From positions 35,043 through 99,042 of the forward strand of contig CAYZKY010000001.1 of assembly GCA_964478815.1 (NCBI GenBank): a stretch of 64,000 nucleotides of DNA, read 5' to 3'. This document shows, one piece after another, positions 1 through 64,000 of this stretch. Below the pieces are notes generated by a model. It did not search any database, was not told the DNA's origin, and was given only the letters and a program-made list of their open reading frames with translations. How positions within the stretch are numbered: position 1 is the first letter of the stretch; each line of letters starts with the position of its first letter. This DNA is from an uncultured Verrucomicrobiota bacterium. Lineage in GTDB: Bacteria; Verrucomicrobiota; Verrucomicrobiia; Limisphaerales; SXQI01. The position numbers and the translations under genes are program-made.

Positions 1-1065
1 GGAACGGCTGCCGAAAATTCCAGCCCCGAGAAGTTAACCAGCCTGCTTAACTTGGATGCCTTCCAGATGGAGCTGGGTTACGCGCTCGTCAGCATGGCGG
101 ATCAGCGCAAGCGCGGCGACCTGCTCGAGCGAGTCACCGGTGTTCGCCAGAATTTCGCGCAGGAGATCGGCGTCGTCATCCCTCCCATCCGGATACGCAA
201 CAATCTGCAACTGGGGGCGAACGAATACCGCTTCCTGCTCAAGGGCAACTGCATCGCTCAGGGCGAACTCATGCCTGGGCATTGGCTGGCCATGAACGCC
301 ACCAAGAGCAAGGTCACGCTCAAAGGCGTTCCCACCGTCGAACCCGTCTTCCAGCTCCCGGCCACTTGGATCACCGAATCCGAGCGCAAGAGCGCCGAAG
401 TCGCCGGATACACGACGGTCGACGCGCCATCGGTCATCATCACGCATCTTTCGGAGACACTGAAACGGAATTGCGCCGATATTCTCAGCCGTCAGGATGT
501 GCAGAGCCTTTTGGACAATCTCAAGCAGACGCACCCCACGGTCGTGAACGAGTTGATCCCGGCTCAACTCTCGGTCGGCCAGGTGCAACGCATTCTGCAA
601 AACCTGCTTTCAGAAGGCATTTCGATTCGAAATCTTGCCGGAATTCTCGAAAAGGTAGGGGATTTCGCGGGCGTCACCAAGAATCCGGACGAGCTCTCCG
701 AATTTGCCCGGCGGGCCTTGGTGGCGCAGTTGGCGAAGCCGTTCCTCGAACGCGGCAAGATGTCGGCGATTACGCTCGATCCGAAGCTCGAGCAGCAAAT
801 TGCCGGCGGGGTCCGCCAGACGCCGACGGAGATCGCGCTGAGCCTGGAACCGGGACTGGCCCGGCACCTGGTCGACACGCTCTCCAAGCAGGTTCAGAAG
901 ATGATCGCGGCGGGGCAGCCGCCTCTCGTGCTCTGCGCGCCTCAAATCCGGCTCGGGTTCAAGCGGTTCTTCGAGAGCACCTTTCCCGATCTGGCCGTGC
1001 TGTCCTACTCGGAGATACCGTCCCGGGTGGACGTGCAGAGCTCGGCCTTGATTCCCGCCGCCTAG
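1..1065 (+). CDS. flhA: Flagellar export apparatus protein FlhA, C-terminal part (5' end lies outside the window)
   Basis: Frame 1 is open from base 1. The translation (LDAFQMELGYALVSMADQRKRGDLLERVTGVRQNFAQEIGVVIPPIRIRNN...) has the conserved FlhA linker and cytoplasmic-domain signature. flhF follows directly. Confidence 0.9.
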   Translation, partial: GTAAENSSPEKLTSLLNLDAFQMELGYALVSMADQRKRGDLLERVTGVRQNFAQEIGVVIPPIRIRNNLQLGANEYRFLLKGNCIAQGELMPGHWLAMNATKSKVTLKGVPTVEPVFQLPATWITESERKSAEVAGYTTVDAPSVIITHLSETLKRNCADILSRQDVQSLLDNLKQTHPTVVNELIPAQLSVGQVQRILQNLLSEGISIRNLAGILEKVGDFAGVTKNPDELSEFARRALVAQLAKPFLERGKMSAITLDPKLEQQIAGGVRQTPTEIALSLEPGLARHLVDTLSKQVQKMIAAGQPPLVLCAPQIRLGFKRFFESTFPDLAVLSYSEIPSRVDVQSSALIPAA

Positions 1066-1077
1066 CTTTCCTGATCG

Positions 1078-2226
1078 ATGAACGTCATTCCCTTTACCGC
1101 GGACACGCCGGCCGAAGCGGTGGCCCAGATTCGAACGACCCTCGGTCCGGACGCCATCGTGCTGGAGGTGAAGCAGGTTCAGCCCACGGGGGTCGCCCGT
1201 CTCTGGCAAAAGCCGCGTTTGGAAGTGCTGGCTTGCCGACCCGACCCCGAGACCAGGCAAAAGGCGCGGGAAACCGCCCGAGCGAAGGCGGCCGCGCTCG
1301 AGGCATCCCCCCTGCAAATTTCGACCATCGGCGAGTCGGCCGCGGCCGACCGGTATCTGAATGCGGCGGCACCCCCCTCTGTTTTTTCGAGTTTAAGGGA
1401 GGGTGGAGGGTCCAAGGGGGGGGCGGGACGGTGGAGGGTGGAGTCGATGCTGGCGAATGCTGGATTGCAAGGCATTCAGGTTCAACGGCTTATGGATATG
1501 ATCCAGGCCGAACATGGGGAACAACCGCCCGGTACTTTGGCGGAAGAGCTGGCCTTGACCCGGGAAGTCCTGGGACGTTGCTGGCGCACCCCCCCTCCTT
1601 TTTTCGAGAATTCCATCCGGCCGCATGTGCTGGTGGGGCCATCGGGAGTGGGAAAGACGACGGCCTTGTGCAAGTGGCTGACGCGGGCGGCGCTGGTGGA
1701 GGGGAAGCAGGCCCGGGTCTGGCGGCTGGACGGGGCGACGGCCAACGGGGCGGAAAATCTGAGTATCTATTGTGAGATACTTGGGATTAGAACTCATCGA
1801 TCCTGGCGAGTGGATCATGGGGCGGTGGCGGCCGATCTCAACTTTATCGACCTGCCGGGAGTGGATTGGCGGAATCCGACGGCCGTCGCGGCGCTGGGGG
1901 AGCGGTTGAAGGAGTTTCTGGCGCCGGAGGTGCATCTCGTGCTGAACGCGGCGTACGAGGTGCCCATTCTGATGGCGCAACTCCGGGCATTCCGCGGGCT
2001 GCCGATCGCGGACGTCATTTTCACCCATCTCGATGACGAGCCCCGCTGGGGCAAACTTTGGAATTTCATGCTGGGCACAAATTGCATGGTGCGGTTCTTG
2101 AGCGCCGGCCAGGAAGTGCCGGGCGGGTTTTACGACGCGACGAGCGAGCTGCTGCTGGGGCGGCTGCTGCCGGGGCCTGGCGCCGGGGAAGAAAGCGGGA
2201 TGCGCGCGGGCGCAGTTTCTGCCTAG
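1078..2226 (+). CDS. flhF: Flagellar biosynthesis SRP-type GTPase FlhF
   Basis: 382 aa. P-loop GPSGVGKTT, then FIDLPG and THLDDE motifs typical of FlhF/FtsY-like GTPases. Located immediately after flhA. Confidence 0.85.
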   Translation: MNVIPFTADTPAEAVAQIRTTLGPDAIVLEVKQVQPTGVARLWQKPRLEVLACRPDPETRQKARETARAKAAALEASPLQISTIGESAAADRYLNAAAPPSVFSSLREGGGSKGGAGRWRVESMLANAGLQGIQVQRLMDMIQAEHGEQPPGTLAEELALTREVLGRCWRTPPPFFENSIRPHVLVGPSGVGKTTALCKWLTRAALVEGKQARVWRLDGATANGAENLSIYCEILGIRTHRSWRVDHGAVAADLNFIDLPGVDWRNPTAVAALGERLKEFLAPEVHLVLNAAYEVPILMAQLRAFRGLPIADVIFTHLDDEPRWGKLWNFMLGTNCMVRFLSAGQEVPGGFYDATSELLLGRLLPGPGAGEESGMRAGAVSA

Positions 2227-2244
2227 CTGGCGCGAGAACGACAA

Positions 2245-2260
2245 TGGCATGGCCGGTGCT
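2245..2260 (+). promoter_or_regulatory. Candidate sigma-54 (-24/-12) promoter TGGCATggccgGTGCT
   Basis: GG and GC elements have the canonical spacing (TGGCAY-N5-xTGCT). It ends 32 nt upstream of the 78-aa ORF that is translationally coupled to fliA. Confidence 0.4.
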
Positions 2261-2292
2261 TATGCACGGAACCGGAGCGAAATGAGAAACGT

Positions 2293-2529
2293 ATGCGAGC
2301 CATGATGAGTATCGGCGGACTGGTCGGTTTCTTAATCGGGCTTTCACCCGGCCTGGGAGACTCCGGGATCTGGGGGGAAAATCTCCTGCGGGCGAGTGTC
2401 TCCGCGCTCGCGGCCGGATGGCTGATGCGGTGGTGGGGCGGGGTGTGGGTGCGCAACTGGCACCAAGCGCACGCCCAGCGGACACAACAGCCGGAAGTTT
2501 CTCAAAATAGCGCCAACTCTCACGTATGA
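2293..2529 (+). CDS. Small predicted two-helix membrane protein (78 aa), function unknown
   Basis: Two hydrophobic stretches (MMSIGGLVGFLIGLSPGL; ASVSALAAGWLMRWWGGVWV). Its TGA overlaps the fliA ATG (ATGA at 2526-2529). It occupies the slot where flhG normally sits. Confidence 0.45.
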   Translation: MRAMMSIGGLVGFLIGLSPGLGDSGIWGENLLRASVSALAAGWLMRWWGGVWVRNWHQAHAQRTQQPEVSQNSANSHV

Positions 2530-3338
2530 ACTCTTACGACTCTGAATCATCGGTAGCCACGCTGGACGCGAGCCCAACCCCGGTGGAACTCTGGCAACGG
2601 TACCGGCGGGCCTCGGCGGGAAGCACCGCCGAAGACTTGTTGATCCAGGAGTACCTGCCGCTGGTGAAAACGGTGGTGGGCAAGATGGCGATGACGCTGC
2701 CGACGCATGTGGCGATCGAGGACTTGCAGAGCGCGGGCATGATCGGCTTGCTGAACGCCGTGCGCCAGTTCGATCCGCAGATCAATCCGGTCTTCGAGAG
2801 TTATGCGCGGCTGCGCATCCGCGGCGCGATTCTGGACGAATTGCGGCGGATGGACTGGGTGCCGCGCTCGGTGCATGTGAAGGCGCGGACGGTGGAGCGC
2901 ACGATGCGGGAGCTCGAACAGACCCAGGGCCGGCTGCCGACGGACGGCGAAATGGCGCGGGCGCTGCAGTTGACGGTGCCCGAGTACGAGAAGCTGCTCA
3001 CCGAGATTCAACCGGCGGTGTTCATTCATCTGGATGCGGTGCCGAAGGTGGACGGGGAGCGGCGTTCGGCCCAGAGCGAAATCATTTCCGACGAGGCGTG
3101 CGACGATCCGGTGGAAGAAACGTCGCGCCGGGAGCTGGCGAGCCTGATCATCGAGCGGCTGGACCATCTGCCCGAGATGCAGAAGAAGGTGCTGGCGCTC
3201 TATTACTTCGAAGACATGCGGCTCCGGGAAATCGCGGAGGTGTTCGGGGTGACGGAGTCGCGCATTTGCCAGATCCACACCCGGGCGATCCTGTCGCTGC
3301 GGACGTGGCTGGACAAGGTGAACAAGCTGCCGGAGTAA
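2526..3338 (+). CDS. fliA: Flagellar sigma factor FliA (sigma-28)
   Basis: 270 aa. Region 2 (LIQEYLPLVKTVVGKM...DLQSAGMIGLLNAVRQFDP) and region 4 HTH (LREIAEVFGVTESRICQIHTRAI) are typical of FliA/WhiG sigma factors. Confidence 0.9.
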   Translation: MNSYDSESSVATLDASPTPVELWQRYRRASAGSTAEDLLIQEYLPLVKTVVGKMAMTLPTHVAIEDLQSAGMIGLLNAVRQFDPQINPVFESYARLRIRGAILDELRRMDWVPRSVHVKARTVERTMRELEQTQGRLPTDGEMARALQLTVPEYEKLLTEIQPAVFIHLDAVPKVDGERRSAQSEIISDEACDDPVEETSRRELASLIIERLDHLPEMQKKVLALYYFEDMRLREIAEVFGVTESRICQIHTRAILSLRTWLDKVNKLPE

Positions 3339-3357
3339 ACCCCGGCTCCTGCCTGCC

Positions 3358-4221
3358 ATGCTAGTTATTGTTGGAGCCCTGGTGGTGATCGGGTCGGTGC
3401 TTGGCGGATTCGTCATGGCCGGCGGCAACCCGATGTCGCTCTGGCATCTCTCGGAAGTCATCGTGATTTGCGGGTCGGCGCTGGGTGCGCTGATCATCAT
3501 GTCCCCGAAGCACATTCTGGTGGAGCTGATTCACCAGATCCTGGCATCGCTCAAGGGGTCTCCCTACAGCAAGAGCTCCTATTTCGATTTGTTCGGCGTG
3601 CTCTACGAACTGTTTCTCGTCAGCCGCCGCAACGGCACGGTGGCGCTGGAAGGGCACCTGACGGCCCCGGACAGCAGCCCGATTTTGACGAAGTACCAGT
3701 CCTTCTTTCAGAACAAGGAAGCGGTGCGCTTTTTGTGCGGATCGCTCCGTCCGGTGGTGGACGGGAAGATCAAGCCGGATCAATTAAAGACATTGCTGGA
3801 GGCAGAGCTGGAAGGAATGGAGGAGGAACATCACGCGCCGGCCGGTGTGCTGGCCAAGGCGGCGGACGCGATGCCGGGATTCGGGATCGTGGCGGCCGTG
3901 CTCGGCATCGTGATTACGATGGGCGCCATCGCGGGCCCGATCGAAGAGATTGGCCATAAGGTCGCCGCCGCGCTGGTCGGAACGTTCCTCGGGATTTTCG
4001 TGTCGTACGGCTTCATGAATCCGCTGGCGGTGAACATCGAGTTCATCAACGCGGCGAAGCACGCGTACTTGCGCTCGATCGCCTCGGCGGTGATCGCCTT
4101 CGCGGGCGGCATGGCTCCGCTCATGGCGGTGGAGATCGCGCGCCGCGGCTTGACCAGCGATGTGCGGCCGGACGCGGACGAAATGGAAAACCGGCTGAAA
4201 TCGGCTGGAGGCGGAAAATGA
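3358..4221 (+). CDS. motA: Flagellar stator protein MotA
   Basis: 287 aa, four hydrophobic segments. The C-terminal AAALVGTFLGIFVSYGF...P motif is typical of the MotA/TolQ/ExbB family. It overlaps the motB start (ATGA). Confidence 0.9.
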   Translation: MLVIVGALVVIGSVLGGFVMAGGNPMSLWHLSEVIVICGSALGALIIMSPKHILVELIHQILASLKGSPYSKSSYFDLFGVLYELFLVSRRNGTVALEGHLTAPDSSPILTKYQSFFQNKEAVRFLCGSLRPVVDGKIKPDQLKTLLEAELEGMEEEHHAPAGVLAKAADAMPGFGIVAAVLGIVITMGAIAGPIEEIGHKVAAALVGTFLGIFVSYGFMNPLAVNIEFINAAKHAYLRSIASAVIAFAGGMAPLMAVEIARRGLTSDVRPDADEMENRLKSAGGGK

Positions 4222-4958
4222 GCAAGAAGGGCGGACATCACGGTGGAGCCTGGAAGGTAGCCTACGCCGACTTCGTCACGGCGATGATGGCGCTCTTCAT
4301 GGTGCTGTGGCTGACGGCGCAGGACCAGCGGATCAAGGAGGCGGTAGAACGCGCGTTCCGGAATCCGTTCTCCTCGGTTACCAAACAGTCGGTGGGGATC
4401 ATTCCGAGCGATCAAGTCCAGGCGGTGAAGGAAAGCTCCGGGAATTTCGATTCGGCCTCGGCGGTGGAGCTGCAGATGTTGCGCCGGTTGAATCAGGATC
4501 TGAGCAAGATGTTGCAGAGCAATCCCGACAATCCCGACGAGAACGCGCTCCAATTAGAGCTATCGCCGGAAGGGTTGCGCATCAGCGTCTTCGACCGGGC
4601 ACGCAAACCGGCTTTTGCCGCCGATTCCTCGGAGTTTACCGAGTACGGACGATGGATCTTTACCACGCTCGCGTGGACGATTTCGCAGTACACGAGTTTC
4701 CATATCGAACTCGAGGGCCACTCGCAGCGCCGCTCAACCGAGAACGCAGGCCGCGGAGACGACTGGGATCTCACCGCCAATCGGGCCAATGCCTCGCGGC
4801 GCCTGCTGATCGAGAATGGCGTGGACTCCGCACAAATCCGCAAGGTGGCCGGGTATGCCGACACCATGCCGATGGCCGATTCGGCCGCGACCGATGAATC
4901 GAACAGCCGGGTGACCGTCATGATGCGGCTCCGCCCGAGCGAAGCTCCCTCCCGATGA
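4218..4958 (+). CDS. motB: Flagellar stator protein MotB (OmpA-like C-terminal domain)
   Basis: 246 aa. N-terminal WKVAYADFVTAMMALFMVLWL carries the conserved plug/TM Asp. The C-terminal OmpA-like region includes NRANASRRLLIENGV. Confidence 0.85.
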   Translation: MSKKGGHHGGAWKVAYADFVTAMMALFMVLWLTAQDQRIKEAVERAFRNPFSSVTKQSVGIIPSDQVQAVKESSGNFDSASAVELQMLRRLNQDLSKMLQSNPDNPDENALQLELSPEGLRISVFDRARKPAFAADSSEFTEYGRWIFTTLAWTISQYTSFHIELEGHSQRRSTENAGRGDDWDLTANRANASRRLLIENGVDSAQIRKVAGYADTMPMADSAATDESNSRVTVMMRLRPSEAPSR

Positions 4959-5239
4959 CAACCGCTTTCCAACCATTGGCCCCAACGAAGACCCCTGCGA
5001 GCGCTTCCGACCGCTTCCGGGTGAAGCGCATGCCGGGCGAACGCGCGAAACCGGCTTTTGTGCCGCTGGGCGCCGCCTCTCGAACGGAAAGCGCGGCGAA
5101 CCCGCCGTCCGCCGTCCCCGCGCCCGTGGGAGGCGTGACCTTCGAGCGGGAAGGGGACGTGATCAAGATGATCCAGGTGCGGTGCAGTTGCGGGCAGGTC
5201 ACCCACCTGACGTGCGACTACGCGGACGCCGCGGCGTGA
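4955..5239 (+). CDS. Hypothetical 94-aa protein translationally coupled to motB
   Basis: Its ATG overlaps the motB TGA (ATGA at 4955-4958). Pro/Ala-rich N-terminal half. The C-terminal 35 aa (VTFEREGDVIKMIQVRCSCGQVTHLTCDY) look structured. I recognise no family. Confidence 0.4.
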   Translation: MTTAFQPLAPTKTPASASDRFRVKRMPGERAKPAFVPLGAASRTESAANPPSAVPAPVGGVTFEREGDVIKMIQVRCSCGQVTHLTCDYADAAA

Positions 5240-5273
5240 TTCGGCCGGCGGCGAAATTCGCCGATAAAAGTCG

Positions 5274-5289
5274 TGGCACAGCCGGTGCT
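5274..5289 (+). promoter_or_regulatory. Candidate sigma-54 (-24/-12) promoter TGGCACagccgGTGCT
   Basis: Same architecture as the site at 2245. It ends 13 nt before the flgF ATG, which is uncomfortably close for a normal leader. Confidence 0.35.
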
Positions 5290-5302
5290 ATGATGAGCTG
5301 CG

Positions 5303-6025
5303 ATGAACGTCAGTGCCTACCAGGCCTCCGCAGCCCTCACGGCCCAAAGCCAATGGATGGAGGTCATTTCCCAGAATCTCGCCTCCTCCGGGATGCCGGG
5401 CTTCAAGGCGCAGGAACTATCGTTCTCCGCGGTCCAGGATGAACGGGCTGGAATCGAAGGGCTGATTCCCCAAACCAAGCTCACGACCAATTTCCAACCC
5501 GGGCCGCTCCGGCCCACGGGCCATCCCACCGATTTCGCGATCGAAGGCGCCGGATTTTTCGAAGTGCAATTGCCGGGCGGGACGACGGCTTTCACGCGCA
5601 ACGGGGAGTTCACGGTCAATGCCCAGGGCCAACTGGTGACCAAGGCGGGTTACCCCGTGCTGGATGGCGGGACGCCGATCCAGATGGATCCCACCAATCC
5701 GCGGCCGATCACGGTCGCTTCGACCGGGGAAATCTCGCAAGGCACGCAACCGGTCGGCCGGTTGAGCGTGGTCGAATTCGCCGACCTGAAACAATTGCGG
5801 CCCACCGGATGGGGGTGCTTCGTGCCCGCCGGACCGGAGACGCAACCGATGCCGGCGACCGGCTCCACGGTGCGGCAAGGATTCGTGGAAGCCTCGAACG
5901 TGTCCTCGACGACCGAGATGGTGCGGCTGATCTCGGCCATGCGGCAATTCGAAGCGAACCAGCGCGTGGTGCAAAGCCAGGACGATCGCCTGGGGAAGGC
6001 GATCACGACCCTGGGCAACCTCTAG
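5303..6025 (+). CDS. flgF: Flagellar basal-body rod protein FlgF
   Basis: 240 aa. N-terminal rod motif (ISQNLASSGMPGFK) and C-terminal rod motif (VRQGFVEASNVSSTTEMVRLISAMRQFEAN). Confidence 0.85.
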   Translation: MNVSAYQASAALTAQSQWMEVISQNLASSGMPGFKAQELSFSAVQDERAGIEGLIPQTKLTTNFQPGPLRPTGHPTDFAIEGAGFFEVQLPGGTTAFTRNGEFTVNAQGQLVTKAGYPVLDGGTPIQMDPTNPRPITVASTGEISQGTQPVGRLSVVEFADLKQLRPTGWGCFVPAGPETQPMPATGSTVRQGFVEASNVSSTTEMVRLISAMRQFEANQRVVQSQDDRLGKAITTLGNL

Positions 6026-6040
6026 TCAACCGGCACGACC

Positions 6041-6823
6041 ATGTTACGCGCACTCTATTCTTCCGCCACGGGCATGCAGGCCCAGCAACTGAATCTGGAT
6101 GTCATCGCGAACAACCTCGCGAACGTCAACACGACGGGGTTCAAGAAGAGCCGGATCGAGTTTCAGGATTTGCTCTACCAAACCACCCGCGCCGCCGGGG
6201 CGGAAGCGGGCTCCGGCAACCAGTTGCCGACGGGATTGCAGATCGGGCATGGGTCGCGCGCCGTTTCGACTTCCAAGATTTTTACAAACGGCGAACTCAG
6301 CCAGACGGGGAGCAAGTGGGATGTGGCCATCCAAGGGGATGGTTTTTTCGAGGTGCAATTGCCGGACGGCACGACGGCGTACACCCGGGACGGCGCCTTG
6401 AAGACCAATGCCACGGGGCAAATTACCACTAGCGATGGCTTGCCCGTTCAAGGCGGCTTCCAACCGGTTCCGACCGGGACAACCTCCGTCACGATCACTT
6501 CGAGCGGCGACGTGACCACCCTCGGGTCGGGAGGAGCGCAATCCTACCGGGTCCAGCTCGTTCGATTCTCGAATCCATCGGGACTCGATCCGATCGGGCG
6601 AAACCTGTTCCGCGAATCGCCGGCCTCGGGCGCGCCCGAATTGGGCAACCCCGGCGAAAACGGTTTTGGCGAGTTGCAGCAGGGGTTTGTCGAACTTTCC
6701 AATGTAAAGGTCGTGGAGGAAATGGTGAACCTCATCGTCGCGCAGCGGGCTTACGAAGTGAACTCGAAGGCCGTGCAGGCCGCCGACGACATGATGCAGC
6801 AGAGCAACAATTTACGGCGATAA
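6041..6823 (+). CDS. flgG: Flagellar distal rod protein FlgG
   Basis: 260 aa. MLRALYSSATGMQAQQLNLDVIANNLANVNTTGFK and the C-terminal LQQGFVELSNVKVVEEMVNLIVAQRAYEVNSK are near-canonical FlgG. Confidence 0.92.
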   Translation: MLRALYSSATGMQAQQLNLDVIANNLANVNTTGFKKSRIEFQDLLYQTTRAAGAEAGSGNQLPTGLQIGHGSRAVSTSKIFTNGELSQTGSKWDVAIQGDGFFEVQLPDGTTAYTRDGALKTNATGQITTSDGLPVQGGFQPVPTGTTSVTITSSGDVTTLGSGGAQSYRVQLVRFSNPSGLDPIGRNLFRESPASGAPELGNPGENGFGELQQGFVELSNVKVVEEMVNLIVAQRAYEVNSKAVQAADDMMQQSNNLRR

Positions 6824-6825
6824 GA

Positions 6826-7770
6826 ATGAATCGGCTGGGACGCATCGCGGTATTGGCACTGGGACTCGCCTGGAGCGGAGTCGCAGCGGAACCATCTGCC
6901 ACGACCGCGGAACCCGCCACGCTTCGACCGGAGGCGCAAGTCACCGGCGAAGGAGTTTTCCTGGAACAGCTTGTCACGGACGGAACGGCGGAGAAGGTGC
7001 GGCTGTGCGACGCGCCGCCGCTCGGACAGCGGCTGGTCCTGCCGCGAGCCAGGCTCACCGCCCTGCTGGGAGAGAAGCACGCTGGCCGGACCTGGGCTGG
7101 GGCGGAGCAGGTGGTAGTGACGCGGGCCGCGCGCGTCCTGGAGGAACCGGAGCTGAAAACCCTGCTCACGGCTGAACTGCAACGAGCGCATGTGCGGACC
7201 CGGGGAGAACTGCAAATCCGATGTTTGCGGCCCTGGACGCCGGCTTCCGTGCCGAACGAGCCGCTGGCGGTCAAGGTGGTGGAGCTGCCGCTGGCCGGAG
7301 TGACCGCGAACTTCATCGTTCGCTTCGAACTTCGGACAGAACACGAACTAATCGGACAATGGCAGATGCCGTTGCAGGCCCAGATTTGGAACGACGTGTG
7401 GGTGGCGCGCTCGCTCGTGCCGAGGGGTGAATTGCTGCGGGACGCGGATTTAAGCAAGGAACGGCGGGATGTCATGACGCTGCGGGAAGCGATCGGCGGC
7501 TCCGCGGAATTGCCCGAGGGTGTGGAAGTGGCGTCGAGCCTGCCGCAGGGATCGGTCGTGCTGGCGTCGCACCTGCGGCTGCGTCCGCTGGTGCGGAGGG
7601 GGCAGATCGTCGAAGCCGTCCTGCAAGAGGGCGGCCTGGCCGTCACGTTAAAGGTGGAGGCGCTGGAGCATGGGGCGGCCGGGCAAGTGATCCGGGTTCG
7701 CAATTTGCAGAGCCGGCGCGAATTTCGAGGAAAGGTGGCAAATGAAGAAACGGTGCATGCGATTCTATAG
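6826..7770 (+). CDS. flgA: Flagellar P-ring assembly chaperone FlgA (SAF-domain type)
   Basis: 314 aa with a signal peptide. The C-terminal VRRGQIVEAVLQEGGLAVTLKVEALEHGAAGQVIRVRNLQSRREFRGKV is the typical FlgA/SAF beta-clip. Located between flgG and flgH. Confidence 0.75.
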   Translation: MNRLGRIAVLALGLAWSGVAAEPSATTAEPATLRPEAQVTGEGVFLEQLVTDGTAEKVRLCDAPPLGQRLVLPRARLTALLGEKHAGRTWAGAEQVVVTRAARVLEEPELKTLLTAELQRAHVRTRGELQIRCLRPWTPASVPNEPLAVKVVELPLAGVTANFIVRFELRTEHELIGQWQMPLQAQIWNDVWVARSLVPRGELLRDADLSKERRDVMTLREAIGGSAELPEGVEVASSLPQGSVVLASHLRLRPLVRRGQIVEAVLQEGGLAVTLKVEALEHGAAGQVIRVRNLQSRREFRGKVANEETVHAIL

Positions 7771-8371
7771 TGCAATCGGAGTAGCGATGACCCTGGCGGG
7801 TCCCGCGCTCCAGGCGGATTCTCTTTGGGCAAACGCGGCGGCGCCGCGGGCCATTACGAGCGACCGCAAGGCGCTGGCGGTGGGGGATATTCTCTCGATC
7901 TTGGTGCAGGAAAATACCGCGGCGAGCAAGGACACGAGCACCAAGACGGCCAAGAAGACCGGCCTGGACGCCAGCATCAGCAGCTTTCTCTTCAGTCCGG
8001 GGGCCAGCAAGCTGCTGACGAAGAAGGGCCAGTTGCCGGCCATGAAGATGGACTCGAACAACAGCTTCGACGGCAGCGGGCAGGTCAACAACAACGAGAA
8101 GATCGTCGCCCGGATCGCCGTGACGGTGATCGACGTCCTGCCCAACGGCAATCTGGTGGTGGAAGGCTCGCGGCAAACGGCCTTCTCCGGCGAAACCCAG
8201 GACGCGGTGCTGCGCGGCATCGTGCGGACGGCGGATATCGGCGCGAACAATACGGTCTACAGCTACAACGTCGCCAATGCGACCATCCGCTACATTTCAA
8301 AAGGCGCCGCTTCCGACGGGAGCCGCAAGGGCTGGTTCACCAAGGTTTGGGATAAATTGACACCTTTCTAA
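7742..8371 (+). CDS. flgH: Flagellar L-ring protein FlgH
   Basis: 209 aa. DRKALAVGDILSILVQENTAASKD...NNSFDGSGQVNNNEKIVARIAVTVIDVLPNGNLVVEGSRQ matches the FlgH core. The real start may be an internal Met at 7757. Confidence 0.85.
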   Translation: MKKRCMRFYSAIGVAMTLAGPALQADSLWANAAAPRAITSDRKALAVGDILSILVQENTAASKDTSTKTAKKTGLDASISSFLFSPGASKLLTKKGQLPAMKMDSNNSFDGSGQVNNNEKIVARIAVTVIDVLPNGNLVVEGSRQTAFSGETQDAVLRGIVRTADIGANNTVYSYNVANATIRYISKGAASDGSRKGWFTKVWDKLTPF

Positions 8372-9481
8372 GTGCGAGTCATGTGGCGAATTCTGGGATT
8401 ATTGGGGCTATGGCTGGGCGCGAGCGCTTTCGCCGCCACCGGAGTGCGCGTGAAGGACGTGGCCATCGTGGCTGGAGCCCGGGACAATCAATTGGTCGGG
8501 TACGGATTGGTGGTCGGGCTGGCGGGCGATGGGGACAAGAACATGGTCTACACCGTGCAATCCATCGCCAATATGCTGCAACGGTTCGGCGTGACGGTGC
8601 CGGCTTCGACCTTGCAGTCCAAGAATGTGGCAGCCGTGATGGTGACGGCCAGCATTCCGGCCTTCGCCAAGAATGGGGCGCGGATCGATGTGAACGTGTC
8701 GTCTCTGGGGGACGCGAAAACGTTGCAGGGCGGCGTGCTGCTCCAAACGCCGCTGGCCGGCGCGGATGGGCAGGTTTACGCGGTGGCGCAGGGGCCGCTC
8801 TCGGTCGGCGGATTTTCGGCCGGCCAGGGGGGCGGTGGTGGAGCGTCGGTCCAGAAAAATCACCCCACCGTGGCGCAGATCATCAACGGGGCGCTGGTTG
8901 AGAAGGAGATTCCGGCCACGATCGTGCGGGATAACAAGGTGGAGTTGCTCCTGCGCGAGCCCGATTTTACCTCCGCTTTCCGGGCCGCTCAGGCGGTGAA
9001 CCAGATCTTTCCCGGATCGGCCCGCGCGCTGGATTCGAGCACGGTGCGCGTCGCGGTGCCGGCCGGGCTGGCCGCGTCGCCGATCGAGTTCATCGCGCAA
9101 CTGGAGGCCATCGAACTGGTGCCGGACACGGCCGCGCGGATCATCATCAACGAACGAACGGGGACGATCGTGGCGAACTCGCGCATCCGGATTTCCAATT
9201 GCGCGGTGTCGCACGGGAATTTGACGATTAATATCGCCAGCACGCAGGACGTGAGCCAGCCCGCGCCCTTCAGCCAGACGGGAACGACGGCGACGACCGA
9301 GCGGACGGATGTCACGGCGAACGAAGCAAAGGGCTCGCTCGTGCCGATTCCCGAAGCGCCCTCGGTGGAGCGGGTGGCTTCATCCTTGAACGCGCTGGGT
9401 GTGACGCCCAGGGACATGATCGTTATTTTTCAGGCGATGAAACAGGCCGGCGCGCTGCAGGCGGAACTCATCATCCGATGA
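8372..9481 (+). CDS. flgI: Flagellar P-ring protein FlgI
   Basis: 369 aa, signal peptide, RVKDVAIVAGARDNQLVGYGLVVGLAGDGDK...LQAELII. GTG start at 8372, with an alternative ATG at 8381. Confidence 0.92.
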   Translation: MRVMWRILGLLGLWLGASAFAATGVRVKDVAIVAGARDNQLVGYGLVVGLAGDGDKNMVYTVQSIANMLQRFGVTVPASTLQSKNVAAVMVTASIPAFAKNGARIDVNVSSLGDAKTLQGGVLLQTPLAGADGQVYAVAQGPLSVGGFSAGQGGGGGASVQKNHPTVAQIINGALVEKEIPATIVRDNKVELLLREPDFTSAFRAAQAVNQIFPGSARALDSSTVRVAVPAGLAASPIEFIAQLEAIELVPDTAARIIINERTGTIVANSRIRISNCAVSHGNLTINIASTQDVSQPAPFSQTGTTATTERTDVTANEAKGSLVPIPEAPSVERVASSLNALGVTPRDMIVIFQAMKQAGALQAELIIR

Positions 9482-9810
9482 CGACCGCCGGCATAACTTC
9501 GGGAGGGGTGTCGACCACGGCGCTGGAGAATTTCGCCGCCCGGCCGAACGTGCCGGAATCGGAGAAGGTGGCGGGCGTGGCGCGAGAATTCGAAGCGCTG
9601 CTCATGCGGCAGATTCTGACGGAAGCGCGCAAGCCGATGTTCGCCTCCGGCTTGATGCCGAAAGATCAAGGGAAAGGGATTTACGACGATCTGGTCAATT
9701 TCCAGCTCGCCCAGTCCATCAGCTCATCGGGAACGCTGGGCCTGGCGGATCAGCTCGAGAAACAATTAGGGAGACAATTGCAGGCCGGGGCCGTTCCGGC
9801 GAAATCGTGA
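9478..9810 (+). CDS. flgJ: Rod-binding protein (FlgJ N-terminal domain only)
   Basis: 110 aa. EFEALLMRQILTEARKP...DLVNFQLAQSISSSGTLGLADQLEKQL is the rod-binding domain. No glucosaminidase or muramidase domain is attached. Confidence 0.7.
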   Translation: MTTAGITSGGVSTTALENFAARPNVPESEKVAGVAREFEALLMRQILTEARKPMFASGLMPKDQGKGIYDDLVNFQLAQSISSSGTLGLADQLEKQLGRQLQAGAVPAKS

Positions 9811-10304
9811 TGCATAGCGTCGATATTTTGGTGGATTCCCTCCGGCATGAATTGCAGCAGTACGGCGAAGCGCTGGCCTTGCTGGAGGAGCAACAGGAGT
9901 TGATCGTCCAACGGGCGGCCGGCGGCGTGATGAACAGCGTCGCGGCCATCCAGACGCAGGCGCATCAACTGCTCGTGGCGCGGGAACAGCGGGCTTCGCT
10001 GCAGAAGGAACTGGCGCACGAGCTGCGGCTGGCGGAAGACGCAACGCTGGCGGATTTGATCCAGCGCTTGCCGCCGCAGTACCAGCCGCTTGTCCAATCG
10101 CTCCTGGAGGAAAACAACCAGTTGCTCTTCAAGGTGAGGCAGCGCGCGAAGCAGAATCATGTGCTGCTGAACCGGTCTCTGGAACTGATGCAATCGTTGA
10201 TCCGATCGCTGCTGCCGGCCGGGGCCGGAGTGGTTTATACGGCAGGGGGAGATCTCGCCTCGCCGATCTTCGACCGCGAACCGAATTTTCAAGCGATCGG
10301 CTGA
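9807..10304 (+). CDS. flgN: FlgN-like flagellar export chaperone
   Basis: 165 aa, helical, with an FlgN-like pattern (LRHELQQYGEALALLEEQQELIV...). Sits directly upstream of flgK-flgL. ATG at 9810 overlaps the flgJ stop. Confidence 0.55.
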   Translation: MMHSVDILVDSLRHELQQYGEALALLEEQQELIVQRAAGGVMNSVAAIQTQAHQLLVAREQRASLQKELAHELRLAEDATLADLIQRLPPQYQPLVQSLLEENNQLLFKVRQRAKQNHVLLNRSLELMQSLIRSLLPAGAGVVYTAGGDLASPIFDREPNFQAIG

Positions 10305-10307
10305 TTT

Positions 10308-11726
10308 ATGCTGGGTCTTTTCGGTGCGATCAACATGGGAACCCGGGCGCTGCAAAATCAGCAACTGGGGATCGAAGTGACCGGGCATAACCTGGCGAAC
10401 GTCAGCAATCCGGCGTACCGCCGTCAACGCCTGGAATTGACGACCGCGGATACGTTGCCGACCCCGCTGGGGCCGCAGGGTCTGGGGAGCCATGCGGTGG
10501 GCATCACGCAAATGCGGGATGCCTTGCTGGACGCGCGCATTCAGCAGGAGCTGAGCCTTTCCGGGTATCTCGAGGCGCAGCAACAGGCGCTGGAATATGC
10601 CCAATCGAACCTCGGGCAAGAGATCGACCGCACGGCTTCGGCCGCGGGCGCTTCCGGAACATCGTCCGGCCAGTTCGGGCTGGCGGAAGGACTCAGTTCG
10701 TTCTTCAACGCCTTCCAGAGTCTTTCCACCAATCCAACCTCGCCGGCCGAACGGCAGGTGCTGCTGCTGAAAGCCCAGGATCTGGTGGCGGACTTCAACC
10801 AGACCCACGCCCGGCTCGAGGTCATCGAAGCCTCGATGAACGACACCGTGCGGAGCGATCTGAACAAGGTGAATGAATTGCTCACCACGATCGCCCGCTT
10901 GAACGACGACATTCGGAATACCGAGAACTCCACCAACGGCGTCGCCAACGATCTGCGGGATACACGGCAGGCCACCGTCGAGGAGCTGTCGCGGCTGGTG
11001 GATCTCGAGGTCACCGAATCGGCCGAAGGGGCTTGCAACATCGCGATCGGCGGCGTCTCGGTCGTCGAGGACAAGCATGTGCTCGAAACGCTCGAGACCT
11101 ACGATCCCGGCGACGGCCGGCTGTTGGTCCGGGCGGCGAACGGCCCCGGCTTGACCTTGTCGGGCGGACGTCTGCAAGGAACGATCGAGGCGCGCGATGG
11201 CGCCCTGGCCAAGTTGCAAACCTCGATCGACACCCTGGCGGCGAACCTGATCTCCGAAGTCAACAGCCTGCACGCCGGCGGGTATGGGCTCGATGGCGCC
11301 ACGGGCCGCAATTTCTTCGCCGGCACGGACGCCGCCAGCATCGTGCTGGATGCCGCGTTGCAGGACAATCCGGCGGCGATTCAGGCGAGCGGCGTCCTCG
11401 GCGAAGTCGGCGACAACCAGGTAGCGCTCGGCCTGGCCCGGCTGGCGACGGCCCGGCAGGCCGCGCTGGAAAATCAGAGTTTCTCGGAATACTTCGGTTC
11501 GACCACCGCCTCCCTCGGCCAGACGCTCGCCTCGGCGAACGGGCAGGCCGCCACGCAGAAAGTCGTGGAATCGATGCTGCTGCGGCAGCGCGATTCGATC
11601 GTCGGCGTATCGCTGGACGAAGAAATGACCAACATGATGCAGTATCAGCGGGCGTTTCAGGCCTCGGCGAAATTCATCAATACCATCGACGAGCTTTTTG
11701 AAACGGTCCTCTCGCTGAAGCGGTAA
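10308..11726 (+). CDS. flgK: Flagellar hook-associated protein 1 FlgK
   Basis: 472 aa. N-terminal LQNQQLGIEVTGHNLANVSNPAYRRQR and C-terminal VSLDEEMTNMMQYQRAFQASAKFINTIDELFETVLSL. Confidence 0.85.
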   Translation: MLGLFGAINMGTRALQNQQLGIEVTGHNLANVSNPAYRRQRLELTTADTLPTPLGPQGLGSHAVGITQMRDALLDARIQQELSLSGYLEAQQQALEYAQSNLGQEIDRTASAAGASGTSSGQFGLAEGLSSFFNAFQSLSTNPTSPAERQVLLLKAQDLVADFNQTHARLEVIEASMNDTVRSDLNKVNELLTTIARLNDDIRNTENSTNGVANDLRDTRQATVEELSRLVDLEVTESAEGACNIAIGGVSVVEDKHVLETLETYDPGDGRLLVRAANGPGLTLSGGRLQGTIEARDGALAKLQTSIDTLAANLISEVNSLHAGGYGLDGATGRNFFAGTDAASIVLDAALQDNPAAIQASGVLGEVGDNQVALGLARLATARQAALENQSFSEYFGSTTASLGQTLASANGQAATQKVVESMLLRQRDSIVGVSLDEEMTNMMQYQRAFQASAKFINTIDELFETVLSLKR

Positions 11727-11746
11727 CACCCTGAATCCTCGATTTT

Positions 11747-12682
11747 ATGCGCGTCACCTCCCACACCTTCCCCGACAGCCTGATCCAGCAACTGACGCGC
11801 CTGACCATTACGCAGAACCGCCTGCAAACGCAGGCCTCCACCGGCCAGCGCATCCAGCTTCCTTCGGACGATCCGGCCGCGGTGCGGCGCGTGCTCGATT
11901 TGCAGGCCCAGGGAGCTTCGACAAATCAGTACCAACGCAATATTTCGACGCTGGAGGAAATCACCCAGACCGGTTACACGGCCTTGCGGGCCCTGAAGAA
12001 CGTCTCCGACCGCGCCGGCGAAATCGTCATCCTGGCGGACGGCACCAAGTCTCCCGCCGAACTGTCCATCTTCGCGACGGAGATCGATTCGCTGATCGAG
12101 CAGGGAGTGGGGGCGGTGAACGCCAAGTTTCGCGAAGAATATATTTTCGGCGGAAACCGATCCGATCAACCGCCCTTCGAGATCGTCTACGACGCCGGAG
12201 GACGCATTACCGGCGTGAATTATCAGGGCAGTGCCAACACGAACGAGTATGAAATCGGGCCGGACGTTCTGATCGCACCTCACTCTGTCGGCTCGAACAA
12301 CAGCGGTTCCGGCGCGCGGGGACTCGTCACGGATTCTCGCTCCGGCGCGGATCTTTTCAACCACCTGATTGAGTTGCGCGACCACCTGGCGGCAGGCGAC
12401 ACGGCGGCGATTTCCGCGACGGACAAAGCGGCCTTCGCGGACGATGAGGACAACCTTCTCTTTCACATCGGGAACATCGGCGCCGTGCTCGACCGGTTGA
12501 ATGCGGCAGAGGCTTCGGTCCAACAGCGAGGCGAATCGATCGAGCAAAGTATTTCCACGGAAGTGGATGCGGACCTGGCTCAGACTCTGGTGCGGCTGAC
12601 CGAAACGCAAACGGCCTACCAGGCCGCCCTCCAAAGCGGCGCCCGGGTTCTCGGCCAAAGCCTGCTGGATTACCTCCGCTAG
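11747..12682 (+). CDS. flgL: Flagellar hook-associated protein 3 FlgL
   Basis: 311 aa with a flagellin-like N-terminus (MRVTSHTF...LQTQASTGQRIQLPSDDPAAV) and C-terminus (DADLAQTLVRLTETQTAYQAALQSGARVLGQSLLDYL). Confidence 0.8.
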   Translation: MRVTSHTFPDSLIQQLTRLTITQNRLQTQASTGQRIQLPSDDPAAVRRVLDLQAQGASTNQYQRNISTLEEITQTGYTALRALKNVSDRAGEIVILADGTKSPAELSIFATEIDSLIEQGVGAVNAKFREEYIFGGNRSDQPPFEIVYDAGGRITGVNYQGSANTNEYEIGPDVLIAPHSVGSNNSGSGARGLVTDSRSGADLFNHLIELRDHLAAGDTAAISATDKAAFADDEDNLLFHIGNIGAVLDRLNAAEASVQQRGESIEQSISTEVDADLAQTLVRLTETQTAYQAALQSGARVLGQSLLDYLR

Positions 12683-12926
12683 GAGGCCCTCCCCTTACCA
12701 ACTTCCGCAAGCAGATCACGGCGGCCGTCTCGCGCTGTCTTTCGGCATCTTCCGTTCGCTGACCTCCTTAGAACCTTGACGATTTCCCTGCGGGAACGTC
12801 CATGTCCCGGCAAGTCCTGCCTCGCTCTCGAGCCGTCCTATTGAAAGTGCTGCACGCACCGGATTTGGCCTGGCAACGCTCTCTTTAAGGGCGGCGGCGG
12901 CCCTGCGAAAATTGCCCAAAACGGGC

Positions 12927-12942
12927 TGGCACGCCCGTTGCT
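12927..12942 (+). promoter_or_regulatory. Candidate sigma-54 (-24/-12) promoter TGGCACgcccgTTGCT
   Basis: Perfect TGGCAC-N5-TTGC match at the end of the only long (260 nt) intergenic gap in the flagellar cluster. Two caveats apply. It abuts the annotated fliW ATG. It also forms the loop and 3' arm of a 7-bp inverted repeat (AACGGGC/GCCCGTT, 12920-12939). Confidence 0.4.
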
Positions 12943-13413
12943 ATGCCTTGGATCGAGCTTGTTAAAAGCCACATGAGAGTCACGGATAACCTCGTAGCCG
13001 AGCCCTTGGTCAGCCCCGCTGAGCAAGACGCTCAGGAGATTTGCCTGCCCCTGGGTCTGCTCGGGTTCGAGCAAAACACGCGCTATGGACTGTTCGGACG
13101 GGAAGGGGAGGAACCGTTCGTCTGGCTCCAGATGCTGGAAGAGCCCGGACTGTCATTCCTGCTCGTTCCTCCCTTTGATATCATGCCGACCTACCGGCCC
13201 GAACTGCGGCCGGAGGATGTCGGTTTTCTCGGACTGAGCTCACCCGCCGACGCGGTGGTGTGGGCGATCGCCACGGTGCGCGGATCGCGGCGGACAGCCA
13301 ATCTCAAGGGCCCCATCGTGATGAACCGCCGAACGCTCCGGGCCAAACAAATCATCCCGGTCAACGCCGCCAACTACCAAACCGACTACCCGCTCCTGGT
13401 CGCCTCCAACTAA
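12943..13413 (+). CDS. fliW: Flagellar assembly factor FliW (CsrA antagonist)
   Basis: 156 aa. ICLPLGLLGFEQNTRYGLF...FVWLQMLEEPGLSFLLVPPF...ANLKGPIVMNRRTLRAKQII fits the FliW family. Alternative start Met11 at 12973. Confidence 0.85.
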   Translation: MPWIELVKSHMRVTDNLVAEPLVSPAEQDAQEICLPLGLLGFEQNTRYGLFGREGEEPFVWLQMLEEPGLSFLLVPPFDIMPTYRPELRPEDVGFLGLSSPADAVVWAIATVRGSRRTANLKGPIVMNRRTLRAKQIIPVNAANYQTDYPLLVASN

Positions 13414-13421
13414 TTTCAGCC

Positions 13422-13694
13422 ATGCTCGTCCTCACCCGCAAACTCAACGAAAACATCCTGATCGGCGACGACATCGTCGTGAAGGTCCTGAAGATGGGAT
13501 TGGAAAGCATCCGTATCGGCATTCAAGCCCCGTCGGATGTGCCGGTCCATCGGCAGGAGATCTACGAAGAAATTCGCAACAGCAATCAGCAGGCCGTGAC
13601 GGAACACGGCCAGGCTCTCCCGAAAATCAAACAAAAAGCGCGCCGCACGCCGCGGCCGATCACGGAAGAGTCACACCAAAACCCGCAGATATAA
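13422..13694 (+). CDS. csrA: Carbon storage regulator CsrA (flagellar FliW-partnered type, long C-terminal tail)
   Basis: MLVLTRKLNENILIGDDIVVKVLKMGLESIRIGIQAPSDVPVHRQEIYEEI is canonical CsrA. Internal ATG at 13422 of the listed ORF 13260-13694. 90 aa including a roughly 35-aa basic tail. Confidence 0.9.
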   Translation: MLVLTRKLNENILIGDDIVVKVLKMGLESIRIGIQAPSDVPVHRQEIYEEIRNSNQQAVTEHGQALPKIKQKARRTPRPITEESHQNPQI

Positions 13695-13704
13695 CGTTAG
13701 GGAG
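13662..13704 (+). promoter_or_regulatory. Two GGA motifs (ACGGAA, TAGGGAG) in the flagellin leader; candidate CsrA binding sites
   Basis: The second GGA lies within the Shine-Dalgarno-like AGGGAG, 11 nt upstream of the flagellin ATG. The first lies about 37 nt upstream of it. This mirrors the two-site arrangement described for the B. subtilis hag leader. Confidence 0.35.
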
Positions 13705-13714
13705 TAGCTAGTCT

Positions 13715-14518
13715 ATGGTCATCAATACGAACACCCAGGCGCAAGCGGCCGCCTCCAACCTCTCCACCAGCCAAACGATGCTGAGCAAGTCGCTCTCGCG
13801 GCTCAGCTCGGGGCAAAAAATCGTCACGCCGGACGACGACGCCGCCGGCCTCGCCGTGGCCATGCGCCTCGACGCGCAGGTCAAGCGCCTCGACGCGGCG
13901 CGCAACAATGTCGGCAATGCCATTTCCTTTTCGCAGGTGCAGGATGGCTTTCTCATGCGGATCGGCAAAACGCTGGATCGGATGAGCGAGCTGGCCATCC
14001 TCGCGCAGGACGTCACCAAGTCGGACGCCGACCGCGCCCTGTATCAAGAGGAATACGCCCAGCTTTCCTCGTACATCGGCAATGCCGCCGACAAGGATTT
14101 CAACGGCGTGAGCCTGTTTTCCGCGTCCTCGCTCGATGTCACCATCGATTCCGAGGGCAGCACCTTCGCCATGTCCGGAGTCAACCTCGATCTGGCCGGT
14201 TATACGGACGCCCTCGGCGCCAGTATTTCGACCCGTTCCAACGCGATGGGCGCGCTGGAAGATGTGCGCACCGCCATTACTCAATTGGCGAGCGATCGCG
14301 CCCGCATCGGCGCCTACCAGGCCCGCCTCAACGCCACCTCGGCGCAGTTGTCGGTGACGCGCGAGAATCTTTCCTCCGCCAGTTCGCGCATTCAAGACGT
14401 GAACATCGCGGAGGAATCGACCCAGTACGCGCGCTATAACATTCTCGTGCAGTCCGGCACGGCCATGCTGGCGCAGGCCAATCAACTGCCGCAAAGCGTG
14501 CTTCGTCTCTTGCAGTAA
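13715..14518 (+). CDS. fliC: Flagellin (short, D0/D1-only type)
   Basis: 267 aa. MVINTNTQAQAAASNLSTSQTMLSKSLSRLSSGQKI...DDAAGLAV and the C-terminal YARYNILVQSGTAMLAQANQLPQSVLRLLQ are canonical flagellin termini. Confidence 0.9.
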   Translation: MVINTNTQAQAAASNLSTSQTMLSKSLSRLSSGQKIVTPDDDAAGLAVAMRLDAQVKRLDAARNNVGNAISFSQVQDGFLMRIGKTLDRMSELAILAQDVTKSDADRALYQEEYAQLSSYIGNAADKDFNGVSLFSASSLDVTIDSEGSTFAMSGVNLDLAGYTDALGASISTRSNAMGALEDVRTAITQLASDRARIGAYQARLNATSAQLSVTRENLSSASSRIQDVNIAEESTQYARYNILVQSGTAMLAQANQLPQSVLRLLQ

Positions 14519-14531
14519 TCGCCTCCTACCC

Positions 14532-14552
14532 GGCCGGCAATGGACGCCGGCC
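14532..14552 (+). other. GC-rich stem-loop (GGCCGGC-aatggac-GCCGGCC) between flagellin and the giant ORF
   Basis: A 7-bp perfect stem with a 7-nt loop and no following U-tract. It could be a partial terminator or mRNA-stabilising hairpin that uncouples flagellin abundance from the downstream gene. Confidence 0.3.
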
Positions 14553-14561
14553 TCCATCGGA

Positions 14562-17500
14562 ATGACTCCTCCCGCGAATTCTTCCGGCGCCTCGCTCCTC
14601 AGCGACGCGCCGGTTTCACGTCCGGTTCGGCATTTCATCATCTCCGGCACCACGCTCTGGAATCCCGGAGACGATTTTGTCCGGGGTGGCGTCATCCGCG
14701 CGCTGCGAAGCAGTTTTCCGGACGCCTCGCTCAACTTCCACTTCTACAACTTCGCCGAGGATCAATTTCCCAAATCGAAGTTTCGCGGGGTGGGAAACGA
14801 AGTCGGACCGTCCGACCTGGAGCGGATGAAAGGATTCGTCGATGGCATTATCGTCGCTGGTCTATCCGCGGGCCATGAGATCAAGGACCTGTACCGATGG
14901 ATTCTGGAGAGCGGACTTGAGGACCGCGTCTATCTCATCGGCGCGGGTTACGAAAATCCCTACTGCGCGGAGCACCTTGCGCAAGAGCCGGAAGCGGCCA
15001 TTTTCAGGAAGGCTCGGCTCCTTATTGGGCGCACGGAACGGCGGCCGGCCATGTTAGGGGAAGGGTATCGGCACTTGCCCTGCCCGGCCCTGCTGTCGGT
15101 GCCGGAAGTGAAGACCCTCCCGGCAAATCAACGCATCGAACGGACCGGTTTCTCCATTCAACTTCCACATGAAGCCGGGGTCACAAACCAGACGTGCGAC
15201 GCGGCATTCCACCAACTAGCCGTCGAGATTCTGCTTGAGCGAGCCAGGCTCGGGCCGGTGGAGGTGGTGGTTCATCATAAGAGCGAGTATTTCTATTTTG
15301 CGAAGCTCCTGGAGGGCACCGGGATTCCGGTCCGGTATTCGTCATTCGTCGAAGACTTGCACGACATCTACCGCGGCTTCGACCTGGTCGTAACCACTCG
15401 GCTCCACGCCAGTTTATATGCGAACGGTCATGGCATCCCGGGCATTATTATCAACCGCTCCGAACGGCACACGGCTGCGCTCGACCGGTTCGATCATTCT
15501 CGATGTGCCGCGGATCGCCCGAGTTTCGACGCTGAGTTTGCTCGCATCGAGAACCTGGGGTTGAGTCGGATTGCCAAGGAATTGGCAGCGTTCAAAGCCA
15601 ACCTGCTGGGGGAGTATGTGGGATTGATCCGGCCGGCGTTTGCGAAATGCCACCCGCAGCAAGACTCCTCCGCTTACGAATTCGATTCGGAAAAAAAGGA
15701 GCAACGGCTGGTGCGCGCGTTGGTGCGCCCTGGCATGACGGTCTTCGACGTCGGCGCGCATCACGGAAAGTACACCAAGCTGTTCGGCCTGCTGGCTGGG
15801 GATGCCGGACGCGTGTTTGCTTTCGAGCCGACTCCCGAATCGGCTGACCGATTACAATCAATGGTCGATCGCGAGGCCCTGGATAACACCACCCTGACTC
15901 GCGCGGTCGTGCATGAAACGGTTGGGACGGCCAACTTGCACCGGTTTCCCGAACGCTACTCCTCGTGGAATGGACTGGGTCAGCCGTCGATGGAGGATCC
16001 GGAGGATCCGAGCAAACTAGTGGCGCTGGTCGACAGCGTCGAAGTTCCCGCCGTCACGCTTGATGCCTTCTGCGCTGCCCGGCAGATCGATCGGATCGAC
16101 TATCTGAAGCTGGATGTTGAGGGCGCGGAGATCATCGCGTTGCGCGGCGCGGCCGGGCTGTTACGGCGGCAGGCCATCGGTCATTTGCAGTTTGAGGTCT
16201 CGCGCAAGATGCTGGAGGGGTTGGGCACAAAGGCCGGCGAAGTCTTCGCGTATCTGGCCAGCTTCGGCTACGAGTGCCATGCCATCCGCGAGGATGGTTC
16301 GATTGGGGAAGTCTGCGCAGATTCCGACTCGTTTTACGAGAACTACATCGCCTTGCCGGCGAAGAAACCGGCGGATTTGCCGGTTCATTTCTTCACGATC
16401 GTGCTGAACGGCCAGCCGTTTTTGCCCTGGCACATTGGGGTGCTCCGCCAACTGCCGTTCCGGTGGCATTGGCACATTGTGGAAGGAGTCGCCGAGCTGA
16501 ATCATGACACCGGCTGGTCGCGAAAAACTGGCGGACGGATTCCGGAGGCGCAGCACTCTGGCGGCCTAAGCATCGATGGCACGCGCGAGTATCTGGATCA
16601 GTTGCAACGCGCATTTCCCGGGCAAGTCACGATCTATCGCCCGCCGGGTGGGCGGTTCTGGGATGGCAAGCGGGAGATGGTGAACGCACCGCTGCCCCAC
16701 ATCACGGAGCAGGGGCTGCTCTGGCAGATCGACGCCGATGAGTTGTGGACGGTCTCGCAAATCGTGCGGGCACGGCAACTGTTCCTCGCGCATCCGGAGA
16801 AAACGGCGGCGTTCTTCTATTGCCACTTTTTCGTCGGCCCCGACCGCGTCATCACGAGCCGCGACACGTACGGCAACAATTCCGCGTACGAGTGGTTGCG
16901 CGTGTGGCGGTACCGTCCGGGCGATTCCTGGGCGGCGCACGAGCCCCCCCGGCTGATGCGGCCCGTGCCCGGAGGCCAGGCGATCGATGTCTGCGCTCTC
17001 GATCCGCTGCGGCAAGCCGAGACGGAGGCCTGTGGACTCGTATTCCAGCATTTCGCCTATGCCACGCCCGCCCAGGTGCAATTCAAGCAGGATTATTATG
17101 GGTACGCGGGCGCCGTGGAACGGTGGGAGCAACTGCAGCAAGTGACGCAATTCCCGGCGCGACTCGCGGATTATTTCCCCTGGGTGAAGGATGGAGCAAC
17201 AGTTGATCGGTGCGATCGATCCGGCGTAACCCCGCTTTTGCGTTTGGATAATACTTTACTCGGCGACGCTGCGAAATCGCTGGAAATCCCTGAACGAATC
17301 CTGTTCGTCCGAACCGACTCCATCGGGGATGCGGTCTTGGCCGCTTCCATGCTGGAGCCGCTGGCGCGGCAATTTCCGTCCGCGAAAATCGCGGTGCTAT
17401 GTCAGGAGCACGTCGCTCCGCTTTACGCGGCTTGTCCGTTGATCGCGAGCATCATTTGCTTCAAGCGGGCCGAGGTCGAAACTCCAGCCGGGCTCAAACA

Positions 17501-20500
17501 GATTCTGTCCGAGATCGCGCAGTTTCAGCCGGATGTGATTCTGAATTCGGTGCGTTCGCGCGACGCTCTGAGCGATGCGTTGAGCGTCGGATTCCGGGAC
17601 GCCACGCGCATCGCGATCGAGGGAGATTTGTGCAACATCACCCCGGCCGATCGCGCGCGCTACGATTCGGAATACACCCGACTGGTAACGATGCCCGGAA
17701 CGGCCAAAACGGAACTGGATAGTCATCGTGCCTTTCTGGAAGGGCTTGGCCTCGTGGCCGGAGAGCTGCAGCCCGTCGCGTGGACATCGCCCGACGACGA
17801 ACAGTTGGCCGATGCCTTCTTCGCGCAGGAGAAGCTGGATCCGCTGCGAACTCTGGCCTTGTTTCCCTTCGGCCAGCACGCGATTCGCGATTACGCAGGT
17901 TACGCGGAGGCGTTGCGCGGCTACGACGATTGGTCGATCCTTATCTTTGGAGGCGCTTCGTCGGAAGCCGCCTGCGGGGAACTTGGGGGCAAACTCCCCG
18001 GACGAGTCTTTAATCTGGCCGGCCGCACGACCGTCCCGGAAGCGGCGGCCCTGCTGCGGCGCTGCCGGGTCATGCTTGGCGCGGAAACCTCGGGCGCGCA
18101 TCTCGCATGCGCCGTCGGTGTGCCGAATGTCGTGCTGCTGGGAGGCGGTCATTTCGGGCGCTTCATGCCCTACAGTCCGCTGACCTCGGTGACCGTGCGC
18201 CCGCTCGAGTGTTTCGGCTGCAACTGGCAATGCCGCCACTCCCGCCCGCATTGCGTGCAGGATCTGCCGCCCCGCGTCCTGGCCGAAGCGTTGCGTCAAA
18301 CGCTGGCCACGCCATCGCCGCGCCCGCGCGTGTTCGTGGAGGCCGCCGGTCCCGAATCCGGCACGGATCGGCCGGGACGCACCGACGTCCGTGCGTATTT
18401 GACCAGCCCTGTCGAAGTGATCGAAGTGCCGGCCGATGCGTCGGAAGCGCCTCTGCCTGAAGCCGCCGCCGCATTGGTCGCCGAAGCCGAAGCGGCCCTG
18501 GTGCGCCAGGATCAGGCGAGTGCCCTGAAGTCGCTGCAAGCGGCCCGTGCCCTTGTGCCGCACCACACCGGTCTGGCGATGGCGATGGCGAACCTTCATG
18601 TGGAGGCCGGGCAATTGGGCGAGGCTCAATCGGTGCTTGAGGCGGCGACGGCGAGCGATCCGGCCAATGTTCTGCTGCATCTGTTCGTCGCGCAAATCTG
18701 CCGCGCCACCGAAGACGCGGAGGGACTCGAACGTTCGCTTTCCAAAGCCTTGCGTCTCGATCCGGCCCACCCGGATGCCCTGCGTTTGCTGGCGGAGCTC
18801 CATATCGCAGCCGGCCGATGGCAATCCGCCGGCGTTATCTACGGCAATCTGCTCAAGCGCGGCGTCGCGGATATCGAGATCATTCTTGCGCTCGGACGTT
18901 GCTTCCTCGAAACGGGACAATTGGAAGCAGCCGTGGCGTGTTGCCATGAAGCGCTCCGCCAGCATCCGAACCATCCGGGCGCCCGGGCCCAGCTTGCCCA
19001 GGTCGAAGCACGCGCCGGAAGTGCCGCCCCGCCGGCGGCGGCGAGCATTCTGCCGGAGCATGAGAAGGTCGGTTGCCGCATCTGCGGCTCGCAGAAGGGC
19101 GCTCCGGTGCGCACGCGGGCCGATATCGTGCAATGCACGGATTGCGGCACGGTCTATCTGCGCACCCGGCTGACGAAAGACGCGATGCGCCGGCTCTACC
19201 AAAGCTACGCCGACGGCGGCTCGCACATGGCCCTGCCGAAGGACGTTGCCGAAGCCGAGCGAAGCGGACTCGCGCGCGACTATTTCCTCAAAGAGATTTT
19301 GGAGTTCACGGAAGCCGGGGGCCGCTTCCTCGATGTGGGCTGCGGCTGGGGGGCGTTCCTCCTCAATGCCCGCAAAAAAGGGTTCGCTCCGCAAGGGATT
19401 GAGCTGACACGCAAATGCGTGCAATACGCCAACGAGCGCTTGCAGATCCCGGTCGTCGACACGCAATTGATCGAAACCGATCTTCCCAAAACCAGCCTGC
19501 GCGTGGTGACGATGAACCATGTTCTCGAGCATCTGCCGGAACCGCGCGCGGCCCTGGTGAAGGTGTGGGAGTCGCTCGAGGCCGGCGGAATGTTCTGTGG
19601 AATCGTGCCCAATTTCGCCTCAGCCTGTTCGACCACGCTGGGCGACCACTGGTACTGGCTCGATCCCCAGTATCACTACACTCATTTTACGCCGGCCACT
19701 CTGCGCAAGCTGCTGGAATCCGCCGGCTTCCAGGTGGAGCGGATTTACACGGCCACCGGCGATTACGGCGCGGAGAATGTCCAGAAGGCGTGTGCGACCG
19801 CGGACCCGAAACTCGCCGACACCCAGTATTTTCAACAGGAACTGAAACGGATCGAGCGGGAAGGGCGAGGCGAGGAGATTCGATTCTTCGCGCGCAAGCC
19901 CCCAGCCTCAACGCGGGCGAACCAGCCCTGGGTTTCGGTCATCGTCTCGGCCTATAACTCCGAACGCTTCCTGCGTCCGTGTCTCGAGAACCTGGCTCGG
20001 CAGACGATTTTCGAACAAACGGAAGTCATCGTCATCGACAGTGGCTCGGAACAGAACGAGCGGGCGATCGTCGAGGATTTCCAGAAGCGGTTCCCGAACA
20101 TTCGCTACATCCGGACCGAACGCGAGACGCTTTACGCCGCCTGGAATCGCGGGCTCGCTCTCGCCCGCGGACGGTACTGGGTGAATGCCAACGCCGACGA
20201 CGCGATGCGCGACGATGCGTTGCAAGTCCTGGCCGCCGGGCTCGAACGCCATCCCGACGCGCCACTCGCCTACGCGGACTGCGCCTGGACTTCCCGGCCG
20301 AACGATTGCTTCCCCTCTCAACATGTGCTGAAGGAAGTGCGCTATCCGGATTACGCCCCGGTGCAAACTCTCTTTTACTGCCTGACCGGATGCCTTCAGT
20401 TCTGGCGGACGGAGTCGCTCCGGGCCCTCGGCGGTTTCGATGCCTCGCTGCGCTACGCGGGGGATTACGAGATCACGACGCGCCTCGCCGAGCAGGGAGG

Positions 20501-23500
20501 CCACGCGCTCCATGTTCCGGACACGCTCTCGCTCTTTTACCAGAATCCGCAAGGGCTCACGCAGGGATCGACCGCTTCGCAGGCTGAGCATGCACACATC
20601 GAGGCGCGCGCGCGCGCGCGGCTATCGATCGAACGCCTGTTCCAGTGCCGGGCTGGCAGCAGCATGGGGTTGGCTCGCGCCTGGACCAGCCTGGGTCTGC
20701 ACGCGCTCGAAGTGCATGTGCCCTGGGAAAAGCAACCCATGCGGCAGGAAGCCTTCGCCTTCGAGTGCTTCCGCAAAGCCTTTCAGATCGAGCCCGAATG
20801 CCCGGAGGCCGCGCTCAACTATCTCATCGCCGCGACCAATACCGGCCAGGGTCACTTGGTGCGGGAACAGGAGAACTCCGACATCCCCACGGTGCGACAA
20901 GCCGTGGAAAAATGGCGCGCCAACGCGGCATTCGAGAAGCCCGCGGCCCTTCCGGCGGTGGTGGGCCCGAGGTTCGAATCCATCCAGGCCCATCCGGAAC
21001 TGCTGGCCGAGGAACCCGAAGCGATCCGCCCGTGGGTCGCGCGCCGTGAAGGTCGTTTTACCTATCTTTCCTCCCGCCTCATCCCGCCCCCGCAGTCCGG
21101 CGCCTATACGGAGAAGGAATTCCAGGCCATTAGCGCCGAACTGTTCCGGGCGATCAGCCAGTTTCCGAAGTTCCATGCGCATTTCGGCGGCATTGGTGAC
21201 GCGCTGGTCCTGCTCAGCACCTTTCTGGATCGGTCCCCCGGCGGCATCGTGCTCAGCTATCCGAATTCCATTCCGGCGGCGCGGTCGTTCTTCGATGCGT
21301 TTCCGGAAATCGGACAGGTCTATTTTCTGCCGCTCTCCGACAGTCCGCGGTTCCATGCCATCCTGCGCTGGATCATGCGCACGATTCCAAACTGCCTCGG
21401 CGCCGGTGCTACTCCAAAGGAAGGCTACGACGAGTGGAATGCCCGGCTCGACATCGAACGGGCTTACGGCGTGTGCAAATCGCCGCGCTGGCCGAAACGC
21501 TTCGGCTCGAACGAGGCTTCCCGCACCATCTGCCTCGCTCCCAAAGGCAGCCTGACCGGCATGGTCGGCTCGAAGAAGAATATTGTCGATCCGGCGATCT
21601 GGCCGGACCTGATCCGCATGATTCGCGACCGCGGCTTCGAGCCGGTGATCATCGGCACCCCGGACGAACGCGCCGAGTACCCCAGCCTCGACGGCTGTCT
21701 CGATCGGCGGAGCTACTCGTTCGCCGAACAGATGACGCACATCGCCCGGGCGGCGGCCCTCGTCGGCGCAGATTCTTGGGCCAAATCGTTCTCCGCCCTC
21801 GCGGGAATTCCGACCATTGTCTTCGAACCTTTGAAAGGTGCCGATTGGGCTGGGCTCAAAGATCCCTCGGATTTCGTCTTTATCGAGCCCTGGCCCAGCA
21901 TCCAGATGGTGAAGAACCTCGCGCAATGTACCGAGGCTCTGAATCGATGCGTGAAGGGTGCTCCGAAAGCCCCTCCAGCGGCGCGCGCCATCGTCGCATG
22001 GGAAGGCCCATTTGCCGGCTGCGGCAGTCTGGCGCATATCAATCGGCAGCTCGTCACCCGCCTCGAGAAGCACCGCGGCCTCTCGATCACCCGCGGTTCT
22101 CGCCCGGACGCGCAACTGACCGTCCGCCATGCCTGGCCCCCGAATTGGGCCAAACCGAAACAAGGGAAACTTGCGATCATCCAGCCTTGGGAATTCGGTT
22201 CCCTGCCGGCCGCGTGGGTCCAGCAGGCGAATCAAGTGGACGAGTTCTGGGTGCCCTCGAACTACGTTCGGCAGGTCTACCTGGATTCCGGCATCGATCC
22301 GGCCAAAGTGCATGTGGTGCCCAACGCGGTGGACCTGGAATTGTTCCACCCTGGCGTCAAACCGCGCCCGTTGCCCACGCGCAAATCGTTCAAGTTCCTC
22401 TTCGTCGGCGGCACCATTCCCCGCAAAGGCATTGACCTCTTGCTGCAGTGCTACTGCCGCACGTTCACGGCGGCTGACGACGTGGTGTTGGTCATTAAGG
22501 ATTTTGGCGGGAAGAGTATCTACGCGGGCAAAACGCTCGGGGACGAAATCCAAAGGCTTTGTTCCCACCCGAACGCTCCGGAGATCGTTTATCTCGATGA
22601 GGAACTTCCCGCCGAAAGTTTGCCGGGATTATATACGGCCTGCGATTGCCTGGTGCATCCGTATCGCGGCGAGGGCTTCGGCCTCCCGGTCCTGGAAGCC
22701 ATGGCCTGCGGCCGGCCCGTGATCGTGACGGCCGGCGGCGCGACGGATGATTTCGTGCCCGAATGCGCCTCGCTCAAGATTCCCTCGACTCGCCGCTCCC
22801 TCGGCCGATCCGTCGATGGCATTCCCACGGCCGGCGAAGCCTGGCTGCTGGAGCCGGATCCCGCCGAGTTGTCGAAACACCTCGCATGGGCCGTCTCGCA
22901 CCGCCCGGAGCTGGCCGCCAAAGGCCAGGCCGCCCGCCCACAGGCCTCGAAATACTCCTGGGAGCGCATGGCAGAACACGTCGCCACGCGTCTTGCCGCC
23001 GCCGTAGCCGCCCCTACCAATCGTCGCTCGCCGCTGGCCAACGCTGAAGCTGCGCTGGAGGCCAAGGACCTGCCCACCGCCTGGCAGCTCGCATCGGTGT
23101 CGCTCGAACGGCATCCGTTCAACCCCAGCGCTCTCCTCCTGCTGGCCAAAATCGCTCTGGCCGCCGGGGATCTGGTCAGGGCTCGTCTCTGCGCGGAACG
23201 CGCCGGGCAATTGGCCCCGTCCTGGAAAGCTCCCCGGAAATTCGCCAAGGCCCTCCCTCGCAAAGCCGAAGTGCGTGTCCATCTGCCGCCGCTGCCGCCG
23301 CTCCCCGATCCAGCCAAGCCGCGCCTGTCTGTTTGCCTGATCGTGAAAAACGAAGAGGCGTTTCTCGGGCGCTGCCTCGCTTCCGTTCGAGAAGTGGCCC
23401 ACGAGATCATCGTGGTCGATACCGGCTCCACCGATCGCACCGTGCCAATCGCCCGCGAACAGGGCGCGCAGGTTCATCAGATCGCCTGGCAGGACAATTT

Positions 23501-24929
23501 CAGCGCGGCGCGCAATGCCGCTCTTTCCCATGCGACCGGGGATTGGATACTCTCCATTGATGCGGACGAGGAGCTGCGTCCGGAAACCCGCGAAGCGCTC
23601 TCGAAGCACCTGCGCGATACAGCCGCGATCGCGTTCCGCCTGCCGATTATCGATGCCGGCCAGGAAAACCACGGCTGCAGCTATGTCCCGCGGCTGTTCC
23701 GCAACGCCCCCGGCGTCGCCTTCACCGGCTGCATCCACGAGCAAGCCTTCAGCAGCCTGGAGGAACAACGCCAGGAGTGGGGCCTCGAATTCAAGCTGGG
23801 AGCCGCTGCCTTGTTGCATCACGGTTACGCCGATTCGGTGCAAGCCTCCCGCGGCAAGATCAAGCGCAACCTCGCGTTGCTCCGCCGGGCGGCGGCAGAG
23901 TCGCCCGGGGACGCCAATCTCCTGATGAACCTCGGGTTGGAACTCGTGCGCAGCGGTGACTTGCAAGCCGGCCTCGGCCAGTACCGCGCGGCGTACGAAA
24001 CCCTGGCCCGGCGGCCGCTGGGCGGAATTCCGGCCGAACTCCGCGAGACGTTCCTGACGCAGTATGCCACCTACTCGCTCCGCGCGGCCAACTATCCGGC
24101 GATCCTCGGTCTATTCTCGACGCCGCTGGCCAAGTCGGCTCCGTTAACCGCCTCGATGCATTACCTGGCCGGGCTCGCCGGCTTCGAGACCAAGCAGTTT
24201 GCGGTGGCGGCCGGACACTTTCGCGAGACCATCTCGAAACGGAACCGCCCGGCCCTCTCGCCGATCCTGCCGCAGGTGCTCACCGCCGCCCCGGAGCATT
24301 GCCTCGCGGCCTGCCAGCACAAGCTCGGCCAAACCGGGGAAGCGGCCCGCGCCTTCCAGCAGGCCATCGCGCGCGATCCGAACAACAGCGCGCTTCACCA
24401 GGATTACGCCTGCTTCCTGCGCGACGTGGGCGAGCCCGTCGAAGCGATCAAAGTGTTGCACCAACGGATCGCCAAGGACCCGGCCGAGCAAGACTCCTGG
24501 ACGCTGGGAGCGCAAATCGCTTTGGCCCATCCGTCCATGCACGAATTCGCCGTCGAATGGACCGGAGAAGCCCTCCGCTGTCTGCCGGGGCATCCTGCGC
24601 TTTCCCTGTTCCGGGCCGAGGCGCTCCTGCTGGGACAACAGCCGGCCGAAGCCGCACGGGTGCTCGCGGATGGCTCAGTGCCTGCCTCGCCCGCCTTATC
24701 GGCCCGGCGGATCGCCTGCCAATTGCTCGCGGATGAGCCGCGGCTCGTGCTCGGCGCCGCGAACTCGGCCGAAACCAGCCAGGAGTTTTTGAAGTTCTAC
24801 CGCGTGCTGGTGCAACGAGGGGCCGCCGCGCAAATCGATGCCATTAACCAGCGTCTCGACAATCTCGCCTTGGTTCTGCCCGCCGCAGCGCAACGGCTGC
24901 AATCCGTCCTGGTCGAAGCGGCGGCTTGA
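14562..24929 (+). CDS. Giant (3455 aa) multi-domain glycosyltransferase/methyltransferase/pyruvyltransferase/TPR fusion protein; candidate flagellin glycan assembly enzyme
   Basis: One uninterrupted frame with recognisable modules in series (approximate aa positions).
- 25-305: pyruvyltransferase-like (TTRLHASLYANGHGIPGIII).
- 380-595: FkbM methyltransferase (VFDVGAHHGKYT, IDYLKLDVEGAE).
- 610-860: GT-A-like (QIDADE).
- 910-1245: GT9-like (ILFVRTDSIGDAVL, GAETSGAHLACAVGVPNVVL).
- 1300-1480: TPR.
- 1500-1775: CxxC...CxxC ribbon plus class I SAM methyltransferase (FLDVGCGWGAF, NHVLEHLPEP).
- 1790-2000: GT2 (VSVIVSAYNSERFL, NADDAM).
- 2205-2465: second GT9-like module.
- 2470-2810: GT4 (GEGFGLPVLEAMACGRPVI).
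- 2820-2890: TPR.
- 2920-3095: GT2 (LSVCLIVKNEEAFL, SIDADEEL).
- 3100-3455: TPR. Confidence 0.85.
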   Translation: MTPPANSSGASLLSDAPVSRPVRHFIISGTTLWNPGDDFVRGGVIRALRSSFPDASLNFHFYNFAEDQFPKSKFRGVGNEVGPSDLERMKGFVDGIIVAGLSAGHEIKDLYRWILESGLEDRVYLIGAGYENPYCAEHLAQEPEAAIFRKARLLIGRTERRPAMLGEGYRHLPCPALLSVPEVKTLPANQRIERTGFSIQLPHEAGVTNQTCDAAFHQLAVEILLERARLGPVEVVVHHKSEYFYFAKLLEGTGIPVRYSSFVEDLHDIYRGFDLVVTTRLHASLYANGHGIPGIIINRSERHTAALDRFDHSRCAADRPSFDAEFARIENLGLSRIAKELAAFKANLLGEYVGLIRPAFAKCHPQQDSSAYEFDSEKKEQRLVRALVRPGMTVFDVGAHHGKYTKLFGLLAGDAGRVFAFEPTPESADRLQSMVDREALDNTTLTRAVVHETVGTANLHRFPERYSSWNGLGQPSMEDPEDPSKLVALVDSVEVPAVTLDAFCAARQIDRIDYLKLDVEGAEIIALRGAAGLLRRQAIGHLQFEVSRKMLEGLGTKAGEVFAYLASFGYECHAIREDGSIGEVCADSDSFYENYIALPAKKPADLPVHFFTIVLNGQPFLPWHIGVLRQLPFRWHWHIVEGVAELNHDTGWSRKTGGRIPEAQHSGGLSIDGTREYLDQLQRAFPGQVTIYRPPGGRFWDGKREMVNAPLPHITEQGLLWQIDADELWTVSQIVRARQLFLAHPEKTAAFFYCHFFVGPDRVITSRDTYGNNSAYEWLRVWRYRPGDSWAAHEPPRLMRPVPGGQAIDVCALDPLRQAETEACGLVFQHFAYATPAQVQFKQDYYGYAGAVERWEQLQQVTQFPARLADYFPWVKDGATVDRCDRSGVTPLLRLDNTLLGDAAKSLEIPERILFVRTDSIGDAVLAASMLEPLARQFPSAKIAVLCQEHVAPLYAACPLIASIICFKRAEVETPAGLKQILSEIAQFQPDVILNSVRSRDALSDALSVGFRDATRIAIEGDLCNITPADRARYDSEYTRLVTMPGTAKTELDSHRAFLEGLGLVAGELQPVAWTSPDDEQLADAFFAQEKLDPLRTLALFPFGQHAIRDYAGYAEALRGYDDWSILIFGGASSEAACGELGGKLPGRVFNLAGRTTVPEAAALLRRCRVMLGAETSGAHLACAVGVPNVVLLGGGHFGRFMPYSPLTSVTVRPLECFGCNWQCRHSRPHCVQDLPPRVLAEALRQTLATPSPRPRVFVEAAGPESGTDRPGRTDVRAYLTSPVEVIEVPADASEAPLPEAAAALVAEAEAALVRQDQASALKSLQAARALVPHHTGLAMAMANLHVEAGQLGEAQSVLEAATASDPANVLLHLFVAQICRATEDAEGLERSLSKALRLDPAHPDALRLLAELHIAAGRWQSAGVIYGNLLKRGVADIEIILALGRCFLETGQLEAAVACCHEALRQHPNHPGARAQLAQVEARAGSAAPPAAASILPEHEKVGCRICGSQKGAPVRTRADIVQCTDCGTVYLRTRLTKDAMRRLYQSYADGGSHMALPKDVAEAERSGLARDYFLKEILEFTEAGGRFLDVGCGWGAFLLNARKKGFAPQGIELTRKCVQYANERLQIPVVDTQLIETDLPKTSLRVVTMNHVLEHLPEPRAALVKVWESLEAGGMFCGIVPNFASACSTTLGDHWYWLDPQYHYTHFTPATLRKLLESAGFQVERIYTATGDYGAENVQKACATADPKLADTQYFQQELKRIEREGRGEEIRFFARKPPASTRANQPWVSVIVSAYNSERFLRPCLENLARQTIFEQTEVIVIDSGSEQNERAIVEDFQKRFPNIRYIRTERETLYAAWNRGLALARGRYWVNANADDAMRDDALQVLAAGLERHPDAPLAYADCAWTSRPNDCFPSQHVLKEVRYPDYAPVQTLFYCLTGCLQFWRTESLRALGGFDASLRYAGDYEITTRLAEQGGHALHVPDTLSLFYQNPQGLTQGSTASQAEHAHIEARARARLSIERLFQCRAGSSMGLARAWTSLGLHALEVHVPWEKQPMRQEAFAFECFRKAFQIEPECPEAALNYLIAATNTGQGHLVREQENSDIPTVRQAVEKWRANAAFEKPAALPAVVGPRFESIQAHPELLAEEPEAIRPWVARREGRFTYLSSRLIPPPQSGAYTEKEFQAISAELFRAISQFPKFHAHFGGIGDALVLLSTFLDRSPGGIVLSYPNSIPAARSFFDAFPEIGQVYFLPLSDSPRFHAILRWIMRTIPNCLGAGATPKEGYDEWNARLDIERAYGVCKSPRWPKRFGSNEASRTICLAPKGSLTGMVGSKKNIVDPAIWPDLIRMIRDRGFEPVIIGTPDERAEYPSLDGCLDRRSYSFAEQMTHIARAAALVGADSWAKSFSALAGIPTIVFEPLKGADWAGLKDPSDFVFIEPWPSIQMVKNLAQCTEALNRCVKGAPKAPPAARAIVAWEGPFAGCGSLAHINRQLVTRLEKHRGLSITRGSRPDAQLTVRHAWPPNWAKPKQGKLAIIQPWEFGSLPAAWVQQANQVDEFWVPSNYVRQVYLDSGIDPAKVHVVPNAVDLELFHPGVKPRPLPTRKSFKFLFVGGTIPRKGIDLLLQCYCRTFTAADDVVLVIKDFGGKSIYAGKTLGDEIQRLCSHPNAPEIVYLDEELPAESLPGLYTACDCLVHPYRGEGFGLPVLEAMACGRPVIVTAGGATDDFVPECASLKIPSTRRSLGRSVDGIPTAGEAWLLEPDPAELSKHLAWAVSHRPELAAKGQAARPQASKYSWERMAEHVATRLAAAVAAPTNRRSPLANAEAALEAKDLPTAWQLASVSLERHPFNPSALLLLAKIALAAGDLVRARLCAERAGQLAPSWKAPRKFAKALPRKAEVRVHLPPLPPLPDPAKPRLSVCLIVKNEEAFLGRCLASVREVAHEIIVVDTGSTDRTVPIAREQGAQVHQIAWQDNFSAARNAALSHATGDWILSIDADEELRPETREALSKHLRDTAAIAFRLPIIDAGQENHGCSYVPRLFRNAPGVAFTGCIHEQAFSSLEEQRQEWGLEFKLGAAALLHHGYADSVQASRGKIKRNLALLRRAAAESPGDANLLMNLGLELVRSGDLQAGLGQYRAAYETLARRPLGGIPAELRETFLTQYATYSLRAANYPAILGLFSTPLAKSAPLTASMHYLAGLAGFETKQFAVAAGHFRETISKRNRPALSPILPQVLTAAPEHCLAACQHKLGQTGEAARAFQQAIARDPNNSALHQDYACFLRDVGEPVEAIKVLHQRIAKDPAEQDSWTLGAQIALAHPSMHEFAVEWTGEALRCLPGHPALSLFRAEALLLGQQPAEAARVLADGSVPASPALSARRIACQLLADEPRLVLGAANSAETSQEFLKFYRVLVQRGAAAQIDAINQRLDNLALVLPAAAQRLQSVLVEAAA

Positions 24930-25018
24930 GCATCAGGGCCGGAGCGCGCAGCCGGTCAATTTTAAATCAGGCGCGCAAACTTGTGGATGCCGCCTGAACT
25001 TTTGCTACGTTGGGCGCG

Positions 25019-25735
25019 ATGAACATCGATCTGGTCCTGCAGGGCCTGCTCGTTTATGCCTGCTTTATTCCGGTGCTGACCTTCCATGAGTTCGCTCATG
25101 CGTGGACGGCCTGGAAGTGCGGCGATTCCACCGCGAAGTCGTTGGGGCGAGTCTCTCTCAATCCCATCCGGCACATGGAGCTTTTCGGGACGGTCGTGCT
25201 GCCGCTCCTCGCCATTTCGCTCCAAATGCTGGCCTCGCCGCTCGCCGGCTTCATCATCGGATGGGGCAAGCCGGTGCCGGTCAATCCCGACAATCTCCGG
25301 CGTCCCAGATTCGACGACACGCTGGTGGCGTTAGCGGGTCCCGCGTCCAACATCCTGCTCGCCATCCTGCTCATGGGCCTGGCCAAAGTCGGGATGCTGA
25401 CCCAATCCGCCGCCTTGATCGATGCCGCGCTGCTCTTCGTGCGCATCAATCTCATTCTCGCCTTCTTCAATCTGATTCCGATCCCGCCCCTCGATGGGTC
25501 GCACGTCATCAAAAACCTGGTGAACATGAGCTTGGAAACCTATTGGCGGCTGGCGCAATTCGGAATCTTTGCCGTGATTCTTTTCCTCAATGTGCCCGGA
25601 GTCCGCACCACTCTGGCCCGCGTCACCTACAGGGCCGAAGTGTGGATCGGGCGGATGTACGGGATCGGCGACGAATCCCCCTCCAAGCGTTATCACCGTG
25701 AACCGCGCCCCCGGCGCCTTAACAATGCCGTTTGA
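25019..25735 (+). CDS. Site-2 protease family (peptidase M50) membrane metalloprotease
   Basis: HEFAHAW (HExxH) in the first TM region and NLIPIPPLDGSHV (NxxPxxxLDG) later. Multi-pass membrane profile. ATG at 25019, with a possible TTG at 25010. Confidence 0.8.
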   Translation: MNIDLVLQGLLVYACFIPVLTFHEFAHAWTAWKCGDSTAKSLGRVSLNPIRHMELFGTVVLPLLAISLQMLASPLAGFIIGWGKPVPVNPDNLRRPRFDDTLVALAGPASNILLAILLMGLAKVGMLTQSAALIDAALLFVRINLILAFFNLIPIPPLDGSHVIKNLVNMSLETYWRLAQFGIFAVILFLNVPGVRTTLARVTYRAEVWIGRMYGIGDESPSKRYHREPRPRRLNNAV

Positions 25736-26192
25736 ATTCAAAACCGTCCGCCGCGTCGAGTTCTCCGAAACCGACATGGCGGGGATCGTCCATTACGCGA
25801 ATTTTTTCCGTTACATGGAGACGGCCGAGCATGGCTTTTACCGCTCGCTGGGGTTTTCCGTCATTCTCGACCAGTTCGATCCGCCGCTCGGCTTCCCCCG
25901 CGTTCATGCCGAGTGCGATTACCGGGAGCCGCTCCGGTTCGAGGATCAGGTCGAAATCCACCTGCTGGTCAAAGAGAAGCGCTCCCGCGTGCTCAGCTAC
26001 CAGTTCCGTTTCAACAAGCTCCCCGAACCCGGCGGCACCCCCAAGCTCGTCGCTGTCGGAGCCTTGACAGTGGTCTGCGTCACTCACGTCCCGAACGGCC
26101 GCATGGGAGCCGTCCCGATCCCGGAAGCCTTGGCCAGCCAGATCGAAGTCGCGCCCGCTGCTTCGCTGGCGCTTCCCGACGCAAAGTCCTGA
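25725..26192 (+). CDS. Acyl-CoA thioesterase, 4HBT/YbgC-like hotdog fold
   Basis: MPFEFKTVRRVEFSETDMAGIVHYANFFRYMETAEHGFYRSLG is the typical YbgC/4HBT N-terminus with the catalytic Asp. Internal ATG at 25725 of the listed ORF. Confidence 0.8.
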   Translation: MPFEFKTVRRVEFSETDMAGIVHYANFFRYMETAEHGFYRSLGFSVILDQFDPPLGFPRVHAECDYREPLRFEDQVEIHLLVKEKRSRVLSYQFRFNKLPEPGGTPKLVAVGALTVVCVTHVPNGRMGAVPIPEALASQIEVAPAASLALPDAKS

Positions 26193-26237
26193 TCGTCCGG
26201 CACCGCTGCCATTCACCAGCCAACGCCGGCGGCTGGC

Positions 26238-29162
26238 TTACGGTCTCGGCTTGGCCCACACCATCGGCGTCTGCCGCGTGATCTTCGCCAGCGAACGTCG
26301 GTTTCCGTCCACTAGCTCGATCTCGATCGTGTTCGCCCGCACGAGCTCCGTCGGGCTTCCCGATTCGGGCTCGACCTTGACATCGAGGAGCTGCAATCCC
26401 CGGCCGGCCGAAACATCCCGCGACGTGGTGGCGAAATAGTTGGCGCTGGCCGGATTGGCGGAATCGTAAACTTTCACCGTCAGCCGGCCCCGGCCGGACT
26501 GGAGGTTATATTTCACGCTCACATACCCGTTGGAAGCGTCGTTCTGCTTGAAGTCCTCCAGTTCGATCGTATCGCCGCTCGCCTGCGCCGCCGCGCCCGC
26601 CGCGCCCGGAGCGCGCCACATCAGCAGCATCGTGGCCGCGAAAAGGTTCAGCTTCTTCGCCGCCGCCTTTTCCGTCAGGTAAACCAACACTTGATCGGTT
26701 GAGAAATTCGCGGCGGTGGGGAGGCCGGTCGGCGGCTGAAATTTCACCGGGAAAAGCATGAAGTTCCGCCGGCTCTTCCCCAGCTCGCCGGGAACATTGG
26801 AAAAATAGCTGGCCACCTGCGGTTCGGATTGTCGCACCACGTCCACGCCCAACATCGGAGCGCTCAGTGAATCGCGATATTCGAACTCCACGCCGATCGT
26901 CATCTGGCTGCGATCGAGGCTGCGATTGACGACATCGACATTGGTGACCTTGCTTTTCAACCCGCGCGCCAGCTCCAGCGAAGGAGCGGGGCCGGAGGGA
27001 ACCGTGGATTTGGGCGGCTCCGCGGCGGGTGTCGAAAGTTTGTTCGCCTCCAGCTCGGCTTTGGCCTGGGCCACCGCCTCCTTGTACGCCTTGTCCACCG
27101 CCTGCTTGCGGGCGGCCGCTTCCGCTTCCGCTTTTTGCTGAGCTAAGCGGGCTTCCTCGGCCAGGCGTTTGGCATCGGCTTCGGCTTTGAGGCGGGCTTC
27201 GTCGCGAGCCTTTTCCTCAGTGGCGCGCTTCGCCTCGGCCAGGCGCTTTTCTTCCGCCAGGCGCTTTGATTCGGCTTCGGCCTTCAGGCGGGCGTTGTCG
27301 AGCGCTTTGGCTTCCGCCAGGGCCTTGGCTTCCGCCACGCGGCGCGCGTTCTCCTCGGCTTCCGCTTTTTTGCGGGCTTCTTCGCGAGCCCGGGCTTCGG
27401 CGAGCGCTTTCTCCTCAGCCTGCCGCTTGGCCTCGGCTTCGGCTTTCAGCCGGGCCTCTTCACGGGCCCGAACCTCCGCCGCGAGGCGGGCCTTTTCCTG
27501 TTCGGCTTGCTGGCGGCGCGCTTCTTCTTCGGCGAGACGCTTGGCTTCGGCGAGGCGTTTCGCTTCCGCTTCCGCCTTGATCCGCGCGGCTTCGCGGGCC
27601 TGCGCTTCGGCCAAGGCCTTTGCCTCGGCCTCCTTGCGGGCTTTTTCTTCGGTCTCGGCCTTTTGGCGGGCTTGCTCGCGCGCGAGGGCTTCGGCGCGTG
27701 CCCTGGCTTCGGCGAGGCGTTTTTCTTCGGCCAGGCGGGCGGCCTCGGCCTCCGCTTTCTTGCGGGCTTCCTCCCGCACGCGCGCTTCGGCGGCCAGCCG
27801 TTCCTTTTCCTTTTCTTCCCGCTCGCGCCGGGCCTTCTCGTCGGCCAGCCGTTTCTCCTCCGCCAGCCGTTTGACCTCGGCTTCGGCTTTCAGACGGGCC
27901 GCTTCGCGCATCTGGGCTTCGGCCAGGGCTTTCGCCTCCGCGTCCCGCCGTGCTTTCTCGGCAGCCTCGGCCTGGCGCCGCGCTTCTTCGCGCGCTTTCG
28001 CCTCGGCGAGAGCCTTGGCTTCCGCCGCTCGCTTTTCCTCCGCCAGCCGGGCCAGTTCCGCTTGCTTGCGCGCCGCCTCGCGGGCCTGCGCCTCGGCGGC
28101 CAGGCGGGCTTTCTCCTGTTCCTCGCGCTGGCGGCGCGCGGTTTCCTCGGCCAGCCGCTTTTCCTCGGCCAGCCGGGCGGTTTCCACTTCGGCTTTGCGC
28201 CGCGCTTCCTCGCGCGCTTTCGCTTCGGCGAGCGCCTTCGCCTCCGCCTCCTTGCGCGCCATCTCTTCCGCTTCGGCCTTGCGCCGCGCTCCCTCGCGGG
28301 CCAGCGCTTCAGCCTTGGCCTTCTCCTCGGCTAATCGTTTCTCCTCGGCCAGCCGCCGCGCTTCCGCCAGCGACCGCAAGCGGTCCTCCTCCAGGGTCTT
28401 CGCTTGAGCAAGCCGTTGTTCCTCCGCGCGCCGTTGTTCCGCCGCCAGGCGTTTGGCTTCCGCCTCCGCCTGCTGGCGCGCTTGCTCGCGCGCCGCCGCT
28501 TCCGCCCGCGCCTTTTCTTCCGCTTGCTGCCGCGCCTTCGCTTCGGCTTCCGCCTGCCGACTCGCTGCTCCGCGAGCTTCGGCTTCCTGGCGCGCCTTCG
28601 CCGCCGCCATTTGCTTCTCGGGCGTCGTCGCCGAACCGCCGCTCGGCCCCACGCCCAAAGGCGCAAGGCCCGGCGCCGTCGGCGGCGGCGCATTCGGGCT
28701 GCCCCACTTGATCGTCTTCAGAAAGGGCACCGCCCCGATCATCGCGGTGCCGGTTTGATTGAGGAAAAGGATCCGGATGCGGTCCGTGGTGAACATGGGC
28801 GGCACCCCCGCCTCGTCGTTGAAATACTTCACCATCAGCGTGACGGTCCCTTTCCCGCGCCCGATCGTCACGAAATCCGACCCGAACCAGGTCGAAATCC
28901 CGGCTTGATCCTTCTTGCCGATCACCGGAACCACCCGGGCCACCGGGCCGCCGAATCCGTCATACGTATAATCGAGGGTCATCCGCACCTCGGTCCCGTC
29001 GGGCGTCTGCCCCAGAATGCGGAGATTGGTGGCGCCGGTCATTTCCTGATCGGTGCCGCGGAAGGGATCGCTCGGGTTGCCTAGCGGCTGGGCCAGCAAC
29101 GGGAACAAGCCGCTCAATTGCAGCACAAGGAGCCAAATCGTCAGACGATGCAGAAGTTTCAT
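26238..29162 (-). CDS. Exported 974-aa protein with a central Ala/Glu/Lys/Arg helix of about 530 aa, flanked by beta-rich modules
   Basis: Start taken at MKLLHRLTIWLLVLQLSGLFPLLAQP (signal-peptide-like), whose ATG overlaps the lacI-family stop (ATGA). The central region is uninterrupted A/E/K/R with EAKALAEA and RLAEEKRLA each recurring five times. Globular ends are about 150 aa (N-terminal) and 265 aa (C-terminal). Confidence 0.75.
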   Translation of the reverse strand: MKLLHRLTIWLLVLQLSGLFPLLAQPLGNPSDPFRGTDQEMTGATNLRILGQTPDGTEVRMTLDYTYDGFGGPVARVVPVIGKKDQAGISTWFGSDFVTIGRGKGTVTLMVKYFNDEAGVPPMFTTDRIRILFLNQTGTAMIGAVPFLKTIKWGSPNAPPPTAPGLAPLGVGPSGGSATTPEKQMAAAKARQEAEARGAASRQAEAEAKARQQAEEKARAEAAAREQARQQAEAEAKRLAAEQRRAEEQRLAQAKTLEEDRLRSLAEARRLAEEKRLAEEKAKAEALAREGARRKAEAEEMARKEAEAKALAEAKAREEARRKAEVETARLAEEKRLAEETARRQREEQEKARLAAEAQAREAARKQAELARLAEEKRAAEAKALAEAKAREEARRQAEAAEKARRDAEAKALAEAQMREAARLKAEAEVKRLAEEKRLADEKARREREEKEKERLAAEARVREEARKKAEAEAARLAEEKRLAEARARAEALAREQARQKAETEEKARKEAEAKALAEAQAREAARIKAEAEAKRLAEAKRLAEEEARRQQAEQEKARLAAEVRAREEARLKAEAEAKRQAEEKALAEARAREEARKKAEAEENARRVAEAKALAEAKALDNARLKAEAESKRLAEEKRLAEAKRATEEKARDEARLKAEADAKRLAEEARLAQQKAEAEAAARKQAVDKAYKEAVAQAKAELEANKLSTPAAEPPKSTVPSGPAPSLELARGLKSKVTNVDVVNRSLDRSQMTIGVEFEYRDSLSAPMLGVDVVRQSEPQVASYFSNVPGELGKSRRNFMLFPVKFQPPTGLPTAANFSTDQVLVYLTEKAAAKKLNLFAATMLLMWRAPGAAGAAAQASGDTIELEDFKQNDASNGYVSVKYNLQSGRGRLTVKVYDSANPASANYFATTSRDVSAGRGLQLLDVKVEPESGSPTELVRANTIEIELVDGNRRSLAKITRQTPMVWAKPRP
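27036..28619 (-). repeat. Coding low-complexity / higher-order repeat region (A/E/K/R helix)
   Basis: GC-rich, GCN/GAR/AAR/CGN-dominated DNA encoding imperfect higher-order repeats, with motif recurrences spaced roughly 30-105 aa apart. It generates long spurious mirror ORFs on the plus strand. Confidence 0.85.
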
Positions 29163-30217
29163 AGTTCCGGCCTCTCCATTTCCACAAGATAGTTCTCGGG
29201 CGCTTCCTGTAAAGCGGCTGGCCCCGTGCTGGCGCGAATCAATAACTCCGCGGGCAGCCGCCGCGATTGGGCCGGCTCCCCTCGCAACAACCGCCACAGC
29301 GTCTGCACGGCCGCCGCGCCCAGCCGGAATTTCGGCTGCCGCACGGTGCTCAGCGGGACGCGAAAGTGCTCGCCCGCCGGCACGTTTCCAAAGCCGATGA
29401 TCGACACCTCGGCCGGAATCTTGAGCCCCTGCTTCATCAGCACATCCGCCGCCCCGAGCGCGGATTGATCGCTCGCCGCCTGCACCGCCGAGGCCCGCGA
29501 TCGTTCATCCAGCATTTGCAATGCCGCTTTTTCGCCCTCCTCCGGGCTGGCTCCGGCATTGAAAACCAGCCGCTCGTCGAACGGCAGCCCCGCGTCTCGC
29601 AACGCGCGCCGGTACCCTTCGAACCGCTCTTGCGCCCACGGCGCCGCCGCCGGACCCGCGAAGAATGCGATCCGCCGATGCCCCAATTCGATCAGGTGTT
29701 GCGTGGCTTGCGCGCTGGCCAGGACATCTTCGGTTTCGACATTGGCGAACGTTTCGCAGAACGGCGCTTTATGCCCGAGAATCACGCACGGAGTCCCCGA
29801 AAGCGCAATCTCTTGATAGACCGGCGCTTGCGGAGCCAGCCGGTAGACGGGCGCGACGATCAGCCCATCCACCCGCCGGGCCAGCAGCCGCCGCAGTTGC
29901 ACATCTTCCCGGCCGGTCTCGTTCAGCGTTTGCGCCAGCACCGCCGCGAAGCCGAGTTCGAACGCCTCCTGCTCGATGGCCTGAACGGCCCGCGCCAATA
30001 TCGGATGCGTCACCGCCGGCACCACCAGGCCGATCAGCTTTGTCGTGCGCGTGCGCAAGCCTTGCGCCGTCAAATCGGGCGAATAGCCCATCTGCTGGGC
30101 CAGTTGGCGAATCCGCGCCTTGGTCCCCTCCGAGACGTCCGGCGCATTGCGCATGACTTTCGACACCGTCATGACGGATACGCCGGCCTGCGCCGCGATA
30201 TCTTTCAAACGCACCAT
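29159..30217 (-). CDS. LacI/GalR-family transcriptional regulator
   Basis: 352 aa. N-terminal HTH MVRLKDIAAQAGVSVMTVSKVMRNAPDVSEGTKARIRQLAQQMGYSPD followed by a periplasmic-binding-protein-like effector domain. Confidence 0.85.
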   Translation of the reverse strand: MVRLKDIAAQAGVSVMTVSKVMRNAPDVSEGTKARIRQLAQQMGYSPDLTAQGLRTRTTKLIGLVVPAVTHPILARAVQAIEQEAFELGFAAVLAQTLNETGREDVQLRRLLARRVDGLIVAPVYRLAPQAPVYQEIALSGTPCVILGHKAPFCETFANVETEDVLASAQATQHLIELGHRRIAFFAGPAAAPWAQERFEGYRRALRDAGLPFDERLVFNAGASPEEGEKAALQMLDERSRASAVQAASDQSALGAADVLMKQGLKIPAEVSIIGFGNVPAGEHFRVPLSTVRQPKFRLGAAAVQTLWRLLRGEPAQSRRLPAELLIRASTGPAALQEAPENYLVEMERPEL

Positions 30218-30221
30218 GGCA

Positions 30222-31106
30222 TCACAAATTCGAGCCGCTCCAGTTCAGCTTCTGCCGCAGCGTCCCGAAGAACGAGCTGCCGGGCAGCCGCGCCAGCCGG
30301 ATCGATTTGCCGCCTCGGCGAATGCGCACGGCATCGCCCGGTGCGATGGGCAATTGCACCTGTCCATCCGCCGTGAGAAACACCTCGAGCTTCTGCGGAG
30401 CCACGGTGACCTCCACCACGGAATCCAGACTGACGATGACCGACCGGTTCGAAAGGGTATGCGGACAGATGGGCGTAATCGTAAAGACGGACGCGGTCGG
30501 GCTCACCACCGCCCCGCCCGCCGCCAGCGAATAGGCCGTCGACCCGGTCGGCGACGACACGATCAATCCATCGCACCGATAACGGGTCAATGCTTCGCCA
30601 TTGACCTTGACGTCCAGCTCGATCAACCGCGACGTGGCCCCGCGGCCGATCACAAAATCGTTGAGCGCCAACTGGGAGATGTGGCGGTTGGCTCCCTCGC
30701 CGGTGACCTCGATCATCGAGCGTTCTTCGATGGAAAACTCGCCCGCGCAAATCTTCGGCAGCTCGCGCGGCAGGTCTGCGACCGGCATCGCCGTCAAAAA
30801 GCCCAGCCCCCCGATATTGACGCCGAGCAGCGGCGTTCGCGCCCCGACGGCCGCCCGCGCCGCGCTCAGCATCGTGCCATCGCCGCCGAACACGAGCAGC
30901 AAGTCGCAATGCTTCGCCACCGCGGAAGTTCCCGCGAATGTCTCCACCTCTAATCCTGCCAGCGCGGCCGCGCCCGCCTCGCACACCACCGTTTTCCCCT
31001 GCCGGCGCAGCAGCGCCACCGCCTGCCGGATCGTCCGGGCGGCGGACACTTTCTCCGGGTTGGCGACAATCCCGATCCGCTCCACCGCTCTAGCCCTGTT
31101 TTTCAA
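30222..31106 (-). CDS. nadK: NAD kinase
   Basis: 294 aa. LLLVFGGDGTMLSAAR (GGDGT motif) and NRSVIVS...G..V.I pattern. Overlaps the tlyA 3' end by 17 nt. Confidence 0.88.
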   Translation of the reverse strand: MKNRARAVERIGIVANPEKVSAARTIRQAVALLRRQGKTVVCEAGAAALAGLEVETFAGTSAVAKHCDLLLVFGGDGTMLSAARAAVGARTPLLGVNIGGLGFLTAMPVADLPRELPKICAGEFSIEERSMIEVTGEGANRHISQLALNDFVIGRGATSRLIELDVKVNGEALTRYRCDGLIVSSPTGSTAYSLAAGGAVVSPTASVFTITPICPHTLSNRSVIVSLDSVVEVTVAPQKLEVFLTADGQVQLPIAPGDAVRIRRGGKSIRLARLPGSSFFGTLRQKLNWSGSNL

Positions 31107-31845
31107 GCAATACGAGAAATTCCTTGTTTCCCGCCGGGCCCAGCAGGGGCGACTCGGTCACTCCCACCCAGCGCACCCCCGCCATTTGGCCGGCAAACTC
31201 CTGCAATTCCGCGATCACGCGCTCGTGGATCACAGGGTCTTTAATGACCCCGCCCCCTTTGTCCACTTCGGCTTTCCCGGCTTCGAATTGAGGCTTGATC
31301 AGTGCGATGAGTTTACCGGGCACAGCCAGCAAAGCAATCGCGGGTGGCAGGACCTTCGTCAGGGAAATGAACGAACAATCGACCACCGCCAGTCCGAAAG
31401 GGACGAAGGGCTGGGCGAAGCTCCCGGGTCCCAACCCCCGGGCGTTCTGCTTTTCCATTACCACCACCCGGGGATCAATCCGCAATTTCCACGCCAGTTG
31501 CCCTTGTCCGACATCCACCGCGAAGACGCGCGCCGCGCCATGCTGCAGCAGGCAATCCGTGAACCCGCCCGTCGATGCCCCCAGGTCCAGCGCCACCAGG
31601 CCCGACGGATCGACCGCGAAGTGCCGCAACGCGTGCTCCAGCTTGTGCCCCCCCCGGCTCACATAACGCTCCGGCTCCTCCAGCGAGAGCTGGTCGGCCT
31701 CCCGGACCGGGTCGCTCGGCTTGCCGGCCCGCCGATCGTTGATCCGCACCTTCCCCGCCAGGATCGCGCGTTGCGCCTTCTCCCGGCTCTCGCTCAACCC
31801 TCGCGCGACCAGCGCCTGGTCGAGCCGCTGTTTACCCCCGCTCAT
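31090..31845 (-). CDS. tlyA: TlyA-family rRNA 2'-O-methyltransferase (hemolysin A-like)
   Basis: S4 domain RLDQALVARGLSESREKAQRAILAGKVRINDR and FtsJ-type SAM motif LDLGASTGGFTDCLLQHGAARVFAVDVG. Start taken at the internal ATG 31845. Confidence 0.85.
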   Translation of the reverse strand: MSGGKQRLDQALVARGLSESREKAQRAILAGKVRINDRRAGKPSDPVREADQLSLEEPERYVSRGGHKLEHALRHFAVDPSGLVALDLGASTGGFTDCLLQHGAARVFAVDVGQGQLAWKLRIDPRVVVMEKQNARGLGPGSFAQPFVPFGLAVVDCSFISLTKVLPPAIALLAVPGKLIALIKPQFEAGKAEVDKGGGVIKDPVIHERVIAELQEFAGQMAGVRWVGVTESPLLGPAGNKEFLVLLEKQG

Positions 31846-31858
31846 GGCACACCTTTCC

Positions 31859-32050
31859 TCATCTCGATCCGGACCACGCCGTAAAGCCGATCGACCGCGG
31901 CTGCTTAAACTCATCGCATCCCCGCTCGACCATGCTCAAGATTCTAACGAGGCTTGCGCCAGGTCGTCGAGCAACTCGCGTGCAGGGAACCGGAGCCCTC
32001 CCCAAAAATTTTCGCTCTCGGATGAGCTTGATTTTCCGGTACTTAGCCAT
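31859..32050 (-). CDS. Possible small Cro/CI (XRE)-type HTH protein, 63 aa
   Basis: IKLIRERK...TRVARRPGASLVRILSMVERG loosely fits the XRE helix-turn-helix pattern (..LA...G.S...IS..ErG). It ends 13 nt before tlyA. The start abuts an AT-rich promoter-like region. The call is weak and the ORF could be non-coding. Confidence 0.3.
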   Translation of the reverse strand: MAKYRKIKLIRERKFLGRAPVPCTRVARRPGASLVRILSMVERGCDEFKQPRSIGFTAWSGSR

Positions 32051-32053
32051 AAA

Positions 32054-32132
32054 AGTCTACATATTGTAAATTCTAAAACTTGACTATGCACCCAATCTAT
32101 GCGATACTCTAGGCCAGAACAAAATGTAGACT
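32054..32132. repeat. 9-bp inverted repeat AGTCTACAT ... ATGTAGACT bracketing a promoter-like AT-rich segment
   Basis: Arms at 32054-32062 and 32124-32132 are exact reverse complements, about 70 bp centre to centre, flanking the TTGACT-17-GATACT element. Confidence 0.6.
32080..32108 (+). promoter_or_regulatory. Sigma-70-like promoter TTGACT-N17-GATACT
   Basis: -35 at 32080-32085, 17-nt spacer, -10 at 32103-32108. It lies in the lowest-GC part of the island and points toward the repeat arrays and the esterase gene. Confidence 0.35.
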
Positions 32133-32289
32133 AAATGCCATGAACACGCCGCCCATCCTGGTCCTCTATCCCCCTCCAGATTGGGTGCTCCTGTCCTCCG
32201 TCTCCACAACATGCCAAATCATCCTTCCCCGCGCTCGTTGTTCCGCACTCTCCGCCACCCGCCGGCCACGGCGTTCCGGCGCGCCACCA

Positions 32290-32373
32290 CCCTTGAAACG
32301 CCCTTGAAACGCCCTTGAAACGCCCTTGAAACGACCCTGAAACGCTTGAAACGTTTCAAGCAAACTTGAAACG
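32290..32373 (+). repeat. Tandem 11-bp array (4x CCCTTGAAACG plus 1x ACCCTGAAACG), then the palindrome CTTGAAACGTTTCAAG, then one more CTTGAAACG
   Basis: Read directly. Units start at 32290, 32301, 32312, 32323 and 32334. The palindrome is at 32345-32360. An extra copy is at 32365-32373, and a further CTGAAACG at 32428-32435. Confidence 0.95.
32345..32360. promoter_or_regulatory. Perfect 16-bp palindrome CTTGAAACGTTTCAAG; candidate LacI/GalR-family operator
   Basis: AAAC|GTTT core with a central CG step, as in LacI-family operators such as the PurR box. A LacI-family regulator is encoded in the operon that starts next to this island. Confidence 0.45.
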
Positions 32374-32566
32374 CCACCCTTGATTACCAACGACTTATGC
32401 AAAATGGCCTGCCAAATTTCAAAAAAACTGAAACGCGTGAAATTTCCGCGCCATTTTCACTGAGCCAGCCGGCCCGGAACTCCTCCGTCGGACCGGCCCT
32501 TCGCAACTCGCCTCCAGCCCTGCCGCCAAGCTCAGCCCCTCGATGGGCGATTGCCCATGCACGCTC

Positions 32567-32636
32567 ATACACAAAAATACACACCGCCATACACGAAAAT
32601 ACACGCTGTCGTACACATAAATACACGAAAATACAC
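32567..32636 (+). repeat. Helically phased array of seven (A)TACAC cores with a 22-bp super-period
   Basis: Cores start at 32567, 32577, 32589, 32599, 32611/12, 32621 and 32631 (spacing 10/12/10/12/10/10). Most are preceded by an A-run (AAAATACAC). Confidence 0.9.
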
Positions 32637-32827
32637 ATTCGAAATCGGCCTGTTCCAGTGCGTAAATCATTTATCATTAGATGCTTAGGACGATTCATGA
32701 TGCCGCTGACACCTTCCACGCCATACGCAGACCTCCATCCCGGCCGTTCCCGGTGCGTCTGCCATAGTTTTTCTGACCCGCGCTTGTCGCCAGGCTCCCT
32801 GGCAGGTTACTCTCCCTGCATCGCCCT

Positions 32828-33859
32828 ATGAAAATAGCTTGGTCTCTCGCATGCGCCGTAGGCGTGAATTGCCTCAACGCCTTTGCTCAAACACCGCCCT
32901 CCACGGCCACCAATCAGCCGCCCCGCGCCGGAGCCACCCGTGACCCCCGCATGGATGCCTACTACAAGCTGGGCCCGGACTCGCTTCCGCAAGAGGGAGT
33001 TCCCAAAGGCCAGCTCCACGGCCCCAAAATCATCCCGAGCGAAGCCTACCCCGGCACCCAGCACACCTACTGGGTCTACGTCCCAGCTCAGTATCGAGCA
33101 AACGAACCCACCGCCTTGATCGTCTTCAATGACGGCCAGGCCTTCAAGCACGAGCCCGGCGACGTCCAGGCCCACCACGTCCTCGACAATCTGATTTACC
33201 GTCGCGAGATCCCGGTCATGCTCGGCGTCTTCATCAACCCCGGCCGGCGGCCCGATCAGCCCGAACCCACTCCGCAAAACTGGGGCGATCGCGATACGAA
33301 TCGCCCGGAAGAGTACAATGCCCTGAACGACAAGTATGCCCGTGTCATCGTGGATGAATTGCTCCCGGCCCTGCGCAAGGAGTACAACATCTCCCCCAAC
33401 CCGGAGCATCGGGCCATCGGCGGAGCCAGCTCCGGCGCCATCGCCGCCTTTACCGTCGCCTGGCATCGCCCGGACGAATTCCGCAAGGTGTTCTCCTTCA
33501 TCGGCAGCTACGTCAATCTCGGCAACCGCGGCGGCCACACCTATCCTGATCTCATCCTCCAAAGCGAAAAGAAGCCGTTGCGCGTCTACCTTCAAGACGG
33601 GCGAAACGATAATCGCCGGCCCGCCCGCGGCGGCGATCCCAACAGCGTCGACTGGTTTTACCAGAATGTCCGCATGGCCGATGCCTTGACCAAAAAGGGC
33701 TACGACCTCAATTACACCTGGGGCATGGGCAACCACGGCCAGAAGCACGGCGGAGCCATCTTCCCCGAAATCATGCGCTGGCTCTGGCGCGATGCTCAGC
33801 CCGTCTCCACCGACCGCGATAACCAGGTCGAACGCACCTTCCGGCCGCCCATCCCCTGA
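32828..33859 (+). CDS. Secreted esterase (putative esterase / esterase D-like alpha/beta hydrolase)
   Basis: 343 aa, signal peptide, nucleophile elbow [11 protein letters not shown], then [17 protein letters not shown] and a late HGQKHGG. Confidence 0.8.
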
Positions 33860-34019
33860 CCCGCTGCACTATTAATAAAACCGCTCCAGAATGCGTCGCT
33901 CTCGAACCGCGTGCGCACGAATAGACAATCTGACGAAGCTGTCGCGCACTGTGACGAAGTGTCTTTGTTCGAGGCCAACCGGCAACACCAGGGCCGCCGT
34001 CGTCCAAAAACTCCAAGCT

Positions 34020-34487
34020 TCAGGCTCGGGCGCGGCTCAGATCGAGGACGCGGTTCTTGAGGGCGATGAGGCGTTTGGCGGAGACGCGGATGGAGGCGCT
34101 GCGGCGCAGGAAATTTTTTTCGCGGACATTGCGGCCGTGGAAGCGATTCAGCTCGTTGGTGAAGGTGCCGGGATCGCGCACGGTTCCGACCTCGCGGATG
34201 AAATCGAAGTCCTCTTTGAAGAACTCCGGATTGCGCTGGAAAATGACCTTGGCCAACGGGATCGAATGGAGGTGGAGGGTGCGCCAAAAGACCTCCTCCT
34301 CGAAGCGCTCGGGCGGGCAGCCGACCTTCGCGCAAAACAGCTCGCGGAACGTGGCCGTCCAAGCCTTGGGCAGGCTTTTTGTCCGCGCTTGCATCCATCC
34401 CTCCGTCACGACCGATCCTTCGTTTACCTTGTCCGGCGATGTCGCGCCGGATGCCTGCACATTCGTGCAAGTTACGATTGGATGCAA
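34020..34487 (-). CDS. Hypothetical protein (likely start at Met32, 34394)
   Basis: Non-repetitive, balanced composition (FRELFCAKVGCPPERFEEEVFWRTLHLHSIPLAKVIFQRNPEFFKEDFDFIREVG). Downstream of, and co-oriented with, the 839-aa gene. I recognise no family. Confidence 0.5.
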   Translation of the reverse strand: MHPIVTCTNVQASGATSPDKVNEGSVVTEGWMQARTKSLPKAWTATFRELFCAKVGCPPERFEEEVFWRTLHLHSIPLAKVIFQRNPEFFKEDFDFIREVGTVRDPGTFTNELNRFHGRNVREKNFLRRSASIRVSAKRLIALKNRVLDLSRARA

Positions 34488-34632
34488 CCGTCGATTGTGG
34501 CATTCAAACCAAGTCCGGCTAAATCCGAACGGCTGCGCTCACCCGTGCCGAAGACGGGCTCGTTTCCGGGCGCAAAAAAAGCGCGGCTGGGGTGGCCAGC
34601 CGCGCGCGAATTTTGCGAAGGAGCCGCAGGCG

Positions 34633-37152
34633 CTATTTCGTCAGGCGGAGGAATTTGGCCAGGCCGTTGGCCGGGAGACTCGCGACGTTCTCGGTGCCTT
34701 CGGTGGTGACGACTGCCGTGGAGTTGGCCCAGCCGCCGGGAAGGGCCCCCGTTTCCTGAAGGACGAAGCCCGTGGCGGACGCGGGCCAGGAGATCCGAAT
34801 CTGGCCATTGGCCGCGGCGGCGACGGAGAGGGGGATCTTGGGCGTTTCGGCCGGCGGGTTGCCGAGGAAGACGCGAACGTTATCGAGGAGAAGGCTGTGA
34901 TCGCCCTCGGAGGTGTGCTCGAAGGTCAGGCGCCCTTCGCCCGCGGCGGGGGTGAATTGAACGGCGCGCACATGATACGGTTCCGTTCCGCCCACCACGG
35001 CGATCTCTTCTTCGAGCACCGGGACGTCGTCGAAGCTGACCCGATAGGTGGAGGGGGTGGCCGCGGAGCAGCAATTGCGCGTATTGACCTCGAAGACGAC
35101 CGTGTGCATCTGGCCTGCGGAAAGCCCCGAGAGCAATTGACTGACGCCGCTGCCGGCGCTTTGCAGGAAGAGGACGCGGTCCTGATCGGAGGAGAGGCCA
35201 TTGTCGGAGAACGGCCCGACGCCGTTGACATTGATGCCTTTGCCGCCCGCGCTGAGATATTCCCAACCGGCGATGGGCGCCGGCGCGAGATAACCGACGC
35301 CGGTGGGGCTGCCGGTCGCTTCGAAGCTGGGGTTCATGACCACGATCTCGCTGGGGATGCGGCGAACGATGGAAATGCCATCGAGCAGGAGCGTGGCATC
35401 GCCGCTGGGCACCGTGGAAAACTCGAGAAGAGCGTTGGCCGAGGAGGCGGTGAAGCCCACATTGCGGAATTGGTAGGGGACGCCTTCGCCAACGGCGGAG
35501 ATGCCGACGATGGAATCGATGGAAACGCCGCCGAGTTTGACCGTGACATTGATGGTCGTGCCGCCGGCGGCGCGGGCGTTGAAGAAATATTGGAGCCAGT
35601 AGGTCTCACCGGGAGTGAGGCCGACGATTTCCTGCGCGAGCGTGGCCGTCCCCTGGAGGAAGGCGATTTGCAGGCGGTCGGGGATGGTGCTGTTGTCATG
35701 GAAGGGGCCGGTGGCGTTGTTCAGGCCGGAGCCGCCAGTCCAGGCCAGGATGGGGCCGTAACCCACGCCGCCGGGGGCGGGGCTGCTTTCGAAGCTGGAG
35801 TTGCGAACAAAGGAGCTGACGACGTTCAAGGCGACGTCGTCCGACACTGAGAGGCCGGCCGCCTCGAGGACGGTGAGGCGCGCGGTGCCGCGGGCCACGG
35901 CCTCGAATTCGATGGTCTGGGAGAGCGCGCCGCCCTGTGCGAAGGTGAGGGTGACGTTGCCTTCTTCATCCGCGTTCAGGAGGCGGGCGATGTTGGCGTT
36001 CGAGCTGCCGAACTTGAGCGTGGCGGACTTATTGGCGGTCAGCCGGGCTGGGACGGTAACGGTCACGACCTGGCGCTGGCCGGGAGCCATCTCGGCGCCG
36101 ACGGGCGCGAACCCGAGCGGCGGCAAGGGCTCAATGATCTGGCCGGAGATTTTGATGTCGTCGATCAAGAGCGTTTGATCGCCGTCCTTCGTCTGGGAGA
36201 TCACGAGAGGGAGCGCGAGATCGGTGGCGGTGAAGGTGACCGATTTGGTTCGGTAAGCGGCGGTGCCTCCGACGGGGTTGACATCTTCCTCGAAGAGCAC
36301 GGTTTCGCCGACTTTCACCTGGATGTGGGGGGTGTTCCCCTCGCGGGCGTTGTAAGCCAGCGTGAGCTGGTAGGTGGTGCCGACAGCGAGATTGGGAATG
36401 CTCTGGCTCAGCGAGGCCACGCCTTGCAGGAAGGCAGCGTGATCCTGATCGGGCGCCGTGCCGTTGTTGGCGAATGGTCCCCCGCCAGAAAGGTTGACAC
36501 CATACTGTCCCTCGCCAACCCAGCCGGCGATTCCGGCCGGGTTGATGTAACCGGGATCGGCGGGATCGCCACTGGCCTCGAAGCTGGGGTTCATGACCAC
36601 GACCTGGCCTTCGTCGCGCTGGACGATGGAGACGGCATCCCAGTTCACGGTGGCGTCGCCGGAAGCGACAGTGGTCAGGCCCAGGGTGCCGAAGTCGGAA
36701 TCCGCCACGAAGGGGACACTGCGGAAATAGTAAGGGTTGCCGCCGGTGGCGGGGCGGACATTGGCGATTTTGTCGATCTCGACACCGTTGAAGTTGACCA
36801 AAATGTCGATCGAGCCGCCGCAGCAGCCGCGGGCGTCGTAGAAGAATTGAATCCAGTACCGTTTGCCGGGCTCGAGTCCGGAGATTTCCTGGGAGAGCGT
36901 GGTGCTGCCCTGGCTGAAGGCGACGCGCAGGTTATCGGGAATGGGCGTGCCGCCATTGTGGAAGGGGCCGCCCGATTCATTGATGCCGGAGCCGCCGGAC
37001 CAGAGGTCGATCGGACTGTAGTGCGGGAAGACGTCGTTGTAGTTGGCCTCGAAGCTGGGGTTCTGAACCAGACCAGCCTGGGTGTGGAACGTTCCGGCGG
37101 CTAGCAAAGCAGCCGCCGAACGCAACAAATGAATGCGTCGAACAGATTTCAT
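34633..37152 (-). CDS. Secreted 839-aa protein with four CBM/DUF642-like beta-sandwich modules, one Ig-like domain and a conserved C-terminal module
   Basis: Signal peptide. Four modules each open with (V)xNPSFE/NSSFE ... GG.G.N..G.GPF..N. The central segment NANIARLLNADEEGNVTLTF...ARGTARLTVLEAAG is BIG2-like. The C-terminus ends AKFLRLTK. Confidence 0.8.
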   Translation of the reverse strand: MKSVRRIHLLRSAAALLAAGTFHTQAGLVQNPSFEANYNDVFPHYSPIDLWSGGSGINESGGPFHNGGTPIPDNLRVAFSQGSTTLSQEISGLEPGKRYWIQFFYDARGCCGGSIDILVNFNGVEIDKIANVRPATGGNPYYFRSVPFVADSDFGTLGLTTVASGDATVNWDAVSIVQRDEGQVVVMNPSFEASGDPADPGYINPAGIAGWVGEGQYGVNLSGGGPFANNGTAPDQDHAAFLQGVASLSQSIPNLAVGTTYQLTLAYNAREGNTPHIQVKVGETVLFEEDVNPVGGTAAYRTKSVTFTATDLALPLVISQTKDGDQTLLIDDIKISGQIIEPLPPLGFAPVGAEMAPGQRQVVTVTVPARLTANKSATLKFGSSNANIARLLNADEEGNVTLTFAQGGALSQTIEFEAVARGTARLTVLEAAGLSVSDDVALNVVSSFVRNSSFESSPAPGGVGYGPILAWTGGSGLNNATGPFHDNSTIPDRLQIAFLQGTATLAQEIVGLTPGETYWLQYFFNARAAGGTTINVTVKLGGVSIDSIVGISAVGEGVPYQFRNVGFTASSANALLEFSTVPSGDATLLLDGISIVRRIPSEIVVMNPSFEATGSPTGVGYLAPAPIAGWEYLSAGGKGINVNGVGPFSDNGLSSDQDRVLFLQSAGSGVSQLLSGLSAGQMHTVVFEVNTRNCCSAATPSTYRVSFDDVPVLEEEIAVVGGTEPYHVRAVQFTPAAGEGRLTFEHTSEGDHSLLLDNVRVFLGNPPAETPKIPLSVAAAANGQIRISWPASATGFVLQETGALPGGWANSTAVVTTEGTENVASLPANGLAKFLRLTK

Positions 37153-37382
37153 AATTTGATTGGAACGGGACGAGTATAGGAAGGAAGGCAGGGCTTGGCT
37201 ACCCCCGAAGCTGGAAGAGGTGTGATCGTGTGATCGTTGGGGCCAAAATGGGGGAGTGGCTGGCCGCCGAGGGCAGCGGTTCCGGCACCGCTGGTTGGAT
37301 CACCACCCTCCCTTGGCCTCCGGGAAGCGCTCGGCCGGGATTGGCTCGCCCGCCGGGCCTGCCGCTGGCATGGTTCCGTCCT

Positions 37383-40300
37383 ATGAACTGGCGGCGCAGC
37401 GTGTATGCGATCTGGGTGGGCGCAGCTCTCGGTCTCTCCGTCTGCGGCCAGGGCATCCCCAAGCCCACCGATGCGCCGCCGCCTTTGGCTCCGGCCGATG
37501 CCGAGCGTTCGTTTGTTGTGCCGGAGGGGTACATCATGCTGCTGGTGGCGAGTGAGCCGCTGATCACGGAGCCGACGAGCGTTTGCTGGGATGAGCGGGG
37601 GCGGATGCATGTGGGCGAGCTGCATGGCTACAATCTGGAGGGGCAGCTCGAAATCGAGGAGATGAACCGCTCCGGCGTCCTCGACACAAAGGTTCAGCGG
37701 GTCGAAGCCGCGGAGAAGTTCAAGGAAGCCGCGAAGGCGGGGACTTACGGCGTCGTGAAACGCCTCTTCGATCAGGACGGCGATGGCCTCATGGACAAGG
37801 CGCAAGTGCTGTCGTCGAATTTGCCACCCGTTTACGGGATCTGCCCGGCGCGCGGCGGACTCATCGTGGCATGCCAGGCAGAGATCGTTTTTCTGGCCGA
37901 CCGCGATGACGATGGCGTCGCCGAAGTCCGCGAGACGCTCTTCACCGGTTTCAAGAGCGGCATGCTGGAGCGCGGCCTGAACGCGCCGCAGTGGGGCCCC
38001 GACGGCTGGATTTACATCGGTCGCGGCTGGGGCGCGGGCGAAATCACTGGGCCGCATCTCAAGCAGCCCGTGCAACTGCCGCACACCGATTTCCGCATTC
38101 GCCCCGACGGCACCGCCATCGAACCGGTTGTCGGCGGCACGCATACGATTGGCTTCACCTTCACGGAGGATGGCGACCGCTTCTTCACTACCACCTGGAA
38201 GCACGCGCTCTACGCCGTCCCCATCCAGTGGCGCTACTGGGAGCGCAATCCGAACTTCGCTGCGCCCGGGCTCGAAGCCGATGCGTCCGATTACACCACA
38301 GTTTTCCCCATTGCCCCAGTCCACCCCTGGAAGAAGAGCCGCAGCAACGACCCTGGATGGAAGGAATTCTACGCCCGCTACGGGCCTGCCGAGAGTGTCG
38401 AGAGCGGTTTCTTCACTTCCTGCGCCAGCCCGCTCGTCCGGCGATCCTTCTATCCTCTTTGGCCAGGATGGTATGAGCCGGAGCTATTCGTGTGCGAGCC
38501 AGCGCAGAATCTCATCCATCGGTCGAAAATCGAGCGGCACGGCCCCGAGTTGCAGGTGCGGCGCGCGCCCGGCGAGGAGAAGAGCGAATTCCTTGCGAGC
38601 AAGGATTCCTGGTTCCGTCCTGTTTCCCTCGCGGAAGCCCCCGACGGCTCATTATACATCGTCGATATGTATCGCGAAATCATCGAGGACTACTCGGCGG
38701 TCCCGCGCTTCATGCAGCAACAGTACGGCTTGGCGGGGGGAGTGGACCGTGGCCGCATCTGGCGTTTGGCTGCTGAGCCAGGACTCGTATCGGTTGACCT
38801 GGGAGGAGATCGTAAAGAAGCCCTTCGAAGTATGCTAAAGCAACGGGATGCCACCTCGCCTTCGCCGAACATGGCAGCATTGACCGATGCCCAATTGACG
38901 CAGGAAATGGTTGGCTATTCCCATTGGCGGCGCCAGACGGCCGAGCGCCTGCTGAGGGAACGACATCCTGCCTTCATGGCATCCACCGGCAGTCTGGCTC
39001 GATTTGGCCGAGAATATCAGGGATTCGATGGAGAATTCCCGCCAAGAACTCCGTATATCTCCATCGTGAGGATGAAGCTCGGCATGACAGCCTATACGAA
39101 TGAAATGATGCGCGTGCTGCAAGCCAACGACGAACAATTGCGGACAAATGCGGCGGCGGCACGGCGGCTGGCGGATTTTACCCGGCGGATGGATGACCCG
39201 CGCGTGCTGCTGCAACTGGCCCTGAGTCTCGGCTATAGCCCCGAACCGGAAGCCTTCGCCACGCTTGTGCATCTGGCCCGCCAGCGCGCGAATATTCGCT
39301 GGATGCCCGAGGCCATCCTGACCGGCATGGATGGCCGCGCCGGGCAACTACTCGTCGAGCTATTGCGCGAACCCGGCCCCCAAGGCGCGGCGCTCTTCGA
39401 GCCGCTCGCTGCCAGCATTGCCGCGCGGCGGGACGATGCCGAGATGGCCGCTTCCCTGGCCGCCATCGCGCGGAGCGAGTCGGTGCCCGCCCGCGCCGCC
39501 TGTCTCAAGGGGCTCAGCGATGTGAAGCCCGGCCCCATCGCTCTCGAAGCGCAGGAACCGCTGCGGCGATTGACCAAGGACGAAAATGTCGGCGTGCGTG
39601 GCTTGGCGGAAACCATCGCCGTGCGGCTGAAGGTATCCGAGTCGGCCGAGTCGGCCGACGCCATCCGCATCTCGGCGCGGGCAGACCTAGCAGATTCGAC
39701 CGCCCCGACCGAGAAACGCCTGGCTGCGCTCTCTTTGCTCGCGGCGGGCAAGGATCGATCGATTGCCTCCGATGCCCTCTCCGCCTGGCCCACCAGCACC
39801 CCGGCCTTGCGCGCCGCAATTCTGGATGCGCTCCTCGCCCGCCGCGAACGCGCCTCCGCACTCGTCGACGCCCTGGAGCGCAAGGAACTGCCCCTCTCCG
39901 CGCTGAACCAATCGCAACGCCAACTTCTCCGCGAGCGCGCCGATTCCCACCTCCGCCCGCGTGTCGAAGCCCTGTTTGCCAACGATGCCGCCCCCGATTT
40001 CGAAGCCCAGTCTGCCCGCTACATTGCCGCCCTCGCCGGTCCGCGCGATACCAAGCGCGGCGGAGAACTCTTCGCCCAGCTCTGCGCGACCTGCCATCGC
40101 GTCAATGGGACGGGCTTCGAGGTCGGGCCGGACTTGCGCCTCGCCTTCCAGCGCGCCGAGGAAACCATGATCCGCGATCTCCTCCGCCCGAGCGACGCGC
40201 TGACTTCGAGTTACGAGACGTACGTGCTGCACCGCCGTGATGGCGAGGAACTCCGCGGCATCCTCGTCACTGAATCCGCCACCAGCATCACCCTGCGCAT

Positions 40301-40457
40301 GGCCGGCGGAAAAGAAGAGCGCGTGCTGCGCCGCGATCTGGCCAAAGTCGAAAGCTCCCCCATCTCCCTTATGCCCGAAGGCTTCGGCGAGGCCCTCAAT
40401 CCGCAGGACTGCGCCAATCTATTGGGTTGGTTGCGTGAAACACTGACCGAACGCTGA
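37383..40457 (+). CDS. PVC-type membrane-bound-dehydrogenase domain / HEAT-repeat / cytochrome c (CxxCH) fusion protein
   Basis: Start taken at MNWRRSVYAIWVGAALGLSVCGQG (signal). N-terminal beta-propeller-like dehydrogenase region (FVVPEGY...DERGRMHV), HEAT-like helical repeats, and a C-terminal heme motif CATCHRVNGTGFEVGPDL. Confidence 0.85.
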   Translation: MNWRRSVYAIWVGAALGLSVCGQGIPKPTDAPPPLAPADAERSFVVPEGYIMLLVASEPLITEPTSVCWDERGRMHVGELHGYNLEGQLEIEEMNRSGVLDTKVQRVEAAEKFKEAAKAGTYGVVKRLFDQDGDGLMDKAQVLSSNLPPVYGICPARGGLIVACQAEIVFLADRDDDGVAEVRETLFTGFKSGMLERGLNAPQWGPDGWIYIGRGWGAGEITGPHLKQPVQLPHTDFRIRPDGTAIEPVVGGTHTIGFTFTEDGDRFFTTTWKHALYAVPIQWRYWERNPNFAAPGLEADASDYTTVFPIAPVHPWKKSRSNDPGWKEFYARYGPAESVESGFFTSCASPLVRRSFYPLWPGWYEPELFVCEPAQNLIHRSKIERHGPELQVRRAPGEEKSEFLASKDSWFRPVSLAEAPDGSLYIVDMYREIIEDYSAVPRFMQQQYGLAGGVDRGRIWRLAAEPGLVSVDLGGDRKEALRSMLKQRDATSPSPNMAALTDAQLTQEMVGYSHWRRQTAERLLRERHPAFMASTGSLARFGREYQGFDGEFPPRTPYISIVRMKLGMTAYTNEMMRVLQANDEQLRTNAAAARRLADFTRRMDDPRVLLQLALSLGYSPEPEAFATLVHLARQRANIRWMPEAILTGMDGRAGQLLVELLREPGPQGAALFEPLAASIAARRDDAEMAASLAAIARSESVPARAACLKGLSDVKPGPIALEAQEPLRRLTKDENVGVRGLAETIAVRLKVSESAESADAIRISARADLADSTAPTEKRLAALSLLAAGKDRSIASDALSAWPTSTPALRAAILDALLARRERASALVDALERKELPLSALNQSQRQLLRERADSHLRPRVEALFANDAAPDFEAQSARYIAALAGPRDTKRGGELFAQLCATCHRVNGTGFEVGPDLRLAFQRAEETMIRDLLRPSDALTSSYETYVLHRRDGEELRGILVTESATSITLRMAGGKEERVLRRDLAKVESSPISLMPEGFGEALNPQDCANLLGWLRETLTER

Positions 40458-40809
40458 TCCCATCACGTCGAGACGACGCGGGAATTCGGAGGGCGAACAG
40501 CGCCGTCCGAGTGCGTTACGCAGGCCCAGCGGCTGTCGGCCGGCACATACTGAAGTTTACGGCTGTGGTGCTCGATGTTTCGAAGAAAAGAGATCCCCGA
40601 GCCTGGCCCATTTGCGGATTCAGCCGAGGGCTTCGCAACGGTTGGGGTTGCGGCCGGAGAACTGAATCTGTTTTCAAATAACTGTAAGACTAATTTACAG
40701 AAAATCGAAACTCATGCGATTTGAGGCCCAGGAGGATGCGGCGCATTATGGACGCCATCCCCTTGATGTGGCGTGAGTTGTGCTTATGAATATTATTGAG
40801 CCGCCATCT

Positions 40810-40825
40810 TGGCATGTCGCCTGCT
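40810..40825 (+). promoter_or_regulatory. Weak sigma-54-like element TGGCATgtcgcCTGCT
   Basis: Correct GG-N10-GC spacing, 43 nt upstream of the ATG at 40869. The -12 region is CTGC rather than TTGC. A sigma-70-like TTGATG-N17-ATGAAT lies just upstream, so the call is tentative. Confidence 0.25.
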
Positions 40826-40868
40826 GATAAATGTACCAGACCCCGATTAATCACACAAAAAAACACAG

Positions 40869-41519
40869 ATGAGACACCTTTCCCTGACATCCGCTGCCGC
40901 CGCCTGGGTGATGTGCGTAGCTGCCGGAAGCGCGCATGCCACTACCCTTGGAAATCCACTGACGGCGCGAACCTATGCGACCGATTTTCCGCCCGGGGCC
41001 GAGCCCTACGATTTGCTGGTAGTAAACAACACTCCGTTGCCGACCGGCACGTTGGATGCCTTCCTCGCCTACAATCAGGTCTCCCCCGGTGGCAGCCCCA
41101 CCGGATCGGCGGGACATTCGTTTATCGGGTATATTCTTCGGCCCGCCGGTGGCAGCCAGTTCGATGTGGTTTACGATACGGGCGTGATCACCGTTTCGGT
41201 GGTGGCGGTGGATACCGTCATTTCCTATCCAGCATCGTTCAATCTGCAAGCCGGCGACCTGTTTGCCCATTATGGAGGCGGGATTCCTGTCGATGTCGGA
41301 GGTGGGACCGATCAGTTGTACTTCCCGACGATCGGCCCCGCGCCGCTGGTCGGAAGCACCATTACCCTTGGAAGCGGCAGCTATCCTTTTGCGTCGCAGG
41401 ACCGCACCTATTCCATCGCCGTCGAAGTTTCTACTTCGGTGCCCGATGGTGGAACCAGTTTCGCGATGCTCGGGTTGGGGATGGCACTCCTTGGAGTCGC
41501 GCGCCAGAAACTGGGCTGA
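40869..41519 (+). CDS. Secreted protein with a VPDSG-CTERM-type sorting tail
   Basis: 216 aa, signal peptide (AAGSAHA). The C-terminus VPDGGTSFAMLGLGMALLGVARQKLG has the motif, hydrophobic helix and basic tail of the exosortase-type VPDSG-CTERM signal. Confidence 0.75.
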   Translation: MRHLSLTSAAAAWVMCVAAGSAHATTLGNPLTARTYATDFPPGAEPYDLLVVNNTPLPTGTLDAFLAYNQVSPGGSPTGSAGHSFIGYILRPAGGSQFDVVYDTGVITVSVVAVDTVISYPASFNLQAGDLFAHYGGGIPVDVGGGTDQLYFPTIGPAPLVGSTITLGSGSYPFASQDRTYSIAVEVSTSVPDGGTSFAMLGLGMALLGVARQKLG

Positions 41520-41781
41520 GTTCCCGAGTTTTCGCACGCCAGCTTGAGAAGCCGCCCGGGGCTCTGGTCCCGGGCGGCTTTCGCTTTTGCGAGCGGATCA
41601 GTCGGAGCCGGACAATACCTTTCGGTCTGACCCGGACCAATTCCCCAGATCAGACGGCTCAAAGCCCGCCCGCAAGCGCCAGGTCCACAAACAACCTTCG
41701 GGCTCCAGAAGCACGTTGCCAAGGGGGGGGGGCTCTTTTAACATGCCCGGCCTGGGCGCGCGTGGGCGCACCGGGCTGCCG

Positions 41782-42603
41782 ATGCCGGAGAACAAAGTCA
41801 AACTGGAGATTTTCGAGGGGCCCCTCGATTTGCTGCTCTACCTCGTCAAGAAGGAGGAGGTGGACATCTACGAGGTGAACCTGACCCGCATTGCCGGCCA
41901 GTTCATCGAGTATGTCCGGATGATGCAGGCGCTGGACCTGGACATCGCGGGAGAGTTCATGGTGATGGCGGCCACGCTGATTTACATCAAGAGCCGCGAG
42001 TTGCTGCCCAAAAACCAGCGACCGGACGCGCCGGAGGAGGAGGACGAAGAGGACCCGCGCTGGGAGCTGATCCGCCAGTTGGTGGAATACAAGAAGTTCA
42101 AGGATGCCGCGGGGTCCTTGCAGGAGCGGGAGCTGTTGCAGGAGCAGATTTACCCGCGCATCGGCACGCGGCCGGACTTCACCCTCGAGACCGCGCCGGG
42201 CCGGCCCGAGGTGTCGGTGTTCGACCTGATCAACGCCGTTAGCAGCATTCTGAAACGGTTTGCGGAGACGGCCCCGGCCCAGGCGCTGTTCGAAGATCGC
42301 TGGTCGGTCAGCGACAAGATCGAAATGATTCGCGCGCTGATGGCGGAGCGGGGACGCCTGAAGTTTTACGAGTTGTTCGAACTCGCGGCGCATCGCGTCG
42401 AGGTGGTGGTCACCTTCCTCGCCTTGCTCGAGTTGATCCGCATGAAGCTGCTCCGGGTCGAGCAGCCGGAGGCTTTCGGCGACATCGAAATCAGCGTGGC
42501 GCTCCCGGCTCCGCCGCCCCTGCCCGCCGAGGAGCAACCGCCATCACCCGCTGCCGCCGAACCGGCGGCGCAACCCACCGAGCCGGCCGCCGCCGCCAGT
42601 TGA
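41782..42603 (+). CDS. scpA: Segregation and condensation protein A
   Basis: LEIFEGPLDLLLYLVKKEEVDIYEVNLTRIAGQFIEYV is canonical ScpA. Start at 41782, or alternatively 41743. Confidence 0.85.
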   Translation: MPENKVKLEIFEGPLDLLLYLVKKEEVDIYEVNLTRIAGQFIEYVRMMQALDLDIAGEFMVMAATLIYIKSRELLPKNQRPDAPEEEDEEDPRWELIRQLVEYKKFKDAAGSLQERELLQEQIYPRIGTRPDFTLETAPGRPEVSVFDLINAVSSILKRFAETAPAQALFEDRWSVSDKIEMIRALMAERGRLKFYELFELAAHRVEVVVTFLALLELIRMKLLRVEQPEAFGDIEISVALPAPPPLPAEEQPPSPAAAEPAAQPTEPAAAAS

Positions 42604-42615
42604 TTTTTTTCCGAC

Positions 42616-43404
42616 ATGGAACTCAGATTTGCCATCGAAGCGATTTTATTCTCCTCGCAAAAGCCGCTCAGCCTGCGCGAGTTGCGGGATATTTTGAACA
42701 GCACCGCCGACAAGGCGGAGGAGCCCGAAGCGAAGGTGTTCAAGAAGGTGCCGGAGGAGGAATTGACCGCCGCGCTGACGCAGTTGGAGGCGGATCACGC
42801 GCAGTCGGGCCGGAGCTACTATCTGGCCTGCGTAGCCGGCGCGTGGCAGTTCGTGAGCCGGCCGGAGTATCTGCCGTGGCTGCGCACCTTGTACGGCGCC
42901 AAAACGCGCCCGCCGAGGCTCTCGCAGCCGGCGCTGGAGACGCTGGCCGTCGTGGCTTATCGGCAGCCGGTGACGCGCGCCGAGATCGAGCAGATTCGAG
43001 GAGTCGCGGTCGACGGAGTGGTTTCGACCTTGCTTGAACGCGGATTGATCCATCAGGCCGGCCGCGCGGAGGTGGTTGGCCGGCCGATGACCTACGGAAC
43101 GACGCCTGCTTTTCTCGAATATTTCGGCTTGCGCAGCCTGGAAGAGCTGCCTTCGGCCGACGAGCTCCGGCGCATCCCGGTGGAACGTCCCCCTTCCTTG
43201 CTGACGGTCGATCCCGGATTGGCGACGGCCGCGCCGGATACGCTCAAACCGGAAGCGGCCCCGGAGGCTGCCGCGGCCGCCGCAACAACCGATCCCGCCC
43301 TGGGCGCGACGCGCACGGAATCCACCGCCGCCACCGATCCCGTTCCGCCCGCGGAAGCACCCGTGCCTCCGGCCGCGGCCGGTGCCGGGGAGGCCCAGCC
43401 ATGA
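42616..43404 (+). CDS. scpB: Segregation and condensation protein B
   Basis: IEAILFSSQKPLSLREL...LETLAVVAYRQPVTRAEIEQIRGV...GRPMTYGTTPAFLEYFGL is canonical ScpB, here with an Ala/Pro-rich C-terminal tail. Confidence 0.85.
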   Translation: MELRFAIEAILFSSQKPLSLRELRDILNSTADKAEEPEAKVFKKVPEEELTAALTQLEADHAQSGRSYYLACVAGAWQFVSRPEYLPWLRTLYGAKTRPPRLSQPALETLAVVAYRQPVTRAEIEQIRGVAVDGVVSTLLERGLIHQAGRAEVVGRPMTYGTTPAFLEYFGLRSLEELPSADELRRIPVERPPSLLTVDPGLATAAPDTLKPEAAPEAAAAAATTDPALGATRTESTAATDPVPPAEAPVPPAAAGAGEAQP

Positions 43405-44462
43405 GCCTGCTGGAGCACCGCCAGGCCATCGACCGGCTGGATGCCAAAATCGTCCAGCTCCTGAACGAACGCACGCGCCACGTCCTGGAGATCGGCGCGA
43501 TCAAACTGGCGGCCGGCGAAGAGATTTACGCCCCGCATCGCGAGCTGGCGGTGCTGCAGCGGCTCCGCGAATTGAACGCGGGTCCCATCACGGACGATTC
43601 GCTGCGGGCGATTTACCGGGAGATCATGTCGAGCGCCCTCTCGCTCGAAAAGACGATGACGATCGCCTATTTCGGGCCGGAGGCGACCTTCACGCATCAG
43701 GCGGCGATCCGGAAATTCGGCTCCAGCCTCCAGTATTCCCCGCACAAAACCATCGCGGATGTCTTCACCGAGGTGAGCAAAGGCCGCGCCGATTACGGCG
43801 TCGTGCCGGTCGAGAACTCGACCGAAGGGGTGGTCACGCACACGCTCGACATGTTCGTCGATAGCGACCTTAAAATCGTGGCGCAGATCATTCTGCCGAT
43901 CCAGCAATGCCTCATCGGCAATACCCGCCGCGATCGGATCAAGAAGGTCTATTCCCATCCGCAACCGCTGGCGCAATGCCGGCAGTACCTCCAGCTTCAT
44001 CTCGCGTCGGCCGAGATTGTGGAGACGTCGTCCACGACTCGAGCCGCGGAGTTGGCGGCGAAGGAAAAGGGAGCCGCAGCCATCGCCAGTTCGCTGGCCG
44101 CCGAGCGGTACGGGCTCAAGATTCTGGAGAAGGACATTCAGGACAGCTCGAGCAATGCGACGCGGTTCTTCGTGCTCGGCCGCCAGTGCAGCCCTCCTAC
44201 CGGGAACGACCGGACCAGCCTGATGCTGAGCGTCACTCACCGCGTCGGCGCGTTGCATCGCGTGCTCGCGCCGTTCAACCTGTTCAAGGTCAACCTGACC
44301 CGGATCGAGTCCCGCCCGAACAAGCGCAAAGCCTGGGAGTACTTCTTCTTCGTCGATTGCGACGGGCACATTCAGGACAAGAAGCTGGCTCAGACGATCG
44401 AACGCATTCAGCGCGATTGCAACTTCCTCAAGGTGCTGGGCTCTTACCCGAACGGCGGCTAA
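43401..44462 (+). CDS. pheA: Bifunctional chorismate mutase / prephenate dehydratase (P-protein)
   Basis: CM domain (IDRLDAKIVQLLNERTRHV), PDT domain (IAYFGPEATFTHQAA...VPVENSTEGVV) and ACT domain (TSLMLSV...ESRP). ATGA overlap with scpB. Confidence 0.9.
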   Translation: MSLLEHRQAIDRLDAKIVQLLNERTRHVLEIGAIKLAAGEEIYAPHRELAVLQRLRELNAGPITDDSLRAIYREIMSSALSLEKTMTIAYFGPEATFTHQAAIRKFGSSLQYSPHKTIADVFTEVSKGRADYGVVPVENSTEGVVTHTLDMFVDSDLKIVAQIILPIQQCLIGNTRRDRIKKVYSHPQPLAQCRQYLQLHLASAEIVETSSTTRAAELAAKEKGAAAIASSLAAERYGLKILEKDIQDSSSNATRFFVLGRQCSPPTGNDRTSLMLSVTHRVGALHRVLAPFNLFKVNLTRIESRPNKRKAWEYFFFVDCDGHIQDKKLAQTIERIQRDCNFLKVLGSYPNGG

Positions 44463-44466
44463 TTCC

Positions 44467-44643
44467 ATGCCCCGACTGCTCAACATCCTGACGGACAAAG
44501 ACGAGTTGGCGCTCGACTTAATCGAACGCGAACAGGCGCAGCCGGAGTTGAGCGTCGAAGTGTTCGATCTGACGCAGGACTCTCCCGACTACGCGGCCTT
44601 GGTCGAGCGCATCTTCGCGGCGGACAAAGTCCACGTCTGGTAG
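44467..44643 (+). CDS. Possible small protein (58 aa), below the ORF-track cutoff
   Basis: ATG 4 nt after the pheA stop. The translation MPRLLNILTDKDELALDLIEREQAQPELSVEVFDLTQDSPDYAALVERIFAADKVHVW has protein-like composition and is followed by a hairpin. Confidence 0.35.
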   Translation: MPRLLNILTDKDELALDLIEREQAQPELSVEVFDLTQDSPDYAALVERIFAADKVHVW

Positions 44644-44663
44644 CCGGAGATTTTCGGCGTGCT

Positions 44664-44690
44664 GGCGAGGAACGGGAACGCTCCCTCGCC
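44664..44690. terminator. Hairpin GGCGAGG-N13-CCTCGCC between convergent genes
   Basis: A 7-bp GC-rich stem followed by ATTGTTCTC. It sits between the small plus-strand ORF and the minus-strand ydeI-like gene. Confidence 0.3.
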
Positions 44691-44720
44691 ATTGTTCTCA
44701 AGCAATTTTCGGACTGGCGC

Positions 44721-45383
44721 TTAAGGTTTCTGCCGCCGGACGAGCATGATGAGGAACTTTTTCAAGCGCCGGGCCCGCGTTTCCGGCTTCTTGGCGGACT
44801 GGAGATGGAAGTAGATGCTGTAGCGGCTCGACTTGGCGAGGGTGGCGAAGAACTCCTTGGCGCGGGGCCGGGCTTCGAGCGCTTGCAGAAAATCCTCCGG
44901 CATCGTGGCCGTGCTCGATGAGCTGTAGGCTTGAGCCCAACGCCCATCCGCCTGCGCCGCCAGCACGGCGGCGAGGCCGGCTGGCTGCATCCGGTTCTCT
45001 CGAATCAGGCGTTCGACATGGCCGGTATTGACCTTGGACCAGACGCTGCGCGGGCCGCGCCGGGTAAACTTTTGCAGCCAGGAACGCTCGTCGTGGCGCT
45101 GCTTTTGGCCATCGATCCATCCGTAACAGAGGGCTTCATCGACCGCCTCGAGATAGGACACGGTCGCTTCCCCGCTCGCTTTTTTGAAAATGCGCAGCCA
45201 GATGCCGGGATGTTCCAAGTGATGCTCGTGCAGCCAGCGCTGGAACGCCGCGGCATTGACGAACGACAGGATCGGCTGGTCCGGCCTGGGTGGCTTCGCC
45301 AGTTTGGCGCGGATGATCGACACGGCGAAGCGTGGGCGAAGACTGGTTAGTGGATCAATCCACGGAATGCTTTGCGCTCGCAC
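44721..45383 (-). CDS. YdeI/OmpD-associated family protein
   Basis: FQRWLHEHHLEHPGIWLRIFKKASGEATVSYLEAVDEALCYGWIDGQKQRHDERSWLQKFTRRGPRSVWSKVN is the YdeI-family signature. The start is uncertain because the listed start overlaps the DoxX gene by 37 nt. Confidence 0.75.
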   Translation of the reverse strand: MRAQSIPWIDPLTSLRPRFAVSIIRAKLAKPPRPDQPILSFVNAAAFQRWLHEHHLEHPGIWLRIFKKASGEATVSYLEAVDEALCYGWIDGQKQRHDERSWLQKFTRRGPRSVWSKVNTGHVERLIRENRMQPAGLAAVLAAQADGRWAQAYSSSSTATMPEDFLQALEARPRAKEFFATLAKSSRYSIYFHLQSAKKPETRARRLKKFLIMLVRRQKP

Positions 45384-45730
45384 CAGAGCAAATAGAGCGC
45401 CAGCAGGACGATGATGATGAGAGGCGGACTGGCGAGACCATCGCCTTTCATGATGAAGGCATGGTAGGCGAGGATATTGACGATGACGGGACCGAGCGCC
45501 AACAGGCCCAGGTTGCGGGTCTTGGGAATGGCAACCAGAATGCCGCCGATCACCTCGACGACTTTTACGAAAGCGAGGTAACCCGTCGGCGCGAAGGCCG
45601 CCATGAATTGGGCAGCAGGAGTGCCCTCCGGCAAGGCCGGCATCGGGGCAACTTTCAGGAGGACGACCAGGCCGGAGGCGACGAACACAAAACCAAGCAG
45701 CGCGCCAGCGATCGCAGGCAGGTATTTCAT
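45347..45730 (-). CDS. DoxX-family membrane protein
   Basis: 127 aa with four hydrophobic helices and DoxX-like layout (KVVEVIGGILVAIPKTRNLG). Confidence 0.75.
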   Translation of the reverse strand: MKYLPAIAGALLGFVFVASGLVVLLKVAPMPALPEGTPAAQFMAAFAPTGYLAFVKVVEVIGGILVAIPKTRNLGLLALGPVIVNILAYHAFIMKGDGLASPPLIIIVLLALYLLWCERKAFRGLIH

Positions 45731-45848
45731 AAGTGCATCGGTTCGAAACTTGAGATCAGCCTAGCAAAGCGCTTTCAGGAAGACCAGAACGGAGCGTCAG
45801 GACCGTCACGCGCTCGCCCCGGAAAGCAGGACGTGGCAGGGTGGGCAA

Positions 45849-48485
45849 ATGCCGTTGCCGTTAACGCCGAGCCCGGTAACCGAGTGGTTCGCGCGCACGT
45901 TCGAGGAGCCTACGCCCGCCCAAAGCCGGGCCTGGCCGCTCATCGAAGCCGGCCGGAATACGCTGATCATCTCTCCCACCGGCACAGGCAAGACGCTGGC
46001 GGCCTTCCTGGGCATTCTTAACGAGCTGGCGTTGCAGCACCTGCGCGGCGGGTTAAAGGCATCGATCCACGCCATTTATATCAGCCCATTGCGGGCGCTA
46101 AGCTACGATCTCGAGAAGAACCTGGCCGAACCGTTGCACGGAAGTTTCGGTGCGACGCCGCCGATCCGGGTGGGGCTGCGCTCCAGCGACACGTCGGCGT
46201 CCGTCCGCCAGCGGCAACTCACCGCCCCGCCCCACATTCTGCTCACGACGCCGGAGAGTCTGAGCATTCTATTGAGCCAGAGAAAATGGCTGGCGCCACT
46301 ATCGACCGTCCGCTGGGTGGTGGTGGACGAAGTTCACGCCTTGGCTCCGAACAAGCGCGGGGTGCATCTCAGCTTGAGCCTGGAGCGGCTGGATCGCTGG
46401 GCGCAGCAGCACGGCACCGCCACGGCGCCGCGCTCCCTGCAACGCATCGGCCTGTCGGCGACCGTCGCGCCGGCCGGAGAAGTAGCGCGATTTCTCGTGG
46501 GACAGGATCGAACGTGCGACATCGTGGATGTGACGGCGGCGAAGAAGATCGATCTCAGGGTCTATTCGCCGCTGGGCCGGAACCCCTACCCGCAATCGGG
46601 CTACACGGGACAGCGGCTAATCCGGGAATTAGGCAAACTCGTGCGGGCGCATCGCACCACGTTAATTTTCAGCAATACGCGTTCGGGCGCCGAGGCGGCG
46701 ACCTATTGGCTCACGCGGGCATTGCCCGATCTGAGCGCTCAGATCGAGTGCCATCACGCGTCGCTCGACCGCGATTTGCGCCTGGAGGTGGAAGATCGCC
46801 TGAAGCGCGGCGAGCTCCGGGCCGTGGTCTGCTCGACCAGCCTGGAATTGGGCATCGATATCGGGTCGATCGATCTCGTGGTGATGCTGTCGACGCCCAA
46901 GGGCGTCAGCCGCGCGCTGCAGCGGACGGGCCGGGCGGGACATAACCTGCGCAGTGTCAGCCGCGGCTTGCTGATGGCGACCAACATCAACGACCTGGTG
47001 GAGTGCTGCGCCACGGCGCTGCTCGCGCGGCGGCGGCAACTGGACGAGGTGCGGCTGCCGGAAGCGCCGCTCGATGTGCTGGCGCAACACCTGGCGAGCA
47101 TGGGTTGCACCGAGCGTTGGGCGCGTCCCGCCGCCTATGAGCTGGTCCGGCGGGCTTATCCGTACCGCGCCTTGAAACAGGAGGATTTCGATTTAGTGCT
47201 GGATTACCTCGCGGGTGGCGGGCGGGCGCTCCGTCGTCAGTACGCGGAGACATTCGGAAAGATCGATCTCGATGACGAGAGCTTCGAGACGCGGCTTGGC
47301 CGGGTGCGCACCGATCTTCTCCAAAACATCGGCGTCATCCCGAACGAAGGGATGGTAGCCGTGCGGCTGAAAGGCCGGACGATCGGCCTGATCGAGGAAA
47401 GCTTCCTGCGGCTATTGCAAGTGGGCGATGTCTTCATCATCGCGGGGCGCCCGGTGCGGCTGGATCGCGTGGGAGCGATGGAATGCTTCGTGACTCCCGC
47501 GGATGGCGTCGTGCCGACCGTCCCCCGTTGGAACGCGAACAAAATGCCGCTGACCAACCGCGTGGCGGAAGAGATGGTGGCCTTTCGCGGCGAAGTGCGG
47601 GCGCGCTTCGAGGAACTCGGCTCCGCTGGGAGCACGCATACCGGGTGGATCGAAACCCGGCTGGATTGTGGAGTGGCCAACGCCCGCATTATCGCGCAGA
47701 TGCTTGCGGCTCAAGCTTCGGTTTCAGAGATCCCGACCGCCGATTTCCTGCTCGTGGAGGACTTCCTCGAAAATGAACCAGAACTGCCTGGCGAACTAAC
47801 CGGACAAGGCCGGCGACCGCGGCGGGTGGCCCGCACCTCAGGACGGTCCCGCCACTATTTCTTCCACTGCCTGGTGGGCCGGGCCGCCAATGAGGCCCTT
47901 TCGCGGGTCGTGGCACTCCGCCTGGGCCGGCTTCGCGGCGGCAATGCCATCGCCACGCCCGACGATTACGGCTTTGTGCTGACGGTGGCGCCGCAGCAGG
48001 CGATTGCGGAGGCGGATCTTCCCGGCTTGCTCTCGCCAGAAGGCTTCGCGGATGACCTCCAGCAGGTGCTGTCCCGTTCGGATTTGCTGCGCTACCACTT
48101 TCGCAACGCGGCCCAGACGGGCCTGATGGTCTACCGGAATTACTTCGGAGAGAAGAAGCCGCTGCGCAAAGTGCAGTGGTCGACCGATGTCATATTTAAT
48201 GTGCTGCTCGAACACGAGCCGGATCACCTCCTCCTGCGCGAGGCCCGCCGGGACGCCGTCCACACCTATCTCGACCTCGATCTGGCCCTGAACTATCTCG
48301 AGACGATCCGCACCCGCCCGCACCGTCTGCGCGCTATCGATCAGGTGCCGCCGCTGAGCTTCGCGCTGTTCGCCACAAAGATTAAGGAAGCCTTGCTGGT
48401 GGAGGATCCGCGCGAGGTGACGGAACGGCTGTTTCACCATTGGTGGTCCAAGCTGGAGCGTTCCGACGAGTCGACACCGCAGTAA
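45849..48485 (+). CDS. lhr: Lhr-like DEAD/DEAH-box helicase with a DEAD/H-associated C-terminal domain
   Basis: 878 aa. Motif I SPTGTGKT, motif II VVDEVH, motif III SATV, motif VI QRTGRAGH. The long C-terminal domain is typical of Lhr-core / ligase-associated DEXH helicases. Confidence 0.85.
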   Translation: MPLPLTPSPVTEWFARTFEEPTPAQSRAWPLIEAGRNTLIISPTGTGKTLAAFLGILNELALQHLRGGLKASIHAIYISPLRALSYDLEKNLAEPLHGSFGATPPIRVGLRSSDTSASVRQRQLTAPPHILLTTPESLSILLSQRKWLAPLSTVRWVVVDEVHALAPNKRGVHLSLSLERLDRWAQQHGTATAPRSLQRIGLSATVAPAGEVARFLVGQDRTCDIVDVTAAKKIDLRVYSPLGRNPYPQSGYTGQRLIRELGKLVRAHRTTLIFSNTRSGAEAATYWLTRALPDLSAQIECHHASLDRDLRLEVEDRLKRGELRAVVCSTSLELGIDIGSIDLVVMLSTPKGVSRALQRTGRAGHNLRSVSRGLLMATNINDLVECCATALLARRRQLDEVRLPEAPLDVLAQHLASMGCTERWARPAAYELVRRAYPYRALKQEDFDLVLDYLAGGGRALRRQYAETFGKIDLDDESFETRLGRVRTDLLQNIGVIPNEGMVAVRLKGRTIGLIEESFLRLLQVGDVFIIAGRPVRLDRVGAMECFVTPADGVVPTVPRWNANKMPLTNRVAEEMVAFRGEVRARFEELGSAGSTHTGWIETRLDCGVANARIIAQMLAAQASVSEIPTADFLLVEDFLENEPELPGELTGQGRRPRRVARTSGRSRHYFFHCLVGRAANEALSRVVALRLGRLRGGNAIATPDDYGFVLTVAPQQAIAEADLPGLLSPEGFADDLQQVLSRSDLLRYHFRNAAQTGLMVYRNYFGEKKPLRKVQWSTDVIFNVLLEHEPDHLLLREARRDAVHTYLDLDLALNYLETIRTRPHRLRAIDQVPPLSFALFATKIKEALLVEDPREVTERLFHHWWSKLERSDESTPQ

Positions 48486-48608
48486 CGCTTCATCAACCGC
48501 TCAAGCGTTCGCGGTGGGGTTGCTCGCTTTGCGAGGATAAGTTCACCGCGATCCCGAGTTGCGCGTGCGGTGGCGCAGGGTAGAGTTTCCCCTTTGCGAG
48601 GAGCACCG

Positions 48609-50276
48609 ATGAAGGAACTTTTGGCGAGCCCGGCCTGCAGGGGTTGGTGCTGGATGATTGCATTGCTGGTGGGGCCGGTCTTGCTGCACGGAGCCTCGCA
48701 GGACGTGCGGTTCTTCGGACTCTACAACGGCCAGGTCTGGCATCAGGAGAGCGCCGAGCCGCCCGCGCTCGCGACCGTGGGCAACCCCCACGAGTTCAAG
48801 GCGTTCGTACTGCTGGGCAGCACGCCCACCGTGAGTTCGGTCTCCCTGAAATGGCCGAACAATACGACCCGCCCGCTCCAGAAGCTTCCGACGAGCTGGC
48901 TCTATTACACGAATCTCCCCAATCAACCCAATCTGAATTTCGCCGCGCCGCAGGGCAGCTACACTTTCACCATCGAGAGCGCTTCCGCCGGTTCGAAGAC
49001 CATCACGCTCGGTTTGTTCGGCGATTTCTATCCCGTGACGCCCCGGCTCCTGAACTGGGTGGAAGCGCAGACGATCGATACGGAAAAGCCCTTCACCCTG
49101 AACTGGGCGGCGAACATCGCCTCGTTCACCGAAGTGCAAATTCACGAGGGCGACCGGCTCGTGTTTCGGACCGGGGATATGCCCGGTGAAGCCGGATCCC
49201 TCGCGGCCAACGCAGCTTCAGCGGTCATTCCGGCCAGAACGCTGCAGCCCGGCGGCAAGTATCGCGCGTCCATCACGGCTTGGGCCCGCATGGCGGCCAA
49301 CACCGCCGGATATCCCGGCGCGCTCGGCTGGGTCGCCTACACCAAACGGACGGAATTCTGGATTCGCGCCGCTTTCCCGACGAACGATATCGTGTCGTTC
49401 TCGACCTTCAAAACCCGGCGCTACGCGCAAACCTCGCCGGTCGACATCCTCCCCGATCCCAACGCAAGCTTTGCGCTGGTCTCGGCCGCCGAGGGCACCG
49501 GTCCCACGGTCGTCAAAGGGGCGAGTTGGCGGGCTCAACCCGGTCCCGCCCGCGCCTTGGAGCGCGCGGGGAACACCTGGTCACGAGAGGATCGTTTCAC
49601 CACCGAAGCGCTCTTGAACGCGGCCGCTCCGAATGGCCCCATCGAGTTCACCTTCGATACCACGCGCAATGGACTTCGCACCGTGCCGCTCGCCTTCGCC
49701 GACACTCTGCCCCCGGCCCCGGCCCTGCAAAACTGGTACGAAGCTAATACCATCGAATCGGCCAAAACTTTCGCGCTCCGCTGGCAGTCGGCTGGGAATT
49801 TCGTCCGCGTGCGGATTTTGCGCGCCGGGCAACAGGTCTTTCACGCCAGCAACCTGCCGGGAGAAGGCGCAGGCTTGCCGGCGGGAGCCACTTCGGTCAC
49901 CTTGCCGGCTGGGCTGCTCGCCCCCGGGGAAACGTGCGAACTGCGTTTGCTGGCGGCCCGCCTGAGCCGCACCGAACTCTACGAATACCCGCGCGCTTTC
50001 GGCCTGTCGGGCGCGGCGGCGGAGACCACGGCCATCCTTCGCGCCCGGGGTGGGACGGTCCAGACGCCCACCTTCACCCGCGCCGGCCGCGATGGAGCAT
50101 TCTTCAGCCTGAGCCTGGCCGGCGATCCCGGCCGCGTCCACGCCCTCGAGGGAACCGCTGACTTCCGCACTTGGACCCTCCTCTTGCAGACCAATGCCAC
50201 CGCTGGGGAATTTCAGATTCGCCTCCCAGCCAGCGCTCTGCAGAACCGCCCGTTTCTCCGAGCCTTGGCCTATTGA
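48609..50276 (+). CDS. Secreted protein with an internal module duplication and a conserved C-terminal module
   Basis: Start at MKELLASPACRGWCWMIALLVGPVLLHGAS. Two related modules (…LNWVEAQTIDTEKPFTLNW… and …LQNWYEANTIESAKTFALRW…). The C-terminus ends NRPFLRALAY. Confidence 0.65.
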   Translation: MKELLASPACRGWCWMIALLVGPVLLHGASQDVRFFGLYNGQVWHQESAEPPALATVGNPHEFKAFVLLGSTPTVSSVSLKWPNNTTRPLQKLPTSWLYYTNLPNQPNLNFAAPQGSYTFTIESASAGSKTITLGLFGDFYPVTPRLLNWVEAQTIDTEKPFTLNWAANIASFTEVQIHEGDRLVFRTGDMPGEAGSLAANAASAVIPARTLQPGGKYRASITAWARMAANTAGYPGALGWVAYTKRTEFWIRAAFPTNDIVSFSTFKTRRYAQTSPVDILPDPNASFALVSAAEGTGPTVVKGASWRAQPGPARALERAGNTWSREDRFTTEALLNAAAPNGPIEFTFDTTRNGLRTVPLAFADTLPPAPALQNWYEANTIESAKTFALRWQSAGNFVRVRILRAGQQVFHASNLPGEGAGLPAGATSVTLPAGLLAPGETCELRLLAARLSRTELYEYPRAFGLSGAAAETTAILRARGGTVQTPTFTRAGRDGAFFSLSLAGDPGRVHALEGTADFRTWTLLLQTNATAGEFQIRLPASALQNRPFLRALAY

Positions 50277-50307
50277 TCCAGCCCGCCGTCCGGGACTGGA
50301 GGCGCGA

Positions 50308-51258
50308 TCAGGGGGGAGGCTGCTGGGCTGGGAGCGCCGGCGCCTTGGGCAGGGGCTTAACCAAGGACCAGACGATGCTGGCGGCGAGGATAGCGACGAT
50401 CACGCCAAGGGAGACCGCTGTATCCACCTTGTACTGGGTGTGGGCGAGGATCATCTTGACGCCGACGAAGGTCAGCACCAGGCCGAGACCGATCTTCAGG
50501 TAATGGAATTTGTGCAGGACGCCAGCGAGGGCGAAATAGAGCGAGCGCAGGCCCAGGATGGCGAAGACATTCGAGGTGTAGACGATGAACGGATCGAGGG
50601 TAATGGCGAAGATCGCCGGAATGGAATCGACGGCGAAGATGAGGTCCGTGAATTCAACGAGGAGCAACACCACGAACAAGGGCGTGGCAAGGCGGATGCC
50701 GTTTTCGCGGACGAAAAACTTGTCGCCGCGATAATCGTCCGTGACGGGGAACCAGCGCCGGAACAAGCGGACGACCGGGTTGTGCTCGGGGTGGATCTCC
50801 TCGCCGCGTTTCACGATCATCTTGATGCCCGTGAGGATCAGAAAACCGCCGAAAATGTAGATGATCCAGGAGAATCGGGCCAGCAACGCGGCGCCGATCA
50901 CGATCATGACGGCGCGCATCACCAACGCCCCGAGGATGCCCCAGAACAGCACCTTGTGCTGGTACTTTAGAGGGACGGCGAAGTAGGAAAACAAGAGCGC
51001 GAAGACAAAAATATTGTCCACGCTCAGGGATTTCTCGATCAGGTAGCCGGTGAGGAATTCGAGTCCCTTTTGCGCGCCGTAGTATTTCCAGACACCCAGG
51101 TTAAACAACAGCGCGAGGAGCACCCAAACGATCGTCCACCCGATGGATTCCTTGAACGAAACGATATGGGATTGACGATGGAAGACCCCGAGGTCCAAGG
51201 CGAGCATGGCCAGCACGAAGACGTTGAAGCCGATCCAAAGCCAGACTTGATCGATCAT
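50308..51258 (-). CDS. terC: TerC/Alx-family integral membrane protein
   Basis: 316 aa. YLIEKSLSVDNIFVFALLF and a second FAVDSIPAIFAIT motif are the duplicated TerC signatures. Confidence 0.88.
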   Translation of the reverse strand: MIDQVWLWIGFNVFVLAMLALDLGVFHRQSHIVSFKESIGWTIVWVLLALLFNLGVWKYYGAQKGLEFLTGYLIEKSLSVDNIFVFALLFSYFAVPLKYQHKVLFWGILGALVMRAVMIVIGAALLARFSWIIYIFGGFLILTGIKMIVKRGEEIHPEHNPVVRLFRRWFPVTDDYRGDKFFVRENGIRLATPLFVVLLLVEFTDLIFAVDSIPAIFAITLDPFIVYTSNVFAILGLRSLYFALAGVLHKFHYLKIGLGLVLTFVGVKMILAHTQYKVDTAVSLGVIVAILAASIVWSLVKPLPKAPALPAQQPPP

Positions 51259-51300
51259 GGGCAGGAAATGAGATGGGGCAGTCGGTGGGCGGTTGGCCGG

Positions 51301-51663
51301 TCAGAGCCGGGCCGGGCGGGGCCGAGTCTTGGCCGCCGGGGCCGAGAGGCGGCTCTTGAGTTTGCTTTCGCCCCGGGTGGTTCGCCCGGCGATGCGCGCG
51401 CGCAGTTCGCGCATGGTTTTGGCGAAGGCAGCACGCAGCGTGTGGTCGCGCGATTCGGCGAAGACATCCGGCCCCGGGGTGACCAGGTGAACCTTGACTT
51501 CGTAGGCCGGGCTGGCGTCGACATAGCGGGCGAGCCGGACATTCGCTTCGTCGATGCGCAACTCGGAGCGCAGGCCGAGGATCTGATGCTCGACCCAGGC
51601 ATCGAGCGTCTGGGTGGAACGGATGCTGAAATGTTGCAGGGTCATTTTCAAATCGTTCTTCAT
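51301..51663 (-). CDS. HPF/RaiA-family ribosome-associated (hibernation-factor-like) protein
   Basis: 120 aa. The pattern ...STQTLDAWVEHQILGLRS...IDEANVRLAR...YEVKVHLVTPGPDVFAES.DHTLRAAFAKTMRELRARI matches the YfiA/HPF beta-alpha-beta-beta-beta-alpha layout. Confidence 0.6.
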   Translation of the reverse strand: MKNDLKMTLQHFSIRSTQTLDAWVEHQILGLRSELRIDEANVRLARYVDASPAYEVKVHLVTPGPDVFAESRDHTLRAAFAKTMRELRARIAGRTTRGESKLKSRLSAPAAKTRPRPARL

Positions 51664-51751
51664 GGGCGCAGCGTAAGTTCAGGGCGGGAACACCACTAAT
51701 ATTCGTTTCCGAATGGACGTTTCGGAAAAACCGAACGATCATTCCGAAGCA

Positions 51752-52654
51752 ATGGAATGGATTAATTATCATCACCTACGCTACTTCTGGAGCGTGGCCA
51801 AGGAAGGCGGCTTGGCGGAAGCGGCAGCCGTCTTGCACGTTTCGCCGCCCTCGATCTCGGAGCAGATCCGGGAACTGGAGGCGGCGCTGGGGGAAAAGCT
51901 GTTTCGACGCGAGGGTCGGCGCAATCGGCTGACCGAGGCCGGGCAGATCGCGTTCGGTTTCGCGGAGGAGATCTTCGCGCTCGGCCGGGAGATGGCCAAT
52001 GCCATCAAGCAGCGGCCGGGCGCCCGCATTTTGCGGCTGCATGTCGGCGTGGTCGATTCCTTTCCGAAACTCATGACGAATGAGATGCTGCGGCCGGCCT
52101 TTGCGCTGCCACAGGCGGTGCATGTCATCTGCCGCGAGGGCAAGCTGGAGGATTTGCTGCGACAATTGGCGGCCCACCGGCTGGACCTCGTGCTCTCCGA
52201 CGAACCGGCCCCAAGCGGCGCGCGGCTGCGGCTGTTCAATCATCCGCTGGGCGAATCGGGAACGACGATCTGCGCGGAGGAACGGCTGGCCCGGAAGCTC
52301 GAGCGCCGGTTCCCAAAGTCGCTGCACGCCTCGCCCGCGTTGCTGCCCGCGGAGAACACCGCGCTTCGCCAGGCCCTCGAGTCCTGGTTCCGCGAGGAGG
52401 GCCTTCAGCCGCAAGTCACGGCCGAGTGCGAGGATCTGGCCTTGTTGAAAACGATGGCAGCGGAAGGCCGGGGTTTCCTGGCTCTGCCCACGGTCGCGTT
52501 CGAGGAAGCGGCCCGGCATTACGGGTTTCGCCGGATCGGCACCGCCGCCGGATGCCGGGTGCGCTTCCATGCCATCACAGCGGAACGCCGCATCGTGCAT
52601 CCGGCCGCCACGGCCATCACCGCCCAAGCGAAGCGGCTCATGGGTCAGGCGTGA
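51752..52654 (+). CDS. LysR-family transcriptional regulator (NhaR-like N-terminus)
   Basis: MEWINYHHLRYFWSVAKEGGLAEAAAVLHVSPPSISEQIRELEAALGEKLFRREGRRNRLTEAG is a LysR HTH. Divergent from the hpf-like/terC pair. Confidence 0.85.
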   Translation: MEWINYHHLRYFWSVAKEGGLAEAAAVLHVSPPSISEQIRELEAALGEKLFRREGRRNRLTEAGQIAFGFAEEIFALGREMANAIKQRPGARILRLHVGVVDSFPKLMTNEMLRPAFALPQAVHVICREGKLEDLLRQLAAHRLDLVLSDEPAPSGARLRLFNHPLGESGTTICAEERLARKLERRFPKSLHASPALLPAENTALRQALESWFREEGLQPQVTAECEDLALLKTMAAEGRGFLALPTVAFEEAARHYGFRRIGTAAGCRVRFHAITAERRIVHPAATAITAQAKRLMGQA

Positions 52655-52785
52655 TGGAAGAAGGCGGAACCAGACAGTGTCGGCGGCCCGCTGAAAGGCA
52701 AGGTGGTTGGGCCTCGGCGTCCATCCAACATGCATTTTAGTATTGCCGAGCTTAGCCACTTTGTCATGGTTGGAACAGGAAACTT

Positions 52786-53415
52786 ATGACAGCCATGTCT
52801 CATCTTAAATTCCCCAGGCGAATGATCTCGAAGAGCACCCTGATGGCCCTTGGCCTGGCAGCCGCGGCCTGGCCGGCGCAGGCGCTAATCTTCGAGGCGA
52901 GCCTCGATGGCCCCTCCGAGTTCCCCAACCCCGTCGCTTCGCCCGGCACGGGGACTTCGACCGTCTGGTACAACCCGACGACCCACATCCTGAGCATTGA
53001 GATCGATTGGGTCGATCTGGTGGGCGTGACGACCGTCGCCCACATCCACGGCCCGACCGCGGTAGCGGGAACCGGCGGAGCGAGTGTGATGACGACCACG
53101 CCAAGTTTCCCCGACTTCCCAGCAGGAGTAACTGCCGGTTCCTACGCGAGAACATTCGATATGACAGCAGCTTCGAGCTACAATCCCGCGTTTCTTAATA
53201 ACGCGGTAAACGGAGGCTCCACGGCCAGCGCCGAAGCGACGCTGGCGGCGGCATTGCTGGAAGGGAAGGCGTATGTAAACGTTCATTCCAGTTTCGTGGG
53301 CAGCGGGGAGATTCGCGGGTTTTACAAACTGGTGCCGGATGCCGGTGCCACGGCGGCGCTGCTGCTGCTCGGATTTGGAGGATTGGCTACCTTGCCCCGT
53401 CGTCAGGAGCAGTAG
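52786..53415 (+). CDS. CHRD-domain protein with a VPDSG-CTERM-like tail
   Basis: Signal peptide. CHRD signatures (LDGPSEFPNPVASPGTGTSTVWYN...AHIHGP...AYVNVHS). The C-terminus is VPDAGATAALLLLGFGGLATLPRRQEQ. Confidence 0.8.
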   Translation: MTAMSHLKFPRRMISKSTLMALGLAAAAWPAQALIFEASLDGPSEFPNPVASPGTGTSTVWYNPTTHILSIEIDWVDLVGVTTVAHIHGPTAVAGTGGASVMTTTPSFPDFPAGVTAGSYARTFDMTAASSYNPAFLNNAVNGGSTASAEATLAAALLEGKAYVNVHSSFVGSGEIRGFYKLVPDAGATAALLLLGFGGLATLPRRQEQ

Positions 53416-53526
53416 GAGCCACCAGGATTTCGATCAAGGCCCGCTCCTCGAATGCACTGGAGCGGGCCTTCGCGTTTCGGCGCCCGCTGCCCGAGAACCG
53501 GAAACCAACCTCCAACCACCCCAATC

Positions 53527-54879
53527 ATGACCTCGATCCCCCTGAGCCCAACGCTGGCCAGCCCCGCCCCTGAGCCCGCGCCACGCGGCCCCGTCAGCCA
53601 GTCCGACCGATTGGCCGCGCTCGATGCGTTGCGCGGGTTCGCGTGCCTGGGCATTCTGCTCATGAACATCGTGATCTTCGCGCAGCACGATGCGTTTTAC
53701 GACAATCCGGCAGCAGCGGGGGAGGCCGCAGGGGCCAACCTGTGGGTCTGGATGGTGATGCATGTGTTCGCGGAGGGGAAAATGCGCGCGCTCTTCTCGC
53801 TGCTGTTCGGCGCGAGCACCATTCTGCTCACGGCTCGGATGGAAGGGCGGGCGGATGCGGCGGATTTGTATTACCGGCGGCTGTTGTGGCTGTTCCTCTT
53901 CGGCATCGCGCACGGGTATCTATTGTGGCATGGGGAGATTCTGTACCCGTATGCGATTTGCGGGTTGTTTCTCTATCCCTTTCGAAACCTCTCGGCGCGG
54001 AAGCTGATCCTGATCGCGGTGGCGTGCTGGGTGGGAGTCGCGAGTTGTGCGGTCATCGGCGCTTACGCCAAGAAACTGGAGCGGCAGGAGGGAATCGCGG
54101 CGATCGAGAAGGAAAAATCGGGCGAGACGCTGACTGATGAGGAGCAGGACGCGAAGGAGGCATGGGAAGAATTCCAGGACGAACGCTATCCCCCGGCGGA
54201 AGAACTCGAGAAGAACAACGAAGCGTGGCGGGGGAGCGTGTGGAGCGTGCTCAAGGCGCGCGCCGGTTTTCTCTACGGCTACCATTCGCACCCGGTCTAC
54301 CACTTCTGGAATTTCGATGTGTGGGGAATGATGTTCCTCGGCATGGGGCTGTTCAAATTGGGCGTGCTCAGCGCGGGACTCTCGGTGCGGACGTACGCCT
54401 TGCTGGCCGGATTGGGAATGGTCTTGGGCACGATCATCAATTCCTACACCGGCTGGGTAACGATCCGGGCTGGATTCGATCCAGTGGTCCAGATCGGGAC
54501 CTTTGCGGTCTACGACCTGGGGCGGTTCGCCACCGCGCTGGGGTGGATGAGCCTTATCATGATTCTGTGCAAGACCGGCACGCTCCGGTTTCTGACCGAG
54601 CGGCTGGCCGCCGTCGGGCAGATGGCGTTCAGTTGCTATGTAGCGCAATCGGTCATCTGCAGTTTCATTTTCACCGGTTACGGCTTGGCGCTGTATGGGA
54701 AGCTCGAACGTTATGAGCTGTACTATGTCGTCGCGGGAGTGTGGCTGTTCCTGCTGATCGCGAGCCCGATCTGGCTGAAACATTTCCGGTTCGGCCCGCT
54801 GGAATGGGCCTGGCGCTCGCTGACCTACTGGAAACGCCAGCCCATGCGACGCGAGCAGCCGAACGCCTCCACGACATAG
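53527..54879 (+). CDS. DUF418/YeiB-like multi-pass membrane protein
   Basis: RLAALDALRGFACLGILLMNI at the N-terminus and the C-terminal FRFGPLEWAWRSLTYW motif are typical of the DUF418 family. Start taken at 53527. Confidence 0.8.
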   Translation: MTSIPLSPTLASPAPEPAPRGPVSQSDRLAALDALRGFACLGILLMNIVIFAQHDAFYDNPAAAGEAAGANLWVWMVMHVFAEGKMRALFSLLFGASTILLTARMEGRADAADLYYRRLLWLFLFGIAHGYLLWHGEILYPYAICGLFLYPFRNLSARKLILIAVACWVGVASCAVIGAYAKKLERQEGIAAIEKEKSGETLTDEEQDAKEAWEEFQDERYPPAEELEKNNEAWRGSVWSVLKARAGFLYGYHSHPVYHFWNFDVWGMMFLGMGLFKLGVLSAGLSVRTYALLAGLGMVLGTIINSYTGWVTIRAGFDPVVQIGTFAVYDLGRFATALGWMSLIMILCKTGTLRFLTERLAAVGQMAFSCYVAQSVICSFIFTGYGLALYGKLERYELYYVVAGVWLFLLIASPIWLKHFRFGPLEWAWRSLTYWKRQPMRREQPNASTT

Positions 54880-54972
54880 CGGGCCCGCCCCCGCCGGGTC
54901 CGCAGGATTGCGCTAGCAGTCATCGCATTTTTCGCTAAGGTTCGCCCGCCGGGTGGCGAAACAGTTTCAGTA

Positions 54973-56994
54973 ATGACAGCGATAGCGCGCAAAACCGGAT
55001 GGGTGGCGGCGGGCCTGGCCGCGATCGGGCTGTCCGCGGGAGCGGAGTCCGGCTGGGTGGGCTCGGGGCGAATCGCCATTCCGACGGAAGCGCCGCCGAC
55101 TCCACCGCCGATGATCGAAGCGGATGGAACCGCGCCCGCTGGGCTGCAGGCGCAATCCGCCCTTTACTCGATCGGCGATCCCACGCCGGACGAGCAGCTC
55201 TACCTGGAGTTGATCAATCGGGCGCGGGCGCGGCCGCAGGAGGAAGCGCAGATCTTCGCGACGACAACCGATCTGGACGTCCTGGCGGCTTACAACAACG
55301 AACCGTTCTGGACGGTCGATTTGAATTTGATGGTGGAACAGTATGCCACCATCCCCGTGGTGCCGCCCCTCGCGATGAATGCCCGGCTGCTCGTCGCGGC
55401 GCGCAAGCATTCGCGGTATCAATACGACATCGTCAAGCAGACGCACGACGGGCCTGGAACCTGGAACCTGGCGGATCGGGTCAGGAACGAAGGTTACAGC
55501 TATTCGCGCCTGGGCGAAAATGTGTATGCCACCGCCGCTTCGGTCTTCCACGGGCACGCGGGATTCGCGGTGGATTGGGGCTTCGGCCCGGGCGGCCTAC
55601 AGACCCCGGCCGGCCACCGGATGAACATTCACAGCTCGAACTTTCGCGAGGCTGGACTGGGCATCTACATGGGCTCGAAGCCGCCACCCGACGAGAACTC
55701 GCCGGGGGTGGGCCCCCAATTGATCACGCAGGATTTCGGGACGCAGTTGAACGCGACTCCGCTGCTGACGGGAGTGGCTTACTTCGACTTGAACGGCAAC
55801 AATTTCTATGACGTCGGCGAAGGGATCGGCGGGCTCACCATCACGGTGGATCGTGTGTCGCAGGCGGGCGCGACGGCCCGCTCGGGGGGGTACGCCGTGC
55901 CGATCAACACCGGCAACGGCAGCTACACCGTCCGTTTTACCGGGCCAGGACTCGATCCCGTCATGCACAGCCTGACCATCGCCAATGGCGAGAACGCCAA
56001 GCTCGATCTGACGCCGGTTTATGCGCCCCCGGCGATTTCCGGTCCGGAGGGGCCCTCCACCGGCCGCGACAACGCGTACGCCATTACTCCGGTGGTCGGA
56101 GCCTCGCGGTATCGCTGGCGCTCGTTTCAGACGTCGCCCGCCCCGGCCGAACCGGCCGAGTCCAACGCGAACATCCAGATCGAAAAGGCCGATTACCCGA
56201 TTCTCTCGAGCCTGCTGTTTCAATCCGGGCGGACGAGCTTCAACCTGCAACACAAGCAGAATGCGGCATTTCCGCAGCGGATCACGCTGCGGCCCCAGTA
56301 TCTGGTGCAGGACGGGGCTTCGTTTTCGTTTTACAGCCGGTTGCGCAGCGCCGCGGCCGACCAGATGGCGCGGGTGCAAATCTCGACCGACGAAGGCCTG
56401 ACCTGGCGCGATCTCTACACCCAAAACGGAACGGGCGACGAAGGCGAGACGATCTTCCATCTTCGGTCGATCTCCCTGGCGGAGTTTGCCGGACAGTCGG
56501 TGCGCATTCGCTTTTCGTATGAGGTCTTCGGGCGGTACCTGTTCGGCAGCGATCCGATCGGCTGGTTTATCGACAATATCAATTTCCAGAACGTGAGCCT
56601 GTTCGCAAATCTGGCTTCCAGCGAATCGGACGGGCCGTCGTTCAATCTGCGCCCGACAGCGACCGGGGATCTCTCCCTTCAGGCGCAAGCCCGTTCGGGG
56701 CACGAATTTCTCCCGTGGGGGCCGGTCAAGCGCGTGAATGTGGTCCAGGGGCCGGCAGAAGTGGCGGTGACGGGCGTGACGGCACTCAATGCGTCTCAAG
56801 CGCGGATTGCCTTCGAGTTGCGTTCGGGCAAGACACCGGCGGGCTACGTTTTGCAATCGAAGCCTTCGCTGGGGGCGGCTTGGGCCAACGATCCAGCTCC
56901 GGTGCAAGCGCTGGGGGGCAATCAATTCCAGGCCACGGCCACGCTGCCGGCAGGGGCGGCGAGCCGGTTCTTTCGAGTATTGGTGAATCCGTAA
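54973..56994 (+). CDS. Secreted CAP/SCP-domain protein with additional beta-sandwich domains and a conserved C-terminal module
   Basis: 673 aa with a signal peptide. CAP-like region (EQLYLELINRARARPQEEA...HSRYQ...GENVY...GHAGFAVDWG). The C-terminus ends ASRFFRVLVNP. Confidence 0.7.
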   Translation: MTAIARKTGWVAAGLAAIGLSAGAESGWVGSGRIAIPTEAPPTPPPMIEADGTAPAGLQAQSALYSIGDPTPDEQLYLELINRARARPQEEAQIFATTTDLDVLAAYNNEPFWTVDLNLMVEQYATIPVVPPLAMNARLLVAARKHSRYQYDIVKQTHDGPGTWNLADRVRNEGYSYSRLGENVYATAASVFHGHAGFAVDWGFGPGGLQTPAGHRMNIHSSNFREAGLGIYMGSKPPPDENSPGVGPQLITQDFGTQLNATPLLTGVAYFDLNGNNFYDVGEGIGGLTITVDRVSQAGATARSGGYAVPINTGNGSYTVRFTGPGLDPVMHSLTIANGENAKLDLTPVYAPPAISGPEGPSTGRDNAYAITPVVGASRYRWRSFQTSPAPAEPAESNANIQIEKADYPILSSLLFQSGRTSFNLQHKQNAAFPQRITLRPQYLVQDGASFSFYSRLRSAAADQMARVQISTDEGLTWRDLYTQNGTGDEGETIFHLRSISLAEFAGQSVRIRFSYEVFGRYLFGSDPIGWFIDNINFQNVSLFANLASSESDGPSFNLRPTATGDLSLQAQARSGHEFLPWGPVKRVNVVQGPAEVAVTGVTALNASQARIAFELRSGKTPAGYVLQSKPSLGAAWANDPAPVQALGGNQFQATATLPAGAASRFFRVLVNP

Positions 56995-57030
56995 CGGAAA
57001 CGCTTCGACCGCAGCCTGCGGTTAAGGCGG

Positions 57031-57669
57031 TCACTTCTTCGATTCGAAGACGGGCAGGCGCAGCTTCCACCCGATGGCAACCAGGCGCAGGAGGAGCACC
57101 AGGAGCATCGCCGCCACCCGCGTCGCAGGCCGGCCCGGCCAGAAATGCTCCACCGTCACGAAAGCCGTCGCGCCGCAAAAGGCCGCCGTGGCATACAGGT
57201 AAATATCCGGTTGAAAGACGAGCGGAATCTCCCGCAGCAGGACATCCCGCAGCAATCCGCCCACCACGCCGGTGATCACCCCGAGCATGACCGCGATCAC
57301 GCCGGAGGATTGCAGGAGCATGGCCTTCTCCGTGCCTGCGATGGTGAAAAGAGCCAGTCCGAAGGCATCCGCCACCAGCAGCACCCGGAGGGGAATGGTC
57401 ACGAAGCGGGCGAGGGCGAAAGTCGCCAGCGCCGCCACCGAGGCCGTGACGATGTAGCTCGGATTCGCCACCCAGAACAAGGGACGAACGCCGAGGCAGA
57501 GATCCCGCACCGTGCCCCCGCCGACGGCCGTCACAACCGCCAGCACCAGGACGCCGAACAGATCCACGCGCTTGCCCGCCGCCGCCAGCGCCCCGCTGCA
57601 GGCGCAGACCGCGACGGCCGCCTGCTCGACCCAGAACCGCATCGGCAGAAGCATCAGTTCCTCGCTCAT
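57031..57669 (-). CDS. TRIC/UPF0126 (YadS/YicG-like) cation-channel family membrane protein
   Basis: Duplicated motif GALAAAGKRVDLFGVLVLAVVTAVGGGTVRDL and GVITGVVGGLLRDVLL. Start taken at the internal ATG 57669. Confidence 0.8.
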   Translation of the reverse strand: MSEELMLLPMRFWVEQAAVAVCACSGALAAAGKRVDLFGVLVLAVVTAVGGGTVRDLCLGVRPLFWVANPSYIVTASVAALATFALARFVTIPLRVLLVADAFGLALFTIAGTEKAMLLQSSGVIAVMLGVITGVVGGLLRDVLLREIPLVFQPDIYLYATAAFCGATAFVTVEHFWPGRPATRVAAMLLVLLLRLVAIGWKLRLPVFESKK

Positions 57670-57811
57670 GGTTCTGGCGGCCGGCGCTCTGTCGTAAATG
57701 GCTTCACCGGCATGGCATCGGAATCGGTCACGCGGCGGATCATACGCCCAACGCGGCAACGCGCCAATGCCAAGCCGGAAAAAGCCGTCCGGTTCGATGC
57801 CCATCGTGGCC

Positions 57812-58543
57812 TTAGGGCGTTGGGCTGGCCAGTCCGGTCTTCGGCCGGAGCGCCATCCAGCGGGTATTCCAATCTGACCAGTCGGCCTCCCAATCCGGTC
57901 CAGAATAATCAAGACGGCTTTGGGGAAGGCGAGTCTCATAGTCTTGCGCGGCCTCGCGGGCCAGGTTGCGCAAGCCCCACTTTACGTACGACTCGATCAA
58001 GGCAAGGTGGTTGTCGGGGTTGCCGGGCGCGAGTTCGACCGCATGTTCGAGATATTGCCGGGCTTTCGTGAGGCTGCCGATACTGGCGGGCCAGCCGGGA
58101 GCATTGGCGTACAGCATTCCAAGAGTGCGCACTGGCCCGGCAAACCGGAAGCTGGCATCCAGCGCGGCCGCAGATTTCAACTCCCGTTCCATCTCACGCA
58201 CGAGCCGAAGCGCGCCCAGGCTTTTCGTCCGCGCCAACTGGGCAAGATTAAGGGCGAGGTAATAATGGGCCGGCGCGGAAACCGCTCCGGCCTCGATCTG
58301 GCGGCGGCAGGCGGCGATCCCTTCGTTCGCCAGGGCGGCGCGCTGGGTGTCGTTGGTGGCGAATTCGGCCCATTCGAAAACGGCCTTGGCAAAAAGCCAG
58401 GCATTGGTGAGCGGGGTGCCGGGCTCCTCGAAGCGAGCCTTCGCGACGCTGTAGGCTAGCTGGGCGGAACCGGCGTAATTGGTCTCTGCGGCTTCGAGCC
58501 GAAACAGCATGCCGATGAGGAAGAAAAGGGCGAGGGCAGGCAT
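57812..58543 (-). CDS. Secreted all-helical TPR-like protein (TatT-like)
   Basis: Start taken at MPALALFFLIGMLF. Helical repeat content, with LGMLYANAPGWPASIGSLTKARQYLEHAVELAPGN resembling the TatT/TPR-like family. Product assignment is tentative. Confidence 0.5.
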   Translation of the reverse strand: MPALALFFLIGMLFRLEAAETNYAGSAQLAYSVAKARFEEPGTPLTNAWLFAKAVFEWAEFATNDTQRAALANEGIAACRRQIEAGAVSAPAHYYLALNLAQLARTKSLGALRLVREMERELKSAAALDASFRFAGPVRTLGMLYANAPGWPASIGSLTKARQYLEHAVELAPGNPDNHLALIESYVKWGLRNLAREAAQDYETRLPQSRLDYSGPDWEADWSDWNTRWMALRPKTGLASPTP

Positions 58544-58591
58544 CCGTTTTAACAGTTGCGGGGCGTCATCGATTGAATTTATACTAGGCAA

Positions 58592-58789
58592 GTGAGAATC
58601 AAGTGGAAACTGTTTCTGCTCGCGGCGTGTTGTGCCGCCGGCTTGGGAACGGGATGCGGCGGGTTCAGCGCTTCAAGAAGCGTTTCCCCGGCCACCTTCC
58701 TGCTTCCGGGCCTCGGGCAGAATGGGACCCCTGCGGGGGTGCCAGCCGCCACTTTGGCCCTGGCAGAAGCCCCAGTTTCGCTCGAATAA
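58592..58789 (+). CDS. Possible small lipoprotein (65 aa)
   Basis: GTG start. MRIKWKLFLLAACCAAGLGTGCGG has a lipobox-like LGTGC. It sits directly upstream of hpnH. Confidence 0.4.
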   Translation: MRIKWKLFLLAACCAAGLGTGCGGFSASRSVSPATFLLPGLGQNGTPAGVPAATLALAEAPVSLE

Positions 58790-58798
58790 TCGCCGCTT

Positions 58799-60154
58799 AT
58801 GCGTTTTCCTCTAGCCCTGACGGCTAAAATCGCCGGCCATATTGTTAAACACAAGCTGGCCCGCACTCCAAAATTCGCCATGGTGCTGCAGCTCGAACCG
58901 CTGCACACCTGCAACCTCACCTGCACCGGGTGCGGACGCATCCGGGAGTATTCCACCAGCCTGAAGGACATGATGCCGCTGGAGGATTGCCTCGCGTCGG
59001 CCACGGAATGCGATGCGCCGATGGTCTCGATCTGCGGTGGGGAGCCGCTGATTTACCCCAAGATCGAGGAACTGGTGGCGGGGCTGCGCGAACAAGGGCG
59101 GATCGTTTACATCTGCACGAACGGCATGTTCATGCGGAAGAAAATGAAGGACTACCTGGCGGCCGGCTATTCGCCCGCCCAGGAAGGGCTCCTCGCGCGG
59201 CTGCTGGAGCAAAAATTGATTTCGGATAAGGACGCCGAGAGCATTCGCAAAGGGAAAAGCGACGGCCGGCCTGTGATCGGTCCCAGCAAATGGACGTACT
59301 GGAACGTCCACATCGACGGTCTCGAGTACACCCACGACCTCATCGTCGAGCGCGAAGGTGTTTTCAAGGAATGCGTCGAAGCCATCAAGATGGCGAAGAT
59401 GCTCGGCTACCAGGTCGCCACCAACACCACCGTTTACAAGGAGACCGACGTCCAGGAACTCGAGGAGATGTTCGAGTTCTTCTCCGCTTTGGAAGTGGAT
59501 GGGCACACCATTTCCCCCGGCTACGATTACGACGCGGCCAAAAAGGACATGGTCAAGCGGCTGGCCAAGAAACCGGAGGATTTCTTCCTCACACGCAAGA
59601 TGACGCGGGAGAAATTTGCCAAGATTCAGGAATGGGGCGAACGCTTCACCATCTTCGGCACGCCGGTGTATCAGGAGTTCCTCGCCGGCAAGCGGGAGCT
59701 GACCTGCACCGCCTGGGCGATCCCGACCCGCAATGTCCGCGGCTGGAAGGCCCCCTGCTACCTCATGACGGATGGCCACTATGCCGGCTACCAGGAAATG
59801 CTCACGAAGGTGGACTGGAATAAGTACGGCGTCGTGAACGGCGTCGCGCGCGACCCCCGCTGCGAGAACTGCATGGTCCATTGCGGATACGACCCGAGCG
59901 GCGCCTTGGGCACGAATTACCAGCGCGGGGATAACTGGAAGAATTTCAGTTATAACTTCGGCCGCAAGCCTAAGCCCTATTACGAAGGCCGCAATGTCCG
60001 CGCCTATAACGGCTTTTCCATTGGCAAGGGCCACCTCGCCGAAGCGAAAGCCGCCATCAATTCGGCCGCGGCGGCCAATGGTGGTTGCAGCAGCGGTGGT
60101 CACAGCGAGCGGGACGATCTGCTGCAGAAGATCGCGGCGAAGAAAGACGGGTGA
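58799..60154 (+). CDS. hpnH: Radical SAM adenosyl-hopene transferase HpnH-like
   Basis: PKFAMVLQLEPLHTCNLTCTGCGRIREY (CxxxCxxC radical SAM cluster motif in the HpnH-typical context) and the C-terminal CENCMVHCGYDPS. 451 aa. Confidence 0.8.
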   Translation: MRFPLALTAKIAGHIVKHKLARTPKFAMVLQLEPLHTCNLTCTGCGRIREYSTSLKDMMPLEDCLASATECDAPMVSICGGEPLIYPKIEELVAGLREQGRIVYICTNGMFMRKKMKDYLAAGYSPAQEGLLARLLEQKLISDKDAESIRKGKSDGRPVIGPSKWTYWNVHIDGLEYTHDLIVEREGVFKECVEAIKMAKMLGYQVATNTTVYKETDVQELEEMFEFFSALEVDGHTISPGYDYDAAKKDMVKRLAKKPEDFFLTRKMTREKFAKIQEWGERFTIFGTPVYQEFLAGKRELTCTAWAIPTRNVRGWKAPCYLMTDGHYAGYQEMLTKVDWNKYGVVNGVARDPRCENCMVHCGYDPSGALGTNYQRGDNWKNFSYNFGRKPKPYYEGRNVRAYNGFSIGKGHLAEAKAAINSAAAANGGCSSGGHSERDDLLQKIAAKKDG

Positions 60155-60181
60155 AATCCCTCGCCGGTTTCGAAGCATTGC

Positions 60182-60571
60182 ATGACTGCGATGAGTCCGA
60201 ACGCCGCGATCGAATTTCCCGCGTTGCGCGACCCGCGTTACCCGGTCCATCGGATTGCCTCCGATCTGGAGCCTTACCTCCGCGCGATCGTCGCGAGGAT
60301 CCGGCCGGATCAAATCGTCCTGTTTGGAAGCCAGGCCTATGGCGATCCGACCGAGCACAGCGATGTGGATTTGCTGGTTGTGCGCCGCGAAATGGCCAAC
60401 ATGCTGGAGAGCAACCTCGAGATTCGGCGAGCGCTCCGCGAGGTCGATGCTCCTCCGATGTCATTCACTCTAGTTTCGGCGACGCCGGCGCTCGTCGAGC
60501 GAAAGCTCGCAATGCACGATTTCTTGTTCGAGGATATTTTCCGCCAAGGTGTGCGTCTTTATGCTGCGTAA
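60182..60571 (+). CDS. Nucleotidyltransferase (MNT) domain protein, antitoxin-type partner of HEPN
   Basis: IVLFGSQAYGDPTEHSDVDLLVV is the GSxxxG...D.D minimal nucleotidyltransferase motif. It overlaps the following HEPN ORF. Confidence 0.8.
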   Translation: MTAMSPNAAIEFPALRDPRYPVHRIASDLEPYLRAIVARIRPDQIVLFGSQAYGDPTEHSDVDLLVVRREMANMLESNLEIRRALREVDAPPMSFTLVSATPALVERKLAMHDFLFEDIFRQGVRLYAA

Positions 60572-60980
60572 GCTCACGCAGGCCAACGACCCAGCGGATT
60601 GGTTTGCCTTCGCGCAAGAGCGCCTTCATGCCGCCGATGTGCTTTGGAACTCCGATGGCTTGACGTTCACCGGGGTTGAGTGTCTCCAGGAAGCGGTTGA
60701 GCGATACCTGAAGGGATTCCTGATCGCCCGCGGATGGAGACTGGTCAAAACCCGTGACCTCAATCTTCTGGTGATTGAAGCGCGCGGCTTCGATCCGGCT
60801 TTTGGCCGGTTCGTAGAGATGGCAGAAAAATTGACGGAGCAATTCTTTCTCCAGCACTATCCCGGATTGGACACGACGAACGTCGGGCTGGATTACGAAA
60901 AACTTCGAGAAGAAACCGCCGCGCTTGTCACTATGATCCAGGCGGCTCTTCCGTCGTACTTTCCGAACGCGACACAGTGA
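60549..60980 (+). CDS. HEPN-domain protein (toxin-type partner of MNT), with a variant catalytic motif
   Basis: HEPN helical pattern AQERLHAADVLW...ECLQEAVERYLKGFLIARGWRLVKTRDLNLL. The expected R-x4-H reads RLVKTR. Alternative start at 60561. Confidence 0.75.
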   Translation: MCVFMLRKLTQANDPADWFAFAQERLHAADVLWNSDGLTFTGVECLQEAVERYLKGFLIARGWRLVKTRDLNLLVIEARGFDPAFGRFVEMAEKLTEQFFLQHYPGLDTTNVGLDYEKLREETAALVTMIQAALPSYFPNATQ

Positions 60981-62419
60981 AGACCTTATTCCTCTCCCCG
61001 CCTTCCTTCGACGGTTTCGATGGCGGCGCCGGGGCGCGCTATCAGGCGAAGCGCGAGATCCGTTCCTTTTGGTATCCCACCTGGCTGGCGCAACCCGCCG
61101 CCCTCGTTCGGGACAGCAAGCTGATGGATTGCCCGCCGCACGACATCAATGTGCCGGCCTGTCTCGCGGAGGCGAAGCAATACGATCACGTCATCATTCA
61201 TACCTCCACTCCTTCGCTGAAGAACGATTGCAAGGTAGCCGAGGCCATCAAAGCGCAGAAGCCGTCCACGACCATCGGCTTCATCGGCGCGCATGCTGCC
61301 GTGCTCCCCGCGGAAACGCTGAAAGCTTCGTCCGCCATCGACTGGGTGGGGCGCAAGGAATTCGATTTCACCTGCAAGGAAGTCGCCGAAGGCCGCCCCC
61401 TGCGCGAAGTGACCGGCCTCTCCTATCGCCACGAGGGCAAGATCGTCCACAATCCCGAACGCGAGCTGATCCAGGACATGGACTGCCTCCCGTGGGTGGT
61501 GGACGTCTACAAACGCGATTTGCAGATCGAGAAATATTCCATCGGTTATCTCAAGGAACCCTACGTCTCTCTCTACACCGGCCGCGGCTGCCCGGCGCAA
61601 TGCACCTTCTGCCTCTGGCCGCAAACCATCGGCGGCCACAAATATCGCGTCCGCTCGGCGCAAAACGTGGCCGACGAAATGGCTCATGCGAAAAAGCTCT
61701 TTCCGCAAGTGCAGGAGTTTTTCTTCGATGACGACACCTTCACGGCGAATCTGCCTCGGGCCCGCGAGATCGCGCAAAAGCTTCGCCCGCTCGATCTGAC
61801 TTGGTCCTGCAATAGCCGCGCGAACGTCAATTACGACACGATCAAACTGATGAAGGACTGCGGCCTGCGCCTCTTCCTCGTCGGCTACGAATCGGGCAAT
61901 CAGCAGATTCTCGATCGCATCAAAAAGGGGATCACGATCGAGGAAGCCAGGAAGTTTACTCAAGCCTGCAAGGATCTTGGCGTGATCATTCACGGTACTT
62001 TCATTCTTGGCCTGCCGGTCGAGACCAGGGAAAGCATCCAGGAAACGATCCGTTACGCGATGGAACTTGATGTCTTCAGCATCCAGGTCTCTCTGGCCGC
62101 GCCCTATCCCGGCACCGAGCTTTACGAGATGGCCCGCCAGAACGGCTGGTTCGCCAAGAAGGACAAGGCCGATATCGTCCACGGCGATGGGCTGCAACAG
62201 TCGACCTTGGAATACCCCGGTTTGACCAAGGAGGAGGTTTTCGAGTCCGTCGAACGCTTTTACCGTCAGTATTATCTCCGTCCACGCCCGATTCTCCGCA
62301 TCCTCAAGACGATGCTCGAAGACAAGGAGGTGTTCGTCCGCCGCGTTCGCGAAGGCTACGAATTCTTCCGCACCATGGCGCAACGCCGCGAAGACCTCGC
62401 CGCCGCCGCGGCTGCATAG
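60977..62419 (+). CDS. hpnJ: B12-binding radical SAM protein HpnJ-like (hopanoid side-chain modification)
   Basis: TLFLSPPSFDGFDGGAGARYQAKREIRSFWYPTWLAQPAALV N-terminus and the radical SAM motif GRGCPAQCTFC. The GTG start overlaps the HEPN stop (GTGA). Confidence 0.8.
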   Translation: MKTLFLSPPSFDGFDGGAGARYQAKREIRSFWYPTWLAQPAALVRDSKLMDCPPHDINVPACLAEAKQYDHVIIHTSTPSLKNDCKVAEAIKAQKPSTTIGFIGAHAAVLPAETLKASSAIDWVGRKEFDFTCKEVAEGRPLREVTGLSYRHEGKIVHNPERELIQDMDCLPWVVDVYKRDLQIEKYSIGYLKEPYVSLYTGRGCPAQCTFCLWPQTIGGHKYRVRSAQNVADEMAHAKKLFPQVQEFFFDDDTFTANLPRAREIAQKLRPLDLTWSCNSRANVNYDTIKLMKDCGLRLFLVGYESGNQQILDRIKKGITIEEARKFTQACKDLGVIIHGTFILGLPVETRESIQETIRYAMELDVFSIQVSLAAPYPGTELYEMARQNGWFAKKDKADIVHGDGLQQSTLEYPGLTKEEVFESVERFYRQYYLRPRPILRILKTMLEDKEVFVRRVREGYEFFRTMAQRREDLAAAAAA

Positions 62420-62497
62420 CCCCCACGCGCGCCGCTGGCGCGTTTCGGCAAGGAATTCGCATTGAGTTTGGCTCTGTCGCTGGTAAAAGAAGGGGGT

Positions 62498-63133
62498 ATG
62501 CCCATTCGTGACATGCGTTTCGGTCGATTTCTCGCCGGCCTTGCCGGAGTCTTTGCCGTGATGGCGCTCCTGGCGGGCTGTGCCAGCACCACCGAGAACT
62601 CGGCTCCCATCGGGCCGGACAGCGCCATCCCCAAGATTTCCGATAGCGTCGTCCAAGGGGACACTCTCCAGCTCAGCTTTCCCGGAGCCACGAACCTGAA
62701 TGGCATGTTCCGCGTCGGGCCGGACGGTCTCGTGACGCTCCCGTATGTGGGCCAGGTGAATGTCGTGGGCAAGACGCCTGCCACCATCAAGACGGAACTC
62801 ACCGAGCTTTATAAAAATCAGGTCAACGATCCCGAGGTGCTCGTTTCCATCGCCGGCTCGGCCAACATCGTCTACGTCATCGGCGCCGTGCTTCGCCCCG
62901 GCCGCGTCCCCCTGGATCGCCCCATGACCGTCCTTGAGATCATCATGGAGGTCGGCGGCTACAATCCTCAAACCGCCAACCTCAAGAAGGTCACCGTCAT
63001 CCGGTACGAGGGAGATAAGAACGTTCTGTACACCTTGAACCTGGATCCTGTCCTCAGCGGCGGCCAGGTGCCTCCGTTCTACGTCAAGCCTCGCGACACC
63101 ATCCGGGTGCCGGAAAAAGTGCAGTGGTTCTAG
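62498..63133 (+). CDS. Polysaccharide export lipoprotein (Wza-like Poly_export + SLBB)
   Basis: Lipobox LLAGC. VVQGDTLQLSFPG...FRVGPDGLVTLPYVGQVNVVGKTPATIKTEL...VYVIGAVLRPGRVPL. An SD-like AAGGGGG lies before the ATG at 62498. Confidence 0.8.
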   Translation: MPIRDMRFGRFLAGLAGVFAVMALLAGCASTTENSAPIGPDSAIPKISDSVVQGDTLQLSFPGATNLNGMFRVGPDGLVTLPYVGQVNVVGKTPATIKTELTELYKNQVNDPEVLVSIAGSANIVYVIGAVLRPGRVPLDRPMTVLEIIMEVGGYNPQTANLKKVTVIRYEGDKNVLYTLNLDPVLSGGQVPPFYVKPRDTIRVPEKVQWF

Positions 63134-63256
63134 CCGGCGCGCCGGATTCTTTGCAGGGCTGTTCCGGCGAGGCTGTTGGCTAATCGTCCGTTGCTCAATT
63201 CGCACCGAATCGCCGGCGCCGTTCGGCCGCGACCACCCACTTTCGTTTCCGATCGC

Positions 63257-63685
63257 TCAGCGGCGGCGCGGCGGCGCGAAAGTCTCCCGGAAGCAGGATT
63301 CCAGGTGGCGCACTTCGCGCACGCCTTCGCCATCCAGAAGCACTTCCACCACATCGAACCGGTATTTCACATACGGGTCGTCCAGCTTGCGGCGATACTC
63401 GGCGGCCGCCCGGCTCAGCGCGCGCCGTTTCGCCGCGTTCACCGCGCGCGCCGGACGCACGAAGGCTTCCGAGGAACGCGTCTTAACCTCCACGAACACA
63501 AGGCAATCCGCTTCGCGAAACACCAGGTCGATCTCCCCGCGGCGTGTCGCAAAGTTGGAGGTCAGGAACCGCAGCCCCTTGCCTTGCAGAAAAGCCCGCG
63601 CCGCGCGCTCGCCGATGGCGCCGTGGGCGTGCGCTACGGGAGCCGGCGGCTTCCTCCAGAATAATATTTTCGACCAAACGCTCAT
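63257..63685 (-). CDS. yraN: YraN-family (UPF0102) endonuclease-like protein
   Basis: [48 protein letters not shown] is the YraN signature. It overlaps the rnhB stop by 4 nt. Confidence 0.8.
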
Positions 63686-64000
63686 CCGCTCCCGAATAGG
63701 TCCAGTTCGGGCTGCCGCAACGGCGAGAATGAGCGGCGGTGCAGCGGGCAGGGGCCATGCCGGCGCAAGGCGGCGAGGTGCTCCGGCGTCGGGTAACCCT
63801 TATGCCGGGCGAACCCGTAGGCGGGGTAAATCTGATCGTACGCAATCATCAGCCGGTCGCGCGTGACTTTCGCCAGAACGCTCGCCGCGGCGATGGAATA
63901 ACTTTTGGCATCCCCCTCGATGATCGGGGTCTGAGGGCAGGGGTGCGGAAAAGAATCCCGCCCATCCACCAGCGTGTGGTCCGGCGCTTCGATCAGGCCG
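63682..64000 (-). CDS. rnhB: Ribonuclease HII, C-terminal part (5' end lies outside the window)
   Basis: ...[42 protein letters not shown]...[18 protein letters not shown]. The frame stays open to the window edge. Confidence 0.85.

Follow-up and report, generated by a model that had tools for sequence, protein, structure and literature searches.

What does a single reading frame of 3455 codons do at the end of a flagellar gene cluster? The question is raised by a 64,000-nt stretch of DNA from an uncultured Verrucomicrobiota bacterium (hereafter the window). The relatives of PheA likewise place it near Verrucomicrobiota/Pedosphaera, at 74-78%. Flagellin glycosylation is known chiefly from pathogens, where several ordinary-sized enzymes usually add one to a few sugars. 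The frame is the last gene of a flhF-fliA-motAB-flgFGAHI-flgKL-fliW-csrA-fliC cluster (Table 1), and its 10,368-nt extent and the 43-nt gap that separates it from the flagellin stop codon, both given in an earlier sequence-only reading, were confirmed in the sequence. No terminator-like site was found in this gap and no sigma-70-like promoter between positions 12600 and 15000, and the ORF is probably co-transcribed with fliW-csrA-fliC. The hairpin in this gap does not exceed shuffled sequence in stability (z -0.2), and we make no case for an attenuator there. The central loop of the flagellin is rich in Ser and Thr, and alignment with the flagellins of related loci showed that the positions of these residues are conserved.

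Table 1. Features of the locus, with nucleotide positions in the window and residue positions in the 3455-aa product.
Feature	Position (nt)	Strand	Residues	Evidence
flgK, hook-filament junction	10308-11726	+		Pfam FlgK_D1/Flg_bbr_C
flgL, hook-filament junction	11747-12682	+		Pfam Flagellin_N/C
fliW	12943-13413	+		Pfam FliW, E 1.5e-29
csrA, 90 aa	13422-13694	+		Sequence reading; orthologue at locus L001 (90 aa) with Pfam CsrA
Flagellin, 267 aa, short, D0/D1 only; presumed acceptor	13715-14518	+		Pfam Flagellin_N and Flagellin_C
Whole ORF, 3455 aa, ATG start, 10,368 nt	14562-24929 (stop codon included)	+		
Module 1, polysaccharide pyruvyl-transferase-like; core N-terminal module of the family	14619-15647	+	20-362	Pfam PS_pyruv_trans
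Module 2, FkbM-type SAM methyltransferase	15669-16361	+	370-600	Pfam Methyltransf_21 (PF05050), TIGR01444
Module 3, divergent GT-A with IDADE, no Pfam family	16362-17252	+	601-897	Structure model
Module 4, GT9 heptosyltransferase-type GT-B	17274-18356	+	905-1265	Pfam Glyco_transf_9, TIGR02195/02201
TPR block 1	18432-19046	+	1291-1495	Pfam TPR_19/14/16 (matches at 1299-1486)
Module 5, zinc-ribbon-like motif and class I SAM methyltransferase	19053-19907	+	1498-1782	Pfam Methyltransf_23 (PF13489)
Module 6, GT2 (GT-A)	19908-20651	+	1783-2030	Pfam Glycos_transf_2 (1792-1989, 91 bits)
Helical linker, uncertain fold	20652-21011	+	2031-2150	AlphaFold pLDDT <50
Module 7, second divergent GT9-like GT-B	21012-21971	+	2151-2470	Fold and profile match
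Module 8, GT4 (GT-B) with EX7E motif	21972-23006	+	2471-2815	Pfam Glycos_transf_1 (63 bits), Glyco_transf_4
TPR block 2	23022-23231	+	2821-2890	Pfam TPR_16 (2826-2881)
Module 9, GmaR/SunS-type GT2; candidate initiating protein O-glycosyltransferase	23307-23891	+	2916-3110	PDB match, TIGR04195 (1e-22)
TPR block 3, C-terminal TPR-rich domain	23892-24926	+	3111-3455	Pfam TPR_19/17/2 (3246-3333)

Domains were called with Pfam at curated cut-offs, in scans of the whole protein and of ten separate segments. One polypeptide brings together some seven modules of glycosyltransferase type (a pyruvyl-transferase-like module, a novel GT-A, GT9, GT2, GT9-like, GT4 and a GmaR-type GT2), a pair of SAM methyltransferases and three blocks of TPRs. 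The domain map of the sequence-only reading thus proved essentially right, all the modules that it listed being recovered by Pfam or by fold, and the catalytic motifs DxD, EX7E and SAM motif I are legible in the translation, the last as VFDVGAHHG and FLDVGCGWG in the methyltransferase modules. The match of module 1 to PS_pyruv_trans (PF04230; residues 169-300, 30-35 bits, cut-off 25.3) covers profile positions 146-279/280 only; this module shares 45-66% identity with homologues in many phyla, and its profile retrieved nothing significant from the PDB, with a weak match to Pvg1p (5ax7, E 0.9). Both methyltransferase matches lie above the gathering score (module 2, residues 396-571, 79-85 bits; module 5, residues 1576-1726, 79-81 bits). 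Module 5, which is 70% identical to the corresponding module of P0069, has a CxxC...CxxC motif N-terminal to the methyltransferase, with a Prok-RING_1 match below the cut-off. The Glyco_transf_9 match of module 4 (PF01075) spans residues 1063-1217 with 41-45 bits (cut-off 22), the Glycos_transf_1/GT4 match of module 8 spans residues 2542-2806 and contains the motif GEGFGLPVLE, and module 9 matches Glycos_transf_2 over residues 2923-3031.

Two calls had gone beyond Pfam, a GT-A domain at residues 610-860 and a second GT9-like module, and both were settled by predicted structure and Foldseek. For module 3, a PDB sequence search with residues 601-900 returned nothing significant; the AlphaFold model of the same segment (pLDDT 87.6) gave only GT-A glycosyltransferases as top Foldseek matches in the PDB (SunS best, then TarS, ArnC and SpsA), and 14 homologues share its DxD motif, IDADE, without change. 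Module 7 likewise had no Pfam match, nor any significant hit in a PDB sequence search with residues 2001-2470. Its model, which is part of a prediction for residues 2031-2470 made from a shallow alignment (four proteins from the homology search) and unreliable over the first 119 residues, has a GT-B fold with WaaC (2h1h) and the GT9 protein 3tov as best Foldseek matches in the PDB, and profile-profile comparison with module 4 by hhalign gave a probability of 85% (E 6e-6). Throughout the 3455 residues we found no hydrophobic or membrane segment (maximum Kyte-Doolittle score in a 19-residue window, 1.55), and the product is most likely a soluble, cytoplasmic protein.

Apart from the GmaR-like domain, no module has a characterised close orthologue. 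In a phmmer search of the PDB, module 9 matched the glycosyltransferase domain of GmaR from Listeria monocytogenes (22ao_A) with an E of 5e-31 over 194 aa, the second-best sequence match being SunS (7msp, E 1e-17). DTGSTD and IDADEE are aligned between module 9 and GmaR and are invariant in 10 relatives. The C-terminal cassette of the window protein has a GT2 catalytic domain with a DxD motif, homologous to GmaR residues 1 to about 180, followed directly by a TPR-containing helical domain, as in GmaR; of 149 related proteins in the database, 52 pair a GmaR-like GT with a TPR-rich tail in this way. Both cassettes occur in the context of a short flagellin, that of Listeria being about 270-290 aa long. 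GmaR differs in being a stand-alone protein of 637 aa that adds a single GlcNAc, whereas the window cassette is the C-terminal sixth of its protein. When residues 2916-3455 were searched against the PDB at E<=0.01, the only GmaR chain matched was the 204-aa chain of the GT domain; at the level of sequence, the homology of module 9 to GmaR is thus confined to the catalytic domain, and the tail shows no detectable similarity to the TPR part, the C-terminal linker or the MogR-binding anti-repressor domain. The earlier suggestion that a TPR plus GT arrangement is repeated three times in this protein holds loosely, but only the C-terminal GT2 and TPR pair matches a characterised flagellin glycosyltransferase architecture.

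Giant genes of this kind form a large and widespread family, apparently unstudied, to which the window gene belongs. By segment-wise homology searches, together with an exhaustive search using residues 1781-2915, we found that at least nine other genomes have uninterrupted ORFs of 2,700-3,700 aa in which these modules follow one another as they do here, and that there are database proteins of up to 5,089 aa, many of them of 2,500-5,089 aa, that also keep this order (pyruvyl-transferase-like, GT-A, GT9, methyltransferase, GT2, GT9-like, GT4, GmaR-type GT2, TPR); of the 149 database cluster representatives that matched best, 30 are longer than 3,000 aa. The size itself is thus not unique to the window gene. 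The sequence-only reading was aware of no described flagellin-linked fusion of this size, and a literature search, which was not exhaustive, yielded no description of giant or multidomain glycosyltransferases at flagellar loci. As expected of a flagellin glycosylation locus, the gene adjoins the flagellin and late flagellar genes and shares their strand, and this position is kept in relatives (L001, L002, L004, L009, L011-13, L015, L018-20, L024, L027-29 and L039, and also L046 and L049), which carry both fused and split versions. At locus L002, flgF..flgL-fliW-csrA is followed by three genes (1551, 894 and 1056 aa) that have the same modules between them, the gene order at L004 is fliW-csrA-fliC-methyltransferase-1550 aa, and in several other loci stand-alone GmaR-like genes of about 520 aa abut fliC. 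The N-terminal module retrieved 36 genome loci, of which 13 have flgK, flgL, fliW or fliC within 10 kb upstream, and these 13 span several phyla, including Calditrichia, Pirellulales and Ca. Brocadia. Both evaluable metagenome loci nearest to the C-terminal cassette are flagellar-linked.

On balance, we consider it likely that the product is a cytoplasmic multi-enzyme that, before export, assembles an O-glycan, methylated and possibly also pyruvylated, directly on the Ser/Thr loop of flagellin. The homology to GmaR and the recurrent linkage to flgKL, fliW and fliC across phyla give the flagellin-directed role proposed in the sequence-only reading a better foundation. Furthermore, the lack of a membrane segment in the protein and of flippase, oligosaccharyltransferase and polymerase genes among the neighbouring ORFs examined fits direct glycosylation of a protein in the cytoplasm. 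With flagellin as the acceptor, we infer a scheme in which one soluble protein would act on Ser and Thr residues of the short central loop; the GmaR-like GT2 and TPR cassette is the strongest candidate for recognising the substrate and attaching the first sugar, the remaining GT modules would extend the chain sugar by sugar with nucleotide-sugar donors supplied from elsewhere in the genome, and tailoring of the chain would fall to the two methyltransferases (FkbM-type and class I) and the pyruvyl-transferase-like module, after which the glycosylated subunit would leave through the flagellar type III system. Among the observations that count against the flagellin reading are the absence of detectable sequence similarity to GmaR in the TPR tail beyond the GT domain and the lack of donor-sugar genes nearby. 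No nucleotide-sugar biosynthesis genes, including pse, leg and neu types, were detected among the larger ORFs scanned in the window, which extends to these ORFs the earlier remark that none is adjacent.

The protein could instead make or tailor another glycoconjugate, such as a surface polysaccharide, an LPS-like core, a free oligosaccharide or another glycoprotein, its place beside flagellin then reflecting co-regulation or chance. GT9 and PS_pyruv_trans are families classically tied to LPS and polysaccharide pathways, the relatives at loci L005 and L006 sit inside a DegT/WbqC/formyltransferase sugar cluster, L005 among nucleotide-sugar genes, and there is a faint Wzi-like gene near L003. Moreover, 23 of the 36 genomic relatives of the N-terminal module have no flagellar gene within 10 kb; with about two-thirds of these relatives in this position, the family as a whole may not be flagellin-specific. 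Nevertheless, we regard this alternative as unlikely for the window gene. The protein has no membrane segments, its gene adjoins no Wzx, Wzy, ABC exporter, ligase or initiating phosphoglycosyltransferase gene, its C-terminal module is homologous to a flagellin glycosyltransferase, flagellar linkage across phyla is far commoner than for a random locus, and most of the evaluable loci in the window's own phylum are flagellar-linked.

The reading of the product as a flagellin-glycosylating multi-enzyme can be set against systems of known function. In Clostridioides difficile, GT1, GT2 (a glycosyltransferase with a methyltransferase) and GT3 are encoded downstream of fliC and act sequentially on flagellin (PMC5207246). 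This type B locus resembles the window in that its genes lie directly downstream of fliC, and the scheme proposed here in that GlcNAc and then further sugars are added directly to flagellin in sequence, giving methylated-sugar products (PMC5207246). Compared by description, it consists of separate genes of ordinary size, one of which fuses a GT to a SAM methyltransferase, and it lacks GT9, GT4, pyruvyl-transferase-like and TPR modules. In the flagellin islands of Enterobacteriaceae and Geobacillus, GTs and FkbM-type and AdoMet methyltransferases adjoin flagellin, and many of the GT41 glycosyltransferases contain methyltransferase domains (PMC4875605, PMC5109656); these islands comprise many separate genes, including those for nucleotide-sugar synthesis, and no fusion described from them approaches the window protein in size or in number of modules. 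The claim that known flagellin glycosyltransferases are stand-alone enzymes was too strong in view of the GT-methyltransferase fusions of the enterobacterial islands (PMC4875605) and of C. difficile GT2 (PMC5207246).

FlmG of Caulobacter, which joins an N-terminal flagellin-binding TPR part to a C-terminal GT domain, and Maf-type enzymes O-glycosylate flagellin in the cytoplasm before export (PMC7591256; 10.1101/2023.12.03.569772). They add a single nonulosonic acid (Pse/Leg) to each site (FlmG being compared by description), whereas pse, leg and neu genes that would supply such donors are missing from the ORFs scanned in the window. No MAF_flag10/DUF115 domain was detected at E<=0.1 in the whole-protein or the ten per-segment Pfam scans, and we reject a Maf-type flagellin nonulosonic-acid transferase. 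SunS and ThuS (PDB 7msp and 7msk), related to module 9 by sequence and to module 3 by fold, combine a GT2 with a helical C-terminal domain and glycosylate peptides directly; unlike the window system they are non-flagellar S-glycosyltransferases, modifying Cys in small bacteriocin peptides.

The locus and its family suggest another solution to flagellin glycosylation in little-studied phyla, Verrucomicrobiota, Planctomycetota and Calditrichia among them, in which a whole multi-step glycan pathway would reside in a single cytoplasmic protein of 3,000-5,000 residues encoded within a flagellar operon. If confirmed, this would show that environmental bacteria commonly carry complex glycans on their flagellins, would add two glycosyltransferase modules outside current Pfam families, and would provide both a natural series of fused and split forms for studying how multi-GT enzymes are organised and a compact, portable glyco-engineering toolbox in which one gene places a defined methylated oligosaccharide on a protein.

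Whether the modules also work in a set order is a separate matter, and the processive, scaffolded synthesis put forward in the sequence-only reading is, like collinear assembly-line action in general, speculative. A true glycan assembly line, in which the modules have a fixed spatial order, TPR blocks hold the flagellin loop as it passes between active sites and module content and order predict the glycan, seems unlikely to us. The whole-protein and per-segment profile scans contained no carrier (PP-binding), condensation or thioesterase domains, so that of the features of an NRPS/PKS-type template only a conserved module order is seen. A true line of this kind would be an oligosaccharide synthase with a protein as its template, working on a substrate that is secreted, and would occur in several phyla, most of them uncultured.

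Since GmaR is bifunctional, being both the O-GlcNAc transferase of Listeria flagellin and an anti-repressor of MogR (PMC9638930), and since the window gene adjoins the fliW-csrA-fliC partner-switch module, the C-terminal GT2 and TPR pair might be a regulator or checkpoint that senses flagellin or controls flagellar genes, besides or instead of catalysis. We think this very unlikely, given the conserved catalytic motifs of module 9, the failure of any GmaR part beyond the GT domain to match by sequence at E<=0.01 and the fact that no MogR-like gene was seen.

The 3455-aa gene itself is real and under purifying selection. Coding-type GC1/GC2/GC3 periodicity is present in every module, and the Logan assembly SRR13608703 contains, at locus L001, an orthologue of 3455 aa that is 97% identical, with no gaps and with the same neighbours. 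The Nei-Gojobori dN/dS between the two is 0.12, a value that covers the diverged 5' half only, and ranges from 0.03 to 0.17 in the modules of that half. The 3' half (residues 1781-3455) is near-identical in both assemblies and therefore yields no substitution signal, only an independently assembled intact frame. Periodicity, the intact orthologue and the low dN/dS rule out a high-GC shadow ORF, in agreement with the sequence-only reading. That a frameshift, a sequencing error or chimeric assembly joined adjacent genes into one frame is hardly credible and we reject it: the source is a metagenome-type assembly, some relatives split the same modules over two or three genes and the differences from L001 form a mosaic that includes one block of 8 kb without any, but an independent read set gives the same frame free of indels, long uninterrupted ORFs with this module order recur in other genomes and among the database representatives, and the coding periodicity is uniform over the module junctions.

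The giant gene (14562-24929, + strand) comprises 3455 uninterrupted codons from an ATG start and lies 43 nt downstream of a gene for a 267-aa flagellin with Flagellin_N and Flagellin_C domains (13715-14518), so the spacing given in the sequence-only reading is borne out by the coordinates 14518 and 14562. No terminator-like site was found between fliC and the ORF. Further 5′ on the same strand are genes for an SRP54-type GTPase (flhF-like) and a sigma factor (fliA-like), motA, motB, flgF, flgG, flgA, flgH, flgI, flgK, flgL, fliW and a 90-aa csrA; the ORF is therefore the final gene of a late flagellar cluster, and is followed by genes for an M50 peptidase and a thioesterase and then by unrelated genes. 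As also noted in that reading, nucleotide-sugar biosynthesis genes are not adjacent, and none turned up in the window's larger ORFs. The named sequences closest to the housekeeping gene pheA come from Verrucomicrobiota/Pedosphaera MAGs (74-78% identity). The genes fliW, csrA and fliC are closely packed (12943-13720), and an AGGGAG motif in the fliC leader, 8 nt 5′ of the ATG, is a candidate site for CsrA binding that overlaps the ribosome-binding site, by analogy with the FliW-CsrA-flagellin partner switch.

When the giant protein was scanned with Pfam and NCBIfam, both whole and in ten segments, most of it fell into known families (see table); two segments, aa 601-900 and aa 2031-2470, had no Pfam family. 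In the first, 14 aligned homologues have a mean column identity of 67% and an invariant IDADE motif, and the leading Foldseek matches in the PDB to its structure model (pLDDT 87.6) are all GT-A glycosyltransferases (SunS, TarS, ArnC and SpsA; best E 9e-6, TM 0.34-0.46). The model of the second is poor over the first 119 residues and contains a confident double-Rossmann domain at aa ~2150-2465, for which the GT9 heptosyltransferases WaaC and 3tov are the best PDB matches and which aligns with the first GT9 module in profile-profile comparison (probability 85%, E 6e-6). The family matches and the two modelled segments thus agree with the originally proposed module map in all twelve items.

Domain matches in the giant protein (aa positions) and ORFs of relative loci (stop-to-stop, with the same module series; positions within the locus)
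Protein or locus	Feature	Position	Detail
Giant protein	PS_pyruv_trans	169-300	30-35 bits (cut-off 25.3); C-terminal half of profile only
Giant protein	FkbM methyltransferase	396-571	
Giant protein	GT9	1063-1217	
Giant protein	TPR	1299-1486	
Giant protein	Zinc-ribbon-like motif + Methyltransf_23	~1503-1726	CxxC...CxxC; Prok-RING_1 below cut-off
Giant protein	GT2	1792-1989	
Giant protein	GT4/Glycos_transf_1	2542-2806	EX7E motif GEGFGLPVLE
Giant protein	TPR	~2826-2881	
Giant protein	GT2 (GmaR-like)	2923-3031	
Giant protein	TPR	3246-3333	
L012	ORF		3003 aa
L029	ORF		3046 aa
L017	ORF		3210 aa
L023	ORF	9980-21007	3676 aa
L019	ORF	9941-21028	at least 3696 aa; reaches within a few bases of fetched-locus end
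L041	ORF		2984 aa
L020	ORF		2813 aa
L039 (Ca. Brocadia sapporoensis)	ORFs		2736 + 955 aa

Listeria GmaR supplies the best PDB match of the last GT2 module, through its glycosyltransferase domain (E 5e-31 over 194 residues, with the DxD motif aligned), and the peptide S-glycosyltransferases SunS and ThuS come next. GmaR adds GlcNAc to flagellin and carries a TPR domain C-terminal to its glycosyltransferase domain (PMC9638930). The giant protein likewise has a TPR-rich tail after this module, although a sequence search of the PDB detected no similarity between this tail and GmaR outside the glycosyltransferase domain. A metagenome scan also revealed stand-alone GmaR-like GT2 genes of ~520 aa directly beside fliC at six loci (L051, L057, L059, L097, L116 and L121); the contigs carrying them are unrelated, and a 1000-1477-aa GT2-containing gene often precedes.

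Linkage of relatives to flagellar genes was assessed by phmmer, using the flagellar proteins of the window as queries against every ORF of the fetched loci. Among 36 genome loci found via the N-terminal module, 13 have flgK, flgL, fliW or fliC on the same strand no more than 10 kb upstream (11/29 when the count is restricted to loci whose upstream sequence is 5 kb or longer), including most evaluable Verrucomicrobiota together with Calditrichia (L019), Pirellulales (L020) and Ca. Brocadia (L039); we estimate, rather than compute, the chance of a random locus meeting these genes at well below 1%. Of the five loci closest in the metagenome scan with the GmaR-like module, the two whose upstream sequence was long enough (L046 and L049) are both flagellar-linked. 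Among the fetched loci, some relatives of the N-terminal cassette, including those of Ignavibacteria and Phycisphaerae, had no flagellar neighbour, and one such locus, L005, lies within a nucleotide-sugar cluster beside a 2717-aa multi-glycosyltransferase gene (14169-22319); these relatives count against flagellar linkage of the N-terminal-cassette family.

On the most economical reading, the giant protein O-glycosylates flagellin directly and sequentially in the cytoplasm. Since the protein has no hydrophobic stretch (Kyte-Doolittle 19-residue window maximum 1.55), we take it to be cytoplasmic. All flagellins of the linked loci are short, at 267-272 aa, and their central loop is rich in Ser/Thr, with S/T positions conserved among them. 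The GmaR-like GT2 and TPR cassette would be the natural candidate for flagellin recognition and addition of the first sugar; chain extension would fall to the other glycosyltransferase modules, and tailoring to the two methyltransferases and the pyruvyl-transferase-like module. We infer the initiating module, the donors, the activity of every module and the processivity of the enzyme. Functionally, the nearest precedent comes from the C. difficile type B locus, in which GT1, GT2 (a glycosyltransferase-methyltransferase fusion) and GT3, encoded just 3′ of fliC, act sequentially on flagellin (PMC5207246); such fusions are also reported from enterobacterial flagellin glycosylation islands (PMC4875605). 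Synthesis of a non-flagellin glycoconjugate is the less probable alternative but retains a real minority share, because GT9 and pyruvyl-transferase families are present and some relatives lack flagellar neighbours; at this locus, however, the soluble protein, the lack of export and ligation genes among the neighbouring ORFs and the recurring flagellar synteny speak against it. A regulatory side function of the GmaR kind is conceivable but improbable, and the sequence gave no support for it.

A search with aa 1-900 retrieved 81 proteins of 500-1564 aa from MAGs of Verrucomicrobiota, Ignavibacteria, Acidobacteriota, Planctomycetota and Desulfobacterota, which share modules with the giant protein at 45-70% identity; in some, FkbM is relocated or Methyltransf_24, radical-SAM or CheR-type modules are added, indicating that modules are reshuffled within a large family. 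When aa 1781-2915 served as query in an exhaustive HMMER search, 149 cluster representatives were returned (query excluded), of which 85 reach 2000 aa, 30 reach 3000 aa and 11 reach 3455 aa, and 52 end in the GmaR-like glycosyltransferase and TPR tail. P0104 (3539 aa) and P0106 (3418 aa) match the giant protein in most of its module series and in module order, and even larger multi-glycosyltransferase proteins include P0092 (5089 aa, the maximum), P0206 (4751 aa) and P0174 (4385 aa). Judged by these sequences, the window gene is an ordinary family member, not unique in size. Against the reference order PyrT < GT-A < GT9 < MT < GT2 < linker < GT9-like < GT4 < GmaR-GT < TPR, violations amount to 16 of 982 module pairs (1.6%) when all family proteins are pooled, and shared ancestry may explain this near-fixed order. 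Split versions sit at the same flagellar site as the fusion: in L002, flgF...flgL-fliW-csrA precede three genes of 1551, 894 and 1056 aa, and in L004, fliW-csrA-fliC precede a 204-aa methyltransferase and a 1550-aa gene. Comparison of relatives, as suggested earlier, revealed both fused (L012, L029, L019 and L020) and split forms beside flagellar genes. Each enzyme family and the concept of flagellin glycosylation loci are already known. A full-text literature search found no description of giant flagellar-operon pathway fusions, and as far as it showed, both the fusion of a whole multi-step pathway in one flagellar-operon protein of 3,000-5,000 aa and a large family of such proteins with conserved module order are new.

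Among the very large multi-glycosyltransferase proteins (those of loci L005, L019 and L023, and P0092, P0206 and P0174), some have GT4 modules in tandem, four or five in number, or extended arrays of TPRs. In L014, a Verrucomicrobiae MAG, the GT-A/GT9 cassette occurs twice on opposite strands (5296-15045) and the FkbM module is split between frames that overlap, suggesting either a pseudogene or misassembly. L009, L012, L029 and L031 are labelled Bryobacter, Bifidobacteriaceae or Pseudomonadales; their flagellins and glycosyltransferase modules are almost as near to the window as those of Verrucomicrobiota loci, and the labels may be binning errors.

That the long frame is an assembly artefact is very improbable: L001, a Logan contig (SRR13608703) from a separate read set and assembly, encodes a 3455-aa orthologue that is 97% identical with no gaps and has matching neighbours on both flanks. 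This intact orthologue, together with coding periodicity (GC3 > GC1 > GC2) in 13/13 ORF segments, upholds the view that the frame is not a shadow ORF. Between the window and L001, dN/dS is 0.12 overall and 0.03-0.17 per module over aa 1-1780. Divergence is mosaic, with an 8-kb block of 100% identity (~20000-28000), flanks at 92-98% and a hot spot of 85-92% identity (15000-16500; dS 0.54) over the FkbM module, a pattern suggestive of strain recombination or strain-mixed assembly. Given the identity of the 3′ half, support for that half consists solely of the independently assembled open frame and the many long relatives.

Two other genes of the window were noted. A 1019-aa ORF (26238-29297, - strand) has no Pfam match, a signal-peptide-like N-terminus and charged Ala/Glu/Lys/Arg repeats of the KAEAEAKRLAEEKRLAEE type over ~550 residues, in a region of strong AT skew (-0.34). 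The gene at 58799-60154 (+ strand) combines Radical_SAM and DUF3463 domains, an architecture typical of HpnH, a hopanoid side-chain enzyme.

Follow-up and report, generated by a model that had tools for sequence, protein, structure and literature searches.

Small repressors are known to bind cooperatively to arrays of short direct or inverted repeats, as in the omega heptads of pSM19035, the hexamer arrays of Fur and the metboxes of MetJ. The boxes in these systems abut, with periods of 6-8 bp, and overlap the promoter that is regulated. The operators of LacI/GalR proteins (PurR, RbsR, CcpA cre) are even palindromes that have CG at the centre and AAAC|GTTT as the core, and in E. coli the operators of RbsR and PurR have a core that matches GAAAC|GTTTC. 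In the sites of OmpR/PhoB and in the integrase arm-type, Xis and Cox sites, a conserved heptamer alternates with a 4-nt spacer of free sequence, which gives a period of 11 bp and keeps the copies in helical register; the interval from an integrase gene to a tRNA is a typical spot for protein arm-type sites. The iterons of the R1 parC centromere are 11 bp long. In this type II centromere (parC/ParR), two sets of five iterons are present, each a run of five direct repeats beside the promoter that the sets flank (PMC2241845).

Here we compare with these systems an array of short boxes found in a 64-kb window, the whole stretch of DNA that was analysed. Similar to the omega, Fur and MetJ arrays, it is made up of many contiguous 6-8-bp boxes in mixed orientation and variable copy number, with a putative cooperative spreading from a strong site. 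In contrast to these arrays, its period is 11 bp with a spacer of 3-4 nt, it lies ~185 bp past a promoter, and no ribbon-helix-helix or Fur-type gene adjoins it. The LacI/GalR operators share with the locus the even palindrome, the central CG and the AAAC|GTTT core, and a LacI gene is found within 2.2 kb; the locus differs from them in that the reading head of the neighbouring protein predicts another half-site, in its extra direct half-sites, and in being missing from relatives that keep the regulator. The heptamer with a free 4-nt spacer at an 11-bp period is common to the array and the OmpR/PhoB and arm-type sites, whereas no response regulator, integrase or tRNA is near and the array is placed neither at a -35 element nor at an attachment site. 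Five direct repeats beside a promoter and the 11-bp period also recall R1 parC, from which the locus differs by its chromosomal context, a single set in place of two that flank the promoter, an inverted copy, and a lack of parM/parR (or parA/parB). Judged from its sequence, the array is best read as belonging to a known kind, the phased short-repeat binding arrays.

The sequence-only reading of this DNA had described five tandem 11-bp units that run into a perfect 16-bp palindrome, and all of the elements that it listed are present in the sequence. Four exact copies of CCCTTGAAACG on the plus strand (32290-32333) are followed by the variant ACCCTGAAACG (32334-32344), which completes the direct units formed by boxes 1-5 (32290-32344), and by CTTGAAACGTTTCAAG (32345-32360). 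Tandem Repeats Finder reports a repeat at 32290-32353 with a period of 11, 6.0 copies, 90% matches and a score of 100, which places the array in the top three of the 54 rows returned for the window. The palindrome is indeed perfect, although its length is 18 bp rather than 16 (GCTTGAAAC|GTTTCAAGC, 32344-32361), and it is formed where direct box 6 abuts the inverted box 7. TGAAAC starts are located at 32294, 32305, 32316, 32327, 32338, 32347, 32367 and 32429, with the inverted copy at 32353. Uniform 11-bp phasing, also proposed earlier, holds for boxes 1-5 and breaks down between units 5 and 6, where the step is 9 bp; among the six direct boxes, five are thus at 11-bp spacing and one is at 9 bp. 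The further boxes noted at 32365 and 32428 are both there. Direct box 8, CTTGAAACG (32365-32373, plus strand), begins 4 bp past the inverted box and could pair with box 7 in RNA (9-bp stem, CAAA loop), and the ninth box, CTGAAACG (32428-32435), is in the loop of a hairpin at 32401-32457. In total there are 8-9 copies of the 8-bp box CTTGAAAC: six direct, one inverted, one direct and one in the loop.

This clustering is not expected by chance. The word TTGAAACG occurs 9 times in the window against an expectation of 1.97, a count not reached in any of 100 shuffles, and 7 of these copies fall within the 81 bp of 32293-32373. About 0.24 perfect 18-bp palindromes would be expected in 64 kb. A search for other box sites, carried out within the 64-kb window, returned CTTGAAAC-like words as single boxes at chance frequency only, and the array is unique there. 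Public metagenome assemblies made independently, from runs X1 and X4, also contain the array, which is therefore not an assembly artefact.

Around the array, ~980 bp (31846-32827) are non-coding. This gap is bordered on one side by a divergent minus-strand operon of tlyA (31090-31845), nadK (30222-31106) and lacI (29159-30217), which is followed by a 1019-aa repeat-rich gene. On the other side is a plus-strand gene for a secreted PF00756 esterase (32828-33859). Additional neighbors are housekeeping genes (scpA, scpB, pheA and a gene for an Lhr-type helicase), and homologues put the organism in Verrucomicrobiae, with one esterase relative labelled Limisphaerales. A sigma-70-type promoter, TTGACT-17-(TG)CGATACT, on the plus strand at 32080-32108 points to the array and lies ~185 bp upstream of it. 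This promoter is the sole one recognisable, and a scan of 31800-32900 gave no promoter-like site just downstream of the array. The array follows this promoter at a distance of 185-290 bp and precedes the start codon of the esterase gene by 455 bp, a placement that is unusual for a classical operator or activator site. An ECF-sigma or sigma-54 promoter was considered and rejected by inspection, as the spacing of TGAAAC to CGT or TTGC elements is wrong. Past the array, an imperfect plus-strand hairpin at 32401-32457 (AAAATGGC/GCCATTTT, AAATTTCA/TGAAATTT) with a TTTT run behind it may serve as a weak terminator. Further on in the gap, at 32566-32636, is another array, of ATACAC hexamers, which is unrelated to the boxes. 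The window has no tRNA, and the neighbors examined include neither an integrase, par, rep or response-regulator gene nor one for a regulator whose specificity would fit; a cognate response regulator could be encoded at a distance.

Comparison with close relatives shows which parts of the locus are kept. The same locus was recovered from two biofilter metagenomes (runs X1 and X4) as a strain here called strain X, whose tlyA differs from that of the window at 89 of 1031 nt (about 91-92% identical). In strain X the segment 32280-32412 carries a single substitution in 133 nt (A>C at 32334) and one 11-nt unit fewer; its last part, the plus-strand 3' flank at 32374-32412 with the degenerate box CCACCCTTGATTACC, has no substitution. 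The upstream flank (32063-32279) has 26 substitutions in 217 nt and four indels, and the downstream flank (32413-32499) has 7 substitutions in 87 nt. The segment is less diverged than these flanks, at 8-12%, with a Fisher p of 6e-5, and less diverged than the tlyA coding sequence (p = 2e-4). Within the strain X promoter, indels of +GG, -1 and -1 cancel one another, leaving the two hexamers intact at a spacing of 17 bp.

In runs X1 and X4, a further, more diverged variant reads CTTGAAAC-AAAA-CTTGAAAC-AAA-CTTGAAACGTTTCAAG-AAA-CTTGAAACG (last element also written CTTGAAACGCC), with a right flank that is recognisably homologous though diverged. The boxes are kept and the 16-bp palindrome core is identical in this variant, while the spacers have changed from CCC to AAA, which is the pattern expected if selection sees the boxes and which fits 11-bp direct repeats of a 7-bp core and a variable 4-bp spacer. 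Together with the counts above, these sequence comparisons show that the array is non-random and that purifying constraint acts on the boxes but not on the spacers. They also show that unit number differs between strains, strain X with its one unit fewer being the outcome of the copy-number comparison that had been proposed. The identity of the four exact units could itself come from recent slippage and homogenisation instead of selection.

The array is not present in all close relatives. A JGI contig (L191) in which nadK-tlyA and the esterase gene are 91-93% identical to those of the window has the same divergent junction without ~660 bp that match window positions ~31880-32540. These approximate ends define an accessory module, present in the window and in strain X and missing from L191, that contains the promoter, a C-rich, G-poor leader, the array, the palindrome and the hairpin. 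L191 retains the ATACAC array, with one unit more than the window. As the same junction exists without the module, the array is dispensable for both flanking genes.

Based on these results, our leading explanation, which we hold tentatively and at somewhat less than an even chance, is that the array is a cooperative multi-site protein-binding platform nucleated at the palindrome. A binding array for a different protein was among the options raised by the sequence-only reading, and it is the one favoured here; we infer protein binding, cooperativity and the effect on transcription. In order for the array to work in this way, a sequence-specific protein would have its high-affinity site in the palindrome, from which it would spread cooperatively over the direct boxes, roughly on one helix face. 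Past the module's sigma-70-type promoter, the nucleoprotein complex formed in this way would act as a block that stops or modulates transcription heading to the esterase gene, and replication slippage would make the unit number drift. The conservation of the boxes, the kept promoter spacing, the recurrence of the architecture and the occurrence of boxes in two orientations in soil contigs (L120, L128) count for a binding platform. The lack of a fitting regulator nearby, the position of the array and its dispensability in L191 count against it.

It is possible, though unlikely, that the palindrome is instead an ordinary LacI-family operator, read by the neighboring protein or by a paralogue and controlling the esterase gene or the tlyA operon, with the direct units as functionless products of slippage. 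The palindrome has the LacI/GalR-type form that had been recognised from the sequence: it is even and perfect over 18 bp, with a central CG, the AAAC|GTTT core and its extension to GAAAC|GTTTC. The adjacent operon does contain a LacI-family gene, as had been stated, with matches to PF00356 (1.2e-16) and PF13377 (2e-33). Its product is a complete member of the family and the only one encoded in the window, it has the hinge residues A51 and L54 that go with a central CG, Leu54 being the residue that inserts there, and its closest solved structures are RbsR, CcpA and PurR. Additionally, the genes downstream look carbohydrate-active, the one-unit difference between strains is what slippage predicts, and there is a precedent in CytR, a LacI-family member that uses direct or inverted repeats at variable spacing (PMC9422980).

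However, the half-site does not fit the reading head of the neighboring protein. Its recognition helix is S-V15-M16-T-V-S-K20, and the orthologues in three more distant relatives (L001-L003) have the same head (V/I15, M16, K20). In a published table of LacI-family specificities, all seven M16 classes pair with TT or AT at operator positions 5/4, and GA at these positions goes with V-G, T-G or R-V (PMC2978694, Table S1). The palindrome has GA at positions 5/4 and T at NT-6, whereas a V15/M16 head predicts T at position 4. The contacts compared are those of AA-15/16 with NT-5/4 and of AA-20 with NT-6, and the misfit is to be read with the V-M class being absent from the table, which was derived from the TVSR subgroup while the neighbor is TVSK.

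The distribution of the boxes likewise does not follow that of the regulator. The relatives L001-L003, whose TlyA orthologues are 74-78% identical, keep tlyA-nadK-lacI next to other upstream neighbors. L001 has no TGAAACG anywhere, and in L002 and L003 the word occurs only as scattered single copies, none of them in the region upstream of tlyA. Two loci with esterase orthologues (L192 and L193, 77-82% identical) are in other contexts and have no boxes. Palindrome and array are thus present at the locus in strain X and missing from it in L191, and L001-L003 have no box upstream. Because the head is mismatched, the boxes are missing where the operon is kept, and the palindrome is gone in L191 (~93% identical), the neighboring LacI protein is unlikely to be the binder of the array, and the tie between the two drawn by the sequence-only reading is not supported. 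Another LacI paralogue elsewhere in the genome is a candidate binder. Two observations also speak against an ordinary operator of any LacI-family protein with slippage-derived units: the direct boxes are kept in the variant with changed spacers, unlike neutral products of slippage, and facing boxes in a soil contig occur at another centre spacing (TTGAAAC-GG-GTTTCAA in L120), a misfit with LacI geometry.

Acting as an RNA is a less probable role for the element than that of an ordinary operator. It would then serve as a leader to the esterase mRNA, or alternatively be a ~340-nt small RNA that ends at the 32401-32457 hairpin, in which UUGAAAC would bind or titrate an RNA-binding protein. The conserved promoter is aimed into the array, and the plus strand at 32130-32640 is C-rich and G-poor with a GC skew of -0.36. 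RNA folding predicts that the plus-strand boxes are unpaired and that the ninth box is in the hairpin loop, and in strain X an A>G change at 32453, the sole substitution in the stem, retains the pairing of the hairpin, as G-U, on the plus strand only. In addition, TGAAACG arrays in other genomes are co-oriented with the downstream gene in 59 versus 27 cases (p = 7e-4, with a crude ORF caller). Against this, the folding energy is no better than that of shuffled sequences (z = -1.2 and -1.5), the terminator is weak, and the 175 nt from the promoter to the array have evolved at a neutral-like rate. Rfam 15 gave no match at the gathering score in the window and only noise (E >= 1) at relaxed thresholds for 31850-32900, and no match in 20 related loci or in the lake element described below. 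The RNA runs with the 11-mer (X15 and X16) contain marine satellite-like CCCTTGAAAC(A) repeats from unrelated organisms, so these metatranscriptome matches do not come from the window locus. Two open reading frames in the gap were also rejected as genes: a search of 5.8 billion proteins gave no homologue of a 78-aa minus-strand frame that spans the array, and a 63-aa frame at 31859-32050 is frameshifted in strain X.

We consider it similarly doubtful that the array belongs to a selfish or dispersed intergenic repeat, that is, a MITE-like or REP-like element or a decayed mobile module with no host function here. The presence or absence of the 660-bp module among relatives that are ~92% identical agrees with such an origin, and if the array were a copy of a dispersed repeat, concerted evolution could account for part of its low divergence. 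Read depth in run X1 is ~98 over the array and 11-17 beside it, and several contigs carry other flanks, which indicates box arrays at other loci or in other genomes of the community. A metagenome scan for CCTTGAAACG-N-CCTTGAAACG returned 41 loci, and two forms of the box in other organisms bear on this possibility. One is an element of ~100 nt in lake Verrucomicrobia, here called Family A (L011, L063, L072, L086, L122-L154), that occurs with sharp borders at six or more distinct intergenic loci of lake metagenomes, three of them in the MAG JAPLUA01. Its sites include the glgP/pgm interval and positions upstream of an alpha-L-fucosidase gene and of an O-antigen-ligase-like gene. At a period of 11 nt, the element consists of GGGAAC, 3-5 units of CTTGAAACGA(C/T)C, CTTGATACTAC, CTTGCTACCAC and ~3 GGAGRG-type units. 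The other form, in soil contigs (L120, L128, L136, L160), has boxes that face either way and are spaced differently, together with long GC-rich REP-like hairpins.

Several properties of the window array nevertheless speak against a dispersed element. A sequence model built from 11 copies of Family A matches the window at model positions 12-63 only (40.5 bits, E = 9e-12), with no match to its head or tail. As the model covers only the boxes, the window array is built of the box of Family A and is not a copy of it. Both have 3-5 CCTTGAAACGA boxes with an 11-nt period and a decay into TTGATAC-type units (CCCTTGATTAC in the window), and they differ in that the window shows no GGGAAC head and none of the three GGAGRG tail units, and Family A is without a palindrome. 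The module ends show neither terminal inverted repeats nor target duplications, the best end-to-end alignments being at noise level, and no transposase is near the array; the first two of these results speak against a MITE or insertion sequence. The array is also far better conserved than its surroundings. The possibility that the 11-mer array is a dispersed genomic repeat, which would count against the sequence-only reading, is borne out in part, by same-box arrays at other loci in the X1 metagenome and as dispersed elements in other Verrucomicrobia.

Arrays of this architecture are widespread. A scan of 185,579 species genomes for three copies of TGAAACG-N4 found at least 116 loci, spread over a very wide range of bacteria with a few in archaea, and no protein family recurs next to them. 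As a control, four permuted heptamers were searched in viral contigs and gave 14, 2, 2 and 33 loci compared with 14 for TGAAACG. The counts for the controls indicate that 11-bp-period arrays are generic, and they rule out TGAAACG-N4 as one universal conserved motif. Two classes were seen, perfect tandem repeats and identical cores with differing spacers. Spacers differ (by at least 2 differences) at 36 of the 116 genome loci, among the matches listed, and in viral contigs identical cores with differing spacers make up 5 of 14 TGAAACG loci, 6 of 27 GTCAAGA loci and none of the 15 loci of the three remaining controls. From their sequences, arrays with identical cores and variable spacers look like protein-binding sites. 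In two homologous phage loci (L161 and L162), for instance, the three cores are intact and the spacers wholly diverged, and the array is placed between a tyrosine integrase gene and tRNA-Gly, so that the TGAAACG core is used in an arm-site-like manner. A Hoeflea locus (L012), grouped with these two for the integrase-tRNA-Gly context, has its array beside tRNA-Gly, and in L167 the array adjoins a primase-helicase gene. The window array has the core and architecture in common with the phage and Hoeflea loci and shares none of their gene contexts. Literature searches for the motif returned nothing relevant.

A plasmid-type centromere, an iteron array or a set of integrase arm-type sites of a mobile replicon is highly improbable here, since the parC-like repeats and the TGAAACG x3 arrays near integrase, tRNA-Gly and primase-helicase genes (L161, L162, L012, L167) that recommend it are set against chromosomal housekeeping flanks (tlyA, nadK, scpA/B, pheA, lhr), a lack of par, rep, int, tRNA and DnaA-box features, and no similarity of the segment to 72,556 plasmids or 50,697 phage records. 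Arm-type or excisionase sites of a tyrosine integrase were rejected because there is no integrase among the neighbors and no tRNA in the window. A replication origin was likewise rejected, with no DnaA boxes within 15 kb and no dnaA or rep gene; the local GC-skew trough at the locus shows no sustained switch.

The results carry two cautions for the annotation of such loci. The presence of a LacI gene next to a perfect LacI-looking palindrome is no proof that the two belong together, and 11-bp-period heptamer arrays, with many different cores, are generic and widespread among prokaryotes and phages. To our knowledge, hardly any work has addressed gene regulation in Verrucomicrobiota. An array that is conserved and varies in copy number, with a candidate high-affinity site and natural presence/absence variants, provides a handle for fishing out a DNA-binding protein, and it is suited to tests of how the number of auxiliary sites tunes regulation. 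More speculatively, and improbably on the present evidence, boxes of CTTGAAAC with an 11-nt period could be the signature of an undescribed, lineage-wide system of Verrucomicrobiota in which a filament-forming DNA- or RNA-binding protein reads the arrays and acts as a global regulator or organiser, with slippage tuning array length. If this is true, the system would span an accessory module, as in the window, and the ~100-nt elements upstream of pgm, fucosidase and O-antigen-ligase genes.

A segment of approximately 660 bp in the gap between tlyA and the esterase gene is polymorphic for presence or absence among relatives that are about 92% identical, as seen when window ~31880-32540 is compared with positions 978-1055 of the JGI contig L191, which has the same tlyA/esterase junction. 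No transposon hallmarks were found at this segment. A second phased array, composed of seven ATACAC hexamers, lies at window 32566-32636, which places it ~190-260 bp ahead of the esterase start. The hexamers are paired as ATACAC-N4-ATACAC with the pairs spaced about 22 bp apart. In contrast to the CTTGAAAC array, the ATACAC array is retained both in L191 and in strain X, a relative from biofilter metagenome runs, with one additional 10-nt unit in each. The ATACAC array has the look of a conserved regulatory site for the esterase promoter.

Additionally, a 14-nt inverted repeat, AGTCTACATATTGT / ACAAAATGTAGACT (window 32054-32067 and 32119-32132), flanks a sigma-70-type promoter at 32080-32108 and may represent an operator. 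The sequence AGTCTACATT was also found upstream of tlyA in the more distant relative L001 (1341-1350). Elsewhere, the longest perfect palindrome of the 64-kb window is the 20-bp CGATCTGAGCGCTCAGATCG, located within an Lhr-type helicase gene (window 46727-46746).

Arrays of the TGAAACG core were identified at three other loci, L161 (1564-2013), L162 (948-2274) and L012 (44-172). In both L161 and L162, a tyrosine integrase gene comes first, then three TGAAACG cores that recur every 11 bp and are separated by unrelated spacers, and finally tRNA-Gly(tcc). The array of L012 adjoins a tRNA-Gly. A family of integrative elements probably uses these arrays as arm-type or excisionase sites. The heptamer GTCAAGA, chosen as a control, marks another phage array family, found in viral contigs L197-L229, in which an inverted TCTTGAC comes after 3 or 4 GTCAAGA-N4 units.

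Short contigs made up of 11-nt tandem repeats of the CCCTTGAAAC(A/G) type, aligned to window 32288-32343, were very abundant in two marine metatranscriptome runs (X15 and X16) and derive from unrelated organisms; therefore the same 11-mer is also a transcribed satellite-like repeat elsewhere. Furthermore, lake Verrucomicrobia carry a dispersed intergenic element of ~100 nt (L011, L063, L072, L086, L116 and L122-L154; for example, L137 1305-1420), which matched no Rfam family. An 11-nt period runs throughout this element, from a GGGAAC head through CTTGAAACGA boxes and decaying TTGATAC/TTGCTAC units to GGAGRG units.

On the minus strand, the end of lacI is overlapped by the gene for a 1019-aa secreted protein (window 26238-29297), which had no match in Pfam and contains a long Ala/Glu/Lys/Arg-rich region encoded by 18- and 42-bp DNA repeats. 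On the plus strand, window 14562-24929 is one uninterrupted 3455-codon open reading frame, and its GC3 pattern resembles that of coding sequence. The tlyA-nadK-lacI order (window 29159-31914) is kept across Verrucomicrobiae, including L001-L003, and the LacI reading head, S(V/I)MTVSK, is nearly invariant among the window and these three relatives. The partnership of a sugar-type repressor with tlyA-nadK is unusual.
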